Source: a virus (taxonomy: Duplodnaviria; Caudoviricetes). From it: a stretch of 50,203 nt of DNA. Positions 1 through 50,203 of the stretch are shown in pieces (the first letter of the stretch is position 1; each line of letters opens with the position of its first letter). The notes below the pieces were generated by a model, which saw only the letters and a program-made list of their open reading frames with translations, made no database searches and was not told where the DNA came from. The position numbers and the translations under genes are program-made. Location: IMG/VR virus record IMGVR_UViG_3300046170_000009, positions 1 to 50,203 of that record. One strand, written 5' to 3'.

Positions 1-317
1 TTGTTTTTGCAGAGGCCGCAGGGTGTCTGGATCTGGTACGCACTATCGTGGCTGAGTGTGGCGTGTCTTGGTCAGCAGTCTTTGATCAGCTACCTAGACT
101 CAATAGCTCGCTGACCTACCTTGCGAATGCTTGGAATCAGTACTCAGATAAGATGGGTAAGAATCAATGGGCTGTCTACAATACGCTAACGGATTGGTCT
201 ACTCATGCCCCAGCGGCTACTCAAAAGACTCAGGCTAACATCGCCTCAGTGAATCACAAGCGCCAAGATATTGTACGCAACGTGTGTAACTCTGATGTCT
301 TCCGCATCGCGGCCTGA
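1..317 (+). CDS. DUF932/DUF945-like phage protein, 3' part
   Basis: In-frame continuation of the ORF from 49573; NQWAVYNTLTDWSTH resembles the DUF932 C-terminal W..YN..T...H motif. Confidence 0.75.
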   Translation, partial: VFAEAAGCLDLVRTIVAECGVSWSAVFDQLPRLNSSLTYLANAWNQYSDKMGKNQWAVYNTLTDWSTHAPAATQKTQANIASVNHKRQDIVRNVCNSDVFRIAA

Positions 318-468
318 GCGTATTGATATTGAATCTCTGGTTCAGTTATATATTTATCTCAAATCTAATCCAGATTACAGTGGACTAGCACATGAGTTAA
401 AAGAGTTACACTTTTCTGAATCAGAGATCTTCAATGTCCTTCACAAAGTTCGTGAAGGTTATTACTAA
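295..468 (+). CDS. hypothetical early protein
   Basis: ORF overlapping the upstream gene end and ending just before a terminator; start uncertain (271 or 295). Confidence 0.55.
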   Translation: MSSASRPERIDIESLVQLYIYLKSNPDYSGLAHELKELHFSESEIFNVLHKVREGYY

Positions 469-470
469 TC

Positions 471-491
471 AAAGCCCTTCGGGGCTTTTTT
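471..491 (+). terminator. intrinsic terminator with UUCG loop
   Basis: AAAGCCC-TTCG-GGGCTTT plus T run directly after the stop at 468. Confidence 0.8.
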
Positions 492-508
492 CTTATAGAA
501 TCTATAAG
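492..508. promoter_or_regulatory. 17-bp palindromic motif copy (CTTATAGAATCTATAAG)
   Basis: Perfect 8-1-8 dyad overlapping the AAGGAG RBS of the gene at 518; one of 8 copies. Confidence 0.8.
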
Positions 509-517
509 GAGTTATTA

Positions 518-724
518 GTGCCAAAGGAAAAAGAAAAAATATTAAATGTTCAAAGACTAATCAGATCAGCAATGAACGATGAAGACTACTGTTCTTTTAT
601 TCTTGATTGTTTACATGAAGAACAAAGTAAGTTTTCTTTAGAAAGATTAAATAAATTCTGGGACGATGCCGCTAAATCTAGTGACACCGTTGAAGAATGG
701 ATAACCAACAACAGAGGAAAGTAA
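518..724 (+). CDS. hypothetical early protein
   Basis: AAGGAG at 506-511 and GTG at 518; better supported than the 434 start. Confidence 0.65.
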   Translation: MPKEKEKILNVQRLIRSAMNDEDYCSFILDCLHEEQSKFSLERLNKFWDDAAKSSDTVEEWITNNRGK

Positions 725-725
725 T

Positions 726-947
726 ATGTATTATATAACACCCCGAAACCAGCGCGGCATTGGTGACATGATTATTTGGCGACAAGTTAAAAGACTAAAA
801 GACTTTAAAGCTGAAGATGGTTTTGAATATATTGTTGCTAGAAATGAAAGAGAAAGACGTATTGAAAGGGGTACTTCATTGCCAATCTATATTGGTTTGA
901 ATGGTAAACTAAAGAAGTGTAGTAGCTATGCACTCTATTTATTTTAG
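726..947 (+). CDS. hypothetical early protein
   Basis: GAGG RBS; tight packing with neighbours. Confidence 0.65.
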   Translation: MYYITPRNQRGIGDMIIWRQVKRLKDFKAEDGFEYIVARNERERRIERGTSLPIYIGLNGKLKKCSSYALYLF

Positions 948-955
948 GAGCTTGT

Positions 956-1348
956 ATGTTATTTAAAAACGAATGTAATCATCCAGAAGAAAACTATTTA
1001 TTTTCTATGGAGATTGACGGCGAGCAGTGTGATGTTTGGGTAGTAGAAGATTCTTGTAAATTAAAATGCGATAGAGATCACCATGAGTTTTGTTTGCGCT
1101 ATGGCAACGAAGACCACGAGTATAAAAGTAGTTGGGATTGTAGTTTAATTGAAAGAATTATTTGTCGCCGCACCCAATATTTAGAAGACGTAAATGAACG
1201 ACGAGATATTGACCAACTAATAAAACTAAAAGCAAGACTACAAGAAGCGGGGTACTGGGACATTGAATGGAATTTAGACTTAGAAATCATAGAGCTACAG
1301 GCACAAGTTAAAGAGTATAATGACATGCCACGTTTCAAATCTGTGTAG
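956..1348 (+). CDS. hypothetical early protein
   Basis: AGGAG RBS; 130 aa ORF in operon. Confidence 0.7.
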   Translation: MLFKNECNHPEENYLFSMEIDGEQCDVWVVEDSCKLKCDRDHHEFCLRYGNEDHEYKSSWDCSLIERIICRRTQYLEDVNERRDIDQLIKLKARLQEAGYWDIEWNLDLEIIELQAQVKEYNDMPRFKSV

Positions 1349-1365
1349 CTTATAGAATCTATAAG
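1349..1365. promoter_or_regulatory. 17-bp palindromic motif copy
   Basis: CTTATAGAATCTATAAG between the stop at 1348 and the RBS of the gene at 1375. Confidence 0.8.
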
Positions 1366-1374
1366 GAGTTTATT

Positions 1375-1989
1375 ATGTATAAAATTCATGCAAAAGCTGT
1401 GCAAGATTACTCTAGATTATCTAGTGACAATCTTTCTGATGTGATCCTGATGGTGGTACTGAGTATACAACAGCCTTGGTATGCGGTGGGTGATCAGCTA
1501 AAAGATGTAAAGAAACTTGGGCGTGACTCTAGATTTATTTGGGGTAACAAGATCAAAACCTTTGACTCGTTGAAGTCCAAGAAAGATTTTATTTATTCAC
1601 AGTATCTGGCAGTGCTCAACTCATCCAAGTCTGATGACGAACGGGCGCTGTCTTTGATGAATGTTTTCTTACAGATCGACGGGCTTGGTCTAGCTAAAGC
1701 TGGGTTCATGTGTCAGTTAACTGCGGGGCTGGTCGGGTGTATAGACGTACACAATATTCGGATGTACAATATTCCTAAGAAGGACTTGTCATTCTCTAAG
1801 TCTATCAAGTCTAAGGCATTGAAGGATAAGAAGATTTCTAATTATGTGTCGGTCTGCCATGACATCGGCACAGAAAATTTATGGGATACTTGGTGCAGTT
1901 TTCTAGCAACCAAGTCTAAGAAATTTGAAGATGGTTTTCATGTATCAAAAGTACATTATGACTTTCTTCAAAGTGCAGTAAATATTTAA
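1375..1989 (+). CDS. putative HhH-GPD superfamily DNA glycosylase-like protein
   Basis: LQIDGLGLAKAGF (helix-hairpin-helix-like) followed by CIDVHN, like the EndoIII/Ogg catalytic Asp motif. Confidence 0.55.
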   Translation: MYKIHAKAVQDYSRLSSDNLSDVILMVVLSIQQPWYAVGDQLKDVKKLGRDSRFIWGNKIKTFDSLKSKKDFIYSQYLAVLNSSKSDDERALSLMNVFLQIDGLGLAKAGFMCQLTAGLVGCIDVHNIRMYNIPKKDLSFSKSIKSKALKDKKISNYVSVCHDIGTENLWDTWCSFLATKSKKFEDGFHVSKVHYDFLQSAVNI

Positions 1990-2010
1990 TTAACTTATGG
2001 AGATATTCTC

Positions 2011-2361
2011 ATGCCTTTTATATCAGGTTATGCCAGTGTAAATGTAGATGTTAGTGACTTTAGTGACGAAGTAGAAATAAATTTTTATAATCTTGCTGAT
2101 GTCATTAGTGCCGCCGAAGATAATAATTATACTCTTGAAGAAATTGTTGATTATTGTTTTGAGCATGGCCTAAATATTTCAGATTATTTAATGTATACTT
2201 TAAGTCATGAGCAGTTTACAACAATTTATAAAAGGGCTGTCATTAATTATATGGATGAGCTTGAGCTTAAAATTTCTAATCAGGAAGACACCATCGCTGA
2301 ACTTAGTAAGAAACTAAAAGACTTGGAAGATGCGGAGGCTTTAAAGGATGTCGCATACTAG
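2011..2361 (+). CDS. hypothetical acidic protein with C-terminal coiled coil
   Basis: GGAG RBS; heptad-like C-terminus. Confidence 0.65.
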   Translation: MPFISGYASVNVDVSDFSDEVEINFYNLADVISAAEDNNYTLEEIVDYCFEHGLNISDYLMYTLSHEQFTTIYKRAVINYMDELELKISNQEDTIAELSKKLKDLEDAEALKDVAY

Positions 2362-2554
2362 ATTCATCTGTTGTTTAACTGACGATCATCCAAAGGTTGT
2401 GGAGTTACCCACATCCCTTGAGGAGCTTGATGATTGGCAGAAAGGACGCAAGGATCTTGGGGTAGCAATGCCCCAACTTTCTCCTGCGGAAATGGACTTT
2501 GTATTACACGGTATTTTTTCTAGTGGACTGAAGGAGATTAAAGATGGAGAATGA
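2348..2554 (+). CDS. hypothetical phage protein
   Basis: Overlapping operon ORF; AMPQLSPAEMDFVLHGI resembles a common small phage protein motif. Confidence 0.6.
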   Translation: MSHTRFICCLTDDHPKVVELPTSLEELDDWQKGRKDLGVAMPQLSPAEMDFVLHGIFSSGLKEIKDGE

Positions 2555-2717
2555 GTCGCTGGTTATTTGGGTATTGGAATACTTTGATACTGTCGCAGGA
2601 GATAGTTCTATTGACCTGTATAAAACTGAAAAGATGGCAAGAGATGATGCAAAAAAGTTATCGGCTGATGGCATTATTGAATCATATATTGTTTATCAAC
2701 GGAGGGTTTGGGAATGA
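2544..2717 (+). CDS. hypothetical protein (57 aa, not in ORF track)
   Basis: AAGGAG RBS; ATG 2544 to TGA 2717; ATGA overlap with the next gene. Confidence 0.65.
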   Translation: MENESLVIWVLEYFDTVAGDSSIDLYKTEKMARDDAKKLSADGIIESYIVYQRRVWE

Positions 2718-2956
2718 GTACATCTAGTATGTATGGTTATCAAGTAATGGATGCAGAGTTAGACTGCGAGTGGATGTCTATCTATGTAACTATTGAGTAT
2801 CTTGTGCATGGTGATGAGGAGAATCTAGTTGAAATTGTATCAGTTAAAACACGCGGAGTTGACATCACTAGCTGGGTCAATAGTAATTATATATATGATC
2901 TTATTGCTGATGAGATAAGTAACGCTGACTATCATTGGAGTGATCACGGAGATTGA
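2714..2956 (+). CDS. hypothetical acidic protein
   Basis: ATGA-coupled start with GGAGG upstream. Confidence 0.65.
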   Translation: MSTSSMYGYQVMDAELDCEWMSIYVTIEYLVHGDEENLVEIVSVKTRGVDITSWVNSNYIYDLIADEISNADYHWSDHGD

Positions 2957-2957
2957 T

Positions 2958-3488
2958 ATGAATATCTTTTATCTTGATGACTGTCCACGTAGGGCCGCTG
3001 AAGAGCAATGTGATCAGCATATTGTTAAGATGCCCCTTGAAACTGCACAGATTTTGTCCACGGCTCATCGTGTTCTTGATGGCACAATGGTGATCGGACA
3101 ATCTTCTTCAGGCCGTAAAGCTAAACGCTGGGTGCTAGATAAATATGATGACAAGTTTTATCTTGCGGCCCATGTCAATCATCCCAGCACTGTCTGGGCT
3201 AGGCAAAGTAAACAACATTATCAATGGTTGTATGAACACTTTGAAGCCCTTAGTATGGAGTTTCAAAGCCGCTTCAAACACAGTCATAAAAGCTGGAACA
3301 AGTTAAAGTTCTTTACGAGCAAAGCTCCACAAAACATTGAAGTCTCTGGTTTTGTTGAGCCGCCTCAGTGTATGCCTGATGAGTACAAAGATACTGATAC
3401 TATCAAAGCGTACAAAAAATATTATGACTTTAAGTTCCATGATTGGATAGAAAAGGGGAGGCCCATGCGATGGACAAAGAGCGCGTAA
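2958..3488 (+). CDS. pyrimidine dimer DNA glycosylase-like protein (DenV/Pyr_excise superfamily)
   Basis: MNIFYLD..CDQHIVKMPLETAQILSTAH..HVNHPSTVWARQS..HYQWL signature. Confidence 0.75.
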   Translation: MNIFYLDDCPRRAAEEQCDQHIVKMPLETAQILSTAHRVLDGTMVIGQSSSGRKAKRWVLDKYDDKFYLAAHVNHPSTVWARQSKQHYQWLYEHFEALSMEFQSRFKHSHKSWNKLKFFTSKAPQNIEVSGFVEPPQCMPDEYKDTDTIKAYKKYYDFKFHDWIEKGRPMRWTKSA

Positions 3489-3598
3489 AACATTTTATTG
3501 CTACGATGCCTGAGTACTGGTATGCGTTAGCCATAATTGTTTTTTTTAGTATTGGTTTTATGATAGGTGATTACATTAAATATGGAGGTACGTCGTGA
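3470..3598 (+). CDS. small single-TM membrane protein (42 aa, not in ORF track)
   Basis: GGGGAGG RBS; hydrophobic YWYALAIIVFFSIGFMIG; GTGA overlap with the next gene. Confidence 0.6.
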   Translation: MDKERVKHFIATMPEYWYALAIIVFFSIGFMIGDYIKYGGTS

Positions 3599-3903
3599 GT
3601 ATTGATGATATAACACCAGAAGAATGGGACAATATTTTTAAACCAAAAACAACTTGTGGAAAACTTTTTCATCCTCAAGATAATCATACCGCTAATCCTG
3701 TAACAAAGCCTGAGCATTATAATAAAGGTGGTGTCGAGGCTATTGATTATATTAAACAACAATTGGGTGATGGCTTTGGTGACTACTGTGCTGGGAATGT
3801 CCATAAATATCTTCATAGGTTTCGTTACAAGAATGGGGTAGAGGATCTACGAAAGGCCCGTGTCTATCTTGATTGGTTAATTGAGGACATAGTAAATGAA
3901 TAA
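3595..3903 (+). CDS. DUF3310 protein (T7 gp1.7-like putative nucleotide kinase)
   Basis: VTKPEHYNKGGVEAIDYI..GNVHKYLHRFRYKNGVEDLRKA signature. Confidence 0.85.
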   Translation: MSIDDITPEEWDNIFKPKTTCGKLFHPQDNHTANPVTKPEHYNKGGVEAIDYIKQQLGDGFGDYCAGNVHKYLHRFRYKNGVEDLRKARVYLDWLIEDIVNE

Positions 3904-4228
3904 TGATACCATTGTATCGGATGAAGGTAAAGAATATTCTATTGAAGAAATCAAACACAGTAATAGAATATTAAAAAGCGCAACACCTAAAGGAACTTTA
4001 GATTGGCATCTTAAATGGATTGCTAGTGCATGGTTATTGGTTGCAATATCTTTAAGAAGCACTGGGGTTCCAGAGCTACAAGTCTATGATATGCTTTTAA
4101 GTTTTGCAGGTACATCCCTCTGGGCTGTTGTAGGATTTATGTGGCGTGATCGTGCTATAATAATGATTAATACTATAGCGGCAGTACTTTTGTTGGGTGG
4201 TTTAATCGGAAAAATATTTGGAGTTTAG
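3896..4228 (+). CDS. three-TM membrane protein (DUF6552-like)
   Basis: LDWHLKWIASAWLL motif and three hydrophobic segments. Confidence 0.6.
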   Translation: MNNDTIVSDEGKEYSIEEIKHSNRILKSATPKGTLDWHLKWIASAWLLVAISLRSTGVPELQVYDMLLSFAGTSLWAVVGFMWRDRAIIMINTIAAVLLLGGLIGKIFGV

Positions 4229-4229
4229 T

Positions 4230-4541
4230 ATGACCTTTGATGAGTATCAGACTAGGGCATCTGTAACGGCCCTATACGAAGATAATTTTTATCCTATTGC
4301 ATCTTTAATGGTAGAGTCTGCTGAGTTATCAGACCTGTTTATCAAGCCTCGTTTGAGGGGCGATGACAAACAAATAGACAGGCATGATATAGTGTCTGAG
4401 GCGGGTGATGTTTTGTGGAATCTTGCCATGTTATTACGTGATAATGGTATTGACTTCTCAGAAGTTGCCAATTATAATCTATCTAAACTTCAGAGTCGTG
4501 TAGACCGTGGAGTTATTAAAGGCTCTGGAGGTAATCGTTGA
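4230..4541 (+). CDS. MazG-like nucleotide pyrophosphohydrolase
   Basis: FDEYQ..ESAEL..EAGDVLWNLA..NLSKLQSR motif. Confidence 0.85.
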   Translation: MTFDEYQTRASVTALYEDNFYPIASLMVESAELSDLFIKPRLRGDDKQIDRHDIVSEAGDVLWNLAMLLRDNGIDFSEVANYNLSKLQSRVDRGVIKGSGGNR

Positions 4542-4774
4542 AGATTATACAAGGTAATTTTAGTAAAGATAAGAAAAAAACTTTAAACGAAAAAGTCTCT
4601 GAAGGTCTTTCAAAACTAGAAGAATCTTCAGAAGAAGAAATATTAAGGTATCCTTTTATTTTGATTGTTGATACTGGTGAAGATTTAAAAGTAGTTTCTG
4701 ATGTTGAAATGGAAAAGTTTAATTTGCTTTTAGATCTTGTTAAGATGACTGTCCTTACCGGAAGTTATGAATAG
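4538..4774 (+). CDS. hypothetical protein
   Basis: GGAGG RBS; TTG start overlapping the previous stop. Confidence 0.65.
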   Translation: MKIIQGNFSKDKKKTLNEKVSEGLSKLEESSEEEILRYPFILIVDTGEDLKVVSDVEMEKFNLLLDLVKMTVLTGSYE

Positions 4775-4782
4775 GAGAAAGT

Positions 4783-4989
4783 ATGGAGGAAGATGAGTTT
4801 AATATTGAAGATGCTGTGTGTCGGGCATTTATTTTGTCGTTAGGTACTAGCCTACCGTCCCCCAACACAGTCCAGAATATGATTAGTTGGATAAAAATTC
4901 AGGCTCGTAAAGAGCAAGAACAATTATCTACTGATTATGTGTATAGTTGTATCCCTCGTTATATTAACTTTATGTTTAACAAATCTTAG
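4783..4989 (+). CDS. hypothetical protein
   Basis: AGGAG RBS; operon position. Confidence 0.65.
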   Translation: MEEDEFNIEDAVCRAFILSLGTSLPSPNTVQNMISWIKIQARKEQEQLSTDYVYSCIPRYINFMFNKS

Positions 4990-5001
4990 GAGATTTTTAT
5001 T

Positions 5002-5427
5002 ATGGCACTTGTTGAAGGCGTAGCAATGTGGGCTTCTATTACCACACCTAACACTACTTATACTCCAGCATATCAAGTAAATCTTGTTGTTTCTGAGGAC
5101 GTTGCAAACGATTTCAGATCACGAGGCTTTACGGTTAAGGATATGGAGGAGGGGCCAGCACTTATGATTAAGCGAAAAGTTGATGGGCCTAACGGCATGG
5201 TTCGTACAGCACCTAAACTTTTAGATAGGAATAAAAATCCTATGAACGTCGCAGTTGGTAATGGCTCAAAGGTTAAGGTGCAGTACAAAGAGTGGGAGTC
5301 TACTTGGAACGGCACATTGTACAAAGGTCTAGACTTGCAAGCTATGCAAGTTATAGAGCTTGTTGAGTATGCCAGCCCCGATGGTTCTGAATTTGATATT
5401 GAAGATGATGATGGAGATGAGTTGTAA
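5002..5427 (+). CDS. single-stranded DNA-binding protein (T7 gp2.5/DUF2815-like)
   Basis: VGNGSKVKV, LQAMQVIELVEY and acidic tail EDDDGDEL; upstream of primase. Confidence 0.8.
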   Translation: MALVEGVAMWASITTPNTTYTPAYQVNLVVSEDVANDFRSRGFTVKDMEEGPALMIKRKVDGPNGMVRTAPKLLDRNKNPMNVAVGNGSKVKVQYKEWESTWNGTLYKGLDLQAMQVIELVEYASPDGSEFDIEDDDGDEL

Positions 5428-5645
5428 TGTGGCAATATAAACACGACGATAAGGTCTATGACGTTGAGAAAACTTCAGCAGAAGGGCAGGCTACTTTTAT
5501 GTTACTAGCTGAAGTTCAAAGCCGCCTTGAAAAGATGGAAACAGAAGTAACCATTAATCAAGCGGCGTCTGTTGCACTACACCAAAAGATGCAAGAGTTT
5601 CTTTCTGATGATGCAATAGTTGAGGATGATGAAACGGAGGAGTAA
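5427..5645 (+). CDS. hypothetical protein
   Basis: TAATG-coupled ORF between SSB and primase. Confidence 0.65.
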   Translation: MWQYKHDDKVYDVEKTSAEGQATFMLLAEVQSRLEKMETEVTINQAASVALHQKMQEFLSDDAIVEDDETEE

Positions 5646-5648
5646 ATC

Positions 5649-7304
5649 ATGGGCGAATTTGTGGAGTATCACAAGCCTTGTCCAAGTTGTGGAGGCAGTG
5701 ATCCTGTCTCCATAAACTCAGATGGTTCTGCAAAATGTTTTAGTTGTGGAACCTTTTTTAAAGATTACGAATCTGCGATGGGAGGAAACGTGGCAGACTT
5801 TAATAGCTTTAAAAGATCAAACGATAATACTTCATTCACCAACAGCGTGTATCACGCACTCACCGATAGATCTATTTCTCTTGAGACTGCAAAGAAGTTT
5901 GGTGTTCGTTCAGTCAAAGATGAGAAAGGTAATATTATTCAGCATCACTATCCGGTATACATAAACAATGAAGAAGTCGCTACAAAAGTTCGCAATCCTA
6001 ATAAAGCATTTACTTGGTCAGGCTCACCTAAAGGAACTGGGCTTTTTGGTCAGCAAGTGGCACAGTCGGGCGGCAAATACATTACGATCACTGAAGGTGA
6101 ATGTGATGCTATGGCGGCATACGAACTGCTTGGTAGTAAGTGGCCCGTCGTATCTGTTAAGAATGGAGCACAAGGCGCGGCAAAGGACGTTCAAGAAAAT
6201 CTTGAGTTCCTTGAATCGTTTGATACGGTGGTCATTTCATTCGACAACGACAAGCCGGGACGAGAAGCCGCAAAGAAAGTGGCGCGTATTATCAAGCCCG
6301 GAAAAGCTAAGATACTCACACTACCTACTGAGTTCAAAGACCCTAACGAAATGCTCAAGTTGGGTCATCACAAGGCTTACGTTACTGCATGGTGGGCTTC
6401 AAAACTTTACACGCCGTCTGGGATTCTAAACGTCAGTGAAGAGCGTGAGAACTACAAGAAGCGTGAGCGTAAAGAGTCTATCCCCTATCCTTGGAGCGGT
6501 CTTAATACAAAGCTTGATGGATTGAGGCAAGGAGAATTAATCACACTGACAGGCGGTACAGGCTTAGGTAAGTCTAGCGTTACTCGTGAGCTTGAACACT
6601 GGCTTATCACCAACACCAACGACAAGGTAGGTGTCATAGCTCTTGAAGAAGATTGGCGTCGAACTGTAGATGGTATTCTTTCTATTGAAGCTAATGCCAA
6701 ACTACATATTGATAGTGTTCGTACTGAGTTCACTGAAGAAGAAATAGATAATTTCTTTAATGTTCTGTACGACGGTCAAAATAAGAACCGTGTATTTGTT
6801 CATGCTCACCTTGGAATGAATGATGTCGATAGTGTATTTTCTAAACTACGCTTTATGGCAATGGGGCTTGAATGTAAGTGGATAGTATTTGATCACTTGC
6901 ATATGTTATTGTCGATGACAACAGACGGTGATGAACGTCGCAATATAGATTCTATAATGCACAACTTCAGAACACTTGTTGAAGAGACAGGCGTAGGTTT
7001 AATTCTTGTGTCACACCTTAGAAGAGTTGATGGTAATCGCGGTCATGAAAATGGTATTGAAACAGGACTCAATCATCTACGCGGCTCACAAAGTATTGCT
7101 CAGTTATCTGATTGTGTTATATCTTTAGAGCGTAACCAACAATCAGAAGATCCTATTGAGGCCAGTACAACAAAGGTAAGGGTCTTGAAGTCTAGGTACA
7201 CAGGAGATGTCGGCTTGGCTACCCATTTGTTTTATGACAAAGACAGTGGTAGACTCAGCGAGATCGCTATGGAAATAGAAGAACAGGATGAGCTTGAGTT
7301 ATGA
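5649..7304 (+). CDS. T7 gp4-like DNA primase/helicase
   Basis: Zn finger CPSC..CFSC, TOPRIM EGECDA and FDND, Walker A GGTGLGKS, VFDHLH, LRGSQSIAQLSD. Confidence 0.95.
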   Translation: MGEFVEYHKPCPSCGGSDPVSINSDGSAKCFSCGTFFKDYESAMGGNVADFNSFKRSNDNTSFTNSVYHALTDRSISLETAKKFGVRSVKDEKGNIIQHHYPVYINNEEVATKVRNPNKAFTWSGSPKGTGLFGQQVAQSGGKYITITEGECDAMAAYELLGSKWPVVSVKNGAQGAAKDVQENLEFLESFDTVVISFDNDKPGREAAKKVARIIKPGKAKILTLPTEFKDPNEMLKLGHHKAYVTAWWASKLYTPSGILNVSEERENYKKRERKESIPYPWSGLNTKLDGLRQGELITLTGGTGLGKSSVTRELEHWLITNTNDKVGVIALEEDWRRTVDGILSIEANAKLHIDSVRTEFTEEEIDNFFNVLYDGQNKNRVFVHAHLGMNDVDSVFSKLRFMAMGLECKWIVFDHLHMLLSMTTDGDERRNIDSIMHNFRTLVEETGVGLILVSHLRRVDGNRGHENGIETGLNHLRGSQSIAQLSDCVISLERNQQSEDPIEASTTKVRVLKSRYTGDVGLATHLFYDKDSGRLSEIAMEIEEQDELEL

Positions 7305-9055
7305 AGAGCATAGTATTTGATATTGAGGCAGACAGTTTAGAGCCTACAAAGATTTGGTGTATTGCCGCAGTCGATCCTGACTCTGGTGAAACCAAAACCT
7401 TTGGGCCTACTGAGATTGTTAATGGCCTTGCGTTTCTTACGACTGCTGAGAAGCTGATAGGCCATAACATTATTGGCTATGATCTTCCTGCCATCAAGAA
7501 AATACACAACGTAGATCTAACAGAAGGGCGAGCAATTGTTGATACCCTTGTCTTGTCCCGTTTGTTTAATCCTACAAGAGAGGGTGGTCATAGCCTAGAG
7601 TCTTGGGGTTATCGCATTGGCCTACAGAAAATAGATCATACAGAGTTTGGAGAATACTCTCCAGAAATGTTGAACTATTGTAGGAATGATGCAGTTCTCA
7701 ACGCTAAGATGTTTAACAATCTTAAAACAGAGTCTCGTGGCTTTAGTCGGCAGTCTGTTGTTCTTGAACATGAGGCACTAAAGATTATTGCAGATCAAAG
7801 AGAACGTGGCTTTCTACTTGATGTCAGGTCTGCAACTTTACTTGAGGCTGAATTGACTGACCGCCTAAAAGAAGTAGAGCGTGAGGTTCAAAAATCTTTT
7901 AGGCCCAAGCAACTAAAGACTATCTTGTTGCCGCACTTCACCAAGACAGGTGCGCTTTCTAAGATGGGGCAGATAGAAGGCTCGCCAAAGAAAAGCAGGC
8001 TAACGCAAGAAGAGTATGAAGACATAGCCACTAAGCGTAAAGCTATTCGCATTGAAGAAGTACCCTTCAACTTGGGGTCACGAAAACAAATAGGCGAGTA
8101 TCTTATCGACTTTGGTTGGAAGCCAAAAAGATTTACGCCTACAGGTCAGCCTATTGTAGATGAGTCAACACTCAGCAAGATTAAAAATATTCCTGAAGCT
8201 ACACTGATTGCTGAGTATCTTCTACTTCAGAAACGAATAGCACAGGTTAAATCTTGGTTGAAGGCAACGCATGAAGATGATCGTGTGAGAGGCTTTGTAA
8301 ATCCTAATGGTACTATCACAGGACGTATGACACATAACAGCCCTAACATGGCACAGGTTCCAAATCTTTCTGCCCCTTACGGTAAAGAATGTAGATCCTG
8401 TTGGACAGTACCAGAAGGCTATAAGCTAGTAGGTATTGATGCCAGCGGTCTAGAGTTACGAATGCTTGCACACTATATGAAGGATGAGGACTTCAAAAAT
8501 GAAATACTCCACGGAGACATACACTCAGCTAACCAAAAGCTTGCAGGACTTGAATCAAGAAATCAGGCGAAAACATTTATCTATGCACTCTTGTACGGAG
8601 CAGGAGATGAGAAACTTGGTAGTGTGGTCGGAGGAAATAAGCGTGATGGTGCGAAACTTAGAAAGCGTTTCTTCGATAATCTCCCTGCATTTAAACATCT
8701 TAAAGACAGGGTTGGACGAGCGGCTTCAAAAGGTTTCCTCAAAGGACTAGATGGGCGTAAGTTATATGTTCGTTCTGAACACGCCGCACTGAACACACTG
8801 CTTCAAAGCGCAGGAGCTATCGTCATGAAGCAGGCGATGGTAAATCTTAATCAGCTAATCAGGCTCAATACATTAGACGCACACTTTGTCTGCAACGTAC
8901 ACGACGAATGGCAGTTAGAAGTAAAAGAATCTGTGGCTGATTCAACAGGACAACTGGGGGTTGATGCAATAAAGCAAGCGGGTGTAGGACTAGAATTATT
9001 TTGTCCTCTTGATGGTGAATACAAGCTAGGAGATAACTGGAGTGAAACACACTGA
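7301..9055 (+). CDS. polA: family A DNA polymerase (T7 gp5-like, Tyr762 type)
   Basis: Exo DIEAD, motif A DASGLELR, motif B RNQAKTFIYALLYG, motif C VHDE. Confidence 0.95.
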   Translation: MKSIVFDIEADSLEPTKIWCIAAVDPDSGETKTFGPTEIVNGLAFLTTAEKLIGHNIIGYDLPAIKKIHNVDLTEGRAIVDTLVLSRLFNPTREGGHSLESWGYRIGLQKIDHTEFGEYSPEMLNYCRNDAVLNAKMFNNLKTESRGFSRQSVVLEHEALKIIADQRERGFLLDVRSATLLEAELTDRLKEVEREVQKSFRPKQLKTILLPHFTKTGALSKMGQIEGSPKKSRLTQEEYEDIATKRKAIRIEEVPFNLGSRKQIGEYLIDFGWKPKRFTPTGQPIVDESTLSKIKNIPEATLIAEYLLLQKRIAQVKSWLKATHEDDRVRGFVNPNGTITGRMTHNSPNMAQVPNLSAPYGKECRSCWTVPEGYKLVGIDASGLELRMLAHYMKDEDFKNEILHGDIHSANQKLAGLESRNQAKTFIYALLYGAGDEKLGSVVGGNKRDGAKLRKRFFDNLPAFKHLKDRVGRAASKGFLKGLDGRKLYVRSEHAALNTLLQSAGAIVMKQAMVNLNQLIRLNTLDAHFVCNVHDEWQLEVKESVADSTGQLGVDAIKQAGVGLELFCPLDGEYKLGDNWSETH

Positions 9056-9374
9056 TATGAAACAGCTTAATATTTTTGATGATCTAAGCCCACACAAACT
9101 GCATAGAAAAAATGATCCAAACACAAGTAAGGAAGCCGCTTATTCAACACCCTTAGCAAAAACTAGGGCGTTTGTTCTAGACCTAATTGAAGAGGCAGGA
9201 GCGCGGGGGATTACAATAAGAGATATGACAAAAAGGTTTCCTGAGATATCTCCTAGCTCTATAACATCTAGACCTAATGAGTTGGCAAAACTAGGACTTA
9301 TCTTTTATGCTGGGGATAAACGAGATGGGTCGAGAGTTATAAGACACCATAAATACAAGGAAAATAAAAAATGA
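9042..9374 (+). CDS. putative winged-HTH DNA-binding protein
   Basis: HRKNDPNTSKEAA..GITIRDM..SITSRPNELAKLGLI pattern seen in phage wHTH proteins. Confidence 0.6.
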   Translation: MKHTDMKQLNIFDDLSPHKLHRKNDPNTSKEAAYSTPLAKTRAFVLDLIEEAGARGITIRDMTKRFPEISPSSITSRPNELAKLGLIFYAGDKRDGSRVIRHHKYKENKK

Positions 9375-9655
9375 AAGTACAGCACGAACCAAATAGGATC
9401 GGTGACTTAGCAGAACACTATGCCGTTACATGGTTATGGGACAATGGTTATCATGTATTTAAAAACTGTGGATGCACAGGGCCAGTGGATATTGTTGCTC
9501 TAAACCCAGAGGGTAAGGTCACTTTGATAGATGTTAAGTCTTATAAAGACGGCAGGCTCTCTGCAAAAACTCCACTTCAAAAAGAACTTGGTGTGCAGTA
9601 CCTACACTACAATTCAAAGACACGTAAGTGTCGATTCGTAAGGCATAGAAAATGA
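9371..9655 (+). CDS. small PD-(D/E)XK nuclease / Holliday junction resolvase-like protein
   Basis: GDLAE..GPVDIVA..LIDVKS. Confidence 0.7.
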   Translation: MKVQHEPNRIGDLAEHYAVTWLWDNGYHVFKNCGCTGPVDIVALNPEGKVTLIDVKSYKDGRLSAKTPLQKELGVQYLHYNSKTRKCRFVRHRK

Positions 9656-10524
9656 AACTTGACACATTAGTTGACGATATATATGGACAGCTTGGTAAGT
9701 TATTTGAAGGCAAAGCATTTAATTTATCAGATGAAGATCTGGACATGACCGCATCACGTATCAAAGATTCCCTTCTGGCTTGGGCTAGACCATCAGAAAG
9801 AAACTCAGAGTTCTCTCTGCGTATGTCTAATGTTGGTCGGCCTGCCAGACAGCTTTGGTATGAGCAGAATATACCCACAGAAAGCACAACGCCTCATCCA
9901 TCTTTACAGATAAAGTTTCTTTATGGTCACATCCTAGAAGAAATTCTTTTGATGCTTGTTCGTGCCGCAGGACACAATGTCACTGACGAGCAAAAAGAAA
10001 TTACAGTCAAAGGTATTAAAGGCCACATTGATTGTAAGATTGATGGTGAAGTGGTTGATGTAAAGACTGCATCTAAGTTTGCATTCAATAAATTCCGTGA
10101 GGGTCGCCTAGCTGAAGACGATCCTTTCGGATACATGTCACAGCTTGCAGGCTATGAGGAGGCTGAGAAGTCTTCTGAGGGAGGCTTCCTTGTTATTAAC
10201 AAAGAGAGTGGGGAGCTATGTCTTTATCGCCCAGAAGAGCTTGACAAGCCTGCTATTGACCAACAAATACAAACTGTAAAGAAAGCCTTGAAGTTGGCTA
10301 CGCCTCCACCACGGTGCTATGAGTCTGTGCCAGAAGGCAAGAAAGGTAATATGAAAATACATCGCAACTGTAATTACTGTGCTTATAAGTTTGAATGCTA
10401 CAAAGATGCTAACAATGGTACAGGGCTTAGAGTTTTTAAATATTCTAATGGGCCGACGTACCTGACCCACGTAGAAGTTGCGCCAAGAGTTGAGGAGGTG
10501 TTTAATGAATCGACGCCTTTCTAA
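9652..10524 (+). CDS. PD-(D/E)XK (Cas4-like) exonuclease
   Basis: LRMSNVGRPARQLWY, GHIDCKIDGEVVDVKTAS, QLAGY, C-terminal CNYCAYKFEC. Confidence 0.8.
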   Translation: MKLDTLVDDIYGQLGKLFEGKAFNLSDEDLDMTASRIKDSLLAWARPSERNSEFSLRMSNVGRPARQLWYEQNIPTESTTPHPSLQIKFLYGHILEEILLMLVRAAGHNVTDEQKEITVKGIKGHIDCKIDGEVVDVKTASKFAFNKFREGRLAEDDPFGYMSQLAGYEEAEKSSEGGFLVINKESGELCLYRPEELDKPAIDQQIQTVKKALKLATPPPRCYESVPEGKKGNMKIHRNCNYCAYKFECYKDANNGTGLRVFKYSNGPTYLTHVEVAPRVEEVFNESTPF

Positions 10525-10774
10525 AAAAATAAATCAAAAAACAATTGACATCTTTCTTGAATGGCTCAGTAGTGTTATATCGGAAGAGCAAGCCTCTCAG
10601 ATTGTACGCAAGAACTACAAAGAATATGTTCCTGAGAATGCTTATTACTGGAGCAAACACACCATTTTAAATTCTGTGTTTTCGCCACGTTGGGTTAAGC
10701 GTAAATTAAAAAGAAAGCTTAGACAAAACCCACAGAAAAAGCTAGACAGTTACTGCATGAATGACTTAAAATGA
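10505..10774 (+). CDS. hypothetical basic protein
   Basis: GAGGAGG RBS before ATG 10505. Confidence 0.65.
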   Translation: MNRRLSKKINQKTIDIFLEWLSSVISEEQASQIVRKNYKEYVPENAYYWSKHTILNSVFSPRWVKRKLKRKLRQNPQKKLDSYCMNDLK

Positions 10775-10911
10775 AAGTACTAACAATAGAGGCGTTAATT
10801 TTTTTCTGCGCCAAGCAGTTAGCAGACGAAGAAACAATAGATGATGATCTCTTGTTTGAGTTGTATACTGTATTACATTTACATTTTGAAGGGATACCAA
10901 CATTACATTGA
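10771..10911 (+). CDS. hypothetical protein (46 aa, not in ORF track)
   Basis: ATGA overlap upstream and TTGA overlap downstream fill the gap exactly. Confidence 0.6.
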   Translation: MKVLTIEALIFFCAKQLADEETIDDDLLFELYTVLHLHFEGIPTLH

Positions 10912-11387
10912 AACCAAAAATAAAAAAAGGGTATAGGAAGGCGCGTGTCAAACGGCCTGTCGATAAAGCACCTGTTCGTGGATATGATTCTAATTGGGAG
11001 TATGAGCTACACTCAGGCATCCTCAATGATTGGAAGATTCATTCTGAAAAGGCAGAATATATTGTCGAGCATACCTATCATCCAGACTTCATCCGCATAG
11101 TAGATGGCAAGAAAATATATCTTGAAGCTAAAGGTCGATTCTGGGATCATCAAGAATATAATAAGTATGTGTGGATCGCTAAAGCTTTACCAGAAGATAT
11201 AGAGCTAGTGTTTTTATTTGCAGATCCCAATGCTCCTATGCCACAAGCAAAGCGCCGTAAGGATGGCACAAGACGTAACCATTCTGAGTGGGCTTCTTCT
11301 AAAGGTTTTAGATGGTTTTCTGAAGATAGTATTCCAGAAAGCTGGATAGATGTTTCAAAGAGGGAGATCATGGGTGATGATGAATGA
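10908..11387 (+). CDS. T7 endonuclease I-like nuclease
   Basis: YDSNWE..YHPDF..YLEAKGRF. Confidence 0.85.
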   Translation: MKPKIKKGYRKARVKRPVDKAPVRGYDSNWEYELHSGILNDWKIHSEKAEYIVEHTYHPDFIRIVDGKKIYLEAKGRFWDHQEYNKYVWIAKALPEDIELVFLFADPNAPMPQAKRRKDGTRRNHSEWASSKGFRWFSEDSIPESWIDVSKREIMGDDE

Positions 11388-11535
11388 TCGAAAGCAAGAG
11401 CGCCTAGAAAAATTTAGTCGTCACAAAAGAAAAAAATACGAAGAAAAAGTAGACGGCAAATATAAACCAATAAAGAAAAGAAATAAATATAAACTAAATG
11501 TAAATGACTTGAATGATGTGCAAGAGTTAGAATGA
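11377..11535 (+). CDS. hypothetical basic protein
   Basis: GGGAG RBS; K/R-rich ORF coupled to the next gene. Confidence 0.55.
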   Translation: MMNDRKQERLEKFSRHKRKKYEEKVDGKYKPIKKRNKYKLNVNDLNDVQELE

Positions 11536-11711
11536 AATCGCCTTGCACAAAAGTATGTACACTTAGGGATGGGGTGTGCATTGGATGTGGAAGGAGCCTA
11601 AACGAAATAACAAACTGGTCAAAATATACCACCAAAGAAAGGAGTAATATCATTGGACGCCTATCAAGAATACATACACAAAAGTCGTTACGCACGATAC
11701 CTTCCAAGTGA
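11532..11711 (+). CDS. DUF1289-like Cys-rich protein (59 aa, not in ORF track)
   Basis: MKSPCTKVCTL..VCIGCGRSLNEITNW signature; ATGA-coupled start. Confidence 0.8.
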   Translation: MKSPCTKVCTLRDGVCIGCGRSLNEITNWSKYTTKERSNIIGRLSRIHTQKSLRTIPSK

Positions 11712-13512
11712 GGAGCGTAGAGAAACATGGAAAGAAACAATAACGCGCTACATTAAATATTGGGGAGATAAACTCAATGATGATGAGCGTGTAGAAATAT
11801 TTAAAGCTATCCACGATCTTGAGGTCATGCCGTCTATGAGGGCTTTGATGACCGCTGGTGAAGCATTAGATCGTGATAACATGGCAGGATTTAATTGTAG
11901 TTATCTTGCTATCGACAGCCCGCGTTGCTTTGATGAAATGATGTATGTTCTTATGTGCGGTACAGGTGTTGGTTATAGCGTAGAAGAACAATACGTTTCT
12001 AAACTTCCAGAGATCGCAGAGGATTTTCATGCAACAGATACAGTCATACACGTACCGGATTCAAAAGTTGGATGGGCGAAATCGTTTAGGGAATTGGTAT
12101 CGTTGTTATATTCAGGTCAAATACCAGAATGGGACACAACTAGAGTTCGACCTGCGGGTTCCTCGCTCAAAACTTTTGGAGGTAGAGCAAGCGGCCCAGA
12201 ACCTCTTATCGACCTCTTCAAATTTACAGTTAGATTATTTACGGGAGCGGCTGGACGAAAGCTTACGTCCCTTGAATGCCACGATCTTTGCTGTAAGATT
12301 GCTCAAATCGTCGTCGTCGGAGGAGTCAGACGATCAGCTTTAATTAGTTTATCTGATTTATCAGACGATGCACTACGACAAGCAAAGCATGGAGCATGGT
12401 ATAATACTGAGGCACAGCGTGGCCTTGCAAATAACAGTGCTTGTTATAATAGCAAGCCTTCTTTTGAATTATTTTTAGATGAATGGAGAAGTCTTTATGA
12501 ATCAAAAAGTGGAGAACGAGGAATCTTCAGTAGAGCCGCAAGTCAAAAACAAGCTTCAAGAAATGGTAGAAGAGATAGTGAAAGAGATTTCGGTACGAAT
12601 CCCTGTTCCGAAATTATATTACGAAAATCCCAAACTTGCAACCTTTCAGAAGTTGTCGTCAGACCGGAAGATACGGCTAGATCTCTTGGGAGAAAAGTAC
12701 GTCTTGCAACTATCTTGGGTACTCTCCAAGCTACCCTCACGGACTTCCGATACCTCAGAGGAATCTGGAAAGCCAACACCCAAGAAGAGGCGCTCTTAGG
12801 AGTAAGCCTTACAGGTATTCTTGACAATCCTTTGCTTACTCTTGAGAACAAAGATCTTGATGGACTGCTTGAAAACTTACGTGACATAGCTATTGAAACA
12901 AATAAAGAGTGGGCAGAACGCTTAGGTATTTCTCAGAGTACAGCCATTACCTGTGTTAAGCCCAGCGGCACAGTCTCTCAGTTAGTTGATTCTGCATCAG
13001 GCATCCACGGACGCTATGCACCATATTATATTCGTCGTGTTAGAGCAGACATGCGTGACCCCCTGTGTGCTGTCTTAGAAGACGCTGGAGTGCCTTGTGA
13101 GAAGGATAGTTTTTCACCCAGTACTAAGGTATTCTCCTTCCCTAAGAAGGCTCCAGAGAGCGCTGTGTTTGCCTCAGAGCAGACAGGGATGGAACAGTTA
13201 GAGTTGTGGGCTAAGTACCAGAAGCATTGGTGTGAACACAAGCCTAGCATCACTGTATATTATCGTGACTCAGAGTTTTTGGAGATCGGTAATTGGGTAT
13301 ACAACAACTTTGATGATATATCAGGTATATCTTTTTTACCGTATGACGAACACAGCTATGCTCAAGCACCATATGAGCAAATAACAGAAGAGCAATACAA
13401 TGAAATGGTTGAAGGATTTCCAACAGAGTTTGATTGGAATCTTAATGAGGCTGATGATTTTACTGAAGGAGCCCAAACACTAGCCTGTGTTGGTGGGGCT
13501 TGCGAACTCTGA
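11653..13512 (+). CDS. nrdJ: class II adenosylcobalamin-dependent ribonucleotide reductase
   Basis: HKSRYAR, MPSMRAL, FNCSY, GGVRRSALI, TNPCSEI, TCVKPSGTVS, C-terminal CVGGACEL; TTG start with AAGGAG; no beta subunit gene. Confidence 0.92.
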   Translation: MDAYQEYIHKSRYARYLPSEERRETWKETITRYIKYWGDKLNDDERVEIFKAIHDLEVMPSMRALMTAGEALDRDNMAGFNCSYLAIDSPRCFDEMMYVLMCGTGVGYSVEEQYVSKLPEIAEDFHATDTVIHVPDSKVGWAKSFRELVSLLYSGQIPEWDTTRVRPAGSSLKTFGGRASGPEPLIDLFKFTVRLFTGAAGRKLTSLECHDLCCKIAQIVVVGGVRRSALISLSDLSDDALRQAKHGAWYNTEAQRGLANNSACYNSKPSFELFLDEWRSLYESKSGERGIFSRAASQKQASRNGRRDSERDFGTNPCSEIILRKSQTCNLSEVVVRPEDTARSLGRKVRLATILGTLQATLTDFRYLRGIWKANTQEEALLGVSLTGILDNPLLTLENKDLDGLLENLRDIAIETNKEWAERLGISQSTAITCVKPSGTVSQLVDSASGIHGRYAPYYIRRVRADMRDPLCAVLEDAGVPCEKDSFSPSTKVFSFPKKAPESAVFASEQTGMEQLELWAKYQKHWCEHKPSITVYYRDSEFLEIGNWVYNNFDDISGISFLPYDEHSYAQAPYEQITEEQYNEMVEGFPTEFDWNLNEADDFTEGAQTLACVGGACEL

Positions 13513-13739
13513 TGCCGTTAAAAGATGCAACAATAATAGGCTTCCGTGTACTAGTAGATTCAGAAGGCTTGATAATGACTGAGCAAACTGAATTACCGGA
13601 TGAACATATACCAAAAGCCTTCAAGGAAGAAGAAGCTCAAGTATTAATTCGTGCGGCTATTAGATCCTTTAAAGAAATTACGGGGGATATACACGTTAAA
13701 TTAGAGTCAGAGCTAGATGCTATTAACAGGGTTTGCTGA
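13512..13739 (+). CDS. hypothetical protein, last gene of the + arm
   Basis: TGATG coupling with the RNR stop. Confidence 0.65.
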   Translation: MPLKDATIIGFRVLVDSEGLIMTEQTELPDEHIPKAFKEEEAQVLIRAAIRSFKEITGDIHVKLESELDAINRVC

Positions 13740-14019
13740 CATCCATTGCAGATGTAATTAAACCGCCTGTATTAGCCCTGTGGCGAGCAGTTTTCTTTGC
13801 AATCTTTTTAGGTTGCTTTGAAAATTGCTTGCCTTTTTTTGTGTCTTCTCTTTTCTTTGCGGAAGTAGCCGCATACTCCGCTGAAGATAAAGAATCTCTA
13901 GCACTCTTAGGAAGATAGCGTTCTCCTGTAGCCTTTGACCCCTGTGTTGAAGGCTTACCAGACTTAGTACCCCAATCTTCTTTTGTCCAATCAGCTAAAG
14001 ACTTTTGAGATTTTTTCAT
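13723..14019 (-). CDS. basic protein resembling the C-terminal part of DUF5872
   Basis: QKSLADWTKEDW..GERYLPKSA motif. Confidence 0.65.
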   Translation of the reverse strand: MKKSQKSLADWTKEDWGTKSGKPSTQGSKATGERYLPKSARDSLSSAEYAATSAKKREDTKKGKQFSKQPKKIAKKTARHRANTGGLITSAMDVSKPC

Positions 14020-14243
14020 TTATAACCGCCGCCTTTTTCTTTGTATTGTTTAGCAAGCATCTGTGCTTTACGTGCAGACCACTGCCCCGGCTTACCCCCT
14101 TTGCTACCCGCTTTAATCTTTTCAAATAAGCGTTTACGCATTGTCGGCTTAGTGTAGTTACCTGCTTCGTTAACTTTACTTTTCTTTTTTGCTTTGCCGC
14201 CCTTTTTAAAAGGGTCACGATCTAAATCAAAAATACTTTGCAT
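14016..14243 (-). CDS. basic protein resembling the N-terminal part of DUF5872
   Basis: YTKPTMRKRLFEKIKAGSKGGKPGQWSARKAQMLAKQYKEKGGGY motif. Confidence 0.7.
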   Translation of the reverse strand: MQSIFDLDRDPFKKGGKAKKKSKVNEAGNYTKPTMRKRLFEKIKAGSKGGKPGQWSARKAQMLAKQYKEKGGGYK

Positions 14244-14620
14244 TAGCCATGTTCCATATCTGATATAGACTTATAAGAAACTTTACCACCTTTAGCTCTA
14301 GCTGTACGATCAAAGTCTCCGCGAGAGAGGTTAGGATTAGCTGACGAAAGCCTTTCTAGATCTTGGACAGCCGCACCCCTTATCATTTTTTGTTCTGCTA
14401 AAGCTGGATTACTTTGCCCTTTGTTTGAGTTAGGGTTGGGCGGTTGATTAGCCGCGTTCTGTGCGGCAGTAACAGCGTGTTGTGGTATTGTTTTTCCTGT
14501 AATAGCCTTGGTTGCTACATTAGCGGCTCCATAAACCATGCCTGCTGGAGAGCGTTGTATAGCCGCTCCAATAAGCCCAGACATTGGGTTAGTAAATATA
14601 TTTACAAGTTGCTTACTCAT
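14243..14620 (-). CDS. hypothetical late protein with C-terminal AKGGKV tag
   Basis: GGAG RBS; coupled ORF. Confidence 0.65.
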   Translation of the reverse strand: MSKQLVNIFTNPMSGLIGAAIQRSPAGMVYGAANVATKAITGKTIPQHAVTAAQNAANQPPNPNSNKGQSNPALAEQKMIRGAAVQDLERLSSANPNLSRGDFDRTARAKGGKVSYKSISDMEHG

Positions 14621-14621
14621 T

Positions 14622-14888
14622 TTAATCTCCCGGTGGAAAGCCTAACATCTTCTCATTTGAAATTATCCAAGCCTTTGGGATTGCCAGTTCTGCATCACCC
14701 TGTACAGGCTTACCATCTTCTAAAAGCATATGAGGACATATAATTATTATGTCATCGTCTTCGTGTATTACTATTCCGCATGAAACTGCTATGGCGGTTG
14801 TGATTTGTTTTAGTTCGCTAATGTCTCTCCAGCCTGTGTTAGCACCTCCAGAGGCATCGTGCCATACAACTTTGTGTATCGTTACCAC
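14622..14888 (-). CDS. conserved hypothetical phage protein
   Basis: VVWHDA..W..SCG..IPKAWI pattern; GTG start. Confidence 0.65.
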   Translation of the reverse strand: MVTIHKVVWHDASGGANTGWRDISELKQITTAIAVSCGIVIHEDDDIIIICPHMLLEDGKPVQGDAELAIPKAWIISNEKMLGFPPGD

Positions 14889-17039
14889 TTGACCTTATCA
14901 GCCCAGTAAGCCGCTGACATATTGCCACGCTTGATGTTCTTTCTGTGACGGGCCTTTGAAGCTCTTGCGCTTGGCTTTCATACGCTTAGATTCACCAGCC
15001 TTTGGCTTGCCAGCAGTCTTAGCACCTTGCTCACCAAAACGGATTATCTTTTCTTTACCGTCTTTGCAGGCTTTGACAACGTGAGACTTTTTAGGGTGGC
15101 TGGCTGTGCGCTTAGGCTTGTTACAGGCCATCTTCTTCTTGTCGATCTTGCCGCCCTTTGCCATACGCTGTTTTATTCGGCCCTCATAACGATCACTGTA
15201 TTCGGCTAGAGTAGGTAAATTATCAAACTGCTCACGAGTTATTCCCAAATCTTTTGCGCTTCCTAAGCCAATTCTAAATGACGGGCCGCTCGCAGGAGGG
15301 TTAAAGACTTCTCCAACAGAGTGCGCTAGACCATATGCAGAAATATCATCCGAAAAATATTGACCTGTTCTATCTGCCAAGAACTTAATTTTATCTACTA
15401 AAGATTTTTCTGAAATATTTTCAGGGCTATTAAAATCAAATTCATCAGCAACAACAACACGATCACCATCCCTAACTATTTCTGCTTTACCTAAAGTAAA
15501 TTTCAAAGCTTGAAAAGGATCAGTTACAATATCTGTGGGTGTTTCCATACTGTATCCAAGCTTAGAGCCAGCGTCCCTGTTATAGTCTTTATAAGAAAGC
15601 CCTGTACGACCACGATCTATAGCGCCTTTAGCAAGACCTTTTAAAGTATTGTGTTCATCAACCCTTAAAAAATCTTCTTTTAAAACAGGACTAGAAAATA
15701 AACCTGCCACAAAAGTTTTAATAGGGGTGGAGGTTAATAAACTAGCAGGCGCTTCTGTGCGCTCTCTAGTAGGCCGCTGACGGCTTCTTGTCATAAGACT
15801 TCGGCTTTCTGTAGGCGCGGCTTTTGTACTTCTAGCCGCCGCCGCTCTTATACCAACGCGCTCTGGCTCTTCTCTCTGTACAGGCTTTCTTACTTCACGC
15901 CTAGCAGGTTGAGCTTGAGGTCTAGCTTCTGCTCCTAAAACTAATGTATCACCAGCGCGAATAAAGTCTGGGTTTTCTATGTTGTTTAGTTTAACAAGAT
16001 CAGAAACACTCACTCCCGTTTCTTTAGAGATTTTAGAAAGCGTATCACCGCTTTTAATTTTTCTAGTGACTGCCCCGCCTTCGGCACTAGCTGTGCGTTT
16101 TGGGGCGATGCTTTCCGTAAAAAGATTTTCATAATCTTCATCTGCCAGCATACCGGCTGTAGAAGCCCCTATCAAACCATAGACTTCAATTTTGTCATAG
16201 ACAGGATGTTTCTTGCCGCGAACAGATATCTCACCTACCTTATTACCTAGATGTACGTTACCCTTTTTTGTTGGCCTTAGTCTTGGTTCAGACTTAGACT
16301 TTTCATATCTCGTAAGCTCAACGCCTTCAGGGAATTCTGCCTGAAGAGTGTAGTAATGTTGCTTACCGTCCTCAACAGAAACAAGCGGGAAACTGGAGGG
16401 CGGTTCAGGATTAAACCCGTTAGGAACCTGTGTCCATCTCCAGCCTGCTTTCTTTTTAAACAAATTGGTCTTAATCTTTCTACCATCTGTGCGTGTTTCG
16501 CCCTCCAACAAAGCCTTAGAGACTTGCATGACCGGCTTGCCTTCTGGTGTAACGCCAATCAAAGCTCTTTGAGGAAACTCTCCTGTGATATCTTTTGGGC
16601 CTTCCCCACCCATTTCAAGATATCTGCCTCCGGGTTGCTCTCCCATATCACCTAAGAACGGCTTGAAGGCTTTGTCTTCTGGGTCAAAAAATCTTTGAGG
16701 TGCAGGCATCACATTTCTGCTTGGTAACTTAGCGTTGTTTATTTTTGCGGCATGATAAGCATCACGCATATCTGGATTACCAGAAAAGAGTTTGTTTTCT
16801 ACCTCCAAGTACATCCCAAGGTTGGGGTCTAAGTTTACATCAGCCTTAAAGTTAGGATCATCAGTGACCATAGCCTTTGTCATTCTAAGCAAATAGTCCT
16901 GACCGTCTTTACTTTCTAAACCTTTAGTGGTTACAACCTCATCTACTTGAGCACTGATAGCCTTTTGTATGTCAGTATCTTTAAACATATCACCAGTAGC
17001 CTTTACAACTTGTTTTGCAATCATACTAGCTAGGCTCAT
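14882..17039 (-). CDS. multidomain putative internal virion protein with LysM domain; probable 1-nt frameshift near 14955
   Basis: KIKSGDTLSKIS..VSDLVKLNNIENPDFIRAGDTL is a LysM pattern; removing one base near 14955 gives the ending FKARHRKNIKRGNMSAAYWADKVKW* at 14882. Confidence 0.75.
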
Positions 17040-20000
17040 TACTTAACTCTCCCCAATAGACTACGCTCTTCAACGTCTACAAAAGCCTCTCCAGCTTGCT
17101 CATCGTAAGGCAACCCTGTCATCTTATCTATTCGCTGGTCAGGCTCTTCTGGAGCATTAGGAACATCTAAAACTTCACCGCCCTTTTTAAAGTTTCTTGT
17201 TTCCTTCTCAGGTTTTATGGCATCTACAAAATCTCTATCCATTTTTCCGAGCGCGCTTTTATAATCTTTCATAGTCTCTTCACCAAGGATAGGCCTACCA
17301 AGTCCATAAAACGGAACTTTAGTACCTAGCGTCCTGATTGGAGATCTAAAGGCAGTCGCGCTTGCTAAATCGTTGAATGTCGGCCCCACAAAGCCTAAAG
17401 GTATTCCCATTGCGCCCATGTATTCTGTATTCTTTCTTGCTCTGTTGACTTGATCTAACAAGATACCGCTACCACCCCAACGGATTAAAGCGTCAAAGCC
17501 TACTTCCATAGGTTCTTTATCCTTAAATCCTTCACCCCTTGTTCGCATATAGTTAGTGGCTCCTGCAACCGCTGTCATAGCCAGTGCAGTAGGTACAAGT
17601 TTTTCAGCCGCAATGTCTTTATCACGAATCAACCTCTTAGCACCACGCTTTAAAATGTTGTTGGAAAAAGCAGTAGGGTATCCCATCAATTGAAATATAA
17701 GACTGCCAGTGGGCGTTGTGTGCGCTCTAGGCTTTAGTCCAGACATCCGCGTAGGCTGAAGAATAAGTTGGTTTGTGTACCTTGCCGCACCCTTAGTAAT
17801 TTGCTGATAGAAAGGATCTTCAATATTCCTACCACCATCAACCCATGCCTTAGCATCTTTAATATCCACACCAAACTCTGCAAGATCATCAAGCTTACTT
17901 TGCATCCTTCTAGTTATCTTTGCATCGCCGTGCTTTACAACATCATCAACAAGATTAGAAATATGTCGCTTGCCTGTTTGAAAGGACACGTTCTGTACAA
18001 ACTTTGTCCACTGGTCTAGAAGCGTAACCCTAAAAAACTTATTGCTGGCTTGTTGCATACCAGAACTAGATACCATATCTCCTGCCAAGCGATCAGCCAT
18101 AGACTCTAGTTGTTGCTCCATCACAAGACCAAACTCTTGCATCTCGTGCCAAGCTTCTTCAGGCGTCAAACCAAAATCATCAATCAACTTCTTATGTGCA
18201 TCTTCAGTCATTGTCTTCATGCCGGTATTATGAGCATTTAAAAAGTCATCAATATCGGCTTTGTTCTTTGCACCTGACATCTTCCAAGCGGCCTTGAAAC
18301 CATCTATTGTCGCGCCTCCTGCAACACCAAAGTTCAACATAATCTCTGTAAAACTTGACAGTGTGGCAAGAGGTAGTAAAGCGAATCTCTGGACAAGCTG
18401 AGTAAACTGATTAACATCTCCTGCTGATTCAGCGCCTTCTCCCGTAATTGTTTTATAGAGATCAGCCAAGCGCCTTGCATCTGCTCCAGAGTCAGCCCAA
18501 GTACCACCACCATCAACTACTTCTTGGCGTATGGGCGTAATCCACTTATCTTCAAACTCTGATAAATTCTTTATACCAAAAACCCTACGCTTTGCGAGTC
18601 CCATACCAGCCTGAGTCATATAGTTAAAAAATGTTTGCTGTACATCTGTATTTAAAAACTTTTCAAACTTAGAATCATCTGTTATCTTATTGAATGTTCT
18701 GTGCGTACTAAAAAAGAAACCGCTGGAACCAGAAGAAAGCTGATTATTTTTGTTTAACATTTCAGAGACAATACGTCTTGCATCCTTCATGTTCTCTGCT
18801 TCACCAGCATTTATAAGTAGTTGACCAAACCCATCCCTGTCGGCTTCAATAGCAGATCTTCTCCATTGTCGAGGTATATAATTATCTACAACATTGTCAA
18901 TGAGCCCTTCTCTATGTAGCTGTTCACCGGCAACCCTGTAAATATTTTTAATACTCAGAGCAGATTTGTTTATTGCCTCATCATCAGAAGCCATTCCTCG
19001 CATAGCCAGAGATAGCTGGTCGTTGACTTGCTCTATGTTGACATCAAATTTCTTAGACGATAGTGGTAATACAGCCCGTATATATTCTCTAAAGAAAGAG
19101 CCTGTGATATCTCTTTGGGCTTCTGCAAAGTCCTCTTGAATTAATTTTTGCCCTTGTTGACCAAATATGCCTTTAGTTGGATCTGTTCCTAAAGCAAACT
19201 CATTACTAACTTTCTCTTGTAATAGCTTTGCAGTCGGAGAGATTTTAGAATAGGGTGTAAGAAAACCAGCGGCTTTTCCAAAAAGATAATAAGAAGTAAA
19301 CCGGGACAGTCCTTTTTCTAGGCTATAAAGAAGATCACTTTTTACCGTTTGCTCATCAGCACCCCGTGACGCCGCCGCAATAGCATCATCAACAAGCTTT
19401 TCGTATGTCGCATCTCCACCACCTAGATTTTCTACAAGGCTTCGTAGCTCTGGTATGTCAGCAACCTCATCACCTTTTGTTTGCTGAACATTTTTTATTG
19501 TGGCAGATAATATATTTTCAAAGTTGATAGCGGCTTTACTAGCACCAGACTGCTCTTTCAAGACACCATTAATAGCATCTTCTAAGTTTTGAAGTGTTTG
19601 ATTTCTAACAACCTCAGACTCAAGCAGTTCTTTTATTTTCTGTGACGGGTCGGGTTCTCCTAAAGCCTTTTGTATTGCAAGCCTAAAGTTCTTAGGAGCA
19701 TCCACCCTTGACTGTACTAGGTTGGCTACGCTCTGCCTAAAGTTCTCTCCGGGGGTATCTACAAGCTCCCTTAGAGAGTTTGCAAATAGCTGTGCTGGTA
19801 TAGATGCCTTCTCCTCAACTGGTAGGAATTTTGCGCCTACTTTAGCCAAACCATAACCACCCGCCGCGCTAAGTCCTGTTGCTAAAGCAGTTTGTATTGG
19901 GCTATATTCTTCCCTTAAACCAGTAGTTGTTTCTAAACTTTGTGTAGCTATATCTGAACCCGCTCCAAAAGCTCCTGTATATGCCGCCACTGCTCCCGGC

Positions 20001-20617
20001 TTTTGTAATGTCTGGGGCAAACGACTAACCTTTGTTGCAAGCTTCAGAGCCTGTCCAGCCGCCTTACCTGCACCTATTCTAGATAGGTATGCGGCTACAG
20101 TGCCAGCACCTCCAGAAGCCGCGCCACCTAAAATACCAGCACCTATATATGCGGCATTCTCGTAGTTAAAGATAGCATCAGTGCCATAGTCAGCAATTCG
20201 GTTCAACTGCTCTTTCATGCCATAGACTTCAGATTCGTCAAACTTTGTTCTTAGGTTTGCATAAGCCCGCTTAACTTCATCGGGCGCATCAGATAATGCT
20301 ATAGCCTTAGATGCCGCAGAAGAAATTCTAAAGACATCATCACGCAAAAACTCTACGGGATCATCATCATTTCTAGATGTGGCTGGATCAAGCGCACTCA
20401 TAAAGCTGGGATTATTAGATAAATAATCCATAACAACCTCAAAGTTTTGTAGGGTTGCTGGATCTTCTCTAAAGTCTGTAACAGTATAAGATGGTCTTTC
20501 ATTAGACATCCTAAACTTACCAAAGTCTAAGAAGTATTGAGAGTAGTCTTCTTGTTTTTCTTTTGGCTTTTCTACAGACTCAGCAATATAATCGTCTAGT
20601 GTGGTGGGTTTATACAT
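17039..20617 (-). CDS. large internal virion (ejection) protein, 1192 aa
   Basis: Size, position after the tail and lysis genes, Gly/Ala-rich hydrophobic segments. Confidence 0.7.
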   Translation of the reverse strand: MYKPTTLDDYIAESVEKPKEKQEDYSQYFLDFGKFRMSNERPSYTVTDFREDPATLQNFEVVMDYLSNNPSFMSALDPATSRNDDDPVEFLRDDVFRISSAASKAIALSDAPDEVKRAYANLRTKFDESEVYGMKEQLNRIADYGTDAIFNYENAAYIGAGILGGAASGGAGTVAAYLSRIGAGKAAGQALKLATKVSRLPQTLQKPGAVAAYTGAFGAGSDIATQSLETTTGLREEYSPIQTALATGLSAAGGYGLAKVGAKFLPVEEKASIPAQLFANSLRELVDTPGENFRQSVANLVQSRVDAPKNFRLAIQKALGEPDPSQKIKELLESEVVRNQTLQNLEDAINGVLKEQSGASKAAINFENILSATIKNVQQTKGDEVADIPELRSLVENLGGGDATYEKLVDDAIAAASRGADEQTVKSDLLYSLEKGLSRFTSYYLFGKAAGFLTPYSKISPTAKLLQEKVSNEFALGTDPTKGIFGQQGQKLIQEDFAEAQRDITGSFFREYIRAVLPLSSKKFDVNIEQVNDQLSLAMRGMASDDEAINKSALSIKNIYRVAGEQLHREGLIDNVVDNYIPRQWRRSAIEADRDGFGQLLINAGEAENMKDARRIVSEMLNKNNQLSSGSSGFFFSTHRTFNKITDDSKFEKFLNTDVQQTFFNYMTQAGMGLAKRRVFGIKNLSEFEDKWITPIRQEVVDGGGTWADSGADARRLADLYKTITGEGAESAGDVNQFTQLVQRFALLPLATLSSFTEIMLNFGVAGGATIDGFKAAWKMSGAKNKADIDDFLNAHNTGMKTMTEDAHKKLIDDFGLTPEEAWHEMQEFGLVMEQQLESMADRLAGDMVSSSGMQQASNKFFRVTLLDQWTKFVQNVSFQTGKRHISNLVDDVVKHGDAKITRRMQSKLDDLAEFGVDIKDAKAWVDGGRNIEDPFYQQITKGAARYTNQLILQPTRMSGLKPRAHTTPTGSLIFQLMGYPTAFSNNILKRGAKRLIRDKDIAAEKLVPTALAMTAVAGATNYMRTRGEGFKDKEPMEVGFDALIRWGGSGILLDQVNRARKNTEYMGAMGIPLGFVGPTFNDLASATAFRSPIRTLGTKVPFYGLGRPILGEETMKDYKSALGKMDRDFVDAIKPEKETRNFKKGGEVLDVPNAPEEPDQRIDKMTGLPYDEQAGEAFVDVEERSLLGRVK

Positions 20618-20628
20618 TTAAAATACTC

Positions 20629-22332
20629 TTAGTAGGGGCCGCGCATCAGCGTTTTATTTGTGGGGGCGGCATCAATAAAGAACTGCCTTTCTTTCTCCCT
20701 TTCAGTTTTTCTGATATTAGCATTCATTTCTGCTAGAGCCTCTGCATTGTTTTGCAGATATTCGTTGAAAGACATCTTTTCAGGAATTTCTCCTATAGCC
20801 TGCTTGTTTTTAAATGCTAGTCTAGATTCAGCCTGCGCTCTTGCTATTTCTAGGGCTTCTAGGATTGGCGTTTTTCCAACCCTAGCATCGGCAATATCCG
20901 TTTTTTGTACAAAATCAATAGTCTCTTCTATACGTGCAGGACTTGTAGCCGCAGGCAGTTGTTGTTCCAGAAAGACCTGCATACGTTCATCTATTTGAAC
21001 TCTAAACTCTTCTGGAATATTTTCTACACCGTCATATTCTTCGGTAGCCGCCATAAGAGTCAGTATAGGATTATCAGTTGTAAACCGCTGTATTGCGTTG
21101 CTTTTAGATAATCTAAATCTATTATCATTATTTTCTACATCAATTAAAATAGCCCTTGCCGCAATAGACTTTATCCGCTCATCAGTTATGACGGAAGTAT
21201 CAGAATAAGAATTACGCAGGCCCGTTTCAAACTGGTTCATGGTACTTGCTAACTCATCCGTAAAAGCATTATTAATTTTTGTGTTACCCTCAACTTGTCT
21301 GCCCTCTATAAAAGTACTTAATTTTTTTCGGGTATCATCATCAACAACGCCCTGCGCCTGAGCAACATAAGTAGCCGCCTCATCTCCCCTCAAACCAGTG
21401 CCACCAAAAGGTTGTGCAGTTTCAGGAGACATAAAATCTGTAAGATCTGTAATCGGCCTTATCTTTACAGCACTACCATCAGGACTTTGTTCGACAATAG
21501 CAGTTACGGTAGTACCGTTAGGTAGTTTAAAATCTTTAAATTCGCTTTTTAACGTAAGCTTCCTTAACTTTGCTTTATTCTCTGGATCAGTTTCCCATTC
21601 TGTTACTTTGTCTGCTACTAAAGCACTTCCTGTTTGTGTATAATATTTATCAAAAGTTTCTTTAAATTCTTGAGAAGCCTTATAAATTTGTGACGATGTA
21701 ACACTACGGTAAACAGCCCCGTCTGTATTACGATCATCTTCGTCTAAAAAATAAGATGTTAGTTTTCTTAAACCTCTACCCATTACACCTGCATCAACAC
21801 CAGAAGCCTCTCTAAGAGACTTAGCGTATGCTAGACGATCTCCACCTGTAGTGCTAAGTACATTCTGGGATGCCTCTAATTGGCTATCAAAGGCGTTTAT
21901 ATATTCACCAATAGACTCAGACGCCATTTTCTTAGCTAAACTATCTACATCGGCTTGATTATAATTTTGACCATCCTTACCTAAATTGGTATCTAACTTA
22001 GCTTTATAAAGTTGAAAAAGCTCTTCACGAAAAAAAGCTTCTTTGCCGCCAGTATAACTTGCCGCTGTTCTAGCCCGTTCTGCAACCCTTTGTGCGTTAT
22101 CAACAGCAGAGCGTACAATAGCTCTTTCGTCCAAAACACTTTTTTGGTTCATAAACTTATTATATTTTTCTACTTGTCGCCCCTGTAAAACATTACCAAT
22201 AACTTGACCAGTAAGATTTAAAAGCATATTTTTATCGGCGGTTTTCTCTCTCCCCCTACGGTTTTGTCGAGCGTCTGCTAACAAAGCTGGAGCATTAACT
22301 AGTGGGCTTTTAGTTAAATCAAATTCTGCCAT
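20629..22332 (-). CDS. putative internal virion protein
   Basis: 567 aa helical-looking ORF in the ejection protein cluster. Confidence 0.6.
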   Translation of the reverse strand: MAEFDLTKSPLVNAPALLADARQNRRGREKTADKNMLLNLTGQVIGNVLQGRQVEKYNKFMNQKSVLDERAIVRSAVDNAQRVAERARTAASYTGGKEAFFREELFQLYKAKLDTNLGKDGQNYNQADVDSLAKKMASESIGEYINAFDSQLEASQNVLSTTGGDRLAYAKSLREASGVDAGVMGRGLRKLTSYFLDEDDRNTDGAVYRSVTSSQIYKASQEFKETFDKYYTQTGSALVADKVTEWETDPENKAKLRKLTLKSEFKDFKLPNGTTVTAIVEQSPDGSAVKIRPITDLTDFMSPETAQPFGGTGLRGDEAATYVAQAQGVVDDDTRKKLSTFIEGRQVEGNTKINNAFTDELASTMNQFETGLRNSYSDTSVITDERIKSIAARAILIDVENNDNRFRLSKSNAIQRFTTDNPILTLMAATEEYDGVENIPEEFRVQIDERMQVFLEQQLPAATSPARIEETIDFVQKTDIADARVGKTPILEALEIARAQAESRLAFKNKQAIGEIPEKMSFNEYLQNNAEALAEMNANIRKTEREKERQFFIDAAPTNKTLMRGPY

Positions 22333-22922
22333 TATTGTTCACCTTGATTACTTGGGGGCGGTGGAGGTGCTTGCTCTCCTGCCGGTTGTGATAATAAACT
22401 ATTTATTTGTTCTTGCGGAATAGCTTCTAACTTTGCCTGCATTTGTTTATCTAATGAAGGCATAGCTGTTTTAGCTTGTTCCATATCTGTCTGAACTTGT
22501 CGGCCTTTTACTTCTGCAAAAGATGAGCCTATAGTTTCTTCTTCATCTAGATCATCTTCCATATCATCCCTAAAGAATGTGGGGTCTATGTCAGCCCTTT
22601 CACAAAAAGCTAAAAAGATATATGCTGTAGGCTCAATAAGAAGTTGCATTAAGGAAAAATTCCACTTGCCTTCGTAGAAGCCACTAAACAAAACAGTCTG
22701 AACAACTTCCATAAGTGGAAAACCATCAGCCATCAACTTAATAAACTGAGAATAGTTTTCTTCTTGAATAGCATTTTCAAAAATATAATTCAAAGCTTTA
22801 TGAAGGTTTGAAAACTGTGGTGGCCTATCGTGTGGCGCAGGGTTTTCTGGATCTGTAGTCAGACTAATCCCCGGAATAGGGAACTTCCGTTGTAAGTTGA
22901 TGTCTAGAATATCTTGGTTCAT
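22332..22922 (-). CDS. conserved hypothetical virion-cluster protein
   Basis: PIPGISLT.DP..P...PPQF motif; coupled ORF. Confidence 0.65.
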   Translation of the reverse strand: MNQDILDINLQRKFPIPGISLTTDPENPAPHDRPPQFSNLHKALNYIFENAIQEENYSQFIKLMADGFPLMEVVQTVLFSGFYEGKWNFSLMQLLIEPTAYIFLAFCERADIDPTFFRDDMEDDLDEEETIGSSFAEVKGRQVQTDMEQAKTAMPSLDKQMQAKLEAIPQEQINSLLSQPAGEQAPPPPPSNQGEQ

Positions 22923-24319
22923 GCCGCCAGTTCCTCATATGCTTGGGCAAGCCCGGCCTGTAGTCCAGCCGAACCATAATATCCTTGAGCATATATATTG
23001 CTGTAGTTTGAATTTAAAATATCATCTTGGATTTGAGCAAAGTAATCAAAGCCTGCCATTGGCGTTAAGTTTGAAGTAGAAAGACCGGGAGAACTTTGAA
23101 TAGGTGATGTTTGCATAGCACTATAATCAATAAAAGGTTGAGAAGAATTTTGTAGACTATCATAATAATCCTGTTGTTGTTGTGCTAACGATTTTGCATC
23201 TACATACTCTTGAGCTAAAGAAAGACCGCCTGCTTTAGTTAATTCAATACCTTTTCCTGCTAAAGCGTCTCTAGCTTTAGTGCCTAAAGATTTGGTTGTA
23301 GTGTCTAAGACCATAGAAGTATCTAATTTAGGAGCCTGATAACCACCACTATCAATTATATTTTGTGTGGTTGATTCCATACTAACACCTACATTACTGG
23401 GATCTAGTTGCATAGTTTCAAAAGCAACCGGCCCTGAAGCTGTCGGTGCTGGTGGAGACATTAAAGAAGGAGCTTGGAATGTAGGTCGCACCCCTTCAAC
23501 TGTAAACACGCCCTCGTCTAGTCCCAAAGGCAAATTGCCTGTAGCACTATACATTTTGTCGGGAGTACCTAATCCCATTCGCTCAGTAAGACTAAAGTTA
23601 TCTGGATCTGTAATATCTAGACCTTGTGAAACAAAAGACCGCTGGCCTGTGACCGGATCATAAGTTATTTGCTGTGGCCCTAAAGCTTCGGCCTGCAACA
23701 AAGAGCCATCCTGCGTCGGCCCAGCAATCTCAACTGCGTCTGGGCTAAATGTTTTACCAACGCTCTCTTCTAAATTTGCCTGTATGCCAAACTTATTCAT
23801 ACTAGAATCAATTGTTGATTTAGAAAACAACTGTCCTAAATCAGAGCCTGCTGTGCGCCAAGCGTCTTGAGTTTTTGACCAAGCCGTATCAAAATTCAAT
23901 TCTGTAATATCTATTTTACCGGCTGTAAGGTCTTTCATAAAAGTTCCAAACTGTTGTCCACCCGGAAGACTATTAATTGTAGCGCCTACCATGTTTCCAA
24001 TAGTATCTGTAACAGCAGAAGTAACAGACTTAAAGGCTGTACCAACACGAGTACCTACCTTTACTGCGGCATTAAGAAAGTGTCCAGCGCCTTTAACAAC
24101 AGCGCCCAATGCTCCACCTAATTGTGTTCCCATCATTCCGGTGGCTAGTCCTCCTAGTGCCGGTAGCGCATAGGGCATAATAAGTGCCAGACCTAATTGA
24201 CCTACAATGCCAATCTTGCCCATGAACTTACCGACTTTCTTAAAGGCACTTTTAATACCTTTCCCTATTTTTTTGAAAACTTTCTTAATACCCTTAAAAA
24301 TCTTTTTAAAGAATCCCAT
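22919..24319 (-). CDS. putative membrane-active internal virion protein
   Basis: Amphipathic cationic N-terminus followed by a Gly/Ala hydrophobic segment. Confidence 0.65.
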   Translation of the reverse strand: MGFFKKIFKGIKKVFKKIGKGIKSAFKKVGKFMGKIGIVGQLGLALIMPYALPALGGLATGMMGTQLGGALGAVVKGAGHFLNAAVKVGTRVGTAFKSVTSAVTDTIGNMVGATINSLPGGQQFGTFMKDLTAGKIDITELNFDTAWSKTQDAWRTAGSDLGQLFSKSTIDSSMNKFGIQANLEESVGKTFSPDAVEIAGPTQDGSLLQAEALGPQQITYDPVTGQRSFVSQGLDITDPDNFSLTERMGLGTPDKMYSATGNLPLGLDEGVFTVEGVRPTFQAPSLMSPPAPTASGPVAFETMQLDPSNVGVSMESTTQNIIDSGGYQAPKLDTSMVLDTTTKSLGTKARDALAGKGIELTKAGGLSLAQEYVDAKSLAQQQQDYYDSLQNSSQPFIDYSAMQTSPIQSSPGLSTSNLTPMAGFDYFAQIQDDILNSNYSNIYAQGYYGSAGLQAGLAQAYEELAA

Positions 24320-24324
24320 TGTGA

Positions 24325-27300
24325 TTAATCTCCTCCACTCATTACACCTGAAACAAGACTCATCAGGTTCGATATTGTAGTACTTGATTCATTACTAGCG
24401 GCTGTCTCATTTCCAATAGCCGCAATGTAAAGCTGTGTGTTTAATGCCTTATCATTTTCAAAAGATGTTCTTAAATATGCCGCCTCATCTCTAGCCGCAA
24501 GAAGGTCTGATTCATAGCTCATTGCTGTTAGCTGAAAGTTTTGCTGGGCATTAAGCTTATTCATTTCATTTTCAGCGGCTGTATTCATCATTGCTGTTTT
24601 ACGATCATACTCAATAGCAGATTGAGAAGCGATAAAGGCATTCTGTGCATTAAACTGTTCACGGTTTGCGGATATCTGAGCATTAGCAATTGATGCCGCA
24701 GAAGACGCCCTAATGTTAGCCGCAGAAATAGTTGCGTCTGCACCTATCTGAGTAGATTGTATTTGAGCGGCAGTCTGCATACCAGTAGTTTGAATTTGCG
24801 TTTGAGACTGTAGCTGTGCAATACCTTTACGTGTTGAAGCATCTAAACTTGCAATATCAAACTGATTAGCCAACTGCTTATCAAGAGAAGTCATAGAATT
24901 AACCTGACCAGCATTAAACTGTGACATTGCATTTAACTGTTGAGAATTAAACTGAGAGATTTGTGCCGCCATAGAAGCATTAAATTGATCTACTTGATTT
25001 TGACTCTGAGCATTAAACTGCTTTGCGGCATTCTGCATAGACTGATCAGATAACAAAGCCTGTTGTTGGTTTTGAGCATTCATAATTGCTGATTGTTGAT
25101 CAGCATTAAAGTTTGCCATATCCATCTGTAAAAAAGCTTGAGCATTCTGAGCCGCTAGTTTTGTACGATTATCAGCATTTGCAAGATCTAAAGATGCTAA
25201 AGCTGTAGCGTTTTGCATAGCCGCTTGCTGTTCTGCATTAAAATCAGTCATCGTCATAGTTTGCATAAACTTACTATTAGCTAATTCAACTTGCTGATCA
25301 GCGTTAAACTTAGCCATGTCCATACGTTAGACACCATAGCCGCATTTTGAACTGCTCGTTGTTGATCAGCATTAAGCTGTGCAACATTCATTTGAGAAGC
25401 AATCTGTCCCTGCAAAAGATTTGTTTGCATACGACTATTTAAATTAGCAAGTCTGTGTTTGCTGTGCGGCTGACAGGTTTTCTGAAGATGCTTGATTTAG
25501 AGCCGAAAGATTAGCAAGCTCCATCTGTTGTTCATTACTAAGATTAGCTAATTCCATTTGTTGTTTAAAGCCAGCATTCTTAGCTAAAAAGTCAGCGGCT
25601 ACTTGCATAGTTTGCATACGTTGAACATTCTCAGCAGACATATTCTCTTTATTAGTCTGGAACTCAAAACTAAGATTAGCCATTTCTGTTTGCTGTTCAT
25701 TTCCCAGATTAGCAAGATTCATTTGTTGCTCTTGCTGAGATTTTTGAACAGCGGCTTGCTGTTGATTTTGAAGATTCTGCATTCGCATCTGTTGCGATTG
25801 AGCCGCAGAAGTAATCATTGTGTCTTGAGCAAACTGACTTTGCATTGTAGCCATCTGCTGGGCCATCTGAGCCGTTTGAGAGCCCGCTGTTTGGCTATTA
25901 GCGTTGTTTTGTAGTCTTCGTTGTGCATCTAGATTAGCTTGAGCTACATTGGCCTGTTGCTCGTTTGAAAGATTCTGAGCGGCCCTCTGCTGTAGTGCCT
26001 GTGCATTAGACTGTGCGATAGGCATAGCGCTTTGAATAATTGCATTAAACAAAGAATCTCTAGCTACGTTAGAGGCTGTCATACCTCTTGCCGCCATTTT
26101 TTGTTCTACTGCGGCAACAGCGGCTCTAGCCCATACAGGAGTCTCACCATCTTCAAGACCTGCAAGAAGTGTTTCCATTTGAGAAGATACCAAAGCTTCT
26201 GTAGGCATTGCCGCAACAGCCGCTCGGACTTCAACAGGTTGTTCATCTATAGCGGCTTCTACACTTGCAGGATCTTCTACAATAGTTTTAGTTAACTCTG
26301 GAGGAAGTTGACCAACCTCTGCAACCATATCAGCCGCCGCACCTTTAGCGGCAGTTCCTTTGACTGTACGCATCTTTGCGGCTTCATAGCCTACTGTACC
26401 AACAATTTGAGCGGCTTGACCATCTGTAGCAGGAGTTCCTGTAATAGCCTCTCTTTGTTGTGCTTCAGCTTCTGGAGTTTCTGCAACCGTTGCAACCTTA
26501 CCAGTTACAGGATCTACAAAAGCACCATCAGAAATGTTGTAGTCTGTTTCTTCAGCTAATGCGGCTTCCTCCGCTTCTCTATCTCTTTCAGCCGCTTGCG
26601 CTCTTTCAGTAAGCTCTTGATCTTCGATAGTTGCAGTAGCCCCCTCACTGAGTTCACCGTCAACATCTGCTACGTCTTGAACGTCATCAGAAACTGTTAC
26701 AACATCTTCAATAAGGTTTGCGTCCACATCTTCAGGCTGTTGAGCTTCTGTTACTGTTCCTGTTTGAGCGTCTGTAGAAGAAACAGTCCTTTGTGTAGGA
26801 GTATCATCTATTGTTGGCGCAGGCTGATTAACGGCTGTTGGAGGTGTAGGCCCGCTACGTACAGGTTGAGTTTGAACAGGCGCAGAAACAAAATTAGTTG
26901 TTGTGTCCAATACTGCCTCCGCCGGTGGTGTACGAGTTTGTGTTTGTACTGGCGCTTGTTGTGAAGAAGGCGTAGACTGTTTAATTTGTGGTGGTGCAAC
27001 TTTTCTAACGGGGTCAGGCATTTCTTGCGTAGTTAATTCTTGAGCAGTAGGTACATTGATTGGTTGTTGAGGCGCTGGAGGCGCAATGTTAGGCATTGGT
27101 GCATCTTCAACAACTTCTATAGCCTGTTCTACAGGAGCTTGAGGCGCAATGTTTCGTGAAGGCCTAATACCTCCAGTAGTAAATTCTGGCTCTGGAACCC
27201 TCACAGGAATTTTAGTAGGTACTTTTGTCGCCTTTGGTTTGCCCACAGGTCTAGAAGTTTCTACGTTTGTAACTTGTGGCGCTCTACGTCTTCTCCCACC

Positions 27301-28002
27301 ACGCCTAGCCGTCACGCGACGATCATCATCATTTTCTTCTACTTCATTATCTGGTTCTGACGGGGGCGGGTCTTTTATAAACACTTTATCTTCGTCTAAA
27401 ATTGCTTCTTCAGGAATAGGTTTAGAGTCAATTGTTTCGTATTCAATATGCGGAGTTTTTTCAATAACTGGTTTCACGGGCTTTTTAGTAGTAAAGCCTG
27501 CTGACGGATCATAACCAATAGATCCTCTTTCTGTAGAAGTAAACTTAGCAGGATCAAAACCCGCCTCACCAGCCCGCTTAGTTTTTTGGGCATCTCTTAA
27601 AGCCGCATACTCTTGATCAGATACAACACCATCTTGATTAATATCATAGCCTCTGTCTAAAGATTGTGTTTGGTTGGCTCGTGCTTCTTCTTCTGTTTGG
27701 CCTCTATCCATCAATTCCGCAAGACGCTCTGCCTCAGTCATAGTGGCATAGTCTTCCGGATTAAAATCATCAAGGCGTGGAACATAACTGCCGCTTGTTT
27801 TGGAGCCTGTAATTGGCTTTGCAGTACCGCCAGAAGTATTTATATAGTTTTTTGATCCGTCTGGATTTAAAATATAAGGTTTGCCTGCATCATCATAAAG
27901 AACATTAGGCATACCCCCAGAATACTTTTGCACACGCCTTGGCTTACGAACGCCTCCAGAAGTATACTTCTTCCTACGATTTTTTGTTTTTTGTCGAGCC
28001 AT
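24325..28002 (-). CDS. Q/N/A-rich internal virion protein, probably one gene broken by two compensating indels (about 25325 and 25455)
   Basis: ORFs 25444-28002 and 24325-25323 share a frame; the gap reads RLANLNSRMQTNLLQGQIASQMNVAQLNADQQRAVQNAAMV in a shifted frame with the same composition. Confidence 0.7.
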
Positions 28003-28012
28003 TTATATTTCC

Positions 28013-28372
28013 TCAGTACGACCAAATAGCAGGTGAAGAAAACTCATCTTCTGCCATATCCAAATGTATAAAACGTCCTTTGCCTTTCTGATTTATCCCT
28101 ATGCGTTTAACGCCATGCGCTATAGCAACTTCAAGAACCTTTAAAGCTTTATCTCCTCTTACAGCTATATCAACTGCACAGCCTGTTGTATGTGCTCCTA
28201 CGCGACCTTTAGAAGCCTCTATAGGATGTTCAATACATCTATAACCAGAACTAATAACAAAAGGAAAATTACATTCTTGTCTTATGTTATTTAAAACCTT
28301 TAAAAATTCTACATCAAATTTATACGCACCACAGTGCTGACAGCTTAATTCTTCTTCTGTAAAATAATTCAT
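28013..28372 (-). CDS. endolysin, peptidase M15A family
   Basis: YFTEEELSC, SSGYRC, AHTTGCAVDI, FIHLD Zn-ligand motifs. Confidence 0.88.
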   Translation of the reverse strand: MNYFTEEELSCQHCGAYKFDVEFLKVLNNIRQECNFPFVISSGYRCIEHPIEASKGRVGAHTTGCAVDIAVRGDKALKVLEVAIAHGVKRIGINQKGKGRFIHLDMAEDEFSSPAIWSY

Positions 28373-28569
28373 TCTTTTCTACCAGTGCCTAAAAATAATC
28401 CAAAGGCTCCTGTTAAGGCTCCCGTCATCACACTGACTAAGCCTGCCTGTTCTAACGTAGGTGTTGGGATTCCCATAAACCACTCAACAACACGATAGGT
28501 CATAACAAGCATAGCCAGCATTAAGAGCCGTGGTACTACTCGCCACTTGTCTAGCTCTTCGGGTGTCAT
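28369..28569 (-). CDS. small two-TM membrane protein (holin/antiholin candidate)
   Basis: LDKWRVVPRLL followed by two TM segments, next to the endolysin. Confidence 0.65.
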   Translation of the reverse strand: MTPEELDKWRVVPRLLMLAMLVMTYRVVEWFMGIPTPTLEQAGLVSVMTGALTGAFGLFLGTGRKE

Positions 28570-28943
28570 TGCTTTCTTAGCTTCATAAGTTTATCAGCAC
28601 CTTTTATACCAAATGAGCTTGTTACGGCGACAAAAAGGAGGTACTGATACCATTCTGGAAGATTACCCAAGGCATTAAAAGCATCATGCACCCTGTCCAT
28701 AACAGTAAGATCATTAACACCAACACCGTACATAACAGCAACAATAGGAGCCGATAACAAGAGAGCAAACCACTCGTCTTTCCAGCTATTAGCTGACGCA
28801 TCAGCCATCTTAGATTCCCAATCAGCGTCATTCTGAATAACTTGTAGTTTAGCGTGATGCTTTGCTTGAGCTTGCTCATGCTTGTTGTTAAGATAACCAC
28901 CAACCAAATTTGTTATCGGAGATATTAAAGCCTGCCAAGCCAT
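28566..28943 (-). CDS. putative holin
   Basis: MAWQALISPITNLVGG..SWKDEW..LPEWY..SFGIK; TM segments and basic C-terminus. Confidence 0.7.
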   Translation of the reverse strand: MAWQALISPITNLVGGYLNNKHEQAQAKHHAKLQVIQNDADWESKMADASANSWKDEWFALLLSAPIVAVMYGVGVNDLTVMDRVHDAFNALGNLPEWYQYLLFVAVTSSFGIKGADKLMKLRKQ

Positions 28944-28944
28944 A

Positions 28945-29340
28945 CTAGTTACAAACGCCAGCGTCTTCTGAGTTATCAAACTGATTGTCACCACAGCCGT
29001 ACTTACCGTCGTTATCGGTGTCACAGAAACGGCCCCAAGCCTGCATATCAAATGTATAACCTTCGCTCCACGGCACGTAAGTCTTACACCACTGATGTGA
29101 TCCTACGGCAAAAGGATCTTGTGGTTGTTCTACGTAGTCACGTTTAGTCCACGGTTTTTGTACACGAAAGAACGTGTCTTTGTTTTTCATTAGCTGTCGC
29201 TTGAATAGAGAGCTACTAGGCGTACTGATGTAGATTTCTTGGTTGTCTTCTAGGGTGTACGTAGATCCATCATCATAATTAATAACAGTAGCTCCAAAAA
29301 CTAAAGCAGGTAACAATAAAAACAAACTTAAATATTTCAT
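28945..29340 (-). CDS. hypothetical exported protein
   Basis: AAGGAG RBS; signal-peptide-like MKYLSLFLLLPALVFG; four Cys. Confidence 0.65.
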   Translation of the reverse strand: MKYLSLFLLLPALVFGATVINYDDGSTYTLEDNQEIYISTPSSSLFKRQLMKNKDTFFRVQKPWTKRDYVEQPQDPFAVGSHQWCKTYVPWSEGYTFDMQAWGRFCDTDNDGKYGCGDNQFDNSEDAGVCN

Positions 29341-29351
29341 ATAAACTCCTT

Positions 29352-29633
29352 TTATTTTATAAAATAAACAGCCAAAGATGCGCCAGCAGTTACACATAAC
29401 CAAAACATTCTTTCTATATTACTAGATGTTTTAGTATTCAACAAGACAGCGTTATTTAATTCTTTTATATCTTCTTCTTGATCATCTAATCGTTTTTCAT
29501 GTCGATCAAGCCTTTTAAAAACAGAAGACATACGCTCCTCTATACGTGCAAATTGAGATATAGTATCAGCTAATTTATCTAGCTTTTCTTCTATGCGCTG
29601 TAAACGTGGCTCATTCTCTGGTACAACAGCCAT
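29352..29633 (-). CDS. coiled-coil protein with C-terminal TM helix
   Basis: RLQRIEEKLDKL heptads and a hydrophobic C-terminus. Confidence 0.65.
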   Translation of the reverse strand: MAVVPENEPRLQRIEEKLDKLADTISQFARIEERMSSVFKRLDRHEKRLDDQEEDIKELNNAVLLNTKTSSNIERMFWLCVTAGASLAVYFIK

Positions 29634-30100
29634 TAAACACTCCTTATGATAATCATTGTGCCGTAAACAATACCGGCTGTTACGACACAAGCTATAGATA
29701 AGAAAAAAGTATCTAATAGCATTCGCTGTCTTTTGCGCTGTTTGTATATTGCTTCTTGTCTAGTTGCTTTAATTTTTCGACGTAACATTATCATTTCTTG
29801 ATAGGTTTCTACGCCATAAGACCAAACAATTAATTCTCTAATTTGTTTTTCTTGTTCCTCTAATTTCTTTTTTGCTATAACACTATTTAAAGCTTGTTGC
29901 TCTACTGTGTTTCCGTCAAAAAGTTTTTTAAATATGCCGGGGTTTTCAGCTTCTTTTTCAGCTTCTTTAATATCAGACGCAAAGCTGTACCACTGCCCTA
30001 ACTTCTGAGCAACGTGCTCAATCTCAGCACCTTTGTTTACAAGCGTCTGTACACCCTTGAAGGTTGTAGACGCCATAGCAATTAAAGAAAGAGGATCCAT
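29633..30100 (-). CDS. conserved hypothetical protein with C-terminal TM helix
   Basis: MDPLSLIAMA start, coiled coil, TM tail. Confidence 0.65.
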   Translation of the reverse strand: MDPLSLIAMASTTFKGVQTLVNKGAEIEHVAQKLGQWYSFASDIKEAEKEAENPGIFKKLFDGNTVEQQALNSVIAKKKLEEQEKQIRELIVWSYGVETYQEMIMLRRKIKATRQEAIYKQRKRQRMLLDTFFLSIACVVTAGIVYGTMIIIRSV

Positions 30101-30108
30101 TCATTAGC

Positions 30109-30420
30109 TTACCAAGAAACACCAGTGCCGGTTGAAGGTGTAGCAAGTTCAGCAATCTGTGCGTCAATAGCGGCTTCAACAGCGGCTACTTGATCGTCAC
30201 CCAAAGCCGCCTTAGCCCAACCAACAGCCGTGTCTTCAGTAACATCAGCCCACTCAACAAATGACTCACCCGGAGCCTCAAGCCCCACAGTGCCATAGGT
30301 TGAGCCAGAGTTATCTCCGTCCTCTTTAGAGCAACGCCAGTGTACGGTGTTGACTACGTTAGTGTGTCCGTCTTGTGAAACGGTGTAATCCATTGCTGAT
30401 ACAGTCCATGTGTGTGCCAT
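30109..30420 (-). CDS. tail-fibre-associated small protein
   Basis: WTVSAM..VVNTVHWRC..FVEWADVTE..VGW pattern directly after the fibre genes. Confidence 0.65.
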   Translation of the reverse strand: MAHTWTVSAMDYTVSQDGHTNVVNTVHWRCSKEDGDNSGSTYGTVGLEAPGESFVEWADVTEDTAVGWAKAALGDDQVAAVEAAIDAQIAELATPSTGTGVSW

Positions 30421-30433
30421 TGTTTATTCTCCT

Positions 30434-31885
30434 TTAAATTGCCGCAATAATAAATGCGAGTAGTTCTGAATAACGTACACCCATGCGGCTACGCTCTTCA
30501 CCAGTTTCTTCGTCCGTCCAAGTGCTGTGGATAAACATTGCGTATCGTCCAGCGTTTAAACCTTCAGCCTCAAATGCGGCCTTGAGGTCTTGTGCAATGA
30601 TGCCAAAGTGAATACGAGCGTCATCGCCTTTTTCTTCTACAGCAGACTTCCAGCGGAACTTACGCAAAAGTCCTTTAGCCGCCACAGCTACGCGAGTCTC
30701 TGCTTCTGACAGGGTTTCAATATCTTGCTTCTCGTTAGCGTCAGAGGTCTGGATAGTTCCGTTGGTGGCGTATACATCATCCCAACGAACACTTGCGTTT
30801 CCTATATCAAGCTCATTATCCCTATCTGCTCCCTCATACCAAGGAATAATTGAACTTGCGGCTCCTCTAAAGCCTGACTTGTTAGTTGAAACTCTTAAAT
30901 TCATACCAAGTACTGCGCCTGAATAAGAGTCAATACTACCCATAATAGTCCCGCCTTTGCGGAATGAAGCAAGAGTACCGTCAGATGAAAGCCTGTTTAA
31001 AAGTAAAGGCCCGCCCCCATCACGAACGCCTACTAGAGTACCGTCTGCGTTAATTTCGCCGCCTGCTGTAGTTGTTGAAGTAGACGACTTACCAACCAGC
31101 AAGTTACCAGAGCTATCAACACGCATACGCTCTGTGCTAGTTGTCCATAACTGCATAGAGTCATCGTTGTGGTTATAACGCAACACTCCTGCATATTCAG
31201 CAGAGGTCGCTGAATTATCTCCAAAGTAAATAGAACCGTTATTAGTAGTCCCGGTTTGAATGGAAATTATTTCAGAGGAAGTGTTGTCGCCAATCTGCAA
31301 ACTTCTGAGAGGACTCGCAGTACCAATACCAACGTTGCCACCACCATCTACTAAGAACATAGTAGTGTTAGAGCTATTTGCAATTAAAAAAGAATCATCG
31401 TTGGAGGTGTTTCCTGCTTTGATTTTAACACCATCACCAGTACTACCGTCGACTTCTAAAGGAAAACTTGGACTCGTAGTACCAATACCAACATTTTCTG
31501 AAGCATCAATCGTAATCGCTACCGCATCTGCATTGTCATCAATGCCTGTAGAACTAAAATTACCTAACGGATAACTCATCTGAGAAGTACCTACAGTCCC
31601 ATCAGAGGGCGTACCAACACTCAGAACATCTCCAAGCACCAGAATATAATCAATAACATCAGAAGACGTTAGTGCTGAACTAAAGGTAATGTTGCTACCA
31701 GAGACTGTAAAAGCTGTTTCAGGTGCTTGAGTTACACCATTCAACGAAACAAGCATATTTCTTGCAGACTCTGGAGAATAAGCAACACTATCTTTAGTCA
31801 AAGCATATGTTGCGGTAGCCGATGTTGTAATAGAATCTAGAAGTACAAAATTACCGGCTACGGGTTCTTTTCCGATGTAAGGCAT
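30434..31885 (-). CDS. tail fibre with C-terminal intramolecular chaperone (peptidase S74-like) domain
   Basis: GNVGIGT repeats; QTSDANEKQDI..HFGIIAQDL..GVRYSEL. Confidence 0.85.
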   Translation of the reverse strand: MPYIGKEPVAGNFVLLDSITTSATATYALTKDSVAYSPESARNMLVSLNGVTQAPETAFTVSGSNITFSSALTSSDVIDYILVLGDVLSVGTPSDGTVGTSQMSYPLGNFSSTGIDDNADAVAITIDASENVGIGTTSPSFPLEVDGSTGDGVKIKAGNTSNDDSFLIANSSNTTMFLVDGGGNVGIGTASPLRSLQIGDNTSSEIISIQTGTTNNGSIYFGDNSATSAEYAGVLRYNHNDDSMQLWTTSTERMRVDSSGNLLVGKSSTSTTTAGGEINADGTLVGVRDGGGPLLLNRLSSDGTLASFRKGGTIMGSIDSYSGAVLGMNLRVSTNKSGFRGAASSIIPWYEGADRDNELDIGNASVRWDDVYATNGTIQTSDANEKQDIETLSEAETRVAVAAKGLLRKFRWKSAVEEKGDDARIHFGIIAQDLKAAFEAEGLNAGRYAMFIHSTWTDEETGEERSRMGVRYSELLAFIIAAI

Positions 31886-34784
31886 ATTATGCTCCTTTAA
31901 GTGCCGTTACTTCGGCTTCTAGTGTTTCGATTCGTGTTACTGCTTCTTGCAGGGCTTTGATAAGTCTTGTCTCAACAACACCTAAACCCGATACCATTTT
32001 ATATCCATCTTCACCATCAGAAACCAGATCAGACCATGCGGTTTGCTCTAACTCTTGCGCCACAACGCCCTCACCAGAACCCTTCGCCTCATCTTTCCAG
32101 TCCCATACACGAGTCTGGATAGCCATGACGTTATTAAGTTCAGAGCCGTGGTCTTGAATGTTATCTTTGAGTGCCGCATCTGACGCTGATACAAAAGACG
32201 GGGTTCCTCCCGCAGACGAAGCAATTCCTCCCGCCCCGCTGTTTCCTCTGGACAAGGAAATAATGGTAGCTGTTCCTGTCCCGTTTGTGTTGTTTAGAGA
32301 TAAGCACGCACCGTTAACTTCGGTTTGTATCTGTCCGGTACTTAAAATAAAAGCCCCTGCCGTACCGTAGCCATAATTAGTGTTTGTTCTACCAACCATC
32401 AAGTTACCAGAGCCATCAATACGCATACGCTCTGTGTTGTTAGTAAAAAATGTAACAGGGTTTGCTGTGAGGTTAGCCACTCTAAACTGGCTAGAGCTTG
32501 CGTAGAGGTAGCCGTAAGTTGACCCTCCAGCTTTAAGCTCAATCGCGCTATCTGATGTGCCATCTACATCAATAAGCCCCCTACCTGAAGTAGCCAATGC
32601 GCCAGCACTTGTAGAGTTCACCAACAAGTTACCAGAGCTATCAATACGCATGGCCTCTGACGTACCGCTCCCACCACCACCGCCAGTTAAAAAGCGCATT
32701 GCTCCTGTTCCGGATGTTGCTCCATAACTGTGCATTGAGACTAGGTTACTGCTGTACTCAACAACGCCCGCATTGGTTTGGTGACTTGCTAAAGACCCTT
32801 TGAAAATAACACCGCCAGAGCTATCAATACGCATACGCTCTGTGTTGTTAGTGCCAAACAAAACGGTGCTGTTTGCTCTGTTCCATACATAAGCATCGCT
32901 TCCAGAACCCTGACCGTAGAAAGCAGAGGTAGAGCCAACGGTGTTGCCGTTACCTGCAAACTCCACTCCAGCACCTGTACTTGATCCAGCCGCTATATTT
33001 AAAAGCTCTGTGGCTGATGTTGTGCCTATAGATACTCTGCCAGAGCTATTCACCGTAACTAACGAATTAGTTTTGTTTGACGTTGAGTCCTCATGCGAAG
33101 CAGTGGCTTGTCTGTTAATTGCAAACGAATCAGGGGTGTCATAAGGGTTTCCAAAAAACCACTCTGTGTCGTTTACTTGGTTGTGACTAAATATACCTGC
33201 CGCACGACTAGCGCCATTAGAATCTAGTATTATGCGGGAATGGCTGAAACTAGAACCACCATCATTGTTGATAGTAATGGTGCTGTCAGCAGTTACAGTC
33301 CCCGTTACGTCAATGCCTGTATTGCTAACAGTTAGCTTTGTGCTTGTCGCGTTGTCGTCTATGCCTGTTGAGGTAAACGTACTAACAGTCGCAGGAGCCG
33401 TTGAAGTCGCACCAATCGTAGTACCATCAATATTACCACCGTCTATATTGACGTTAGCATCTAAAAATTTTGTTGGAGTTTTTCCTAAGAATGGCATTCT
33501 TTATGCTCCTTTGAGTGCCGCTACTTCGGCTTTGAGTTCTTGAATAGCTTTAATCATCATTGGGACTAGCTTGCTGTAATCAACAGCCCACATATCGTCT
33601 TCAGTTTCACCTTGTGTTACTGCTTCAGGTGCAACGTCAACGAGTTCTTGTGCAACCATGCCGTAGGTCTGGTGTGATCCGTCAGCCTTCCAATCAAAAG
33701 AACGTACACGGATATCATCAATGTTACCTGCTGGTGCGTCTACAATGTTTTCTTTGAGGCGCTGGTCTGAGGATGTGTTGTAAGTTGTGGTTGTTGTGCC
33801 AACGCTAATGTACCCAGCCAAAGTAGCCCCTGTATGAAATCTAATAGCAGTCCAACCAGTACCGCCGCTATTGTGCATTTCTAATCCAGTGCCTGTGCTT
33901 TGTATACCTATCGCAACTTTTGGAGATGTGCTATATGTAGATGTTGTACCAACCAGCAAGTTACCAGAGCTATCAATACGCATACGCTCTGAGCCGTTGT
34001 AGTTACTGTTTGCTGATTGCGTCCTAAATATAATTTTGTTTTTACTGGCAGTACTGGAGCCTACACAATCAAGATAAAGGCCGTCTACTGCACCAACTGC
34101 GGCTTGTTGAGACTCTGTACCATCAAGAATAAGAGCGTTAGTGTCTGTTCCTCCTATGTTTATAAACTTAGCCCAACCAGAAGAACTTGTAGGAGTCGAC
34201 GTACCAATACCTACGTTACCAGAGCTATCAATACGCATACGCTCTGATGCGTTTGTAGTAAAAGTTAAGTTATTTGTGCTGTGTGCATAACCTATAGCGC
34301 CAACATCATTATTATCTGAATCACCAAATAACAAATAAGAGGTAGCTGTATTAGGTGCTAGTATTGAAATACCGCCATTTGAAGCTGAGTGTTCTACAAC
34401 AAGCTCATCTCCTGCACTACTAGCTGTTCCAGTAGAGTCGCCACTTTTAACGTGCAAAGTTCCTTGCGGAGATGTTTCTCCAATACCAACATTGCCAGAG
34501 CTATCTATACGGACAGCTTCGCTTGTATTAGTGATAAAACGCATTGCGTTAGTATTGTGATCGTAACGGATGTTTCCAATGTTGGCGTCGTTTTCATCGC
34601 CAAAATCAATACGGCACTCCCCAGTTGTGCTCGTAATCATCTCAAAAATAGCATCAGCACCTGAGCCTGTTCCGTTTGTTTTTATTCTAAAAGATACATC
34701 TTCACCTGAAGCCGTAGATGGGTTTTCTACTAAAAAGTTTTTGGTGGTGCTTGTGGCTCCTATAGATACGCGACCAGAGCTATC
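31107..34784. repeat. dispersed repeat CCAGAGCTATC(AATACGCATACGCTCTG) in three tail fibre genes
   Basis: Core copies begin at 31107, 32407, 32632, 32815, 33040, 33964, 34219, 34495, 34774 (two with one mismatch). Confidence 0.85.
31887..33497 (-). CDS. tail fibre with C-terminal intramolecular chaperone domain
   Basis: ERMRIDSSG repeats; SASDAALKDNI..GVVAQEL..LIKALQE. Confidence 0.85.
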   Translation of the reverse strand: MPFLGKTPTKFLDANVNIDGGNIDGTTIGATSTAPATVSTFTSTGIDDNATSTKLTVSNTGIDVTGTVTADSTITINNDGGSSFSHSRIILDSNGASRAAGIFSHNQVNDTEWFFGNPYDTPDSFAINRQATASHEDSTSNKTNSLVTVNSSGRVSIGTTSATELLNIAAGSSTGAGVEFAGNGNTVGSTSAFYGQGSGSDAYVWNRANSTVLFGTNNTERMRIDSSGGVIFKGSLASHQTNAGVVEYSSNLVSMHSYGATSGTGAMRFLTGGGGGSGTSEAMRIDSSGNLLVNSTSAGALATSGRGLIDVDGTSDSAIELKAGGSTYGYLYASSSQFRVANLTANPVTFFTNNTERMRIDGSGNLMVGRTNTNYGYGTAGAFILSTGQIQTEVNGACLSLNNTNGTGTATIISLSRGNSGAGGIASSAGGTPSFVSASDAALKDNIQDHGSELNNVMAIQTRVWDWKDEAKGSGEGVVAQELEQTAWSDLVSDGEDGYKMVSGLGVVETRLIKALQEAVTRIETLEAEVTALKGA

Positions 34785-34916
34785 AATCGTAATAGCCGTT
34801 GAAGTCGCATTGTCATCAATACCCGTCGAACTAAAGTTAGTCAACGGATACGATAGATCAGACTCCACAATAGTGTTGGGAGGGATTGCAAGACTGTTTA
34901 ATTTAGTAATAGCCAT
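33501..34916 (-). CDS. tail fibre with C-terminal intramolecular chaperone domain
   Basis: ERMRIDSSGNVGIG repeats; TSSDQRLKENI..GMVAQEL..VDYSKLVP. Confidence 0.88.
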   Translation of the reverse strand: MAITKLNSLAIPPNTIVESDLSYPLTNFSSTGIDDNATSTAITIDSSGRVSIGATSTTKNFLVENPSTASGEDVSFRIKTNGTGSGADAIFEMITSTTGECRIDFGDENDANIGNIRYDHNTNAMRFITNTSEAVRIDSSGNVGIGETSPQGTLHVKSGDSTGTASSAGDELVVEHSASNGGISILAPNTATSYLLFGDSDNNDVGAIGYAHSTNNLTFTTNASERMRIDSSGNVGIGTSTPTSSSGWAKFINIGGTDTNALILDGTESQQAAVGAVDGLYLDCVGSSTASKNKIIFRTQSANSNYNGSERMRIDSSGNLLVGTTSTYSTSPKVAIGIQSTGTGLEMHNSGGTGWTAIRFHTGATLAGYISVGTTTTTYNTSSDQRLKENIVDAPAGNIDDIRVRSFDWKADGSHQTYGMVAQELVDVAPEAVTQGETEDDMWAVDYSKLVPMMIKAIQELKAEVAALKGA

Positions 34917-35248
34917 TAGCTAATCTCCATAATACCTGCAACAACATCAAGAGAGCTTGCAGTACTCGCCTGCACTTTTAAAGCATCGGAAGCCTCTAAA
35001 ATATATTTTTGGCCTGATAGCACTTCTAGTGTTGTGTTACCGGGAATTGTTACATCCTCTAGTAGCTGTCGAGTTACTGAACCTGAAGAGTCACTAAATT
35101 GCACCTTAGCAGTAATAGCACTTCCGCTTTTATTAGCCAGTGCTACACCAAGAACAACCGTTGTGGTACTTGAAGGAGTTGTATATAGTGTGCCGTATGA
35201 AGAATTACTTACATCGGCTAATGAAGCATTTTTAAACGTGTTTGCCAT
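34916..35248 (-). CDS. small tail/fibre adaptor-like structural protein
   Basis: MANTFKNA..LYTTP..IP.NTTLEV..KYILE..D.LKV beta-rich pattern between fibre genes. Confidence 0.65.
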   Translation of the reverse strand: MANTFKNASLADVSNSSYGTLYTTPSSTTTVVLGVALANKSGSAITAKVQFSDSSGSVTRQLLEDVTIPGNTTLEVLSGQKYILEASDALKVQASTASSLDVVAGIMEIS

Positions 35249-35251
35249 AAT

Positions 35252-37003
35252 TTACCCCAGTGCAATTGCAAGCGCAGTGGCTGTAGAATCTATATAAGCT
35301 TTTGCGCTCTGTTGAGTGATTAGTTGAGTTGCAGAATTAGAACCCATATCATCTTCGTCAAGTACCGCTGTACCTGAAACGCCGGTATTTAGTACCACAG
35401 ATGTTAAAGTTTTGTTTGTTAATGTATCAGTTGTAGCTCGACCAACTAAAGTGTCAGTAGATGTCGGCAGTGTCAGAGTGCCTGTATTGCTAATAGTAGA
35501 AATAACAGGGGCAGTAAGTGTTTTGTTTGTAAGCGTCTGAGTACCAGTAAGCGTAGCGACAGTAGAGTCGATAGCAACCGTCAGCGTATTAGTCGCGCCA
35601 GTTGTATCAATACCTGTGCCACCAGCAACCGTAAAAGTTTCAGAGTCTAAATCAATACTTAATGCACCGCCAGAGTCACCTTGGAAGTCTAGGTCTTGTG
35701 CGGTTACTTGAGCGTCTACATAAGCCTTCACAGACTGCTGTGTAGGTACAAGCGTTGCACTGTTAGACGACATATCATCTTCATCTACAAAGGCCGTAAC
35801 AGTTATTGTGCCATCAGACAAGCTTCCGTAAGTTATAGTACCTGTGGTTGTAATAGCTGATGAGCCATTATCAATAGCACCAAACCCTGAAGTAATAGAA
35901 CCAGCATTTAAGGCTCCAACAGTTGTTACGTTTGAAAGAGTATCTAGCGCAGACTCAAAATAAGTTTCAAAGTCTGTTAAAGCTACTTGAACCATTGTTC
36001 CTGCATCGTTTACTACAACACGATCAGCATCTGCAAGCGTTGTAGATGTAGCAGTTGTACCACCATCTACAATATTTAATTCAGTAGCCGTAGAGGTAAT
36101 TGCAGTTCCACCAATAGACAGCGTAGAAAAATTACCTGTAGAGGCTGTTGTAGCTCCAATAGCTGTATTATCAACTGTACCTGCATTAATGTCAGCAGTA
36201 TCAGCTACAAGACTATCAATATTGGCTGTACCATCAAGATAAAGATTTCGCCACTCTTTTGTAGAGCTACCAAGATCGTAAGTATCATCAGTATCTGGGG
36301 TAATGTGTGAGGCAACATCTGCTGTAAGCGTAATACTGTCAGTGTCTGCGTCACCAAAAGTAAGATTGCCTGAGATTGTCGCATTGCCCGTAACAGTTAA
36401 ATTACCACCAATACTTAAATCATTAGTTGCTGTCACATTTCCTGTCAGTGTAGAAGTGCCTGTTACAGCCAACGTAGAGCTTAGTGTGGTCGCTCCAGTA
36501 ACACCAAGGGTGCTGGAAAGGGTTGTAGCTCCTGTCACTCCTAAAGTGCTAGAGAGCGTTGTAGCACCCGTTACACCAAAAGTTGTTCCAATTGTAGCGG
36601 CCCCATCAACCGTTAATGTGTCAATGGTTGCTGTTCCGTCTAAATAAAGATCTTTAAACTCTAGTGAGCTAGTACCAAGATCAATATCGTTATCAGTTAC
36701 CGGAACAATAGCGCCATCTTGAATACGAATTTGTTCTACAGCGGCACTTGAAACTTCTACAAAAAAGCCCCAACGATTGTTAGTGCTATCTACAACAATT
36801 TTATTTAAAAAGTCTAAATCACCAATTTGAGGAATATTACCACCGTGACCGGCTGTTCCATCATGTCGGTGTCCAGTAGAAGTTGAACTACTACTAGAAT
36901 AATTAAAAGCATTTTCTAATTGATTATATTCGTCATTAAATAATGCCGCAGTAATTGTATCGCCATCACTAAACGTACTTTGTCGTGTATAATTTTGAGC
37001 CAT
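35252..37003 (-). CDS. proximal long tail fibre
   Basis: MAQNYTRQS..GHRHDG N-terminal anchor, Thr/Gly repeats, TLTNKTLT motifs, ALAIALG end. Confidence 0.8.
   Translation of the reverse strand: MAQNYTRQSTFSDGDTITAALFNDEYNQLENAFNYSSSSSTSTGHRHDGTAGHGGNIPQIGDLDFLNKIVVDSTNNRWGFFVEVSSAAVEQIRIQDGAIVPVTDNDIDLGTSSLEFKDLYLDGTATIDTLTVDGAATIGTTFGVTGATTLSSTLGVTGATTLSSTLGVTGATTLSSTLAVTGTSTLTGNVTATNDLSIGGNLTVTGNATISGNLTFGDADTDSITLTADVASHITPDTDDTYDLGSSTKEWRNLYLDGTANIDSLVADTADINAGTVDNTAIGATTASTGNFSTLSIGGTAITSTATELNIVDGGTTATSTTLADADRVVVNDAGTMVQVALTDFETYFESALDTLSNVTTVGALNAGSITSGFGAIDNGSSAITTTGTITYGSLSDGTITVTAFVDEDDMSSNSATLVPTQQSVKAYVDAQVTAQDLDFQGDSGGALSIDLDSETFTVAGGTGIDTTGATNTLTVAIDSTVATLTGTQTLTNKTLTAPVISTISNTGTLTLPTSTDTLVGRATTDTLTNKTLTSVVLNTGVSGTAVLDEDDMGSNSATQLITQQSAKAYIDSTATALAIALG
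36461..36568 (-). repeat. three tandem 12-aa repeats GATTLSSTL(G/A)VT
   Basis: Near-perfect at protein level, divergent at synonymous DNA positions. Confidence 0.8.
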
Positions 37004-37005
37004 TA

Positions 37006-38613
37006 TTATCTCCTACCTGATGGCATATAATCGATGTAAAAACCATTAACAGCAAAAGAACTATTTTTATCGTTTGTTCTAAGTCTTAAACTAAGTGTGT
37101 TTGCACTGCCTTCAACTGTTTGACGAATCATTGGATCGTTTGTTCCACCAAATGTAGACGCTCCAAAAATAGATGTTCCAAAGATTGCTGGAATTGGAAT
37201 ACCTGTAATCGGATAATCACTTGGCTGAACAATTTCAGTAGATTTATAATCGTATCTAATTCTTAATGTTGGTGATATTTCACCTTCAGGCGAAAAAGAA
37301 GTTCTTATATATTTAAAAGTTTTTCTTGTGCCAATATCACCGCAGTCTAAATCAGTAGTTTCGTAAGTAGCTAATATATTTTGTTCGGTTCCGTCGTATA
37401 CAAAACTTGTACCAGTATCGTGGTTATAAATGTAACCATCTTTATCGCCATGATAAATTTTTTCAATTCCAGTATAGTCGATTATCGAACTTAAACCAAA
37501 AGCTTGAATACCTTCTACTTCAGACCATTCAAATGCTTGACCAGTAAATGTTCCTATTACACCTTTTCCTGCTCCCGGTGAGTCGGTTGCTTCAGAATAA
37601 AAAAGTCTATACTGTGACTTAGATCTTAAAACTGCGCTATCAATTACATACGATGAAATATTTGTTGCAATTGACGATATAATATTTTGTATTTGTCTTG
37701 AAATAGAGCTTAACTCTGTATCGCCAATTCGTGCTGTACCTGCAACGGTTCGGATACCGTCAGGTGCTAAGAATACTAAATCACCTCCGATTTCTTGAAT
37801 GCTATATCCACTTAAACAACCTACGTTTTCTGCAATAGGATCAATACGAGTATTCGCAGGCGTATTTATTTCTACAAGTTTATGGATGCTATTTTTTCCA
37901 AATACAATTAAATCAGCACGAAAACCTTTTAAACCTTGTATTTGATCTGATATAGTTACTGCACCTGCCCCAGCACCTGTAAAGTTATCTGGATCGTTAT
38001 ATACACTAAAGTATACAGTATTTAAATTATCTTCAACACCTGCCGCACATAAATGATGATCGTGAACTGTAATATATTTTACACCGTTTGTACCATCAAC
38101 AGTAACTTCAAAAGCAAAAAAAGTACGGGTGTTTAAAGCTCCTGTACCTTCCATACGAAAAGAATAAATTTTATTTGCGCCATCTGCAATAAATACTTCG
38201 CCATAATCAAAATTAGCGCCTTCAAAAACTGCAAACTGGCATTGACCTTGATTAGTTCTTGTTAATCCAGAACGTCCTGTAAAGGCTGTATAGTTGTCAC
38301 CACCGCCTGCTACAGAACTGCGATTTATTTGTAACCATGTAGCACCGTCGTTACTAAAAAATATGTCGGTTCCGGAACAAACAATGACACCATCAGCGTA
38401 TGCAAAAGTTCCTAGAACTCTATTAGTAGAATTGGGACGTGCGGTTGAAGCACCACCAAACTCTGTAAAACCACCAATACGACGATAGCCGCCATCTGGG
38501 TCTACTTCAAAGTTAGTAAGTGTCGTTGCAAATCCCGGCTGGCCTAAAAGCTCAAGAGAGTTTAAGTTTGTATTTAATCCACCACGACAAGAGAAACCAA
38601 AAGCTTGAGACAT
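37006..38613 (-). CDS. tail nozzle / tubular protein B-like
   Basis: GGLN N-terminus, beta-propeller-like sequence, GC....SIQEIGGDLVFLAPDGIR; follows the adaptor gene. Confidence 0.75.
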   Translation of the reverse strand: MSQAFGFSCRGGLNTNLNSLELLGQPGFATTLTNFEVDPDGGYRRIGGFTEFGGASTARPNSTNRVLGTFAYADGVIVCSGTDIFFSNDGATWLQINRSSVAGGGDNYTAFTGRSGLTRTNQGQCQFAVFEGANFDYGEVFIADGANKIYSFRMEGTGALNTRTFFAFEVTVDGTNGVKYITVHDHHLCAAGVEDNLNTVYFSVYNDPDNFTGAGAGAVTISDQIQGLKGFRADLIVFGKNSIHKLVEINTPANTRIDPIAENVGCLSGYSIQEIGGDLVFLAPDGIRTVAGTARIGDTELSSISRQIQNIISSIATNISSYVIDSAVLRSKSQYRLFYSEATDSPGAGKGVIGTFTGQAFEWSEVEGIQAFGLSSIIDYTGIEKIYHGDKDGYIYNHDTGTSFVYDGTEQNILATYETTDLDCGDIGTRKTFKYIRTSFSPEGEISPTLRIRYDYKSTEIVQPSDYPITGIPIPAIFGTSIFGASTFGGTNDPMIRQTVEGSANTLSLRLRTNDKNSSFAVNGFYIDYMPSGRR

Positions 38614-39383
38614 TAAACAAACCTCATGCGATCATCTTTAATGTAAAAAGGCTCAGGAGCCATTAAGTTTGATTTCATTAAACGTAAACCGCGTCTATAT
38701 TCTTCGTTGGCTAATGCCGCTGGTTGTATGGCCTCTTTAAATTGATGCACAAAATATCTGGCCCTTGCTAAAAGCACAGGCTTATAAACATCAGGAAAAA
38801 CAATTTCATCTGAGTAGGCTGATAGCTGTGTTGGTTGACTATACGCATAAAACCAAACGCGATATACTTTATCGGGTATTGGACTTAAACCCAACATGCG
38901 CCCATCAGGACTCCGAATAACTCTTTTAGGCTCACCACCATTTTCATCTTCTGCATCGTCAGCGTTTTCACTAGCCCTAAAATAATCTTTCCATTCTTCG
39001 ATGGTTGTAAACCTTAAATTTTTTGCTGTGTAAGGGGCTGATTCACCCGTTACACCAACTGTTGTTAAATAAAAATTATCCCAATCAATTGACCCATAAT
39101 CATTTAAAATAGAATTACTTGCTGGTTTTAGTTCGTACCAACGAGTATTAGCAACAGTCTCTATATATGTGTTACCATACATAGGATCAGTTGTTCCACT
39201 ATCACCTACAGACAAAAAAGGCCATTGTGGTTCTTCAAGGACAATATCAAGATACGCCCTATTAATACAATCTTGTGCATGAGCCTGCACACCAATTGCA
39301 GAAGAAAAATTACTAGTAGTCAGTGGGACTTCATTCATTTCTCGCAAAAGCTCATTTGTTAGCTGTAAGTAATTAGTTGCCAT
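38613..39383 (-). CDS. head-tail adaptor / tubular protein A-like
   Basis: YLQLTNELLREMNE..INRA..QWPF; position after the capsid gene. Confidence 0.75.
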   Translation of the reverse strand: MATNYLQLTNELLREMNEVPLTTSNFSSAIGVQAHAQDCINRAYLDIVLEEPQWPFLSVGDSGTTDPMYGNTYIETVANTRWYELKPASNSILNDYGSIDWDNFYLTTVGVTGESAPYTAKNLRFTTIEEWKDYFRASENADDAEDENGGEPKRVIRSPDGRMLGLSPIPDKVYRVWFYAYSQPTQLSAYSDEIVFPDVYKPVLLARARYFVHQFKEAIQPAALANEEYRRGLRLMKSNLMAPEPFYIKDDRMRFV

Positions 39384-39529
39384 TATTTTTTATGAACCTT
39401 CTGTATTTCAAAGTTAGCTGATTTACTAGCTCCTTTATGAGACTTAAAGCCATCTTTGGGATCTTTCATTAGCTTATAGCCTTTACCGCTTTTCATCCAG
39501 TGATAGCCTTCGGGTGCTGAAACTTTCAT
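39383..39529 (-). CDS. small basic protein (48 aa, not in ORF track)
   Basis: MKVSAPEGYHWMK..; ATGA and TAATG coupling on both sides. Confidence 0.7.
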   Translation of the reverse strand: MKVSAPEGYHWMKSGKGYKLMKDPKDGFKSHKGASKSANFEIQKVHKK

Positions 39530-39705
39530 TTTTGACGCATGGACTCGTTATAGTCCATCCCCATACAAGCCTTTTCCATATCACGGACAGTGTTGTAGAC
39601 TTTACCGCCTTTAGCTTTTTCCATGCGATAACCGCCTCCCATGTATGAAGAACGGGCTGTACCACCATAGCTGTATGCTTCTTTCTTTTTTTTCCTCATC
39701 ATCAT
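39526..39705 (-). CDS. small protein with three GG motifs (59 aa, not in ORF track)
   Basis: AAGGAG RBS; MMMRKKKKEAYSYGGTARSSYMGGGYRMEKAKGGKVYNTVRDMEK.. Confidence 0.7.
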   Translation of the reverse strand: MMMRKKKKEAYSYGGTARSSYMGGGYRMEKAKGGKVYNTVRDMEKACMGMDYNESMRQK

Positions 39706-39851
39706 ACTGCTTTCTCCTTCTTACCAAAAATACGGTCATAGTTATCTTCGTATTTTTTGCGGTCTTCGTTTTTTAAATATTGTCCACTTATTTTTATTTT
39801 TTTTGTAGGACTCATCCTAATAGGATTCTTTTCACTTCCAATCTGTGGCAT
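39702..39851 (-). CDS. small basic protein (49 aa)
   Basis: GGAG RBS; KYEDNYDRIFGKK ending. Confidence 0.65.
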   Translation of the reverse strand: MPQIGSEKNPIRMSPTKKIKISGQYLKNEDRKKYEDNYDRIFGKKEKAV

Positions 39852-39862
39852 ACCTATCTCCA

Positions 39863-39893
39863 GAAAAGAAAAGGGGGAGTATTTCATCCCCCT
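39863..39893 (-). terminator. intrinsic terminator after the major capsid gene
   Basis: AGGGGGA-TGAAATAC-TCCCCCT followed by TTTCTTTTC on the - strand. Confidence 0.8.
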
Positions 39894-39900
39894 ATTGTTT

Positions 39901-40890
39901 TTAGTCGATACCGTAGAAAGCCGAAACGAGGGCTTCTGGACGGAGTACTTTAGCACCATATACATGGAGGCCACGTACAATATCACCAAAACTTGATGGA
40001 TCACGAATCACTTCTGTATTCACGATGGTCTGTGCAGTACAGGTAGATGACATGTGACCAGCAATACACTTACCAGCCGCGTTAGTAGTCGCCGCAATGT
40101 TGTTGGTCTTGTACATATCAAAACCACGCAACTTACCAGAGCTTACCAAACCATTACGGATGGAGCCTTGGCCTGCATTGAAATCAACGCTCAAGAGCTT
40201 AGAGCTACTTTGTACCAGTTGCTCGTAGAACTCAGGGTTAGCAAGGAACCAGCGACCTTCTTCTGGAATGTTCTGCTCATCAAGCAGACGCGCCATGTGT
40301 GAAAGAACGTCAATAGGATCGTGCTCGCCAGAAGCGTAACCGATGTCAAGGTTACCAGTACCGTCAAAAGTACCAGCCGCCAAGTCAGTAGCGCTATCAG
40401 AACCAAGAATATGGTTCGGAGAAGCCGCAGGAACGCCAGCAAACATAGCGGCAATTACACCTTCATCAAAAGCGTCACGCAGTGCGTAAGCGGCTGAAGA
40501 TGATGCAACTTCCTTAAAGTTTACGTGAGACATAGAAGTTTCGATGTCGTCAACGATGAACTTAAATGCGTTTGCCGTATCTACAACAAGGCTGACTTCT
40601 TGATCGGTCAACTTAGTTTGAGTTACGTCTGCACCACGCTCGTACTGATAGACGGTGATTACAGGCTCTTTGATAATACGTACTGTATCGCCAAAGGCAG
40701 TAATTTCGCCAGCATAGTCGGTGTTAGTGATAGCTTCCGCTACTGAAGACTTCCGAAAGAAGTTAAGTACCTTCTTGGAATAGACAGCAGGAAGGAAGAA
40801 CGAATTGGTTTGACCCGCAACAGAGTTTGCAAAGTTTGCATCTGTATCTGTTGACGGCTCAAAGTACTGATCTGATTGGTTATAAGCCAT
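39901..40890 (-). CDS. major capsid protein
   Basis: FLPAVYSKKVL..TNTDYAGEI..GDTVRI..FGDIVRGLHVYGAKVLRPE; follows scaffold, precedes terminator. Confidence 0.88.
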   Translation of the reverse strand: MAYNQSDQYFEPSTDTDANFANSVAGQTNSFFLPAVYSKKVLNFFRKSSVAEAITNTDYAGEITAFGDTVRIIKEPVITVYQYERGADVTQTKLTDQEVSLVVDTANAFKFIVDDIETSMSHVNFKEVASSSAAYALRDAFDEGVIAAMFAGVPAASPNHILGSDSATDLAAGTFDGTGNLDIGYASGEHDPIDVLSHMARLLDEQNIPEEGRWFLANPEFYEQLVQSSSKLLSVDFNAGQGSIRNGLVSSGKLRGFDMYKTNNIAATTNAAGKCIAGHMSSTCTAQTIVNTEVIRDPSSFGDIVRGLHVYGAKVLRPEALVSAFYGID

Positions 40891-40917
40891 TGTGAAAATC
40901 TCCTAAAAAGACAAATA

Positions 40918-41733
40918 TTATCTTGCTACCCTTCCTTCTGCAATGGCACGATCTATTTCCTGTTCGTAACGATCATACTCATCAATAGATAGGGCGGCAA
41001 TTTCCCGTTGTGTCCAAATTTTAGCTTCGCGTGGTTCAACGCCGGTAGTCTTTGTTGATACCATGTCAGCCGCATTAGACTTTGAAAGTTGTGACGGGCG
41101 AGAAGATTTCTTAATCTTAATATTATTTTCCATCTTATAAAGATCAATTGCACGACTTGCTAAAGATACATTATCTGGGTTTTTATAAATCCAACGCTGA
41201 ATTTCTTCAGGCTGAACTTTAGCCCATTCATGAAAGTTGTCATCACCCCTGATATCTTCAAAGTCAGGGTGTCTATCTCTGAGAGCTAGTTCAGCATCAC
41301 GCTTAGACATTTCTGCTTCACGCATTTCGATTACTGATAGCTTTTGTTGAAGAGCGTTCATCTGCTCTTCGCTTCTCATATGAGCAACTGTTTCGACAGT
41401 ATCATATAGATCTGGATACTCTGATTTAAAACGCTCAAGATCTTCAGCACTTTTTGGCGGTTGATACTGCGGTTGTGCAGATCGTGCCATAGCCTCTAGT
41501 TCTTGTTCGCGTTGCTTAAACTCAGAGATCTTAGTATCATAATGTTTTTTTAGATCGTCATACCTTTTCTTATAATTGGTACGAGGACGTTGTTCTTGTT
41601 GAGGGGTTCCACTTTGGGAAGTAGCCTCATCTTCCTCAAAAAATAATGAATCTGCACTCTTAGTAGCTTTATCGTCTTCTTCATGCCAAGACTTTCTAGC
41701 ATTGTACGGATTCGCTTGCTCTTCTTCGCTCAT
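40918..41733 (-). CDS. capsid scaffolding protein
   Basis: AAGGAG RBS before ATG 41733; YKKRYDDL coiled coil, HPDF, C-terminal IDRAIAEGRV. Confidence 0.82.
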   Translation of the reverse strand: MSEEEQANPYNARKSWHEEDDKATKSADSLFFEEDEATSQSGTPQQEQRPRTNYKKRYDDLKKHYDTKISEFKQREQELEAMARSAQPQYQPPKSAEDLERFKSEYPDLYDTVETVAHMRSEEQMNALQQKLSVIEMREAEMSKRDAELALRDRHPDFEDIRGDDNFHEWAKVQPEEIQRWIYKNPDNVSLASRAIDLYKMENNIKIKKSSRPSQLSKSNAADMVSTKTTGVEPREAKIWTQREIAALSIDEYDRYEQEIDRAIAEGRVAR

Positions 41734-41748
41734 GTCACTTCTCCTTTC

Positions 41749-41868
41749 TGGGGCTTGTTGTCTCTTCAAGGTGGCTGTGTTATTGCGCTCTAACACAGGG
41801 TCTTGATACTACAAGGTGGCCTCAAGGTTATATAATGATAAGGGGCTAGTGTTCTAGGTAGCCTTATC
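41749..41868 (-). promoter_or_regulatory. structured 5' leader of the scaffold gene (candidate cis-regulatory RNA)
   Basis: Three GC(U/C)AC-CU(A/U)G..C(U/A)AG-(C/A)CC hairpin units plus an 8-bp hairpin directly upstream of the RBS. Confidence 0.6.
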
Positions 41869-42514
41869 GTTTCATTAGGCTAGGCATTCGGCTTGAATAG
41901 AGCATTTGATTCTCTACTTCTTCCTGTTGATTCTCGTTATCTTGATTGCTATAAAGATCATCGACAGGCATTCCACCTTCTGCTTTAGCCATAAGACCGC
42001 CATCATAAGCACGTTCAGCATCGTCCATCATTGTTTGGAGATTGTCTGCACCTATTTGGTCAGTCGCTTTTTCGGTGATAACAAACTCACCGTCCGATAG
42101 CCTTGCGGGTATCGAATCTGAAATTCCAGTGCCGGGGCCATCAACTTCCCCAGCGCCAGAAAATTCTGTTGAATTAAGAATAATTTTATCTAAGATCCCT
42201 TCTAGTTTTGGATCGTCATCTAGAACCTTAAATAAATATTCTTGCTCTTCGGGTTCTAATACTTCTTCTGCTACATAGTCTACAAACTCTTCTTCCATTT
42301 CATCATCTGGAAGCATATCTTCAGCCTGTTGCATTTCTTCTTCTGGGCTGATATTGTCGTATGTATCGACAGGAGGTTCCTCTTCAGCCATCATCATTTC
42401 TGGAGGAACCATCATAGATTCGCCACCTTCAGCAAAAGCACCACGACCCATCAATACATCTGCTTGTGTTACTTCACCGTCTTTGTTTAAGTCTGGAAAT
42501 GCTTCAGCCATCAT
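41864..42514 (-). CDS. acidic head-module protein with GPGTGxSDSIPARLSDGEFV domain and EF-hand-like loop
   Basis: DLNKDGEVTQADV, FAEGG, GPGTGISDSIPARLSDGEFVI motifs. Confidence 0.75.
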   Translation of the reverse strand: MMAEAFPDLNKDGEVTQADVLMGRGAFAEGGESMMVPPEMMMAEEEPPVDTYDNISPEEEMQQAEDMLPDDEMEEEFVDYVAEEVLEPEEQEYLFKVLDDDPKLEGILDKIILNSTEFSGAGEVDGPGTGISDSIPARLSDGEFVITEKATDQIGADNLQTMMDDAERAYDGGLMAKAEGGMPVDDLYSNQDNENQQEEVENQMLYSSRMPSLMKR

Positions 42515-42737
42515 TTTGTTCCTTTTGTCTTTGATTCACTTGATCCTTTAAAGTAAGGAGGTTAGCCAGAGAACTCGCTTTCCCCTGCTTGCGGAACATC
42601 TCCTGTTCCAATGTTGCCGTCGCCAGTGCCTGTAACTCCAGCATCCGTTGGCTCTGGAGGTACTCCTTCAGGGGTTCCCACATTTCCGGGTTGTTGACTA
42701 AGGGGATCAGCTTGTTCGCCAGTTGCTTGTCCAACAT
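42504..42737 (-). CDS. small helical head-module protein overlapping the portal 3' end
   Basis: LIPLVNN..W..L..FRKQGK..L pattern of small post-portal genes. Confidence 0.65.
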   Translation of the reverse strand: MLDKQLANKLIPLVNNPEMWEPLKEYLQSQRMLELQALATATLEQEMFRKQGKASSLANLLTLKDQVNQRQKEQNDG

Positions 42738-44731
42738 TATTTTGCATTCCTATAATTTGTGCGGCTATTGCCGCTTCTTCGGGATCATTTAGTATTTCAT
42801 CAGGATCAAGATCTAAACTATATGCTAGTTCGCTAATAAGCTTTGACATTTTAACAAACGGAGCAATAGCAGGATTTTGAGCAGTCTGAAGAAACATTGT
42901 CAATCGTTGACTTCTTACTTCCTTTTGCATAAGGCTGTTAGTACCCATAGCCTTAATTTCTAAATCACCTTTAGTTTTTAATTCACCTTCAAAGAATTGC
43001 ATATTCCATTGGAAGTATGCTTTACCCAAGGGCTTTAGCAAAAAATCGTCTAGGTTTTTTACAACTGTTTTAATATTTAGTGATGCGGCTCCAAGCAACA
43101 TTGACATACCAGATGCTGTACGAGTCATGCTTTGTACGCCTGTCTGACCATGTGAATAACTAGGAATGCCTGTTTGTTCGTCTGCAAGCTGTCGGAACTT
43201 ATCGAACATCATTAAATTTTCTTGAGATGTGTTCGGAAACTTTAGACCATGAATTGCTTGGCCTTGCATTCCTGACTGACGCCTGAAGACTTTGCCCGGA
43301 TAAATTTCCATGCTTTGTCCACCAACAAGCATAGTCTCATCTACGTCAAAAATTACTGAGCCACTTAACGCCAGATTATCAATAGCCATTCTTGCATGAC
43401 CATTCATAATCTGTTGACTATCATTCATGTTTTCAGCAACGCCTACACCAAAGAAACTGTATGGGTTTCTCTCGTATGGGAATGCGTTGTAGGGAATACG
43501 ATGTGGCGTAAAGGGATTAACAACAGCCCTGAGTACAAGGCCATTACAAATCCAAGCATTAATCTGTATTTCATCAAGAATGTCTACCTCTTCTGGAAGT
43601 TCAATACCAACATCTTTAGCATACTCTGCATCCATTAAGCCCCAGTACTCAAGCACTTCAAAACGACTAGCACCCATATCTGCCATGCGTTGATCGTCTT
43701 TTAATTCGTACTCGTAGTCTTCTTCTGTGTAGTTGGGGCCAAGCATCATACAATCACGAATAGCATCTTCGTTAAAGTATGGCATTTTTCGTAAGGCTCT
43801 CAGTTGAGATTTGTTTAGCTTGTGTCGGTGTACTATATACTCACACTCTTCAATAGATGTTGCATTAGGATCAGGAAAGAAATCCCAGACACTTACAAAT
43901 TCAATGCGCGGTACACGAATAGAAACAGGTGTATACTCACGACCTTCCTTCATTATCTTCCCACGTATGTAAAGTCTTATTAAAATTAAACGGCCCTTTT
44001 ACAATACCTGTACCAAAAAGAGCAGATTCAAAAATGGCGTTACGCATTTCAGTAGAACCACTAGACTCATCAATTTGATCGTGAATGAGTTTTTCCATAT
44101 TCCTTGCGGCTTCTTTAGCCGGTGAAATTTCAGGAATATTTGGAATGGGGCTTGGGCCTTCAACAAATGTAACTTGATCACTTTTTTCAAAGTCTTCAAA
44201 TATACCTTCACCACTAGTCAACCTAGCTCCGGGTTTTAGTACACGACCATCTCCAGCATAACCAACACCACCTTCTGGACGTTCTTCTTGCATAGGCGGT
44301 TGGGGGGTTGCGTTTGCTTCGATACCGGGAGCGGCTTGATCATCAAGGTGCATATACTCACTAACGCCTTCGGGCAGTGGAGTATGCGCTACACCAATTG
44401 GAAACTTACCTGTACCAAAGATTACGTCTATTAGCTGTCCATAGGCGGCTAGTACTTTAGTCTTTGTAACTTTAATAAATACACGAGACTTTTCAGATTC
44501 TCTAAACTTTACGTTTTTAGGATATAGTCCACGAAAATTATGATACGCAGTCATCCAACGATTTTCGTCAGAATCTTTTGCCATTTTAGAATCTGTAAAT
44601 CTTGCTTCAACAAGACCAGCAAGGTTTGATTTAATCTGAGCATCTGCATTAATAGATAAACCATCTTCACCCTCTACTGGTTCAAAGTAAAGATTATTAG
44701 CACTATCAATTATTGTATTGTTTTCTGCCAT
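42562..44731 (-). CDS. portal protein, split by a probable 1-nt frameshift near 43949
   Basis: ORFs 43937-44731 and 42562-43953 join if one base is removed; TKTKVLAAYGQ, FGTGIVKGP, VSVWDFFPDP, TRTASGMSML; follows TerL. Confidence 0.85.
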
Positions 44732-44733
44732 GT

Positions 44734-44844
44734 TTATCCTATTGGTGTTAGGCTAACGAGAGAATAGATAAGTGTAAAACCTACAACAATACCTAGACTA
44801 TAAATTCCATAAGTGTTTAGTGGTCGCCAAACTTTGTGCTTCAT
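44734..44844 (-). CDS. small single-TM protein (36 aa, not in ORF track)
   Basis: TAATG coupling to the TerL stop; hydrophobic IYSLGIVVGFTLIYSLVSL. Confidence 0.55.
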   Translation of the reverse strand: MKHKVWRPLNTYGIYSLGIVVGFTLIYSLVSLTPIG

Positions 44845-46526
44845 TAATATCCAAACGTCCCATCTGCTGGTTGATAAATAGTCTCACGGTGTAATCGACG
44901 CATACGACTAAACGTATCGTCTATGCGTGGCCTAGACATAATTAAATACCTCAACGCATCATACGCATGGTCTGGTGCGTGGGTATTAACATCTTCAGGA
45001 TTGTTTTTATCCAGAGGAATACTTTGTAGTTCGCGTATCAGGTTAGGACAAGTATTAAATATTTGTAATTTGGGCCTTCCGCTTTGCTGAACTTTTAAGT
45101 ATTCGTGGATTTGAATCTTTCCTGCAACTCTGTTTTTATCTGCTCGTCGTAGCTTATGTCCAGCTTTGACAAGCGTTTCTCCAACTGTTGGGCCTGTCTG
45201 CCCTGTGCGATTCCAACACGCTGTATCTAATACGCCCGGAACGCTCATTGGATCATTTAGTTCCATTTCTGCTATCAAGTGAGCTAAGTCTGTAGCTAAT
45301 AGTCCTTTACGATAAAGTTCTCTATATATTATTAACGTATTATCGTCCCGATCTATTGCACCCCAAACACAAGCTGATTCTGAAGCGTATCCATAGTCAA
45401 TGCCTTTTATACGATCCCAGTTTATAGGAATTTCAAAAGGATCAATAATATGAACATCTCTGTCGAACTCTGTGAAGGCCGCACCTTCTGCAACCTCCCA
45501 ATCACCTTCTAGTAGTTGTCGTCGTTGCGTAGGTGGCAACGCCTTCAACATTTGTTCGTAGCGTCCGTCATGAGCAAGGTATGGATTATCTTCTAGCCTT
45601 GCTGGTATAAACTTACGGCTTAGGCCGTCTTCACCCTTAAATGATTCGTTAGGCGGTGAAGGAGTAATATATCTTTTCTTTACCCAATGCGCTCCAACAC
45701 CACCGGGGTTAGCGGTACACCGCATATAAGGTATAATCTCTGGATCTGTTGTACGCAGTCGTGAAGCCAAGTAGTTCCAAGAAAACTCTGTAGCTTGGTG
45801 CGTAATCTCATCAAATCCAATCCAACTATACGCTTGTCCTTGGTAGCGATAAACATCTGCATCTCTCTCCAAGAATCCAAATTCTATTTTAGCTCCAGAC
45901 GGAAAGTTCCAGAGCTTCTCTACTTCTTTGTACTTACAACCGGGAAAGGCTTTCGGGTAGAGTTCACGAGATTTATCTATGAGTTCACGTAACTCTGGCA
46001 TAGAACGCCGCAGGATTAATGCCCTATGCGCGGCCCGATGAGCATAACGAAGAGGGTCAACCAGCATCGCGTAGCTCTTGCCTCCACCAGCCGCACCACC
46101 ATACAAAACATCAGTCTCAGAAGCGGCGAGAAAGTCAGTTTGTGGCCCAGTGTTAGGCTTAAAGATGACATTCTCTTCTGCGACAGTCCTTAACGCCTTG
46201 GGCAAATCATCCGTGGATGTTGTTGTAATTTTGCCTTCAGACTTTGCCTCAGTTCCTTCTAATTTATTTAAAGTACTCTTAGAAGTGTCAAGCGACCTTT
46301 TATAGTTTTCTAGCTTGGTGCGTACCTGCGCTAATCGTTTTTCTTTCTTTCGTACAGTTTTCCTTGCGTCGATCTTGGCCTTGGTTTCGGAGTGGTAGTT
46401 GTAGCCTCGACCTGACGAACCTTTGGGTCTGCCAGTTTTCTTACGAGGTGTTCCATCCTTTTTAAGTATAAAATCCCCGTTGTCGTCTCGCATATACGCA
46501 TCAGGGTTTTCCTCCCAATCACTCAT
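44844..46526 (-). CDS. terL: terminase large subunit with N-terminal basic extension
   Basis: Walker A YGGAAGGGKS, Walker B IGFDE, TANPGG, nuclease GIDYG and DHAYDALRY. Confidence 0.93.
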   Translation of the reverse strand: MSDWEENPDAYMRDDNGDFILKKDGTPRKKTGRPKGSSGRGYNYHSETKAKIDARKTVRKKEKRLAQVRTKLENYKRSLDTSKSTLNKLEGTEAKSEGKITTTSTDDLPKALRTVAEENVIFKPNTGPQTDFLAASETDVLYGGAAGGGKSYAMLVDPLRYAHRAAHRALILRRSMPELRELIDKSRELYPKAFPGCKYKEVEKLWNFPSGAKIEFGFLERDADVYRYQGQAYSWIGFDEITHQATEFSWNYLASRLRTTDPEIIPYMRCTANPGGVGAHWVKKRYITPSPPNESFKGEDGLSRKFIPARLEDNPYLAHDGRYEQMLKALPPTQRRQLLEGDWEVAEGAAFTEFDRDVHIIDPFEIPINWDRIKGIDYGYASESACVWGAIDRDDNTLIIYRELYRKGLLATDLAHLIAEMELNDPMSVPGVLDTACWNRTGQTGPTVGETLVKAGHKLRRADKNRVAGKIQIHEYLKVQQSGRPKLQIFNTCPNLIRELQSIPLDKNNPEDVNTHAPDHAYDALRYLIMSRPRIDDTFSRMRRLHRETIYQPADGTFGY

Positions 46527-46743
46527 AGCGATCTACAATCTTTTTTAAACCAGTATGAGATATAGTTCTATCTGTATCATACTCTAACCAAGTAGCCGCT
46601 TCACGTAAAGATAAAACTTTATTTTTAACGAGAGGAACGATTTTATTGAGAGCTTTTAGTTCTACTTCTATTTCCTCTAAGTGTTCACCATCTTCCATTA
46701 GTTTATAACCAAATGGGATGGTACTGCTACTACGCCTCTTCAT
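46519..46743 (-). CDS. small DNA-binding protein resembling the recombinase (DNA-binding) domain of large serine recombinases
   Basis: IPFGYKL..E...LSLREAATWL..ISHTGLKKI; no catalytic domain. Confidence 0.55.
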   Translation of the reverse strand: MKRRSSSTIPFGYKLMEDGEHLEEIEVELKALNKIVPLVKNKVLSLREAATWLEYDTDRTISHTGLKKIVDRYE

Positions 46744-47122
46744 ATTGACCCTCTATAACTACCTCCTGTTTGGCTGGTAGTATAAAGAGTCCGTTTGTAT
46801 TTTGCAAGTTTACGTCTAGTTTATCTGTTTTAGATATGCCTACACGGTCTAGGACTGTCTGTGCGGCCTGTAAACGGACGTTAGCTTGGGGTATGGGGTT
46901 AGTACTGTCCATAACCTCAACAAGCTTTAGAGAGGCTTTGGGGGCATTCTGAGCTAATATATTCTCAGCTAGTTCTATTATCTCTGTTTTAAGGGCTTTA
47001 ACTACGGATGTATAAGAGCCTTCAGCATACCCCGCTAATTCTGCGGCACGTTTAGTATCACCATTGCAAGATACAAGGTTATCTAAAAACGATTGTTGCA
47101 TTATAGTTAATTCTTTATTCAT
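46730..47122 (-). CDS. terS: terminase small subunit
   Basis: LT..QQSFL..AAELAGY HTH, RLQAAQTVLDRVG, GLFILPAK; first gene of the late arm. Confidence 0.75.
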   Translation of the reverse strand: MNKELTIMQQSFLDNLVSCNGDTKRAAELAGYAEGSYTSVVKALKTEIIELAENILAQNAPKASLKLVEVMDSTNPIPQANVRLQAAQTVLDRVGISKTDKLDVNLQNTNGLFILPAKQEVVIEGQYEEA

Positions 47123-47130
47123 AACTATAC

Positions 47131-47159
47131 ATTATATAGGTGATATGGGGTTTTGTCAA
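47131..47159 (-). promoter_or_regulatory. perfect sigma70 promoter driving the structural arm
   Basis: TTGACA (47159-47154), 17 nt, TATAAT (47136-47131). Confidence 0.88.
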
Positions 47160-47200
47160 GTAGTGTTTATAGTGTTTTATGGTATTATTTGGCATAAGTC

Positions 47201-47229
47201 TTGACAAAATAAGAATCCAAGTATATAAT
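47201..47229 (+). promoter_or_regulatory. perfect sigma70 promoter, divergent
   Basis: TTGACA (47201-47206), 17 nt, TATAAT (47224-47229). Confidence 0.88.
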
Positions 47230-47851
47230 AGATTATGTAGCCCACCGGGTACATATACATTTGCATAGCCGCCCCTTCCTTTAAAGTCTTTAAAGTGGGG
47301 CAACAAACTGGTTGACATTCAGAATCTTTGAAAATGTAGAAGTATGAGTGTGTATGGGGAGGGGAGGGGGTGGCCTCCTGCCTAGTGGGGTGAGACATTC
47401 ACGGCATGAATGATCTACAAAGCCTTATCAGTCTCGTGAATGCCAACAAAAAGATATTTAGAAATAGCAAAAAGTTATAAAGATTTTGAAGTCTCCCGCG
47501 CCTATTCATAAACTAAATAAACTTTAAAGATTCATTAGTCTTGTGAATAGTGGTGTACAGTCTCCAGAGATCTTCAAAGACCTATCAAAATATTTAGATA
47601 TATCTAAAAACTCTATAGATTCAGAAGCTTATAAAATTAAAGCATACCCCATCATAGTCTCTTTTGACTCATTAACTGATCAATTTTTAACCAGTTAAAC
47701 CCTATCAGGGCGCACCAATCACGCCACAATGGGCGATCTATTTTTAAAGGCCTTACCCTTACTTTTAAAAGCTTTTAACTGTGGCGCTCTCTAGAGATCC
47801 TCAGCGATTCCACTGGTTATTTTTTAACCACTAAAAACCCGCTTTTTAGAC

Positions 47852-47868
47852 TTGGCACACTTATTGCT
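47852..47868 (+). promoter_or_regulatory. sigma54 (-24/-12) consensus site
   Basis: TTGGCACACTTATTGCT; GG-N10-GC spacing exact. Confidence 0.65.
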
Positions 47869-47870
47869 AA

Positions 47871-47887
47871 TGCAAATATCATGCCAA
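47871..47887 (-). promoter_or_regulatory. sigma54 (-24/-12) consensus site, inverted partner
   Basis: Reverse complement TTGGCATGATATTTGCA; GG-N10-GC spacing exact. Confidence 0.6.
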
Positions 47888-47998
47888 AAACCCTCAAAAT
47901 TATTTTCTTTTTATGGTAATATTTTAATGTACTTTTATCTTTAAAGGGCTCAATATCACTCATGTGGTATCCCATTAATTGATAAAAGGTATTTTGAC

Positions 47999-48469
47999 AT
48001 GACAACTTCATTATCTGATTTTAATCGCGAATCCGGTTTCGCACTTATAGACGCTATAAGACAAGTCAATCGCGACACGCGGAAAGTCTCTGCGGCTGAA
48101 CAGGATTTTTTGAGAAAGGGTTTAGTAGCATGGACGCAAGAAAAGACGCGGCAGGATGCCGAGGCGATTTTAGTTGAGTACTGGCAAGCAAGCATTGCTG
48201 ATGATGATGATGGGCCCGCGCGTACTGAACCGCAAATAAGGGCGGCATTTCATACGGCATCGGAAACAATCCATGAAGTCACGGGAGGCGCTGGTGTTAT
48301 TGTTGACGATAACAAACTAGTCCTAGCAAAAACCCGCAAGACAAAGCATACCCCGTTTCAGAAGGCATCAAAGCTTGTTTTGAAGGATTTAAAGAAGCTA
48401 TCACCCGAACAGGATAAAATGCTCGCCGAGATCCTGCTACGCGCCTACGCTGAAATCAAAAAGGGCTAA
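47999..48469 (+). CDS. first early gene, hypothetical
   Basis: 156 aa ORF after the long non-coding region; AAGG upstream. Confidence 0.7.
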   Translation: MTTSLSDFNRESGFALIDAIRQVNRDTRKVSAAEQDFLRKGLVAWTQEKTRQDAEAILVEYWQASIADDDDGPARTEPQIRAAFHTASETIHEVTGGAGVIVDDNKLVLAKTRKTKHTPFQKASKLVLKDLKKLSPEQDKMLAEILLRAYAEIKKG

Positions 48470-48475
48470 TATGGT

Positions 48476-48513
48476 TTTACTGGTAGGCATCCCGCTGGGT
48501 GTCTACTGGTAAA
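48476..48513 (+). other. long intergenic RNA hairpin (RNase III-like processing site candidate)
   Basis: 17-bp stem with four G-U pairs, 4-nt loop, no U tail. Confidence 0.55.
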
Positions 48514-48530
48514 GTTATAGAATCTATAAG
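48514..48530. promoter_or_regulatory. 17-bp palindromic motif copy
   Basis: GTTATAGAATCTATAAG overlapping the AAGGA RBS of the gene at 48540. Confidence 0.8.
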
Positions 48531-48539
48531 GATTTTATC

Positions 48540-48740
48540 ATGAAATATATTGATGCTAGTTTGCCGCGCAAGCTTACACTATCGCCAGTAGATCAGCGCC
48601 ATGTTGATAGTAAATTATCAGTAAAGAGTTTTGACGCGCATAAACCCGTCATCATGTCGCCATCTAAACGCGCCGGTAGCAGAGTGCGGAAGGTAAAGAC
48701 CGAGCATATCAACATTGAATTGTTTTTGATGGAATGGTAG
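48540..48740 (+). CDS. hypothetical early protein
   Basis: AAGGA RBS; bracketed by palindromes. Confidence 0.6.
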   Translation: MKYIDASLPRKLTLSPVDQRHVDSKLSVKSFDAHKPVIMSPSKRAGSRVRKVKTEHINIELFLMEW

Positions 48741-48742
48741 GG

Positions 48743-48778
48743 CTTATAGATTCTATAAGAGCTTATAGATTCTATAAG
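48743..48778. promoter_or_regulatory. tandem pair of the 17-bp palindromic motif
   Basis: CTTATAGATTCTATAAG at 48743-48759 and 48762-48778. Confidence 0.85.
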
Positions 48779-48786
48779 AAATTTAC

Positions 48787-48808
48787 AGGGGCTTCGGCTC
48801 CCTTTTTT
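48787..48808 (+). terminator. intrinsic terminator with UUCG loop
   Basis: GGGGC-TTCG-GCTCC then CTTTTTT. Confidence 0.75.
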
Positions 48809-48821
48809 GTGGAGAAAAATC

Positions 48822-48920
48822 ATGACTAGAGCAGAAGCGCAGTACCGTGAAAATCGTTTGCTTATTGTAGCGGCCTGTTACATTGTAACTGTTATGGCTG
48901 GACTTATTCTGGCGTTATAG
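48822..48920 (+). CDS. small single-TM peptide (32 aa, not in ORF track)
   Basis: GGAG RBS; MTRAEAQYRENRLLIVAACYIVTVMAGLILAL; its stop lies within a palindrome. Confidence 0.6.
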   Translation: MTRAEAQYRENRLLIVAACYIVTVMAGLILAL

Positions 48921-48930
48921 AATCTATAAG
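48914..48930. promoter_or_regulatory. 17-bp palindromic motif copy
   Basis: GTTATAGAATCTATAAG. Confidence 0.8.
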
Positions 48931-48938
48931 CAATTTGT

Positions 48939-48960
48939 GGGGGCTTCGGCTCCTTTTTTT
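48939..48960 (+). terminator. intrinsic terminator with UUCG loop
   Basis: GGGGC-TTCG-GCTCC-TTTTTTT, nearly identical to the 48787 terminator. Confidence 0.78.
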
Positions 48961-48987
48961 ATGGCTGTATTATTTAGGAGAACAAAA

Positions 48988-49194
48988 ATGATTGTATTTA
49001 ATTATCCAAGCAAGAAAAATTTAAAAGAGAATGTTGGTCAGCCCTTAAAATATATTGAGACTAGTATGTTTGGGCCAGAATATATTAGGAATGGGCAATT
49101 GACCGGCGCTAATAGACCACATATTACTGGTCAGGGTCGTGAATTTTTTGCGACTGTCACCATGCGCGACGGTAAAATAGCGGGAGTAAAATAA
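48988..49194 (+). CDS. conserved hypothetical early protein
   Basis: AGGAG RBS before ATG 48988; YPSKK.LKE.VGQPL.Y.ETSMFGPEY motif. Confidence 0.7.
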   Translation: MIVFNYPSKKNLKENVGQPLKYIETSMFGPEYIRNGQLTGANRPHITGQGREFFATVTMRDGKIAGVK

Positions 49195-49373
49195 TGATAC
49201 TGACAAAAAAACAAAGAAAAGCCTTGTTTAATGTTTGGAATCGTGGTTCAGGTTTAAGCTATCTGCAATTCCGACGCACAGTAGAGCTTGGTTTTTGTAT
49301 GGATGGTGCAGTCATAGTACCTTGGAATGGAATGTGGTTAGCCATTGAGACTGATGGTTACACTCATTCTTAA
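49194..49373 (+). CDS. hypothetical early protein (59 aa, not in ORF track)
   Basis: TAATG coupling, GGAG RBS; ends WNGMWLAIETDGYTHS. Confidence 0.7.
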   Translation: MILTKKQRKALFNVWNRGSGLSYLQFRRTVELGFCMDGAVIVPWNGMWLAIETDGYTHS

Positions 49374-49377
49374 TTAG

Positions 49378-49394
49378 CTTATAGATTCTATAAG
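49378..49394. promoter_or_regulatory. 17-bp palindromic motif copy
   Basis: CTTATAGATTCTATAAG overlapping the AAGGAG RBS of the gene at 49405. Confidence 0.8.
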
Positions 49395-49404
49395 GAGATT
49401 TAAA

Positions 49405-49494
49405 ATGTATGAAGATGAAATAATTTTAGAAGCTGATGATTCTGTCGAGCAGTATGATGATATCGACAGCGAATCACCGCTTGACTTTAATTAA
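49405..49494 (+). CDS. very acidic 29-aa peptide (not in ORF track)
   Basis: AAGGAG RBS; MYEDEIILEADDSVEQYDDIDSESPLDFN. Confidence 0.6.
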   Translation: MYEDEIILEADDSVEQYDDIDSESPLDFN

Positions 49495-49509
49495 AAGTAA
49501 ATATAGTAT
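49481..49509 (+). promoter_or_regulatory. sigma70 promoter upstream of the DUF932-like gene
   Basis: TTGACT, 17 nt, TAGTAT. Confidence 0.65.
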
Positions 49510-49516
49510 TTCAAGT

Positions 49517-49537
49517 GGCTTATAGATTCTATAAGCC
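49517..49537. promoter_or_regulatory. extended 21-bp palindromic motif copy at the predicted transcription start
   Basis: GGCTTATAGATTCTATAAGCC starting 8 nt after the -10 box. Confidence 0.8.
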
Positions 49538-49572
49538 TTTTTCGTGTAGTAAAAACCAACTAGGAGACAATC

Positions 49573-50203
49573 ATGTCTAATGTACATTCGATATTCCAAA
49601 GACCCACACCTTCAATCTTTGATGAGGGTTATGGGCCTGCTGATTTTCCTGTGGCAACTCGCCCAATGCTTTTCTTCAATGATGACACCGATCAATGGTA
49701 TGAATCATCAAAGGTTGCAGTAGTCCGTACAGATACCATGCAAGAGCTAGGTGTGCATGGGAAAAACTACAAGCCTGTTGCACCCAAAGAACTTATACAG
49801 GCCCAGCGTGATATCATCATGCGTAGTGACTTGGAAACTGGTGGTATAACTGAGCGTATTGAGACTGCCTATCACGGCGCGGCTACGTTTGTAAAGTATC
49901 GCTTACCTGAGCATACTTATACTACGCCTGACGGTGACACAGCTTGTCTGACCCTGCTGGGTGTAACCTCGTTGAACAGTACATTTTCTTTTCTTATGTC
50001 TGCGGGTGCTCTTCAATCCGCTTGCTTCAACGGGCAAGTATTTGTTGGTGGAGCGGCGGCTTTGTTCAAGGCTCGACACACCAAGAACCTTGATATACAA
50101 GCGGCGGCTAGGTCTATCACAAAATCTCTAGAGGTTTTCCAGACTGAGCAAGAGCTATGGGCTGAGATGTATCGGACTCAGGTTACAGCCAAGCAAGCCA
50201 TGT
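49573..50203 (+). CDS. DUF932/DUF945-like phage protein, 5' part (continues across the window end into 1-317)
   Basis: AGGAG then ATG at 49573; open to the window end (631 nt) and in frame with 1-317 if circular; motifs VVRTDT..LGVHGKNYKPV and CFNG resemble DUF932. Confidence 0.75.
   Translation, partial: MSNVHSIFQRPTPSIFDEGYGPADFPVATRPMLFFNDDTDQWYESSKVAVVRTDTMQELGVHGKNYKPVAPKELIQAQRDIIMRSDLETGGITERIETAYHGAATFVKYRLPEHTYTTPDGDTACLTLLGVTSLNSTFSFLMSAGALQSACFNGQVFVGGAAALFKARHTKNLDIQAAARSITKSLEVFQTEQELWAEMYRTQVTAKQAM

Follow-up and report, generated by a model that had tools for sequence, protein, structure and literature searches.

A candidate regulatory RNA with repeated CYAC/MC internal loops at the ribosome-binding site of a scaffold-like gene in phages of Alphaproteobacteria

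We found that a cis-acting structured RNA lies directly before a scaffold-like gene on the minus strand of a complete 50,203-nt marine phage genome (the window, the whole stretch of DNA that was analysed), and that it is very probably a regulatory switch for the capsid assembly genes. The element folds as RNA on one strand, persists through compensatory base changes in hundreds of related phages, is conserved in structure and position across distant phages, and is linked exclusively to one family of scaffold-like genes; we infer its binding partner and the direction of regulation, the partner from association only. In our preferred but still tentative reading, the element would act as an operator of translation, recognised by a dimeric protein that the structural module encodes, the simplest candidate being the scaffold itself. 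Capsid assembly needs a set ratio of scaffold to coat protein and, to our knowledge, how scaffold output is set in phages other than P22 is essentially unknown. The RNA at this ribosome-binding site is compact, strongly covarying and symmetric, with invariant loops, and its motif is also found in phages that have been cultured on tractable hosts (Sinorhizobium meliloti phage phiM6, Rhizobium phages, roseophage CRP-2), so that the question is directly testable.

The motif unit, G-CYAC-helix-loop-helix-MC-C, forms a hairpin that is interrupted by a 4x2 internal loop. The window holds four such sites, all of them at the scaffold locus, which is laid out as follows.

41837-41868, minus strand: Hairpin 1, motif copy 1, read from the sequence
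41822-41836, minus strand: AU-rich single-stranded spacer, AUUAUAUAA, with CCUU at 41827-41824
41750-41821, minus strand: nested pseudo-symmetric domain, in which motif copies 2 and 3 face each other
41731-41746, minus strand: Shine-Dalgarno AAGGAG (41746-41741) and start codon ATG (41733-41731) of the scaffold-like gene
40921-41733, minus strand: scaffold-like gene (271 aa) preceded by the element; phrog_13678, function unknown
41600-41629, minus strand: motif copy 4, within the scaffold coding region, at about codons 36-45

Hairpin 1, GAUAAGG-CUAC-CUAG(aaca)CUAG-CC-CCUUAUC (41868-41837), is built of an outer stem (GAUAAGG/CCUUAUC), the internal loop (CUAC/CC), an inner stem (CUAG/CUAG) and the loop AACA, and the UAA stop codon (41866-41864) of the upstream 216-aa ORF sits within it. 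Copy 2 reads GG-CCAC-CUUG...CAAG-AC-CC (41821-41798) and copy 3 reads G-CCAC-CUUG...CAAG-CC-CC (41775-41750), with AAGGAG and then ATG downstream; between the two is a central 8-bp hairpin, CUGUGUUA/UAACACAG (41798-41775, minus strand). By position, the nested domain runs GG(41821-20)-CCAC(41819-16)-CUUGU(41815-11)-agua-UCAAG(41806-02)-ACC in its 5' part, CUGUGUUA (41798-91), gagcgcaa and UAACACAG (41782-75) at its centre, and CCAC(41774-71)-CUUGA(41770-66)-agagaca-ACAAG(41758-54)-CC-CC(41751-50) in its 3' part, and its last C is 3 nt from the Shine-Dalgarno. Copy 4, UGAGG-CUAC-UUCC(caaagu)GGAA-CC-CCUCA, starts about 105 nt into the coding region. The letters and coordinates that the earlier note had assigned to its elements on the mRNA strand all proved correct, but the span in which it had enclosed them leaves copy 4 outside.

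The leader is more strongly folded than expected, as a 156-nt segment reaches -35.5 kcal/mol, compared to -23.7 +/- 3.3 kcal/mol for shuffled sequences (z -3.55), and none of 200 shuffles was as good. A strict motif scan of both strands of the window returned five matches, four of them in 41597-41869 on the minus strand (shuffle mean 1.34). Likewise, a covariance model of the unit, run over the whole genome, gave E<0.01 at these four sites only, with a next best match at E=0.67; Hairpin 1 scored 43.6 bits, as a site of the kind used to build the model, and copy 4 scored 40.9 bits. The enriched signal is the whole motif and not the 8-mer CCACCTTG, which with one mismatch allowed is not enriched (28 observed, 29.9 expected).

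Covariation supports the paired regions throughout the element. In 42 distinct homologous sequences of Hairpin 1, 98.7% of cells are paired and 10 of the 11 pairs have changed on both sides, a result that 0 of 500 shuffles reach. Double-sided changes are found in 7 of 8 pairs of the central hairpin (45 distinct leaders), and in 5 of 5 pairs of the inner helix of copy 4, which is 97.1% paired in 36 distinct sequences. The residues encoded across copy 4 vary (ATSEDGTP, ATRKTSTP, ATRSAAP) while the RNA pairing persists; the 'AT...TP' residues that are conserved at the scaffold N-terminus track the RNA motif, not the reverse, and the site clearly illustrates how an RNA structure can constrain coding sequence. 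The loop letters and the closing outer G-C pair are invariant, whereas stems and hairpin loops vary freely, which is the pattern that would be expected of a specific recognition surface. Thus, the pair counts in homologous leaders uphold the earlier note in its statement that the inner stem covaries while the C-rich internal loop is kept, and the comparison of related scaffold leaders that it had suggested reveals covariation in Hairpin 1, copy 4, the central hairpin and the HMO-2011 clade (see below).

The same alignments indicate what kind of molecule folds. Among non-Watson-Crick cells, G·U outnumbers A·C by 38 to 3, and therefore the folded molecule is minus-strand RNA, rather than DNA or RNA of the other strand. 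Strong motif instances in the loci are likewise concentrated on the mRNA strand (229, compared to 18 on the other). We considered that the repeats might instead be a DNA-level signal, such as a hairpin promoter or a single-stranded DNA site for replication or packaging, since inverted repeats could in principle extrude and, because all genes here are on one strand, strandedness alone does not exclude single-stranded DNA. The G·U excess, the confinement to the mRNA strand, the fixed place beside the ribosome-binding site and the single locus per genome all argue against such a signal, and chance repetition is ruled out, since the pairs covary over two clades and more than 100 distinct sequences; together, we regard these explanations as barely credible. 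With compensatory pairs, on one strand and in two clades, the element has the properties of a conserved structured cis-regulatory RNA.

Copies 2 and 3 most likely pair with each other and not locally. In this nested arrangement, one helix joins the 5' CUUG to the distal CAAG and another joins the proximal CAAG to the second CUUG, such that both copies and the 8-bp hairpin form a single long hairpin with pseudo-two-fold symmetry. These cross helices are 100% paired in the 45 distinct leaders, with 2 compensatory pairs, while the distal hairpin of the local alternative is broken in 5 of the 45 (10 unpaired cells). Moreover, the nested fold is the more stable in 45 of 45 leaders, with a mean of -19.3 kcal/mol compared to -7.9 kcal/mol for the local form. 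We therefore rejected a pair of local hairpins for these copies. An extended local stem in one relative (L061/L062), CUUGAA/UUCAAG, is compatible with the local form, and the two forms may be in equilibrium. The nested domain comprises about 20 bp of duplex with three internal loops (about 16 bp in the HMO-2011 form), and each strand of this symmetric site reads stem-CYAC-helix-MC-stem. The triple internal-loop hairpin of the earlier note thus stands as regards repeated internal-loop units, but two of its three units form one nested hairpin, and a fourth copy exists.

The element occupies the position expected of a translational operator, abutting the Shine-Dalgarno. Across 80 IMG/VR loci, three of them cut off at the 5' end, we classified copies 1, 2, 3 and 4 as present in 77, 76, 72 and 56, respectively, and among 78 scored loci, 77 have a spacing of 3-5 nt between CCCC and the GGAG-like core. 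The element is also directly before the Shine-Dalgarno in HTVC103P/104P, CRP-2, HMO-2011, RHph_N3_13 and phiM6, and gaps are longer (8-13 nt) in HTVC115P and HTVC033P. The CCUU at 41827-41824 can pair with the AAGG of the Shine-Dalgarno, and this helix, P0, is present in the predicted minimum-energy folds. However, although 89.4% of its cells are paired, 104 of 500 shuffles match that value, and P0 is absent as such in the HMO-2011 clade. Since shuffled sequences do as well, we dropped P0 as a conserved pairing; such pairing is possible but unsupported by covariation.

A second clade, that of SAR116 phage HMO-2011, carries the double motif before the homologous gene in 78 of 80 loci. The shared helix of this clade is paired in 216 of 225 cells over nine helix versions (e.g. 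UCACU/AGUGG and CUAAC/GUUAG), and its outer stem switches from GUUGG/CCAAC to ACUGG/CCAGU. The predicted minimum-energy fold of HMO-2011-type leaders pairs GGCUAC with GUGGCC, and we rejected it as the conserved structure because the 5 nt after CUAC covary with the 5 nt before CCCC. The clade, whose membership rests on this separate pair analysis, is an independent confirmation of the symmetric architecture. We recognised the symmetric form by eye in Rhizobium phage RHph_N3_13 and Sinorhizobium phage phiM6 (one sequence each), and simpler forms with one or two hairpins in pelagiphages HTVC103P, HTVC104P, HTVC115P and HTVC033P (the last assigned from the reading of one sequence) and in roseophage CRP-2. 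In five other complete or near-complete genomes, matches again cluster at the scaffold locus, with one weaker extra match in HTVC104P. The unit model scores poorly on four of these phages (7.5-11.3 bits; E 0.2 for phiM6, 1.1 for HMO-2011, 1.4 for HTVC033P and 2.2 for RHph_N3_13), because the inner 'hairpin' there is a whole second unit.

The leader of Slicky01, a Pseudoalteromonas phage whose scaffold belongs to the family, is short and has no motif, and the unit model found nothing significant in three distant phages of Gammaproteobacteria, namely Slicky01, Aeromonas phage MQM1 and Vibrio phage CHOED. By eye, MQM1 and CHOED show G-AYAC-CGUAC(loop)GUACG-MC-C immediately before the ribosome-binding site, which we do not claim as the motif since it is without model support. 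All four metagenome-assembled genome (MAG) contigs that we found carry 3-4 motif copies and have discordant labels (Acidiferrobacteraceae, Sphingobacteriales, Bacteroidia, Maricaulis); they are probably binned phage contigs, and therefore we claim no host from their labels.

The gene behind the element is scaffold-like, in keeping with the name that the earlier note had given it. Its place in the gene order (portal pieces, the 216-aa ORF, this gene, the major head protein) fits a scaffold, and AlphaFold predicts an elongated, helical protein whose N-terminus is disordered (mean pLDDT 68). Fold matches in BFVD include, from rank 8 (E 4.7e-5), several entries named scaffolding protein. Against this, the TM-scores of these matches are low (0.14-0.21), phrog_13678 is unannotated, and neither a Pfam family nor a recognisable RNA-binding domain was found in the protein. 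Since the motif accompanies this gene family even in very distant phages, with its loops kept beside the ribosome-binding site, a protein operator is the most economical reading. The scaffold proteins of these phages share only 33-40% identity, and their N-terminal third is unalignable between clades (tblastn matches to HMO-2011 begin at residue 53). The motif could also serve as a marker for annotating scaffold gene starts in uncultured viral contigs.

We examined the surroundings of the leader for transcription signals. A scan for -35/-10 elements of sigma-70 type found no promoter-like site on the minus strand in 41730-41900, and no terminator-like site was found in 41730-41870; the only nearby terminator-like hairpin lies directly after the head gene (39893-39872). 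Contigs assembled from the RNA libraries of three studies span the head and scaffold genes together with the leader and Hairpin 1, and reach the upstream ORF at its 3' end (X1 and X3, 39858-42022; X5, 40519-42141; X6, 40276-41986), although such contigs cannot show ends, strand or level and the libraries may contain DNA. The contigs leave 42067-43275 uncovered; we count neither this gap nor the points at which contigs stop as evidence for a promoter or for processing.

A leader with several stem-loops, whose internal loops are conserved and which sit midway in a long late operon, might also suggest a transcriptional element, either put-like antitermination or an attenuator, which would govern late read-through of the terminator after the head gene. 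That terminator-like hairpin, and a U-run that follows Hairpin 1 in some relatives (e.g. the L064 group), are consistent with this idea. However, what is constant across clades is the short distance to the Shine-Dalgarno (3-8 nt) and not the position relative to a promoter or terminator, the leader in the window has no terminator-like site, and the copy in the coding region would be unfolded by translating ribosomes. We thus consider a transcriptional role highly improbable. The HK022 put RNAs, paired stem-loops with conserved irregularities, act in cis just after early promoters and on RNA polymerase, whereas the present element belongs to a late operon, is linked to a ribosome-binding site and shares no sequence or Rfam similarity with them.

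A second alternative, which we think unlikely, is that the element serves RNase processing or mRNA stability, with RNase III cutting the symmetric duplex or RNase E cutting the AU-rich spacer. Cleavage would detach an abundant scaffold-capsid mRNA from the message upstream of it; Hairpin 1 would then protect a 3' end and the nested domain a 5' end, and the cut might also free the ribosome-binding site. RNase III is a dimer, and its phage T7 sites carry internal loops; a pseudo-two-fold symmetric site of 16-20 bp with internal loops recalls such substrates. The spacer between Hairpin 1 and the nested domain is a conserved AU-rich single strand, and the terminator-like hairpin at 39893-39872 would define a short scaffold-capsid message. 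The T7 sites (e.g. R1.1) and the lambda N-leader site are intergenic hairpins of long phage transcripts, with an internal loop between two helices and dimer-like symmetry, and they can influence downstream translation. In contrast, the helices here are shorter, and single units (11 bp in Hairpin 1, 9-10 bp in copy 4) are short for RNase III. Moreover, RNase III normally needs no invariant loop, and here the loop is kept over very distant phages with scaffolds of such low identity. Finally, one unit is inside the coding region, where cleavage would destroy the message.

All motif-confirmed phages infect Alphaproteobacteria (SAR11, SAR116, Roseobacter RCA, Rhizobium and Sinorhizobium), and therefore a conserved host factor could equally be the partner. 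The CYAC/MC fold might be read by an alphaproteobacterial protein (e.g. a ribosomal protein or translation factor) or by a metabolite, or the RNA might act on its own, as a ribosome standby site or enhancer that sets high scaffold output without phage-encoded feedback. The loops are invariant even though the N-terminal third of the scaffold is unalignable between clades, and the repetition of a small conserved domain recalls tandem riboswitches, which have such an architecture. On the other hand, there is one locus per genome, when a general enhancer would be expected at other late genes too, e.g. the head gene, and no Rfam family, riboswitch or ribosomal-protein leader matches the element. 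We regard a host factor, a small ligand or an RNA-only device as decidedly unlikely. HTVC103P-type and HMO-2011-type phages, according to the portion of a preprint available to us, have a common structural and packaging module and different replication modules, and rank among the most abundant groups in marine viromes (bioRxiv 10.1101/2019.12.14.876532). Since the structural module is common and the replication module is not, a phage-encoded partner should be encoded in the structural module.

The preferred reading, a translational operator bound by the scaffold, would work as follows. The recognition unit on the late mRNA would be a helix with the 4x2 internal loop (5'-CYAC-3' opposite 5'-MC-3') and the invariant outer closing G-C. 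Immediately ahead of the ribosome-binding site, two units face each other on either side of a common helix and make up a pseudo-two-fold symmetric site; two further single units lie nearby, one at the upstream stop codon and one within the scaffold gene, about 105 nt from its start. A dimer of some protein from the same structural module, most simply free scaffold, would bind the symmetric site and may spread cooperatively to the flanking single sites. Binding would stabilise a fold that abuts, and maybe partly pairs with, the Shine-Dalgarno, so that 30S binding is blocked and scaffold synthesis is tuned to the amount of unassembled scaffold. The protein-binding operator of the earlier note, sensing scaffold or coat protein, thus gains a repeated conserved RNA at the ribosome-binding site of a scaffold-like gene, and the sensing itself stays conjectural. 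In a more specific form, which we advance with less confidence, the CYAC/MC loop pair would be an undescribed palindromic RNA operator through which scaffold dimers count their own unassembled pool. If so, scaffold autoregulation would have its first defined RNA target, one retained over a very long time in rhizobiophages and in podoviruses that are among the most abundant in the ocean (HMO-2011-type, HTVC103P-type), and the copies at the stop codon and in the coding region would make it a multi-site cooperative ribonucleoprotein switch, not a single operator.

Scaffold autoregulation in P22 has been known since the 1970s-80s without a mapped operator, and we know of no RNA operator for it. 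The likeness to P22 lies in the same kind of gene at the same place in the module (portal, scaffold, P22-type coat), and in P22 control acts post-transcriptionally and is believed to respond to free scaffold. The coat protein of HMO-2011 is annotated as Pfam PF11651 (P22 coat). The N-terminus of the P22 scaffolding protein has been implicated in translational autoregulation, as stated in the part of the source that we consulted (bioRxiv 10.1101/2022.12.13.520362). We rejected P22 gene 8 as a homologous RNA target: it begins 13 nt after the portal gene, without such a leader, and the unit model found nothing better than E 0.77 in P22 bases 1-12000. Similarly, we found no sequence homology between the P22 scaffold and the present scaffold proteins. 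Thus, the P22 precedent invoked by the earlier note is good as an analogy, but it is not transferable by homology.

We also compared the element with known RNA families and with published screens. As the earlier note had proposed, Rfam 15 was searched (permissive E<=10, over 41000-42600 and 41580-41900), and no family came at or near its gathering score; the chance matches (snoRNA, sRNA and similar) scored 10-17 bits against gathering scores of 38-100, and none covers Hairpins 1-3. A full-text literature search found no description of this scaffold leader, although the supplementary models of one study (PMC10690425) may include it. That study, in the portion available to us, screened IMG/VR intergenic regions by covariation and reports 8,495 models (DNAVirus_X), with 879 candidates within 25 bp upstream of genes; 'scaffold' has 0 occurrences in the main text as accessed, and the leader may be among these 8,495 anonymous models. 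The screen used the same data source and kind of evidence as our analysis and was limited to intergenic sequence; therefore, it would not have revealed the copy in the coding region or the symmetric architecture.

Among characterised systems, the element most invites comparison with phage translational operators. The sites of T4 gp32, gp43 and RegA and the coat-protein hairpins of MS2 and PP7 are structured sites at or beside a ribosome-binding site, in which sequence-specific unpaired nucleotides are held in a covarying helix and the bound protein blocks initiation. Those operators are single sites recognised through a hairpin loop or bulge, whereas here there are four units, two of them in pseudo-two-fold symmetry, one spanning a stop codon and one in a coding region, and the recognition feature would be the 4x2 internal loop. 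The CYAC/MC loop may also resemble the C-loop, which is known from rRNA and from the thrS operator and is an asymmetric internal loop between Watson-Crick helices, its longer strand being C-rich; we offer this likeness as a lead.

In the window, which is rated a complete record (50,203 nt; IMG/VR; CheckV 100%), the minus strand carries all genes of the portal-scaffold-head neighborhood.

Features of the neighborhood, in the order of the mRNA
44844-46526, minus strand: large terminase
43937-44731, minus strand: portal, ORF 1 of 2 (PHROG profile 5-148, N-terminal part)
42562-43953, minus strand: portal, ORF 2 of 2 (same PHROG, profile 153-547, C-terminal part)
41864-42514, minus strand: 216-aa ORF
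41837-41868, minus strand: hairpin 1 (copy 1)
41750-41821, minus strand: copies 2 and 3, flanking a central 8-bp hairpin
ATG 41733 to 40921, minus strand: 271-aa ORF, scaffold-like (phrog_13678, unannotated)
41629-41600, minus strand: copy 4, UGAGG-CUAC-UUCC(caaagu)GGAA-CC-CCUCA, ~105 nt into the scaffold coding region
39901-40890, minus strand: major head protein

The 271-aa protein matched no Pfam family. AlphaFold (22-row alignment, mean pLDDT 68) models residues 1-53 as disordered, with long helices after them and a small helical region at the C-terminus. A BFVD fold search returned entries named scaffolding protein from rank 8 on (E 4.7e-5 and weaker), with the low TM-scores expected for such an elongated helical shape. 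Given the predicted shape and these matches, "scaffold gene" is a reasonable, if provisional, name for this ORF. We also noted that the portal ORFs overlap at 43937-43953 (minus strand). Compared with the window, a contig of RNA-library run X3 lacks 1 nt at 43945, so the portal split may be a frameshift error or strain variant of the window record rather than a true two-gene arrangement.

The repeated unit is a hairpin, G-CYAC-helix-loop-helix-MC-C, with a 4x2 internal loop. All of the hairpin elements listed in the earlier note, which described three internal-loop hairpins upstream of the scaffold gene, were found in place on the mRNA strand, and copy 4 is an addition to them. A strict scan of the window (G-CYAC-4bp-loop-4bp-NCCC) gave 5 sites, 4 of them within 41597-41869 (minus strand), compared to a shuffle mean of 1.34, and none of 200 shuffles equaled the leader fold (z -3.55). 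With E<0.01 as the cutoff, a unit covariance model built from 60 sequences (8 pairs) hit the entire window at only 4 sites, all at the scaffold locus; as these resemble the training instances, the informative part is the absence of other sites. Good matches in 5 more complete or near-complete genomes likewise cluster at the scaffold locus, with the exception of one inside the HTVC104P gp65 coding region (MN698243.1 32391-32443, minus strand; locus L084), far from that locus. This match (22.7 bits, 14.4 bits on rescoring) has a 20-nt insertion in the hairpin and may be due to chance. No promoter-like or terminator-like sites were found in the window's leader, and a transcriptional role for the element is improbable. 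Separately, a possible pairing of CCUU (41827-41824) with the Shine-Dalgarno AAGG appeared in predicted folds, yet was no better than in shuffles.

We examined conservation in 80 loci (61-100% amino-acid identity) kept from at least 594 IMG/VR relatives of the scaffold-like protein, and found the leader in every locus not cut off. Copies 1, 2, 3 and 4 were present in 77, 76, 72 and 56 of the 80 loci, respectively, with the 5' region missing from 3 loci. The leader spans 115-145 nt from stop to ATG with differences that are not multiples of three, and is thus non-coding. Among 41 loci with scaffold coding sequences <75% identical to the window's, identity to the window was 73% in the leader, 67% in the scaffold coding sequence and 63% at the end of the upstream gene. 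Covariation was present in the homologous loci, in hairpin 1, copy 4 and the nested domain of copies 2 and 3. In hairpin 1 (42 distinct sequences), 98.7% of cells were paired and 10 of 11 pairs had both-sided changes; these values were reached by 0 of 500 shuffles, and shifting the partners abolished the signal. Across the 60-instance alignment, no variation occurs in the G preceding CYAC, in CYAC's own A and C, or in two C's that follow the helix. Non-Watson-Crick cells were G·U (38) rather than A·C (3), and strong motif instances lay on the gene strand (229) rather than the other strand (18). Thus, the folded molecule is the mRNA, and a DNA-level signal or chance is a very improbable explanation of the element.

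The copy inside the coding region behaves similarly. Its inner helix was 97.1% paired with both-sided changes in 5 of 5 pairs (36 distinct sequences), in versions UUCC/GGAA, UAGC/GCUA, UCGA/UCGA, CCGA/UCGG, UCGC/GCGA and CCGC/GCGG. Neither the sequence nor the length of the residue stretch encoded there, between a conserved "AT" and "TP/AP", is constant, yet pairing is kept; the RNA and not the protein is therefore the constrained object. "AT" and "TP/AP" (scaffold residues ~36-45) fall on the invariant letters of copy 4, GCUAC and CCCC, in an N-terminal region that is otherwise hypervariable, indel-rich and disordered; protein conservation here looks like one imposed by the RNA motif.

Copies 2 and 3 have the inner stem CUUG/CAAG in common, and thus two folds are possible: two local hairpins either side of the 8-bp hairpin, or a nested fold that pairs the first CUUG with the last CAAG and the first CAAG with the second CUUG. 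The nested helices were 100% paired in 45 distinct leaders. In one sub-clade (5 sequences), CAAG becomes UGAG and the second CUUG becomes CUCA, such that the cross helix gains two compensatory pairs and the local distal hairpin loses two. The nested fold was more stable in 45 of 45 leaders (mean -19.3 vs -7.9 kcal/mol for the local fold), close to the unconstrained minimum (mean -19.6 kcal/mol). Thus, the letters, unit and coordinates of the three hairpins stand, but copies 2 and 3 favor one nested hairpin, in which each strand reads stem-CCAC-CUUG...CAAG-MC-stem and the two internal loops are opposed with pseudo-two-fold symmetry. An equilibrium between the forms may still exist, as the local stem is extended in the L061/L062 relative. 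In most of the window's clade, the central-hairpin loop (41783-41790) retains RCGCR (AGCGCA or ACGCGA) as its core over a covarying stem, although two sub-clades (the L052 and L060 groups) lack it.

The closest cultured relatives are pelagiphages HTVC103P/104P/115P (scaffold protein 38-40% identical), followed by HTVC033P, SAR116 phage HMO-2011 (36%), and RCA roseophages and rhizobiophages (33%). All of these records place the scaffold-like gene in a portal-scaffold-coat neighborhood.

Units in cultured relatives
HTVC103P/104P: three units, one of them in the coding region
HTVC115P: one clear unit adjoining the ribosome-binding site and an irregular unit (CA 3' loop) at the upstream stop
HTVC033P: one unit, CA 3' loop
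CRP-2: GG-CUAC-CCAGC(uacg)GCUGG-CC-CC, GGAG 7 nt downstream; 20.7 bits
HMO-2011: [GUUGG]-CUAC-[UCACU]-CC-[CCAUAC(ccgaca)GUGUGG]-CUAC-[GGUGG]-CC-[CCAAC] then AAGGAG; symmetric, one shared helix

HMO-2011-type relatives were encoded by 588 of 600 candidate stretches, and 78 of 80 loci fetched carry the double motif, the remaining two being cut off. In the shared helix (45 distinct sequences), 216 of 225 cells were paired (160 Watson-Crick, 56 G·U; exceptions 5 A·C and 4 U·U), in nine versions including UCACU/AGUGG, UCAUC/GGUGG and CUAAC/GUUAG, and GUUGG/CCAAC in the outer stem gives way to ACUGG/CCAGU. At the level of sequence, this clade is an independent confirmation of the symmetric element; its central loop is conserved but different (CCGACA). 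Rhizobium phage RHph_N3_13 and Sinorhizobium phage phiM6, single sequences, show the nested layout by eye and have no significant unit-model score. In gammaproteobacterial Aeromonas phage MQM1 (L091 ~745-770) and Vibrio phage CHOED (L093 ~970-995), a similar hairpin, G-AYAC-CGUAC(loop)GUACG-MC-C, lies directly 5' of the homologous gene's ribosome-binding site; it receives no score from the unit model and could be related to the motif but diverged.

In 77 of 78 scored loci, 3-5 nt separate the end of the element from the GGAG core downstream. This fixed place, together with invariant loops and freely varying helices and hairpin loops, points to translation initiation as the step controlled and to a specific partner acting in trans. 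The pseudo-two-fold symmetry suggests that the partner would be a dimer. HTVC103P-type and HMO-2011-type phages reportedly have only the structural and packaging module in common (bioRxiv 10.1101/2019.12.14.876532), so a phage-encoded partner should come from that module, and the scaffold-like gene is the one present with the element in every case. The scaffold-like protein is thus a candidate partner by association, and would control its own synthesis; we favor such a translational operator tentatively. The P22 scaffold, the precedent invoked earlier, is reported to be under autogenous control (bioRxiv 10.1101/2022.12.13.520362), which matches this idea, but no comparable leader exists in P22. 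A role in RNase III/E processing and mRNA stability is unlikely; doubtful as well is a site for a host factor or ligand, or an RNA-only device, and no Rfam 15 family matches the leader region.

The leader is not described in the full-text literature searched. Candidate structured RNAs, 8,495 of them and all anonymous, came out of a 2023 screen that covered intergenic regions in IMG/VR (PMC10690425), and this abundant, strongly covarying leader may be one of them. New as far as checked are the symmetric architecture, the copy inside the scaffold coding region, and the scaffold-gene link across SAR11, SAR116, Roseobacter and rhizobial phages.

Four MAG contigs of 5-48 kb (L175-L178) hold the phage locus with 3-4 motif copies each. 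Their inconsistent labels (Acidiferrobacteraceae, Sphingobacteriales, Bacteroidia, Maricaulis) are more in keeping with phage contigs caught up in binning than with prophages. Contigs from RNA libraries of three studies span the head gene, the scaffold gene and the whole leader, into the upstream ORF end, which speaks to presence in such libraries only and not to ends, strand or level. In the X1 and X3 contigs, 39852 and 39858 are separated by 249 extra letters, just past the head-gene terminator, and the upstream ORF has a 1-nt deletion offset by a 1-nt insertion at 41932/41934; these differences are strain variation. That strong intrinsic-terminator-like hairpin, AGGGGGAUGAAAUACUCCCCCU followed by a U-run (39872-39893, minus strand), lies directly 3' of the major head gene, as stem-loops likewise do in P22, HK97 and lambda (annotation note of the P22 record).

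Follow-up and report, generated by a model that had tools for sequence, protein, structure and literature searches.

Face-to-face sigma54-type sites between the divergent gene arms of an uncultured marine podophage and in other uncultured phages

The stretch of DNA analysed here (hereafter the window) is the whole of IMG/VR record IMGVR_UViG_3300046170_000009, with 50,203 bases and a G+C content of 41%. Between its two divergent gene arms the window carries two exact matches to the sigma54 promoter consensus, placed face to face on opposite strands. The cores of these two sites are conserved selectively in related contigs, whatever the distance between the sites, and the pair recurs at the same type of gene junction in many other phages. 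The pair belongs to a widespread phage element for which we found no description in the literature searched. From these patterns we infer that sigma54 reads the sites and that transcription initiates at the pair. We regard sigma54 as the probable reader, and we give an about even chance to the element being a compact crossed bidirectional sigma54 promoter between the divergent arms.

Genome organization and the control region

The large terminase of the phage shares 66% identity with those of the Pelagibacter phages HTVC115P, 103P and 104P, and 44–51% identity with those of the Roseobacter CRP phages and Puniceispirillum phage HMO-2011. These identities indicate that the phage is an uncultured marine podophage of the HMO-2011 type. 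A search of deposited phages, in either near or distant mode, gave no DNA similarity to the pair region. The genes are organized into two divergent arms: a − strand packaging and structural arm, in the order terS, a 74-codon gene, TerL, portal and structural genes, and a + strand arm for early functions and DNA metabolism, which begins at 47999 and, since the record is permuted, resumes at the left end of the window. Genes of the + arm encode MazG, a primase-helicase, a family-A DNA polymerase, endonuclease I and ribonucleotide reductase (Pfam/PHROG). Pfam and PHROG scans of the window's proteins named no RNA polymerase, and the host's polymerase must therefore be used. No tRNA genes are present in the window, nor are Rfam families at gathering thresholds. 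The genes and control elements around the pair are as follows.

44844–46526, − strand: TerL, the next large gene of the packaging arm
46730–47122, − strand: terS (small terminase), first gene of the − arm (PHROG 2538, E = 1.5e-5)
47131–47159, − strand: consensus sigma70 promoter (TTGACA-17-TATAAT, 12/12 match) facing the terminase arm, kept in relatives
47201–47229, + strand: consensus sigma70 promoter (12/12 match) facing right, 650 nt upstream of the pair
47814–47830, no strand assigned: palindrome TGGTTA-N5-TAACCA, a candidate binding site 23 nt upstream of site 1, kept in 7 of 8 aligned sequences
47999–48469, + strand: first early gene (ORF, 156 aa), with no Pfam or PHROG family

Between the arms, a gap of 875 nt (47123–47998) holds two back-to-back sigma70 promoters as well as the pair, which has terS 730 nt to its left. 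Nearly all TerS relatives share the first ~260 nt upstream of terS, i.e. both sigma70 promoters and a conserved element, and 81 of 85 related upstream regions have a match to TTGACA-N16–18-TAnAAT no more than 400 nt from the start of TerS. The homology upstream of terS breaks at ~47385, and the early modules differ beyond this point. Between the rightward sigma70 promoter (47201–47229) and the pair, no intrinsic terminators are predicted on the + strand, and transcripts from this promoter would cross the pair. The TGGTTA-N5-TAACCA palindrome, of which there is a looser copy at 47675–47702, is part of the conserved left flank of the pair. Small parts of the window are represented in 16 RNA runs, and contigs from four runs cover only 46700–47096, inside terS, and thus no part of the pair.

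A degenerate third sigma54 site had been proposed at 47190–47204 (+ strand) in a preliminary description of this DNA. We rejected this candidate: its −12 element reads TTGA and has no GC, and its TGGCAY is kept in three of eight aligned sequences (the window, L004 and L023), compared with eight of eight for the overlapping TTGACA. It is merely the −35 region of the 12/12 sigma70 promoter on the + strand.

Sequence and geometry of the two sites

The pair occupies positions 47852–47887, which read TTGGCACACTTATTGC-TAAT-GCAAATATCATGCCAA. The two sites and their predicted starts are as follows.

47853–47868, + strand: sigma54-type site 1, TGGCAC-ACTTA-TTGC-T, exact consensus match
47871–47886, − strand: sigma54-type site 2, TGGCAT-GATAT-TTGC-A, exact consensus match
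about 47879 (+ strand) and about 47860 (− strand): predicted starts, 12 nt beyond the C of each GC (−24/−12 geometry)

Site 1 has its GG at 47854–47855 and its GC at 47866–47867, and points right to the first early gene. Site 2 has its GG at 47885–47884 and its GC at 47873–47872, and points left to a repeat-rich spacer and the terminase/structural arm. The face-to-face pair with exact GG-N10-GC spacing that had been described is thus present as two exact matches on opposite strands within 47852–47887. Its placement ahead of the first early gene holds for the early arm and was incomplete, as the pair heads both arms: the + site precedes the first early gene by 112 nt, and the − site faces terS.

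Exact matches to TGGCAY-N5-TTGCW occur at sites 1 and 2 alone in the 50,203 bases, compared with 0.19 expected, and one of 100 shuffled sequences gave two. The 7 one-mismatch matches across the window compare with 3.83 expected, and the rest of the genome is therefore at chance level. A 15-bp motif, TGGCACnnTTnTTGC, has been derived for binding by the E. coli RpoN holoenzyme alone (PMC8743547). Site 1 fits the motif as given there at 13 of 13 specified positions, and site 2 fits it except at two, with T for C in the −24 box and A for the second spacer T.

On the established −24/−12 geometry of sigma54 promoters, the starts predicted near 47879 and 47860 would be separated by 19 bp, with each −24 box inside the first transcribed bases of the other transcript. 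This geometry would give divergent transcripts rather than colliding ones. For an inter-site gap of g nt, the predicted separation of the starts is 23 − g, i.e. 16–20 bp at the common gaps and 7 bp at a gap of 16 nt. We also tried the pair as face-to-face sigma70 promoters, with TTGGCA as the −35 element, and rejected this candidate: the would-be −10 element falls in the partner's variable N5, and a 12-nt insertion seen in relatives breaks the spacing.

Conservation and variation among relatives

From the 204 related stretches found in a scan with TerS, the 80 best were used. Among these best 80 of 204, the pair is present in 7 of the 66 TerS-related loci with at least 800 nt of upstream DNA, and all 7 share the window's early module. 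Two more contigs that carry the pair were found through the first early protein, which gives nine related contigs in total. Across the window and these nine contigs (10 sequences), the 20 core columns are all invariant (20/20), as against 4 of the 10 N5 columns, with only 1 of 5 in site 2. In the flanks, 2 of 40 columns are invariant on the right and 21 of 40 on the left, and the left site in relatives keeps extra bases, TTGGCACACT, outside the sigma54 core. The preliminary description had named conservation of the GG/GC positions in related genomes as a check; neither these nor the other core positions vary in any of the 10 contigs.

Seven contigs have 4 nt between the two sites and three (L023, L026 and L085) have 16 nt, whereas the GG-N10-GC spacing within each site is constant in all 10. 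Therefore the unit of selection is the single bipartite site. Invariant cores together with drifting spacers and a variable gap indicate two bipartite sites that are read independently, rather than a hairpin or a rigid dimer operator, and sites 1 and 2 are sigma54-type sites under selection. In four relatives (L023/L085, L031 and L038), an extra + strand site, TGGCAY-N5-T[C/A/G]GC, lies just before the early gene with GG-N10-GC kept.

A homologue of the 156-aa protein (40–95% identity) is encoded next downstream of the pair in all nine pair-bearing related contigs, and none of 87 related loci has the 156-aa gene without the pair where upstream DNA is present. The 156-aa protein is small and helical; an AlphaFold2 model built on nine sequences had a mean pLDDT of 53.9, too poor for a fold search, and the ESM Atlas matches are unnamed viral clusters only. 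In two contigs (L005 and L006) TerS is 100% identical to that of the window, and no pair is present within 1,400 nt upstream; their homology to the window stops at ~47385. The pair is also absent from five of five cultured HMO-2011-type genomes, in which one single site was found among all five. With 7 of 66 loci and none of the five cultured genomes carrying it, the pair is therefore dispensable for HMO-2011-type phages.

Recurrence in other uncultured phages

IMG/VR was scanned for the face-to-face pattern with any gap of 2–30 nt. The pair is present in at least 119 other viral contig stretches; these IMG/VR counts are lower bounds, and contigs from one phage population may count several times. 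Among the matches listed, 118 new loci hold 148 pairs, 116 of them with gaps of 3–7 nt, which are 5 of the 29 allowed values. The same listed loci (1.0 Mb) contain 557 exact single sites. Five whole records of 58–354 kb have 10–20 sites each, mostly within a few kb, compared with 0–1 for a reversed control pattern.

Positions that were not part of the search are informative about the type of site. In 227 distinct unpaired sites among the matches listed, T precedes TGGCA in 67%, a purine follows TGGCAY in 94%, A or T follows TTGC in 92%, and N5 positions 3–4 are T-rich. This is the sigma54 recognition pattern, also in the longer published consensus. These unsearched flanks reproduce the E. coli RpoN-holoenzyme motif TGGCACnnTTnTTGC (PMC8743547).

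Several arrangements of the sites occur, and the face-to-face pair is one that is favoured. In control scans, close tandem pairs were found in 89 stretches and close back-to-back pairs in at least 120, and the general phenomenon is therefore one of dense clusters of sigma54-type sites in phages. Since all close arrangements are common, many sites overlap and are unsuited to simultaneous polymerase binding.

The gene context of the pair recurs in many of the listed loci. In 54 of the 118 listed loci a TerL family is present and is directed away from the pair in 55 of 55 cases, at a median of 1,306 nt. Among the same matches listed, TerL is preceded by a 141-aa family (away from the pair in 34/34, median 445 nt) and by an M15 endolysin (20/20), and is followed by an SU10-type portal (25/25). 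On the other side of the listed pairs are divergent small ORFs, mostly singletons, a layout like that of the window. The window's TerL belongs to another family than that of the 54 loci, and its portal is homologous to theirs. TerL of the 54-locus group shares at most 26% identity with any deposited phage, and two other large ORFs gave no match. On a crude ORF map, 38 of the 74 listed pairs located between two ORFs separate divergent ORFs; such maps are noisy, with 273 of the 557 sites falling within some ORF of at least 70 codons. For 183 unpaired sites among the matches listed, a gene start within 250 nt lies in the direction of the site in 45 cases and opposite to it in 30, which is a weak bias. 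The k-mers enriched near the listed pairs are sigma70 boxes (CTTGACA and TATATAA) and G-runs, as in the window, and a k-mer search near these pairs gave no shared enhancer motif.

Arrays of 3–4 pairs with a period of 41–47 nt are present in non-coding DNA of several contigs among the matches listed, and the portal of the array-bearing contigs shares ~25% identity with HMO-2011-type portals. In six contigs (L106, L112, L121, L130, L139 and L145) the arrays mostly consist of 3–4 pairs with a 47-nt period (e.g. L106, 3466–3639), and L179 has two pairs. These seven contigs are distantly related to HMO-2011-type phages, and their arrays lie ~1.3 kb upstream of TerL. Dense clusters are also found in a complete 94-kb record (G002:C1:16582-19611) and in a 354-kb jumbo record (G004:C1:77432-81481), with 16–17 exact sites in 3–4 kb each; six sites of the former lie in tandem on one strand, ~55 nt apart. 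Neither an activator nor a sigma54 gene was found in these two records.

Of 149 pairs in bacterial genomes, 19 have fully complementary N5 spacers, and most occurrences of the pattern there belong to a Leptospira repeat family or to true hairpins. Outside phages, the pattern by itself is therefore not diagnostic. None of the phage genes described above is present at the bacterial loci with the pattern. The repeat of saprophytic Leptospira has a 34-nt core, TGGCAT-N5-TTGC / GCAA-N5-ATGCCA, within longer conserved flanks, and occurs about every 1 kb on many short contigs (among L210–L328, e.g. L222, 1204–6943).

Taken as a whole, dense sigma54 clusters with crossed pairs and arrays may be a common, undescribed trait of uncultured phages, and may mark the junction of the variable early genes with the terminase/structural operon in a large group of marine podophages; we put this forward tentatively, as possible rather than probable.

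Alternative explanations of the pair

Several explanations other than a sigma54 promoter must be weighed. One is that some other DNA-binding protein of the phage or host has a sigma54-like target, e.g. the 156-aa product acting as an autoregulator. The 156-aa gene shows perfect linkage to the pair (10 of 10 contigs), the product is small and helical with no known family, and TTGGCACACT is kept at the left site beyond the sigma54 core. In addition, the nearest cultured relatives infect SAR11 (and are without the pair), and the SAR11 genome of LD12 strain LSUCC0530 is reported to have no annotated RpoN, so that a possible SAR11-like host would be without sigma54. Against this, a profile of the 156-aa family found no homologue in 8,052 ORF pieces from the 118 other loci with the pair among the matches listed, a gap of either 4 or 16 nt is unsuited to a rigid dimer, and the flanks of the 227 listed single sites reproduce the sigma54 motif. 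The same site is also found across phage records of 58 to 354 kb and 33–57% G+C, and this spread therefore points to a universal host factor. We thus consider another binding protein unlikely, and the unrelated dimeric protein site suggested earlier is disfavoured by the variable gap and by recurrence in unrelated phages that have no 156-aa gene. It is likewise rather unlikely that the sigma54 holoenzyme binds the pair and does not initiate, serving as a gate or roadblock for sigma70 transcripts, as an insulator, or as a sink for sigma54 in site-rich phages. The consensus sigma70 promoter at 47201–47229 does point across the pair, and no terminator is predicted in between, an activator gene is absent from the window and five other records, overlapping arrangements are common in every orientation, arrays of pairs with a 41–47-nt period lie in non-coding DNA, and single sites show only a weak bias in direction (45 versus 30). 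However, the pair heads operons and does not end them (TerL 55/55 and the 141-aa family 34/34 away from it among the matches listed), four relatives carry the extra + strand site ahead of the early gene, and two sites per genome would make a poor sink in this phage. To our knowledge, no elongation block by a sigma54 closed complex has been demonstrated, which also counts against a roadblock.

The two remaining explanations do not involve sigma54. A pac site or replication origin, read by the phage TerS or an initiator, would fit the position of the pair 730 nt upstream of terS and upstream of the terminase operon in 54 of the 118 listed loci, the repeat-rich spacer, and the deposited ends of the related HTVC115P record, which lie 589 nt beyond terS, within the corresponding intergenic region. 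This explanation is nevertheless very improbable: L005 and L006 have an identical TerS and lack the pair, the motif is unchanged between the window and the 54 loci although their TerL families differ, and the site-rich clusters found elsewhere span several kb. A structural hairpin in RNA or single-stranded DNA, acting as a processing or termination signal in the manner of REP-like repeats, appears extremely improbable. The strand of the pair does fold as two short helices around a 6×6 internal loop (−11.1 kcal/mol, z = −3.6), and the bacterial pattern often consists of true hairpins, as in the Leptospira repeat family and the 19 of 149 pairs noted above. The fold, however, arises because the core positions form a dyad. 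The N5 spacers of sites 1 and 2 are non-complementary, with one Watson–Crick pair among six mirrored spacer positions, and in the listed viral pairs a mean of 1.5 of 5 positions pair, compared with 1.25 by chance. The stems are invariant and never covary, which bears out the earlier statement that the pair is not a simple hairpin, and unpaired single sites carry the same extended motif.

Proposed mode of action

Sigma54 promoters give no transcription before an ATP-driven activator has acted on them. If the pair is a sigma54 promoter, host polymerase with sigma54 would sit on it in either orientation. With the −12 boxes 4 nt apart, the two binding modes would therefore be mutually exclusive, making the pair an either/or two-way promoter. 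An ATP-dependent activator would then remodel the closed complex. Rightward transcription would start near 47879 and run through the 156-aa first early gene and the DNA-metabolism arm, and leftward transcription would start near 47860 and run via the repeat-rich spacer to the terminase/structural arm. It counts against the promoter reading that consensus sigma70 promoters already face both arms, that the five cultured HMO-2011-type genomes and most TerS-related loci lack the pair, that single sites show little bias in direction, that close overlapping arrangements are common, and that the nearest cultured relatives infect SAR11, one genome of which has no annotated RpoN. Neither an activator or sigma54 gene in the six phage records nor a shared enhancer motif was found, which also counts against it.

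The source of the activator can be narrowed by what the phages encode. Six-frame searches of the window found neither the activator domain PF00158 nor the sigma54 DNA-binding domain PF04552, PF00158 is also absent from five other site-rich phage records, and no classical activator or sigma54 gene was found in the six records examined. The preliminary description, which saw no enhancer-binding protein in the window, is borne out on this point, and the activator is therefore presumably a host protein. The absence of both genes from the six records would mean that these phages use a host enhancer-binding protein, or else a new activator or sigma54 modifier. In the first case the phage programme would be coupled, through that host protein, to host physiology; in the second, the new activator or sigma54 modifier would be among the phage's uncharacterised early genes. 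A link to nitrogen control, also suggested earlier, finds no support in the control region, which has no NtrC-box-like site; the two such sites in the window (at 3 mismatches) lie elsewhere and are at chance level.

Comparison with known systems and significance

The sites resemble bacterial sigma54 −24/−12 promoters in both the GG-N10-GC spacing and the extended flanks (E. coli motif TGGCACnnTTnTTGC, PMC8743547). They differ in that the two sites interleave in a face-to-face arrangement and have −12 boxes only 4 nt apart, that neither an enhancer site nor an activator was found, and that their control region lies beside consensus sigma70 promoters. Divergent sigma54 operons that share an enhancer are known in E. 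coli, i.e. zraP/zraSR and hyc/hyp, where the promoters are back to back with the activator sites between them. As in these systems, two sigma54 promoters would serve opposite operons from one control region; unlike in these systems, the phage promoters cross, and there is no room for an enhancer between them.

Bidirectional sigma70 promoters may offer another parallel. According to two reports (bioRxiv 10.1101/2020.01.31.928960 and PMC12825309), their opposite-strand elements coincide, their divergent starts are separated by at most a few tens of bp, and binding in one direction excludes binding in the other. The symmetry of those promoters, as described there, lies in a shared −10 element, whereas the phage pair consists of two complete bipartite sigma54 sites that cross. 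The term sigma54 has no occurrence in the preprint (bioRxiv 10.1101/2020.01.31.928960). Operators of dimeric phage repressors likewise have dyad symmetry in an early control region beside a small early gene. In contrast to such operators, each half-site of the pair is bipartite (6 + 4 bp with 5 free bp in between), the spacing of the two halves varies by 12 nt, and the motif is common to unrelated phages.

Among phages, Pseudomonas phage YuA, which has no polymerase of its own, is reported to depend on sigma70 and sigma54 promoters (bioRxiv 10.1101/2023.10.13.562163), and this is the one case of phage use of sigma54 promoters found in the literature searched. The window's phage is like YuA in having no polymerase of its own; the two are otherwise unrelated. 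The YuA record has no exact TGGCAY-N5-TTGC site and no pair, and its 2 one-mismatch sites compare with 6 for the reversed control. A putative sigma54-like protein has been reported for Pectobacterium phage Q19. Our literature search, whose coverage extended to few subscription journals, returned nothing on crossed sigma54 pairs or on clusters of sigma54 sites in phages.

If the promoter reading is correct, hundreds of uncultured phages would use the host's enhancer-dependent sigma factor. Sigma54 promoters at the head of the gene arms would provide an on/off switch tied to a signal, which could come from the state of the host or from a phage product. In that case the crossed pair would be to sigma54 what the symmetrical bidirectional promoter is to sigma70, and it would represent a very small two-way regulatory part that is tightly off, as well as a sequence marker for rpoN-bearing hosts.

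Other features of the window

The spacer to the left of the pair (47386–47850) is shared by the module-bearing relatives and is full of short repeats, which include inverted repeats of CATTCA/TGAATG, palindromes of the form CTTTAAAG, and TTTTAACCA in two copies with a flanking dyad; a block of GCCACAATGGnCGAT is also conserved. The spacer resembles a region with many protein-binding sites or an origin. Further left, a conserved non-coding element (47236–47385) extends from the predicted start of the rightward sigma70 promoter and is present in nearly all TerS relatives. RNAalifold gave no consensus structure for this element on a gappy alignment of 56 sequences; the element has a 5′ hairpin, ATGTAGCCCACCGGGTACAT, whose arms change together in distant relatives. 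At 47355–47372 there are G blocks, GGGGAGGGGAGGGGG, in place of which some relatives (e.g. L037, L050 and L054–L056) have a run of C blocks of the same length, so that the homopurine tract is on the other strand. In unrelated viral loci among the matches listed, the 250 nt around the pairs are likewise enriched in G-runs.

In the early arm, an ORF cut off by the right end of the window (49573–50202) contains a DUF932 domain (Pfam E = 3.9e-15). In the − strand arm, the portal gene is apparently split into two overlapping ORFs, 43937–44731 (264 aa) and 42562–43953 (463 aa). Both ORFs of this region (42562–44731) match a single portal ORF of ~725 aa in L101, and the split could reflect a frameshift, an assembly error or programmed slippage.
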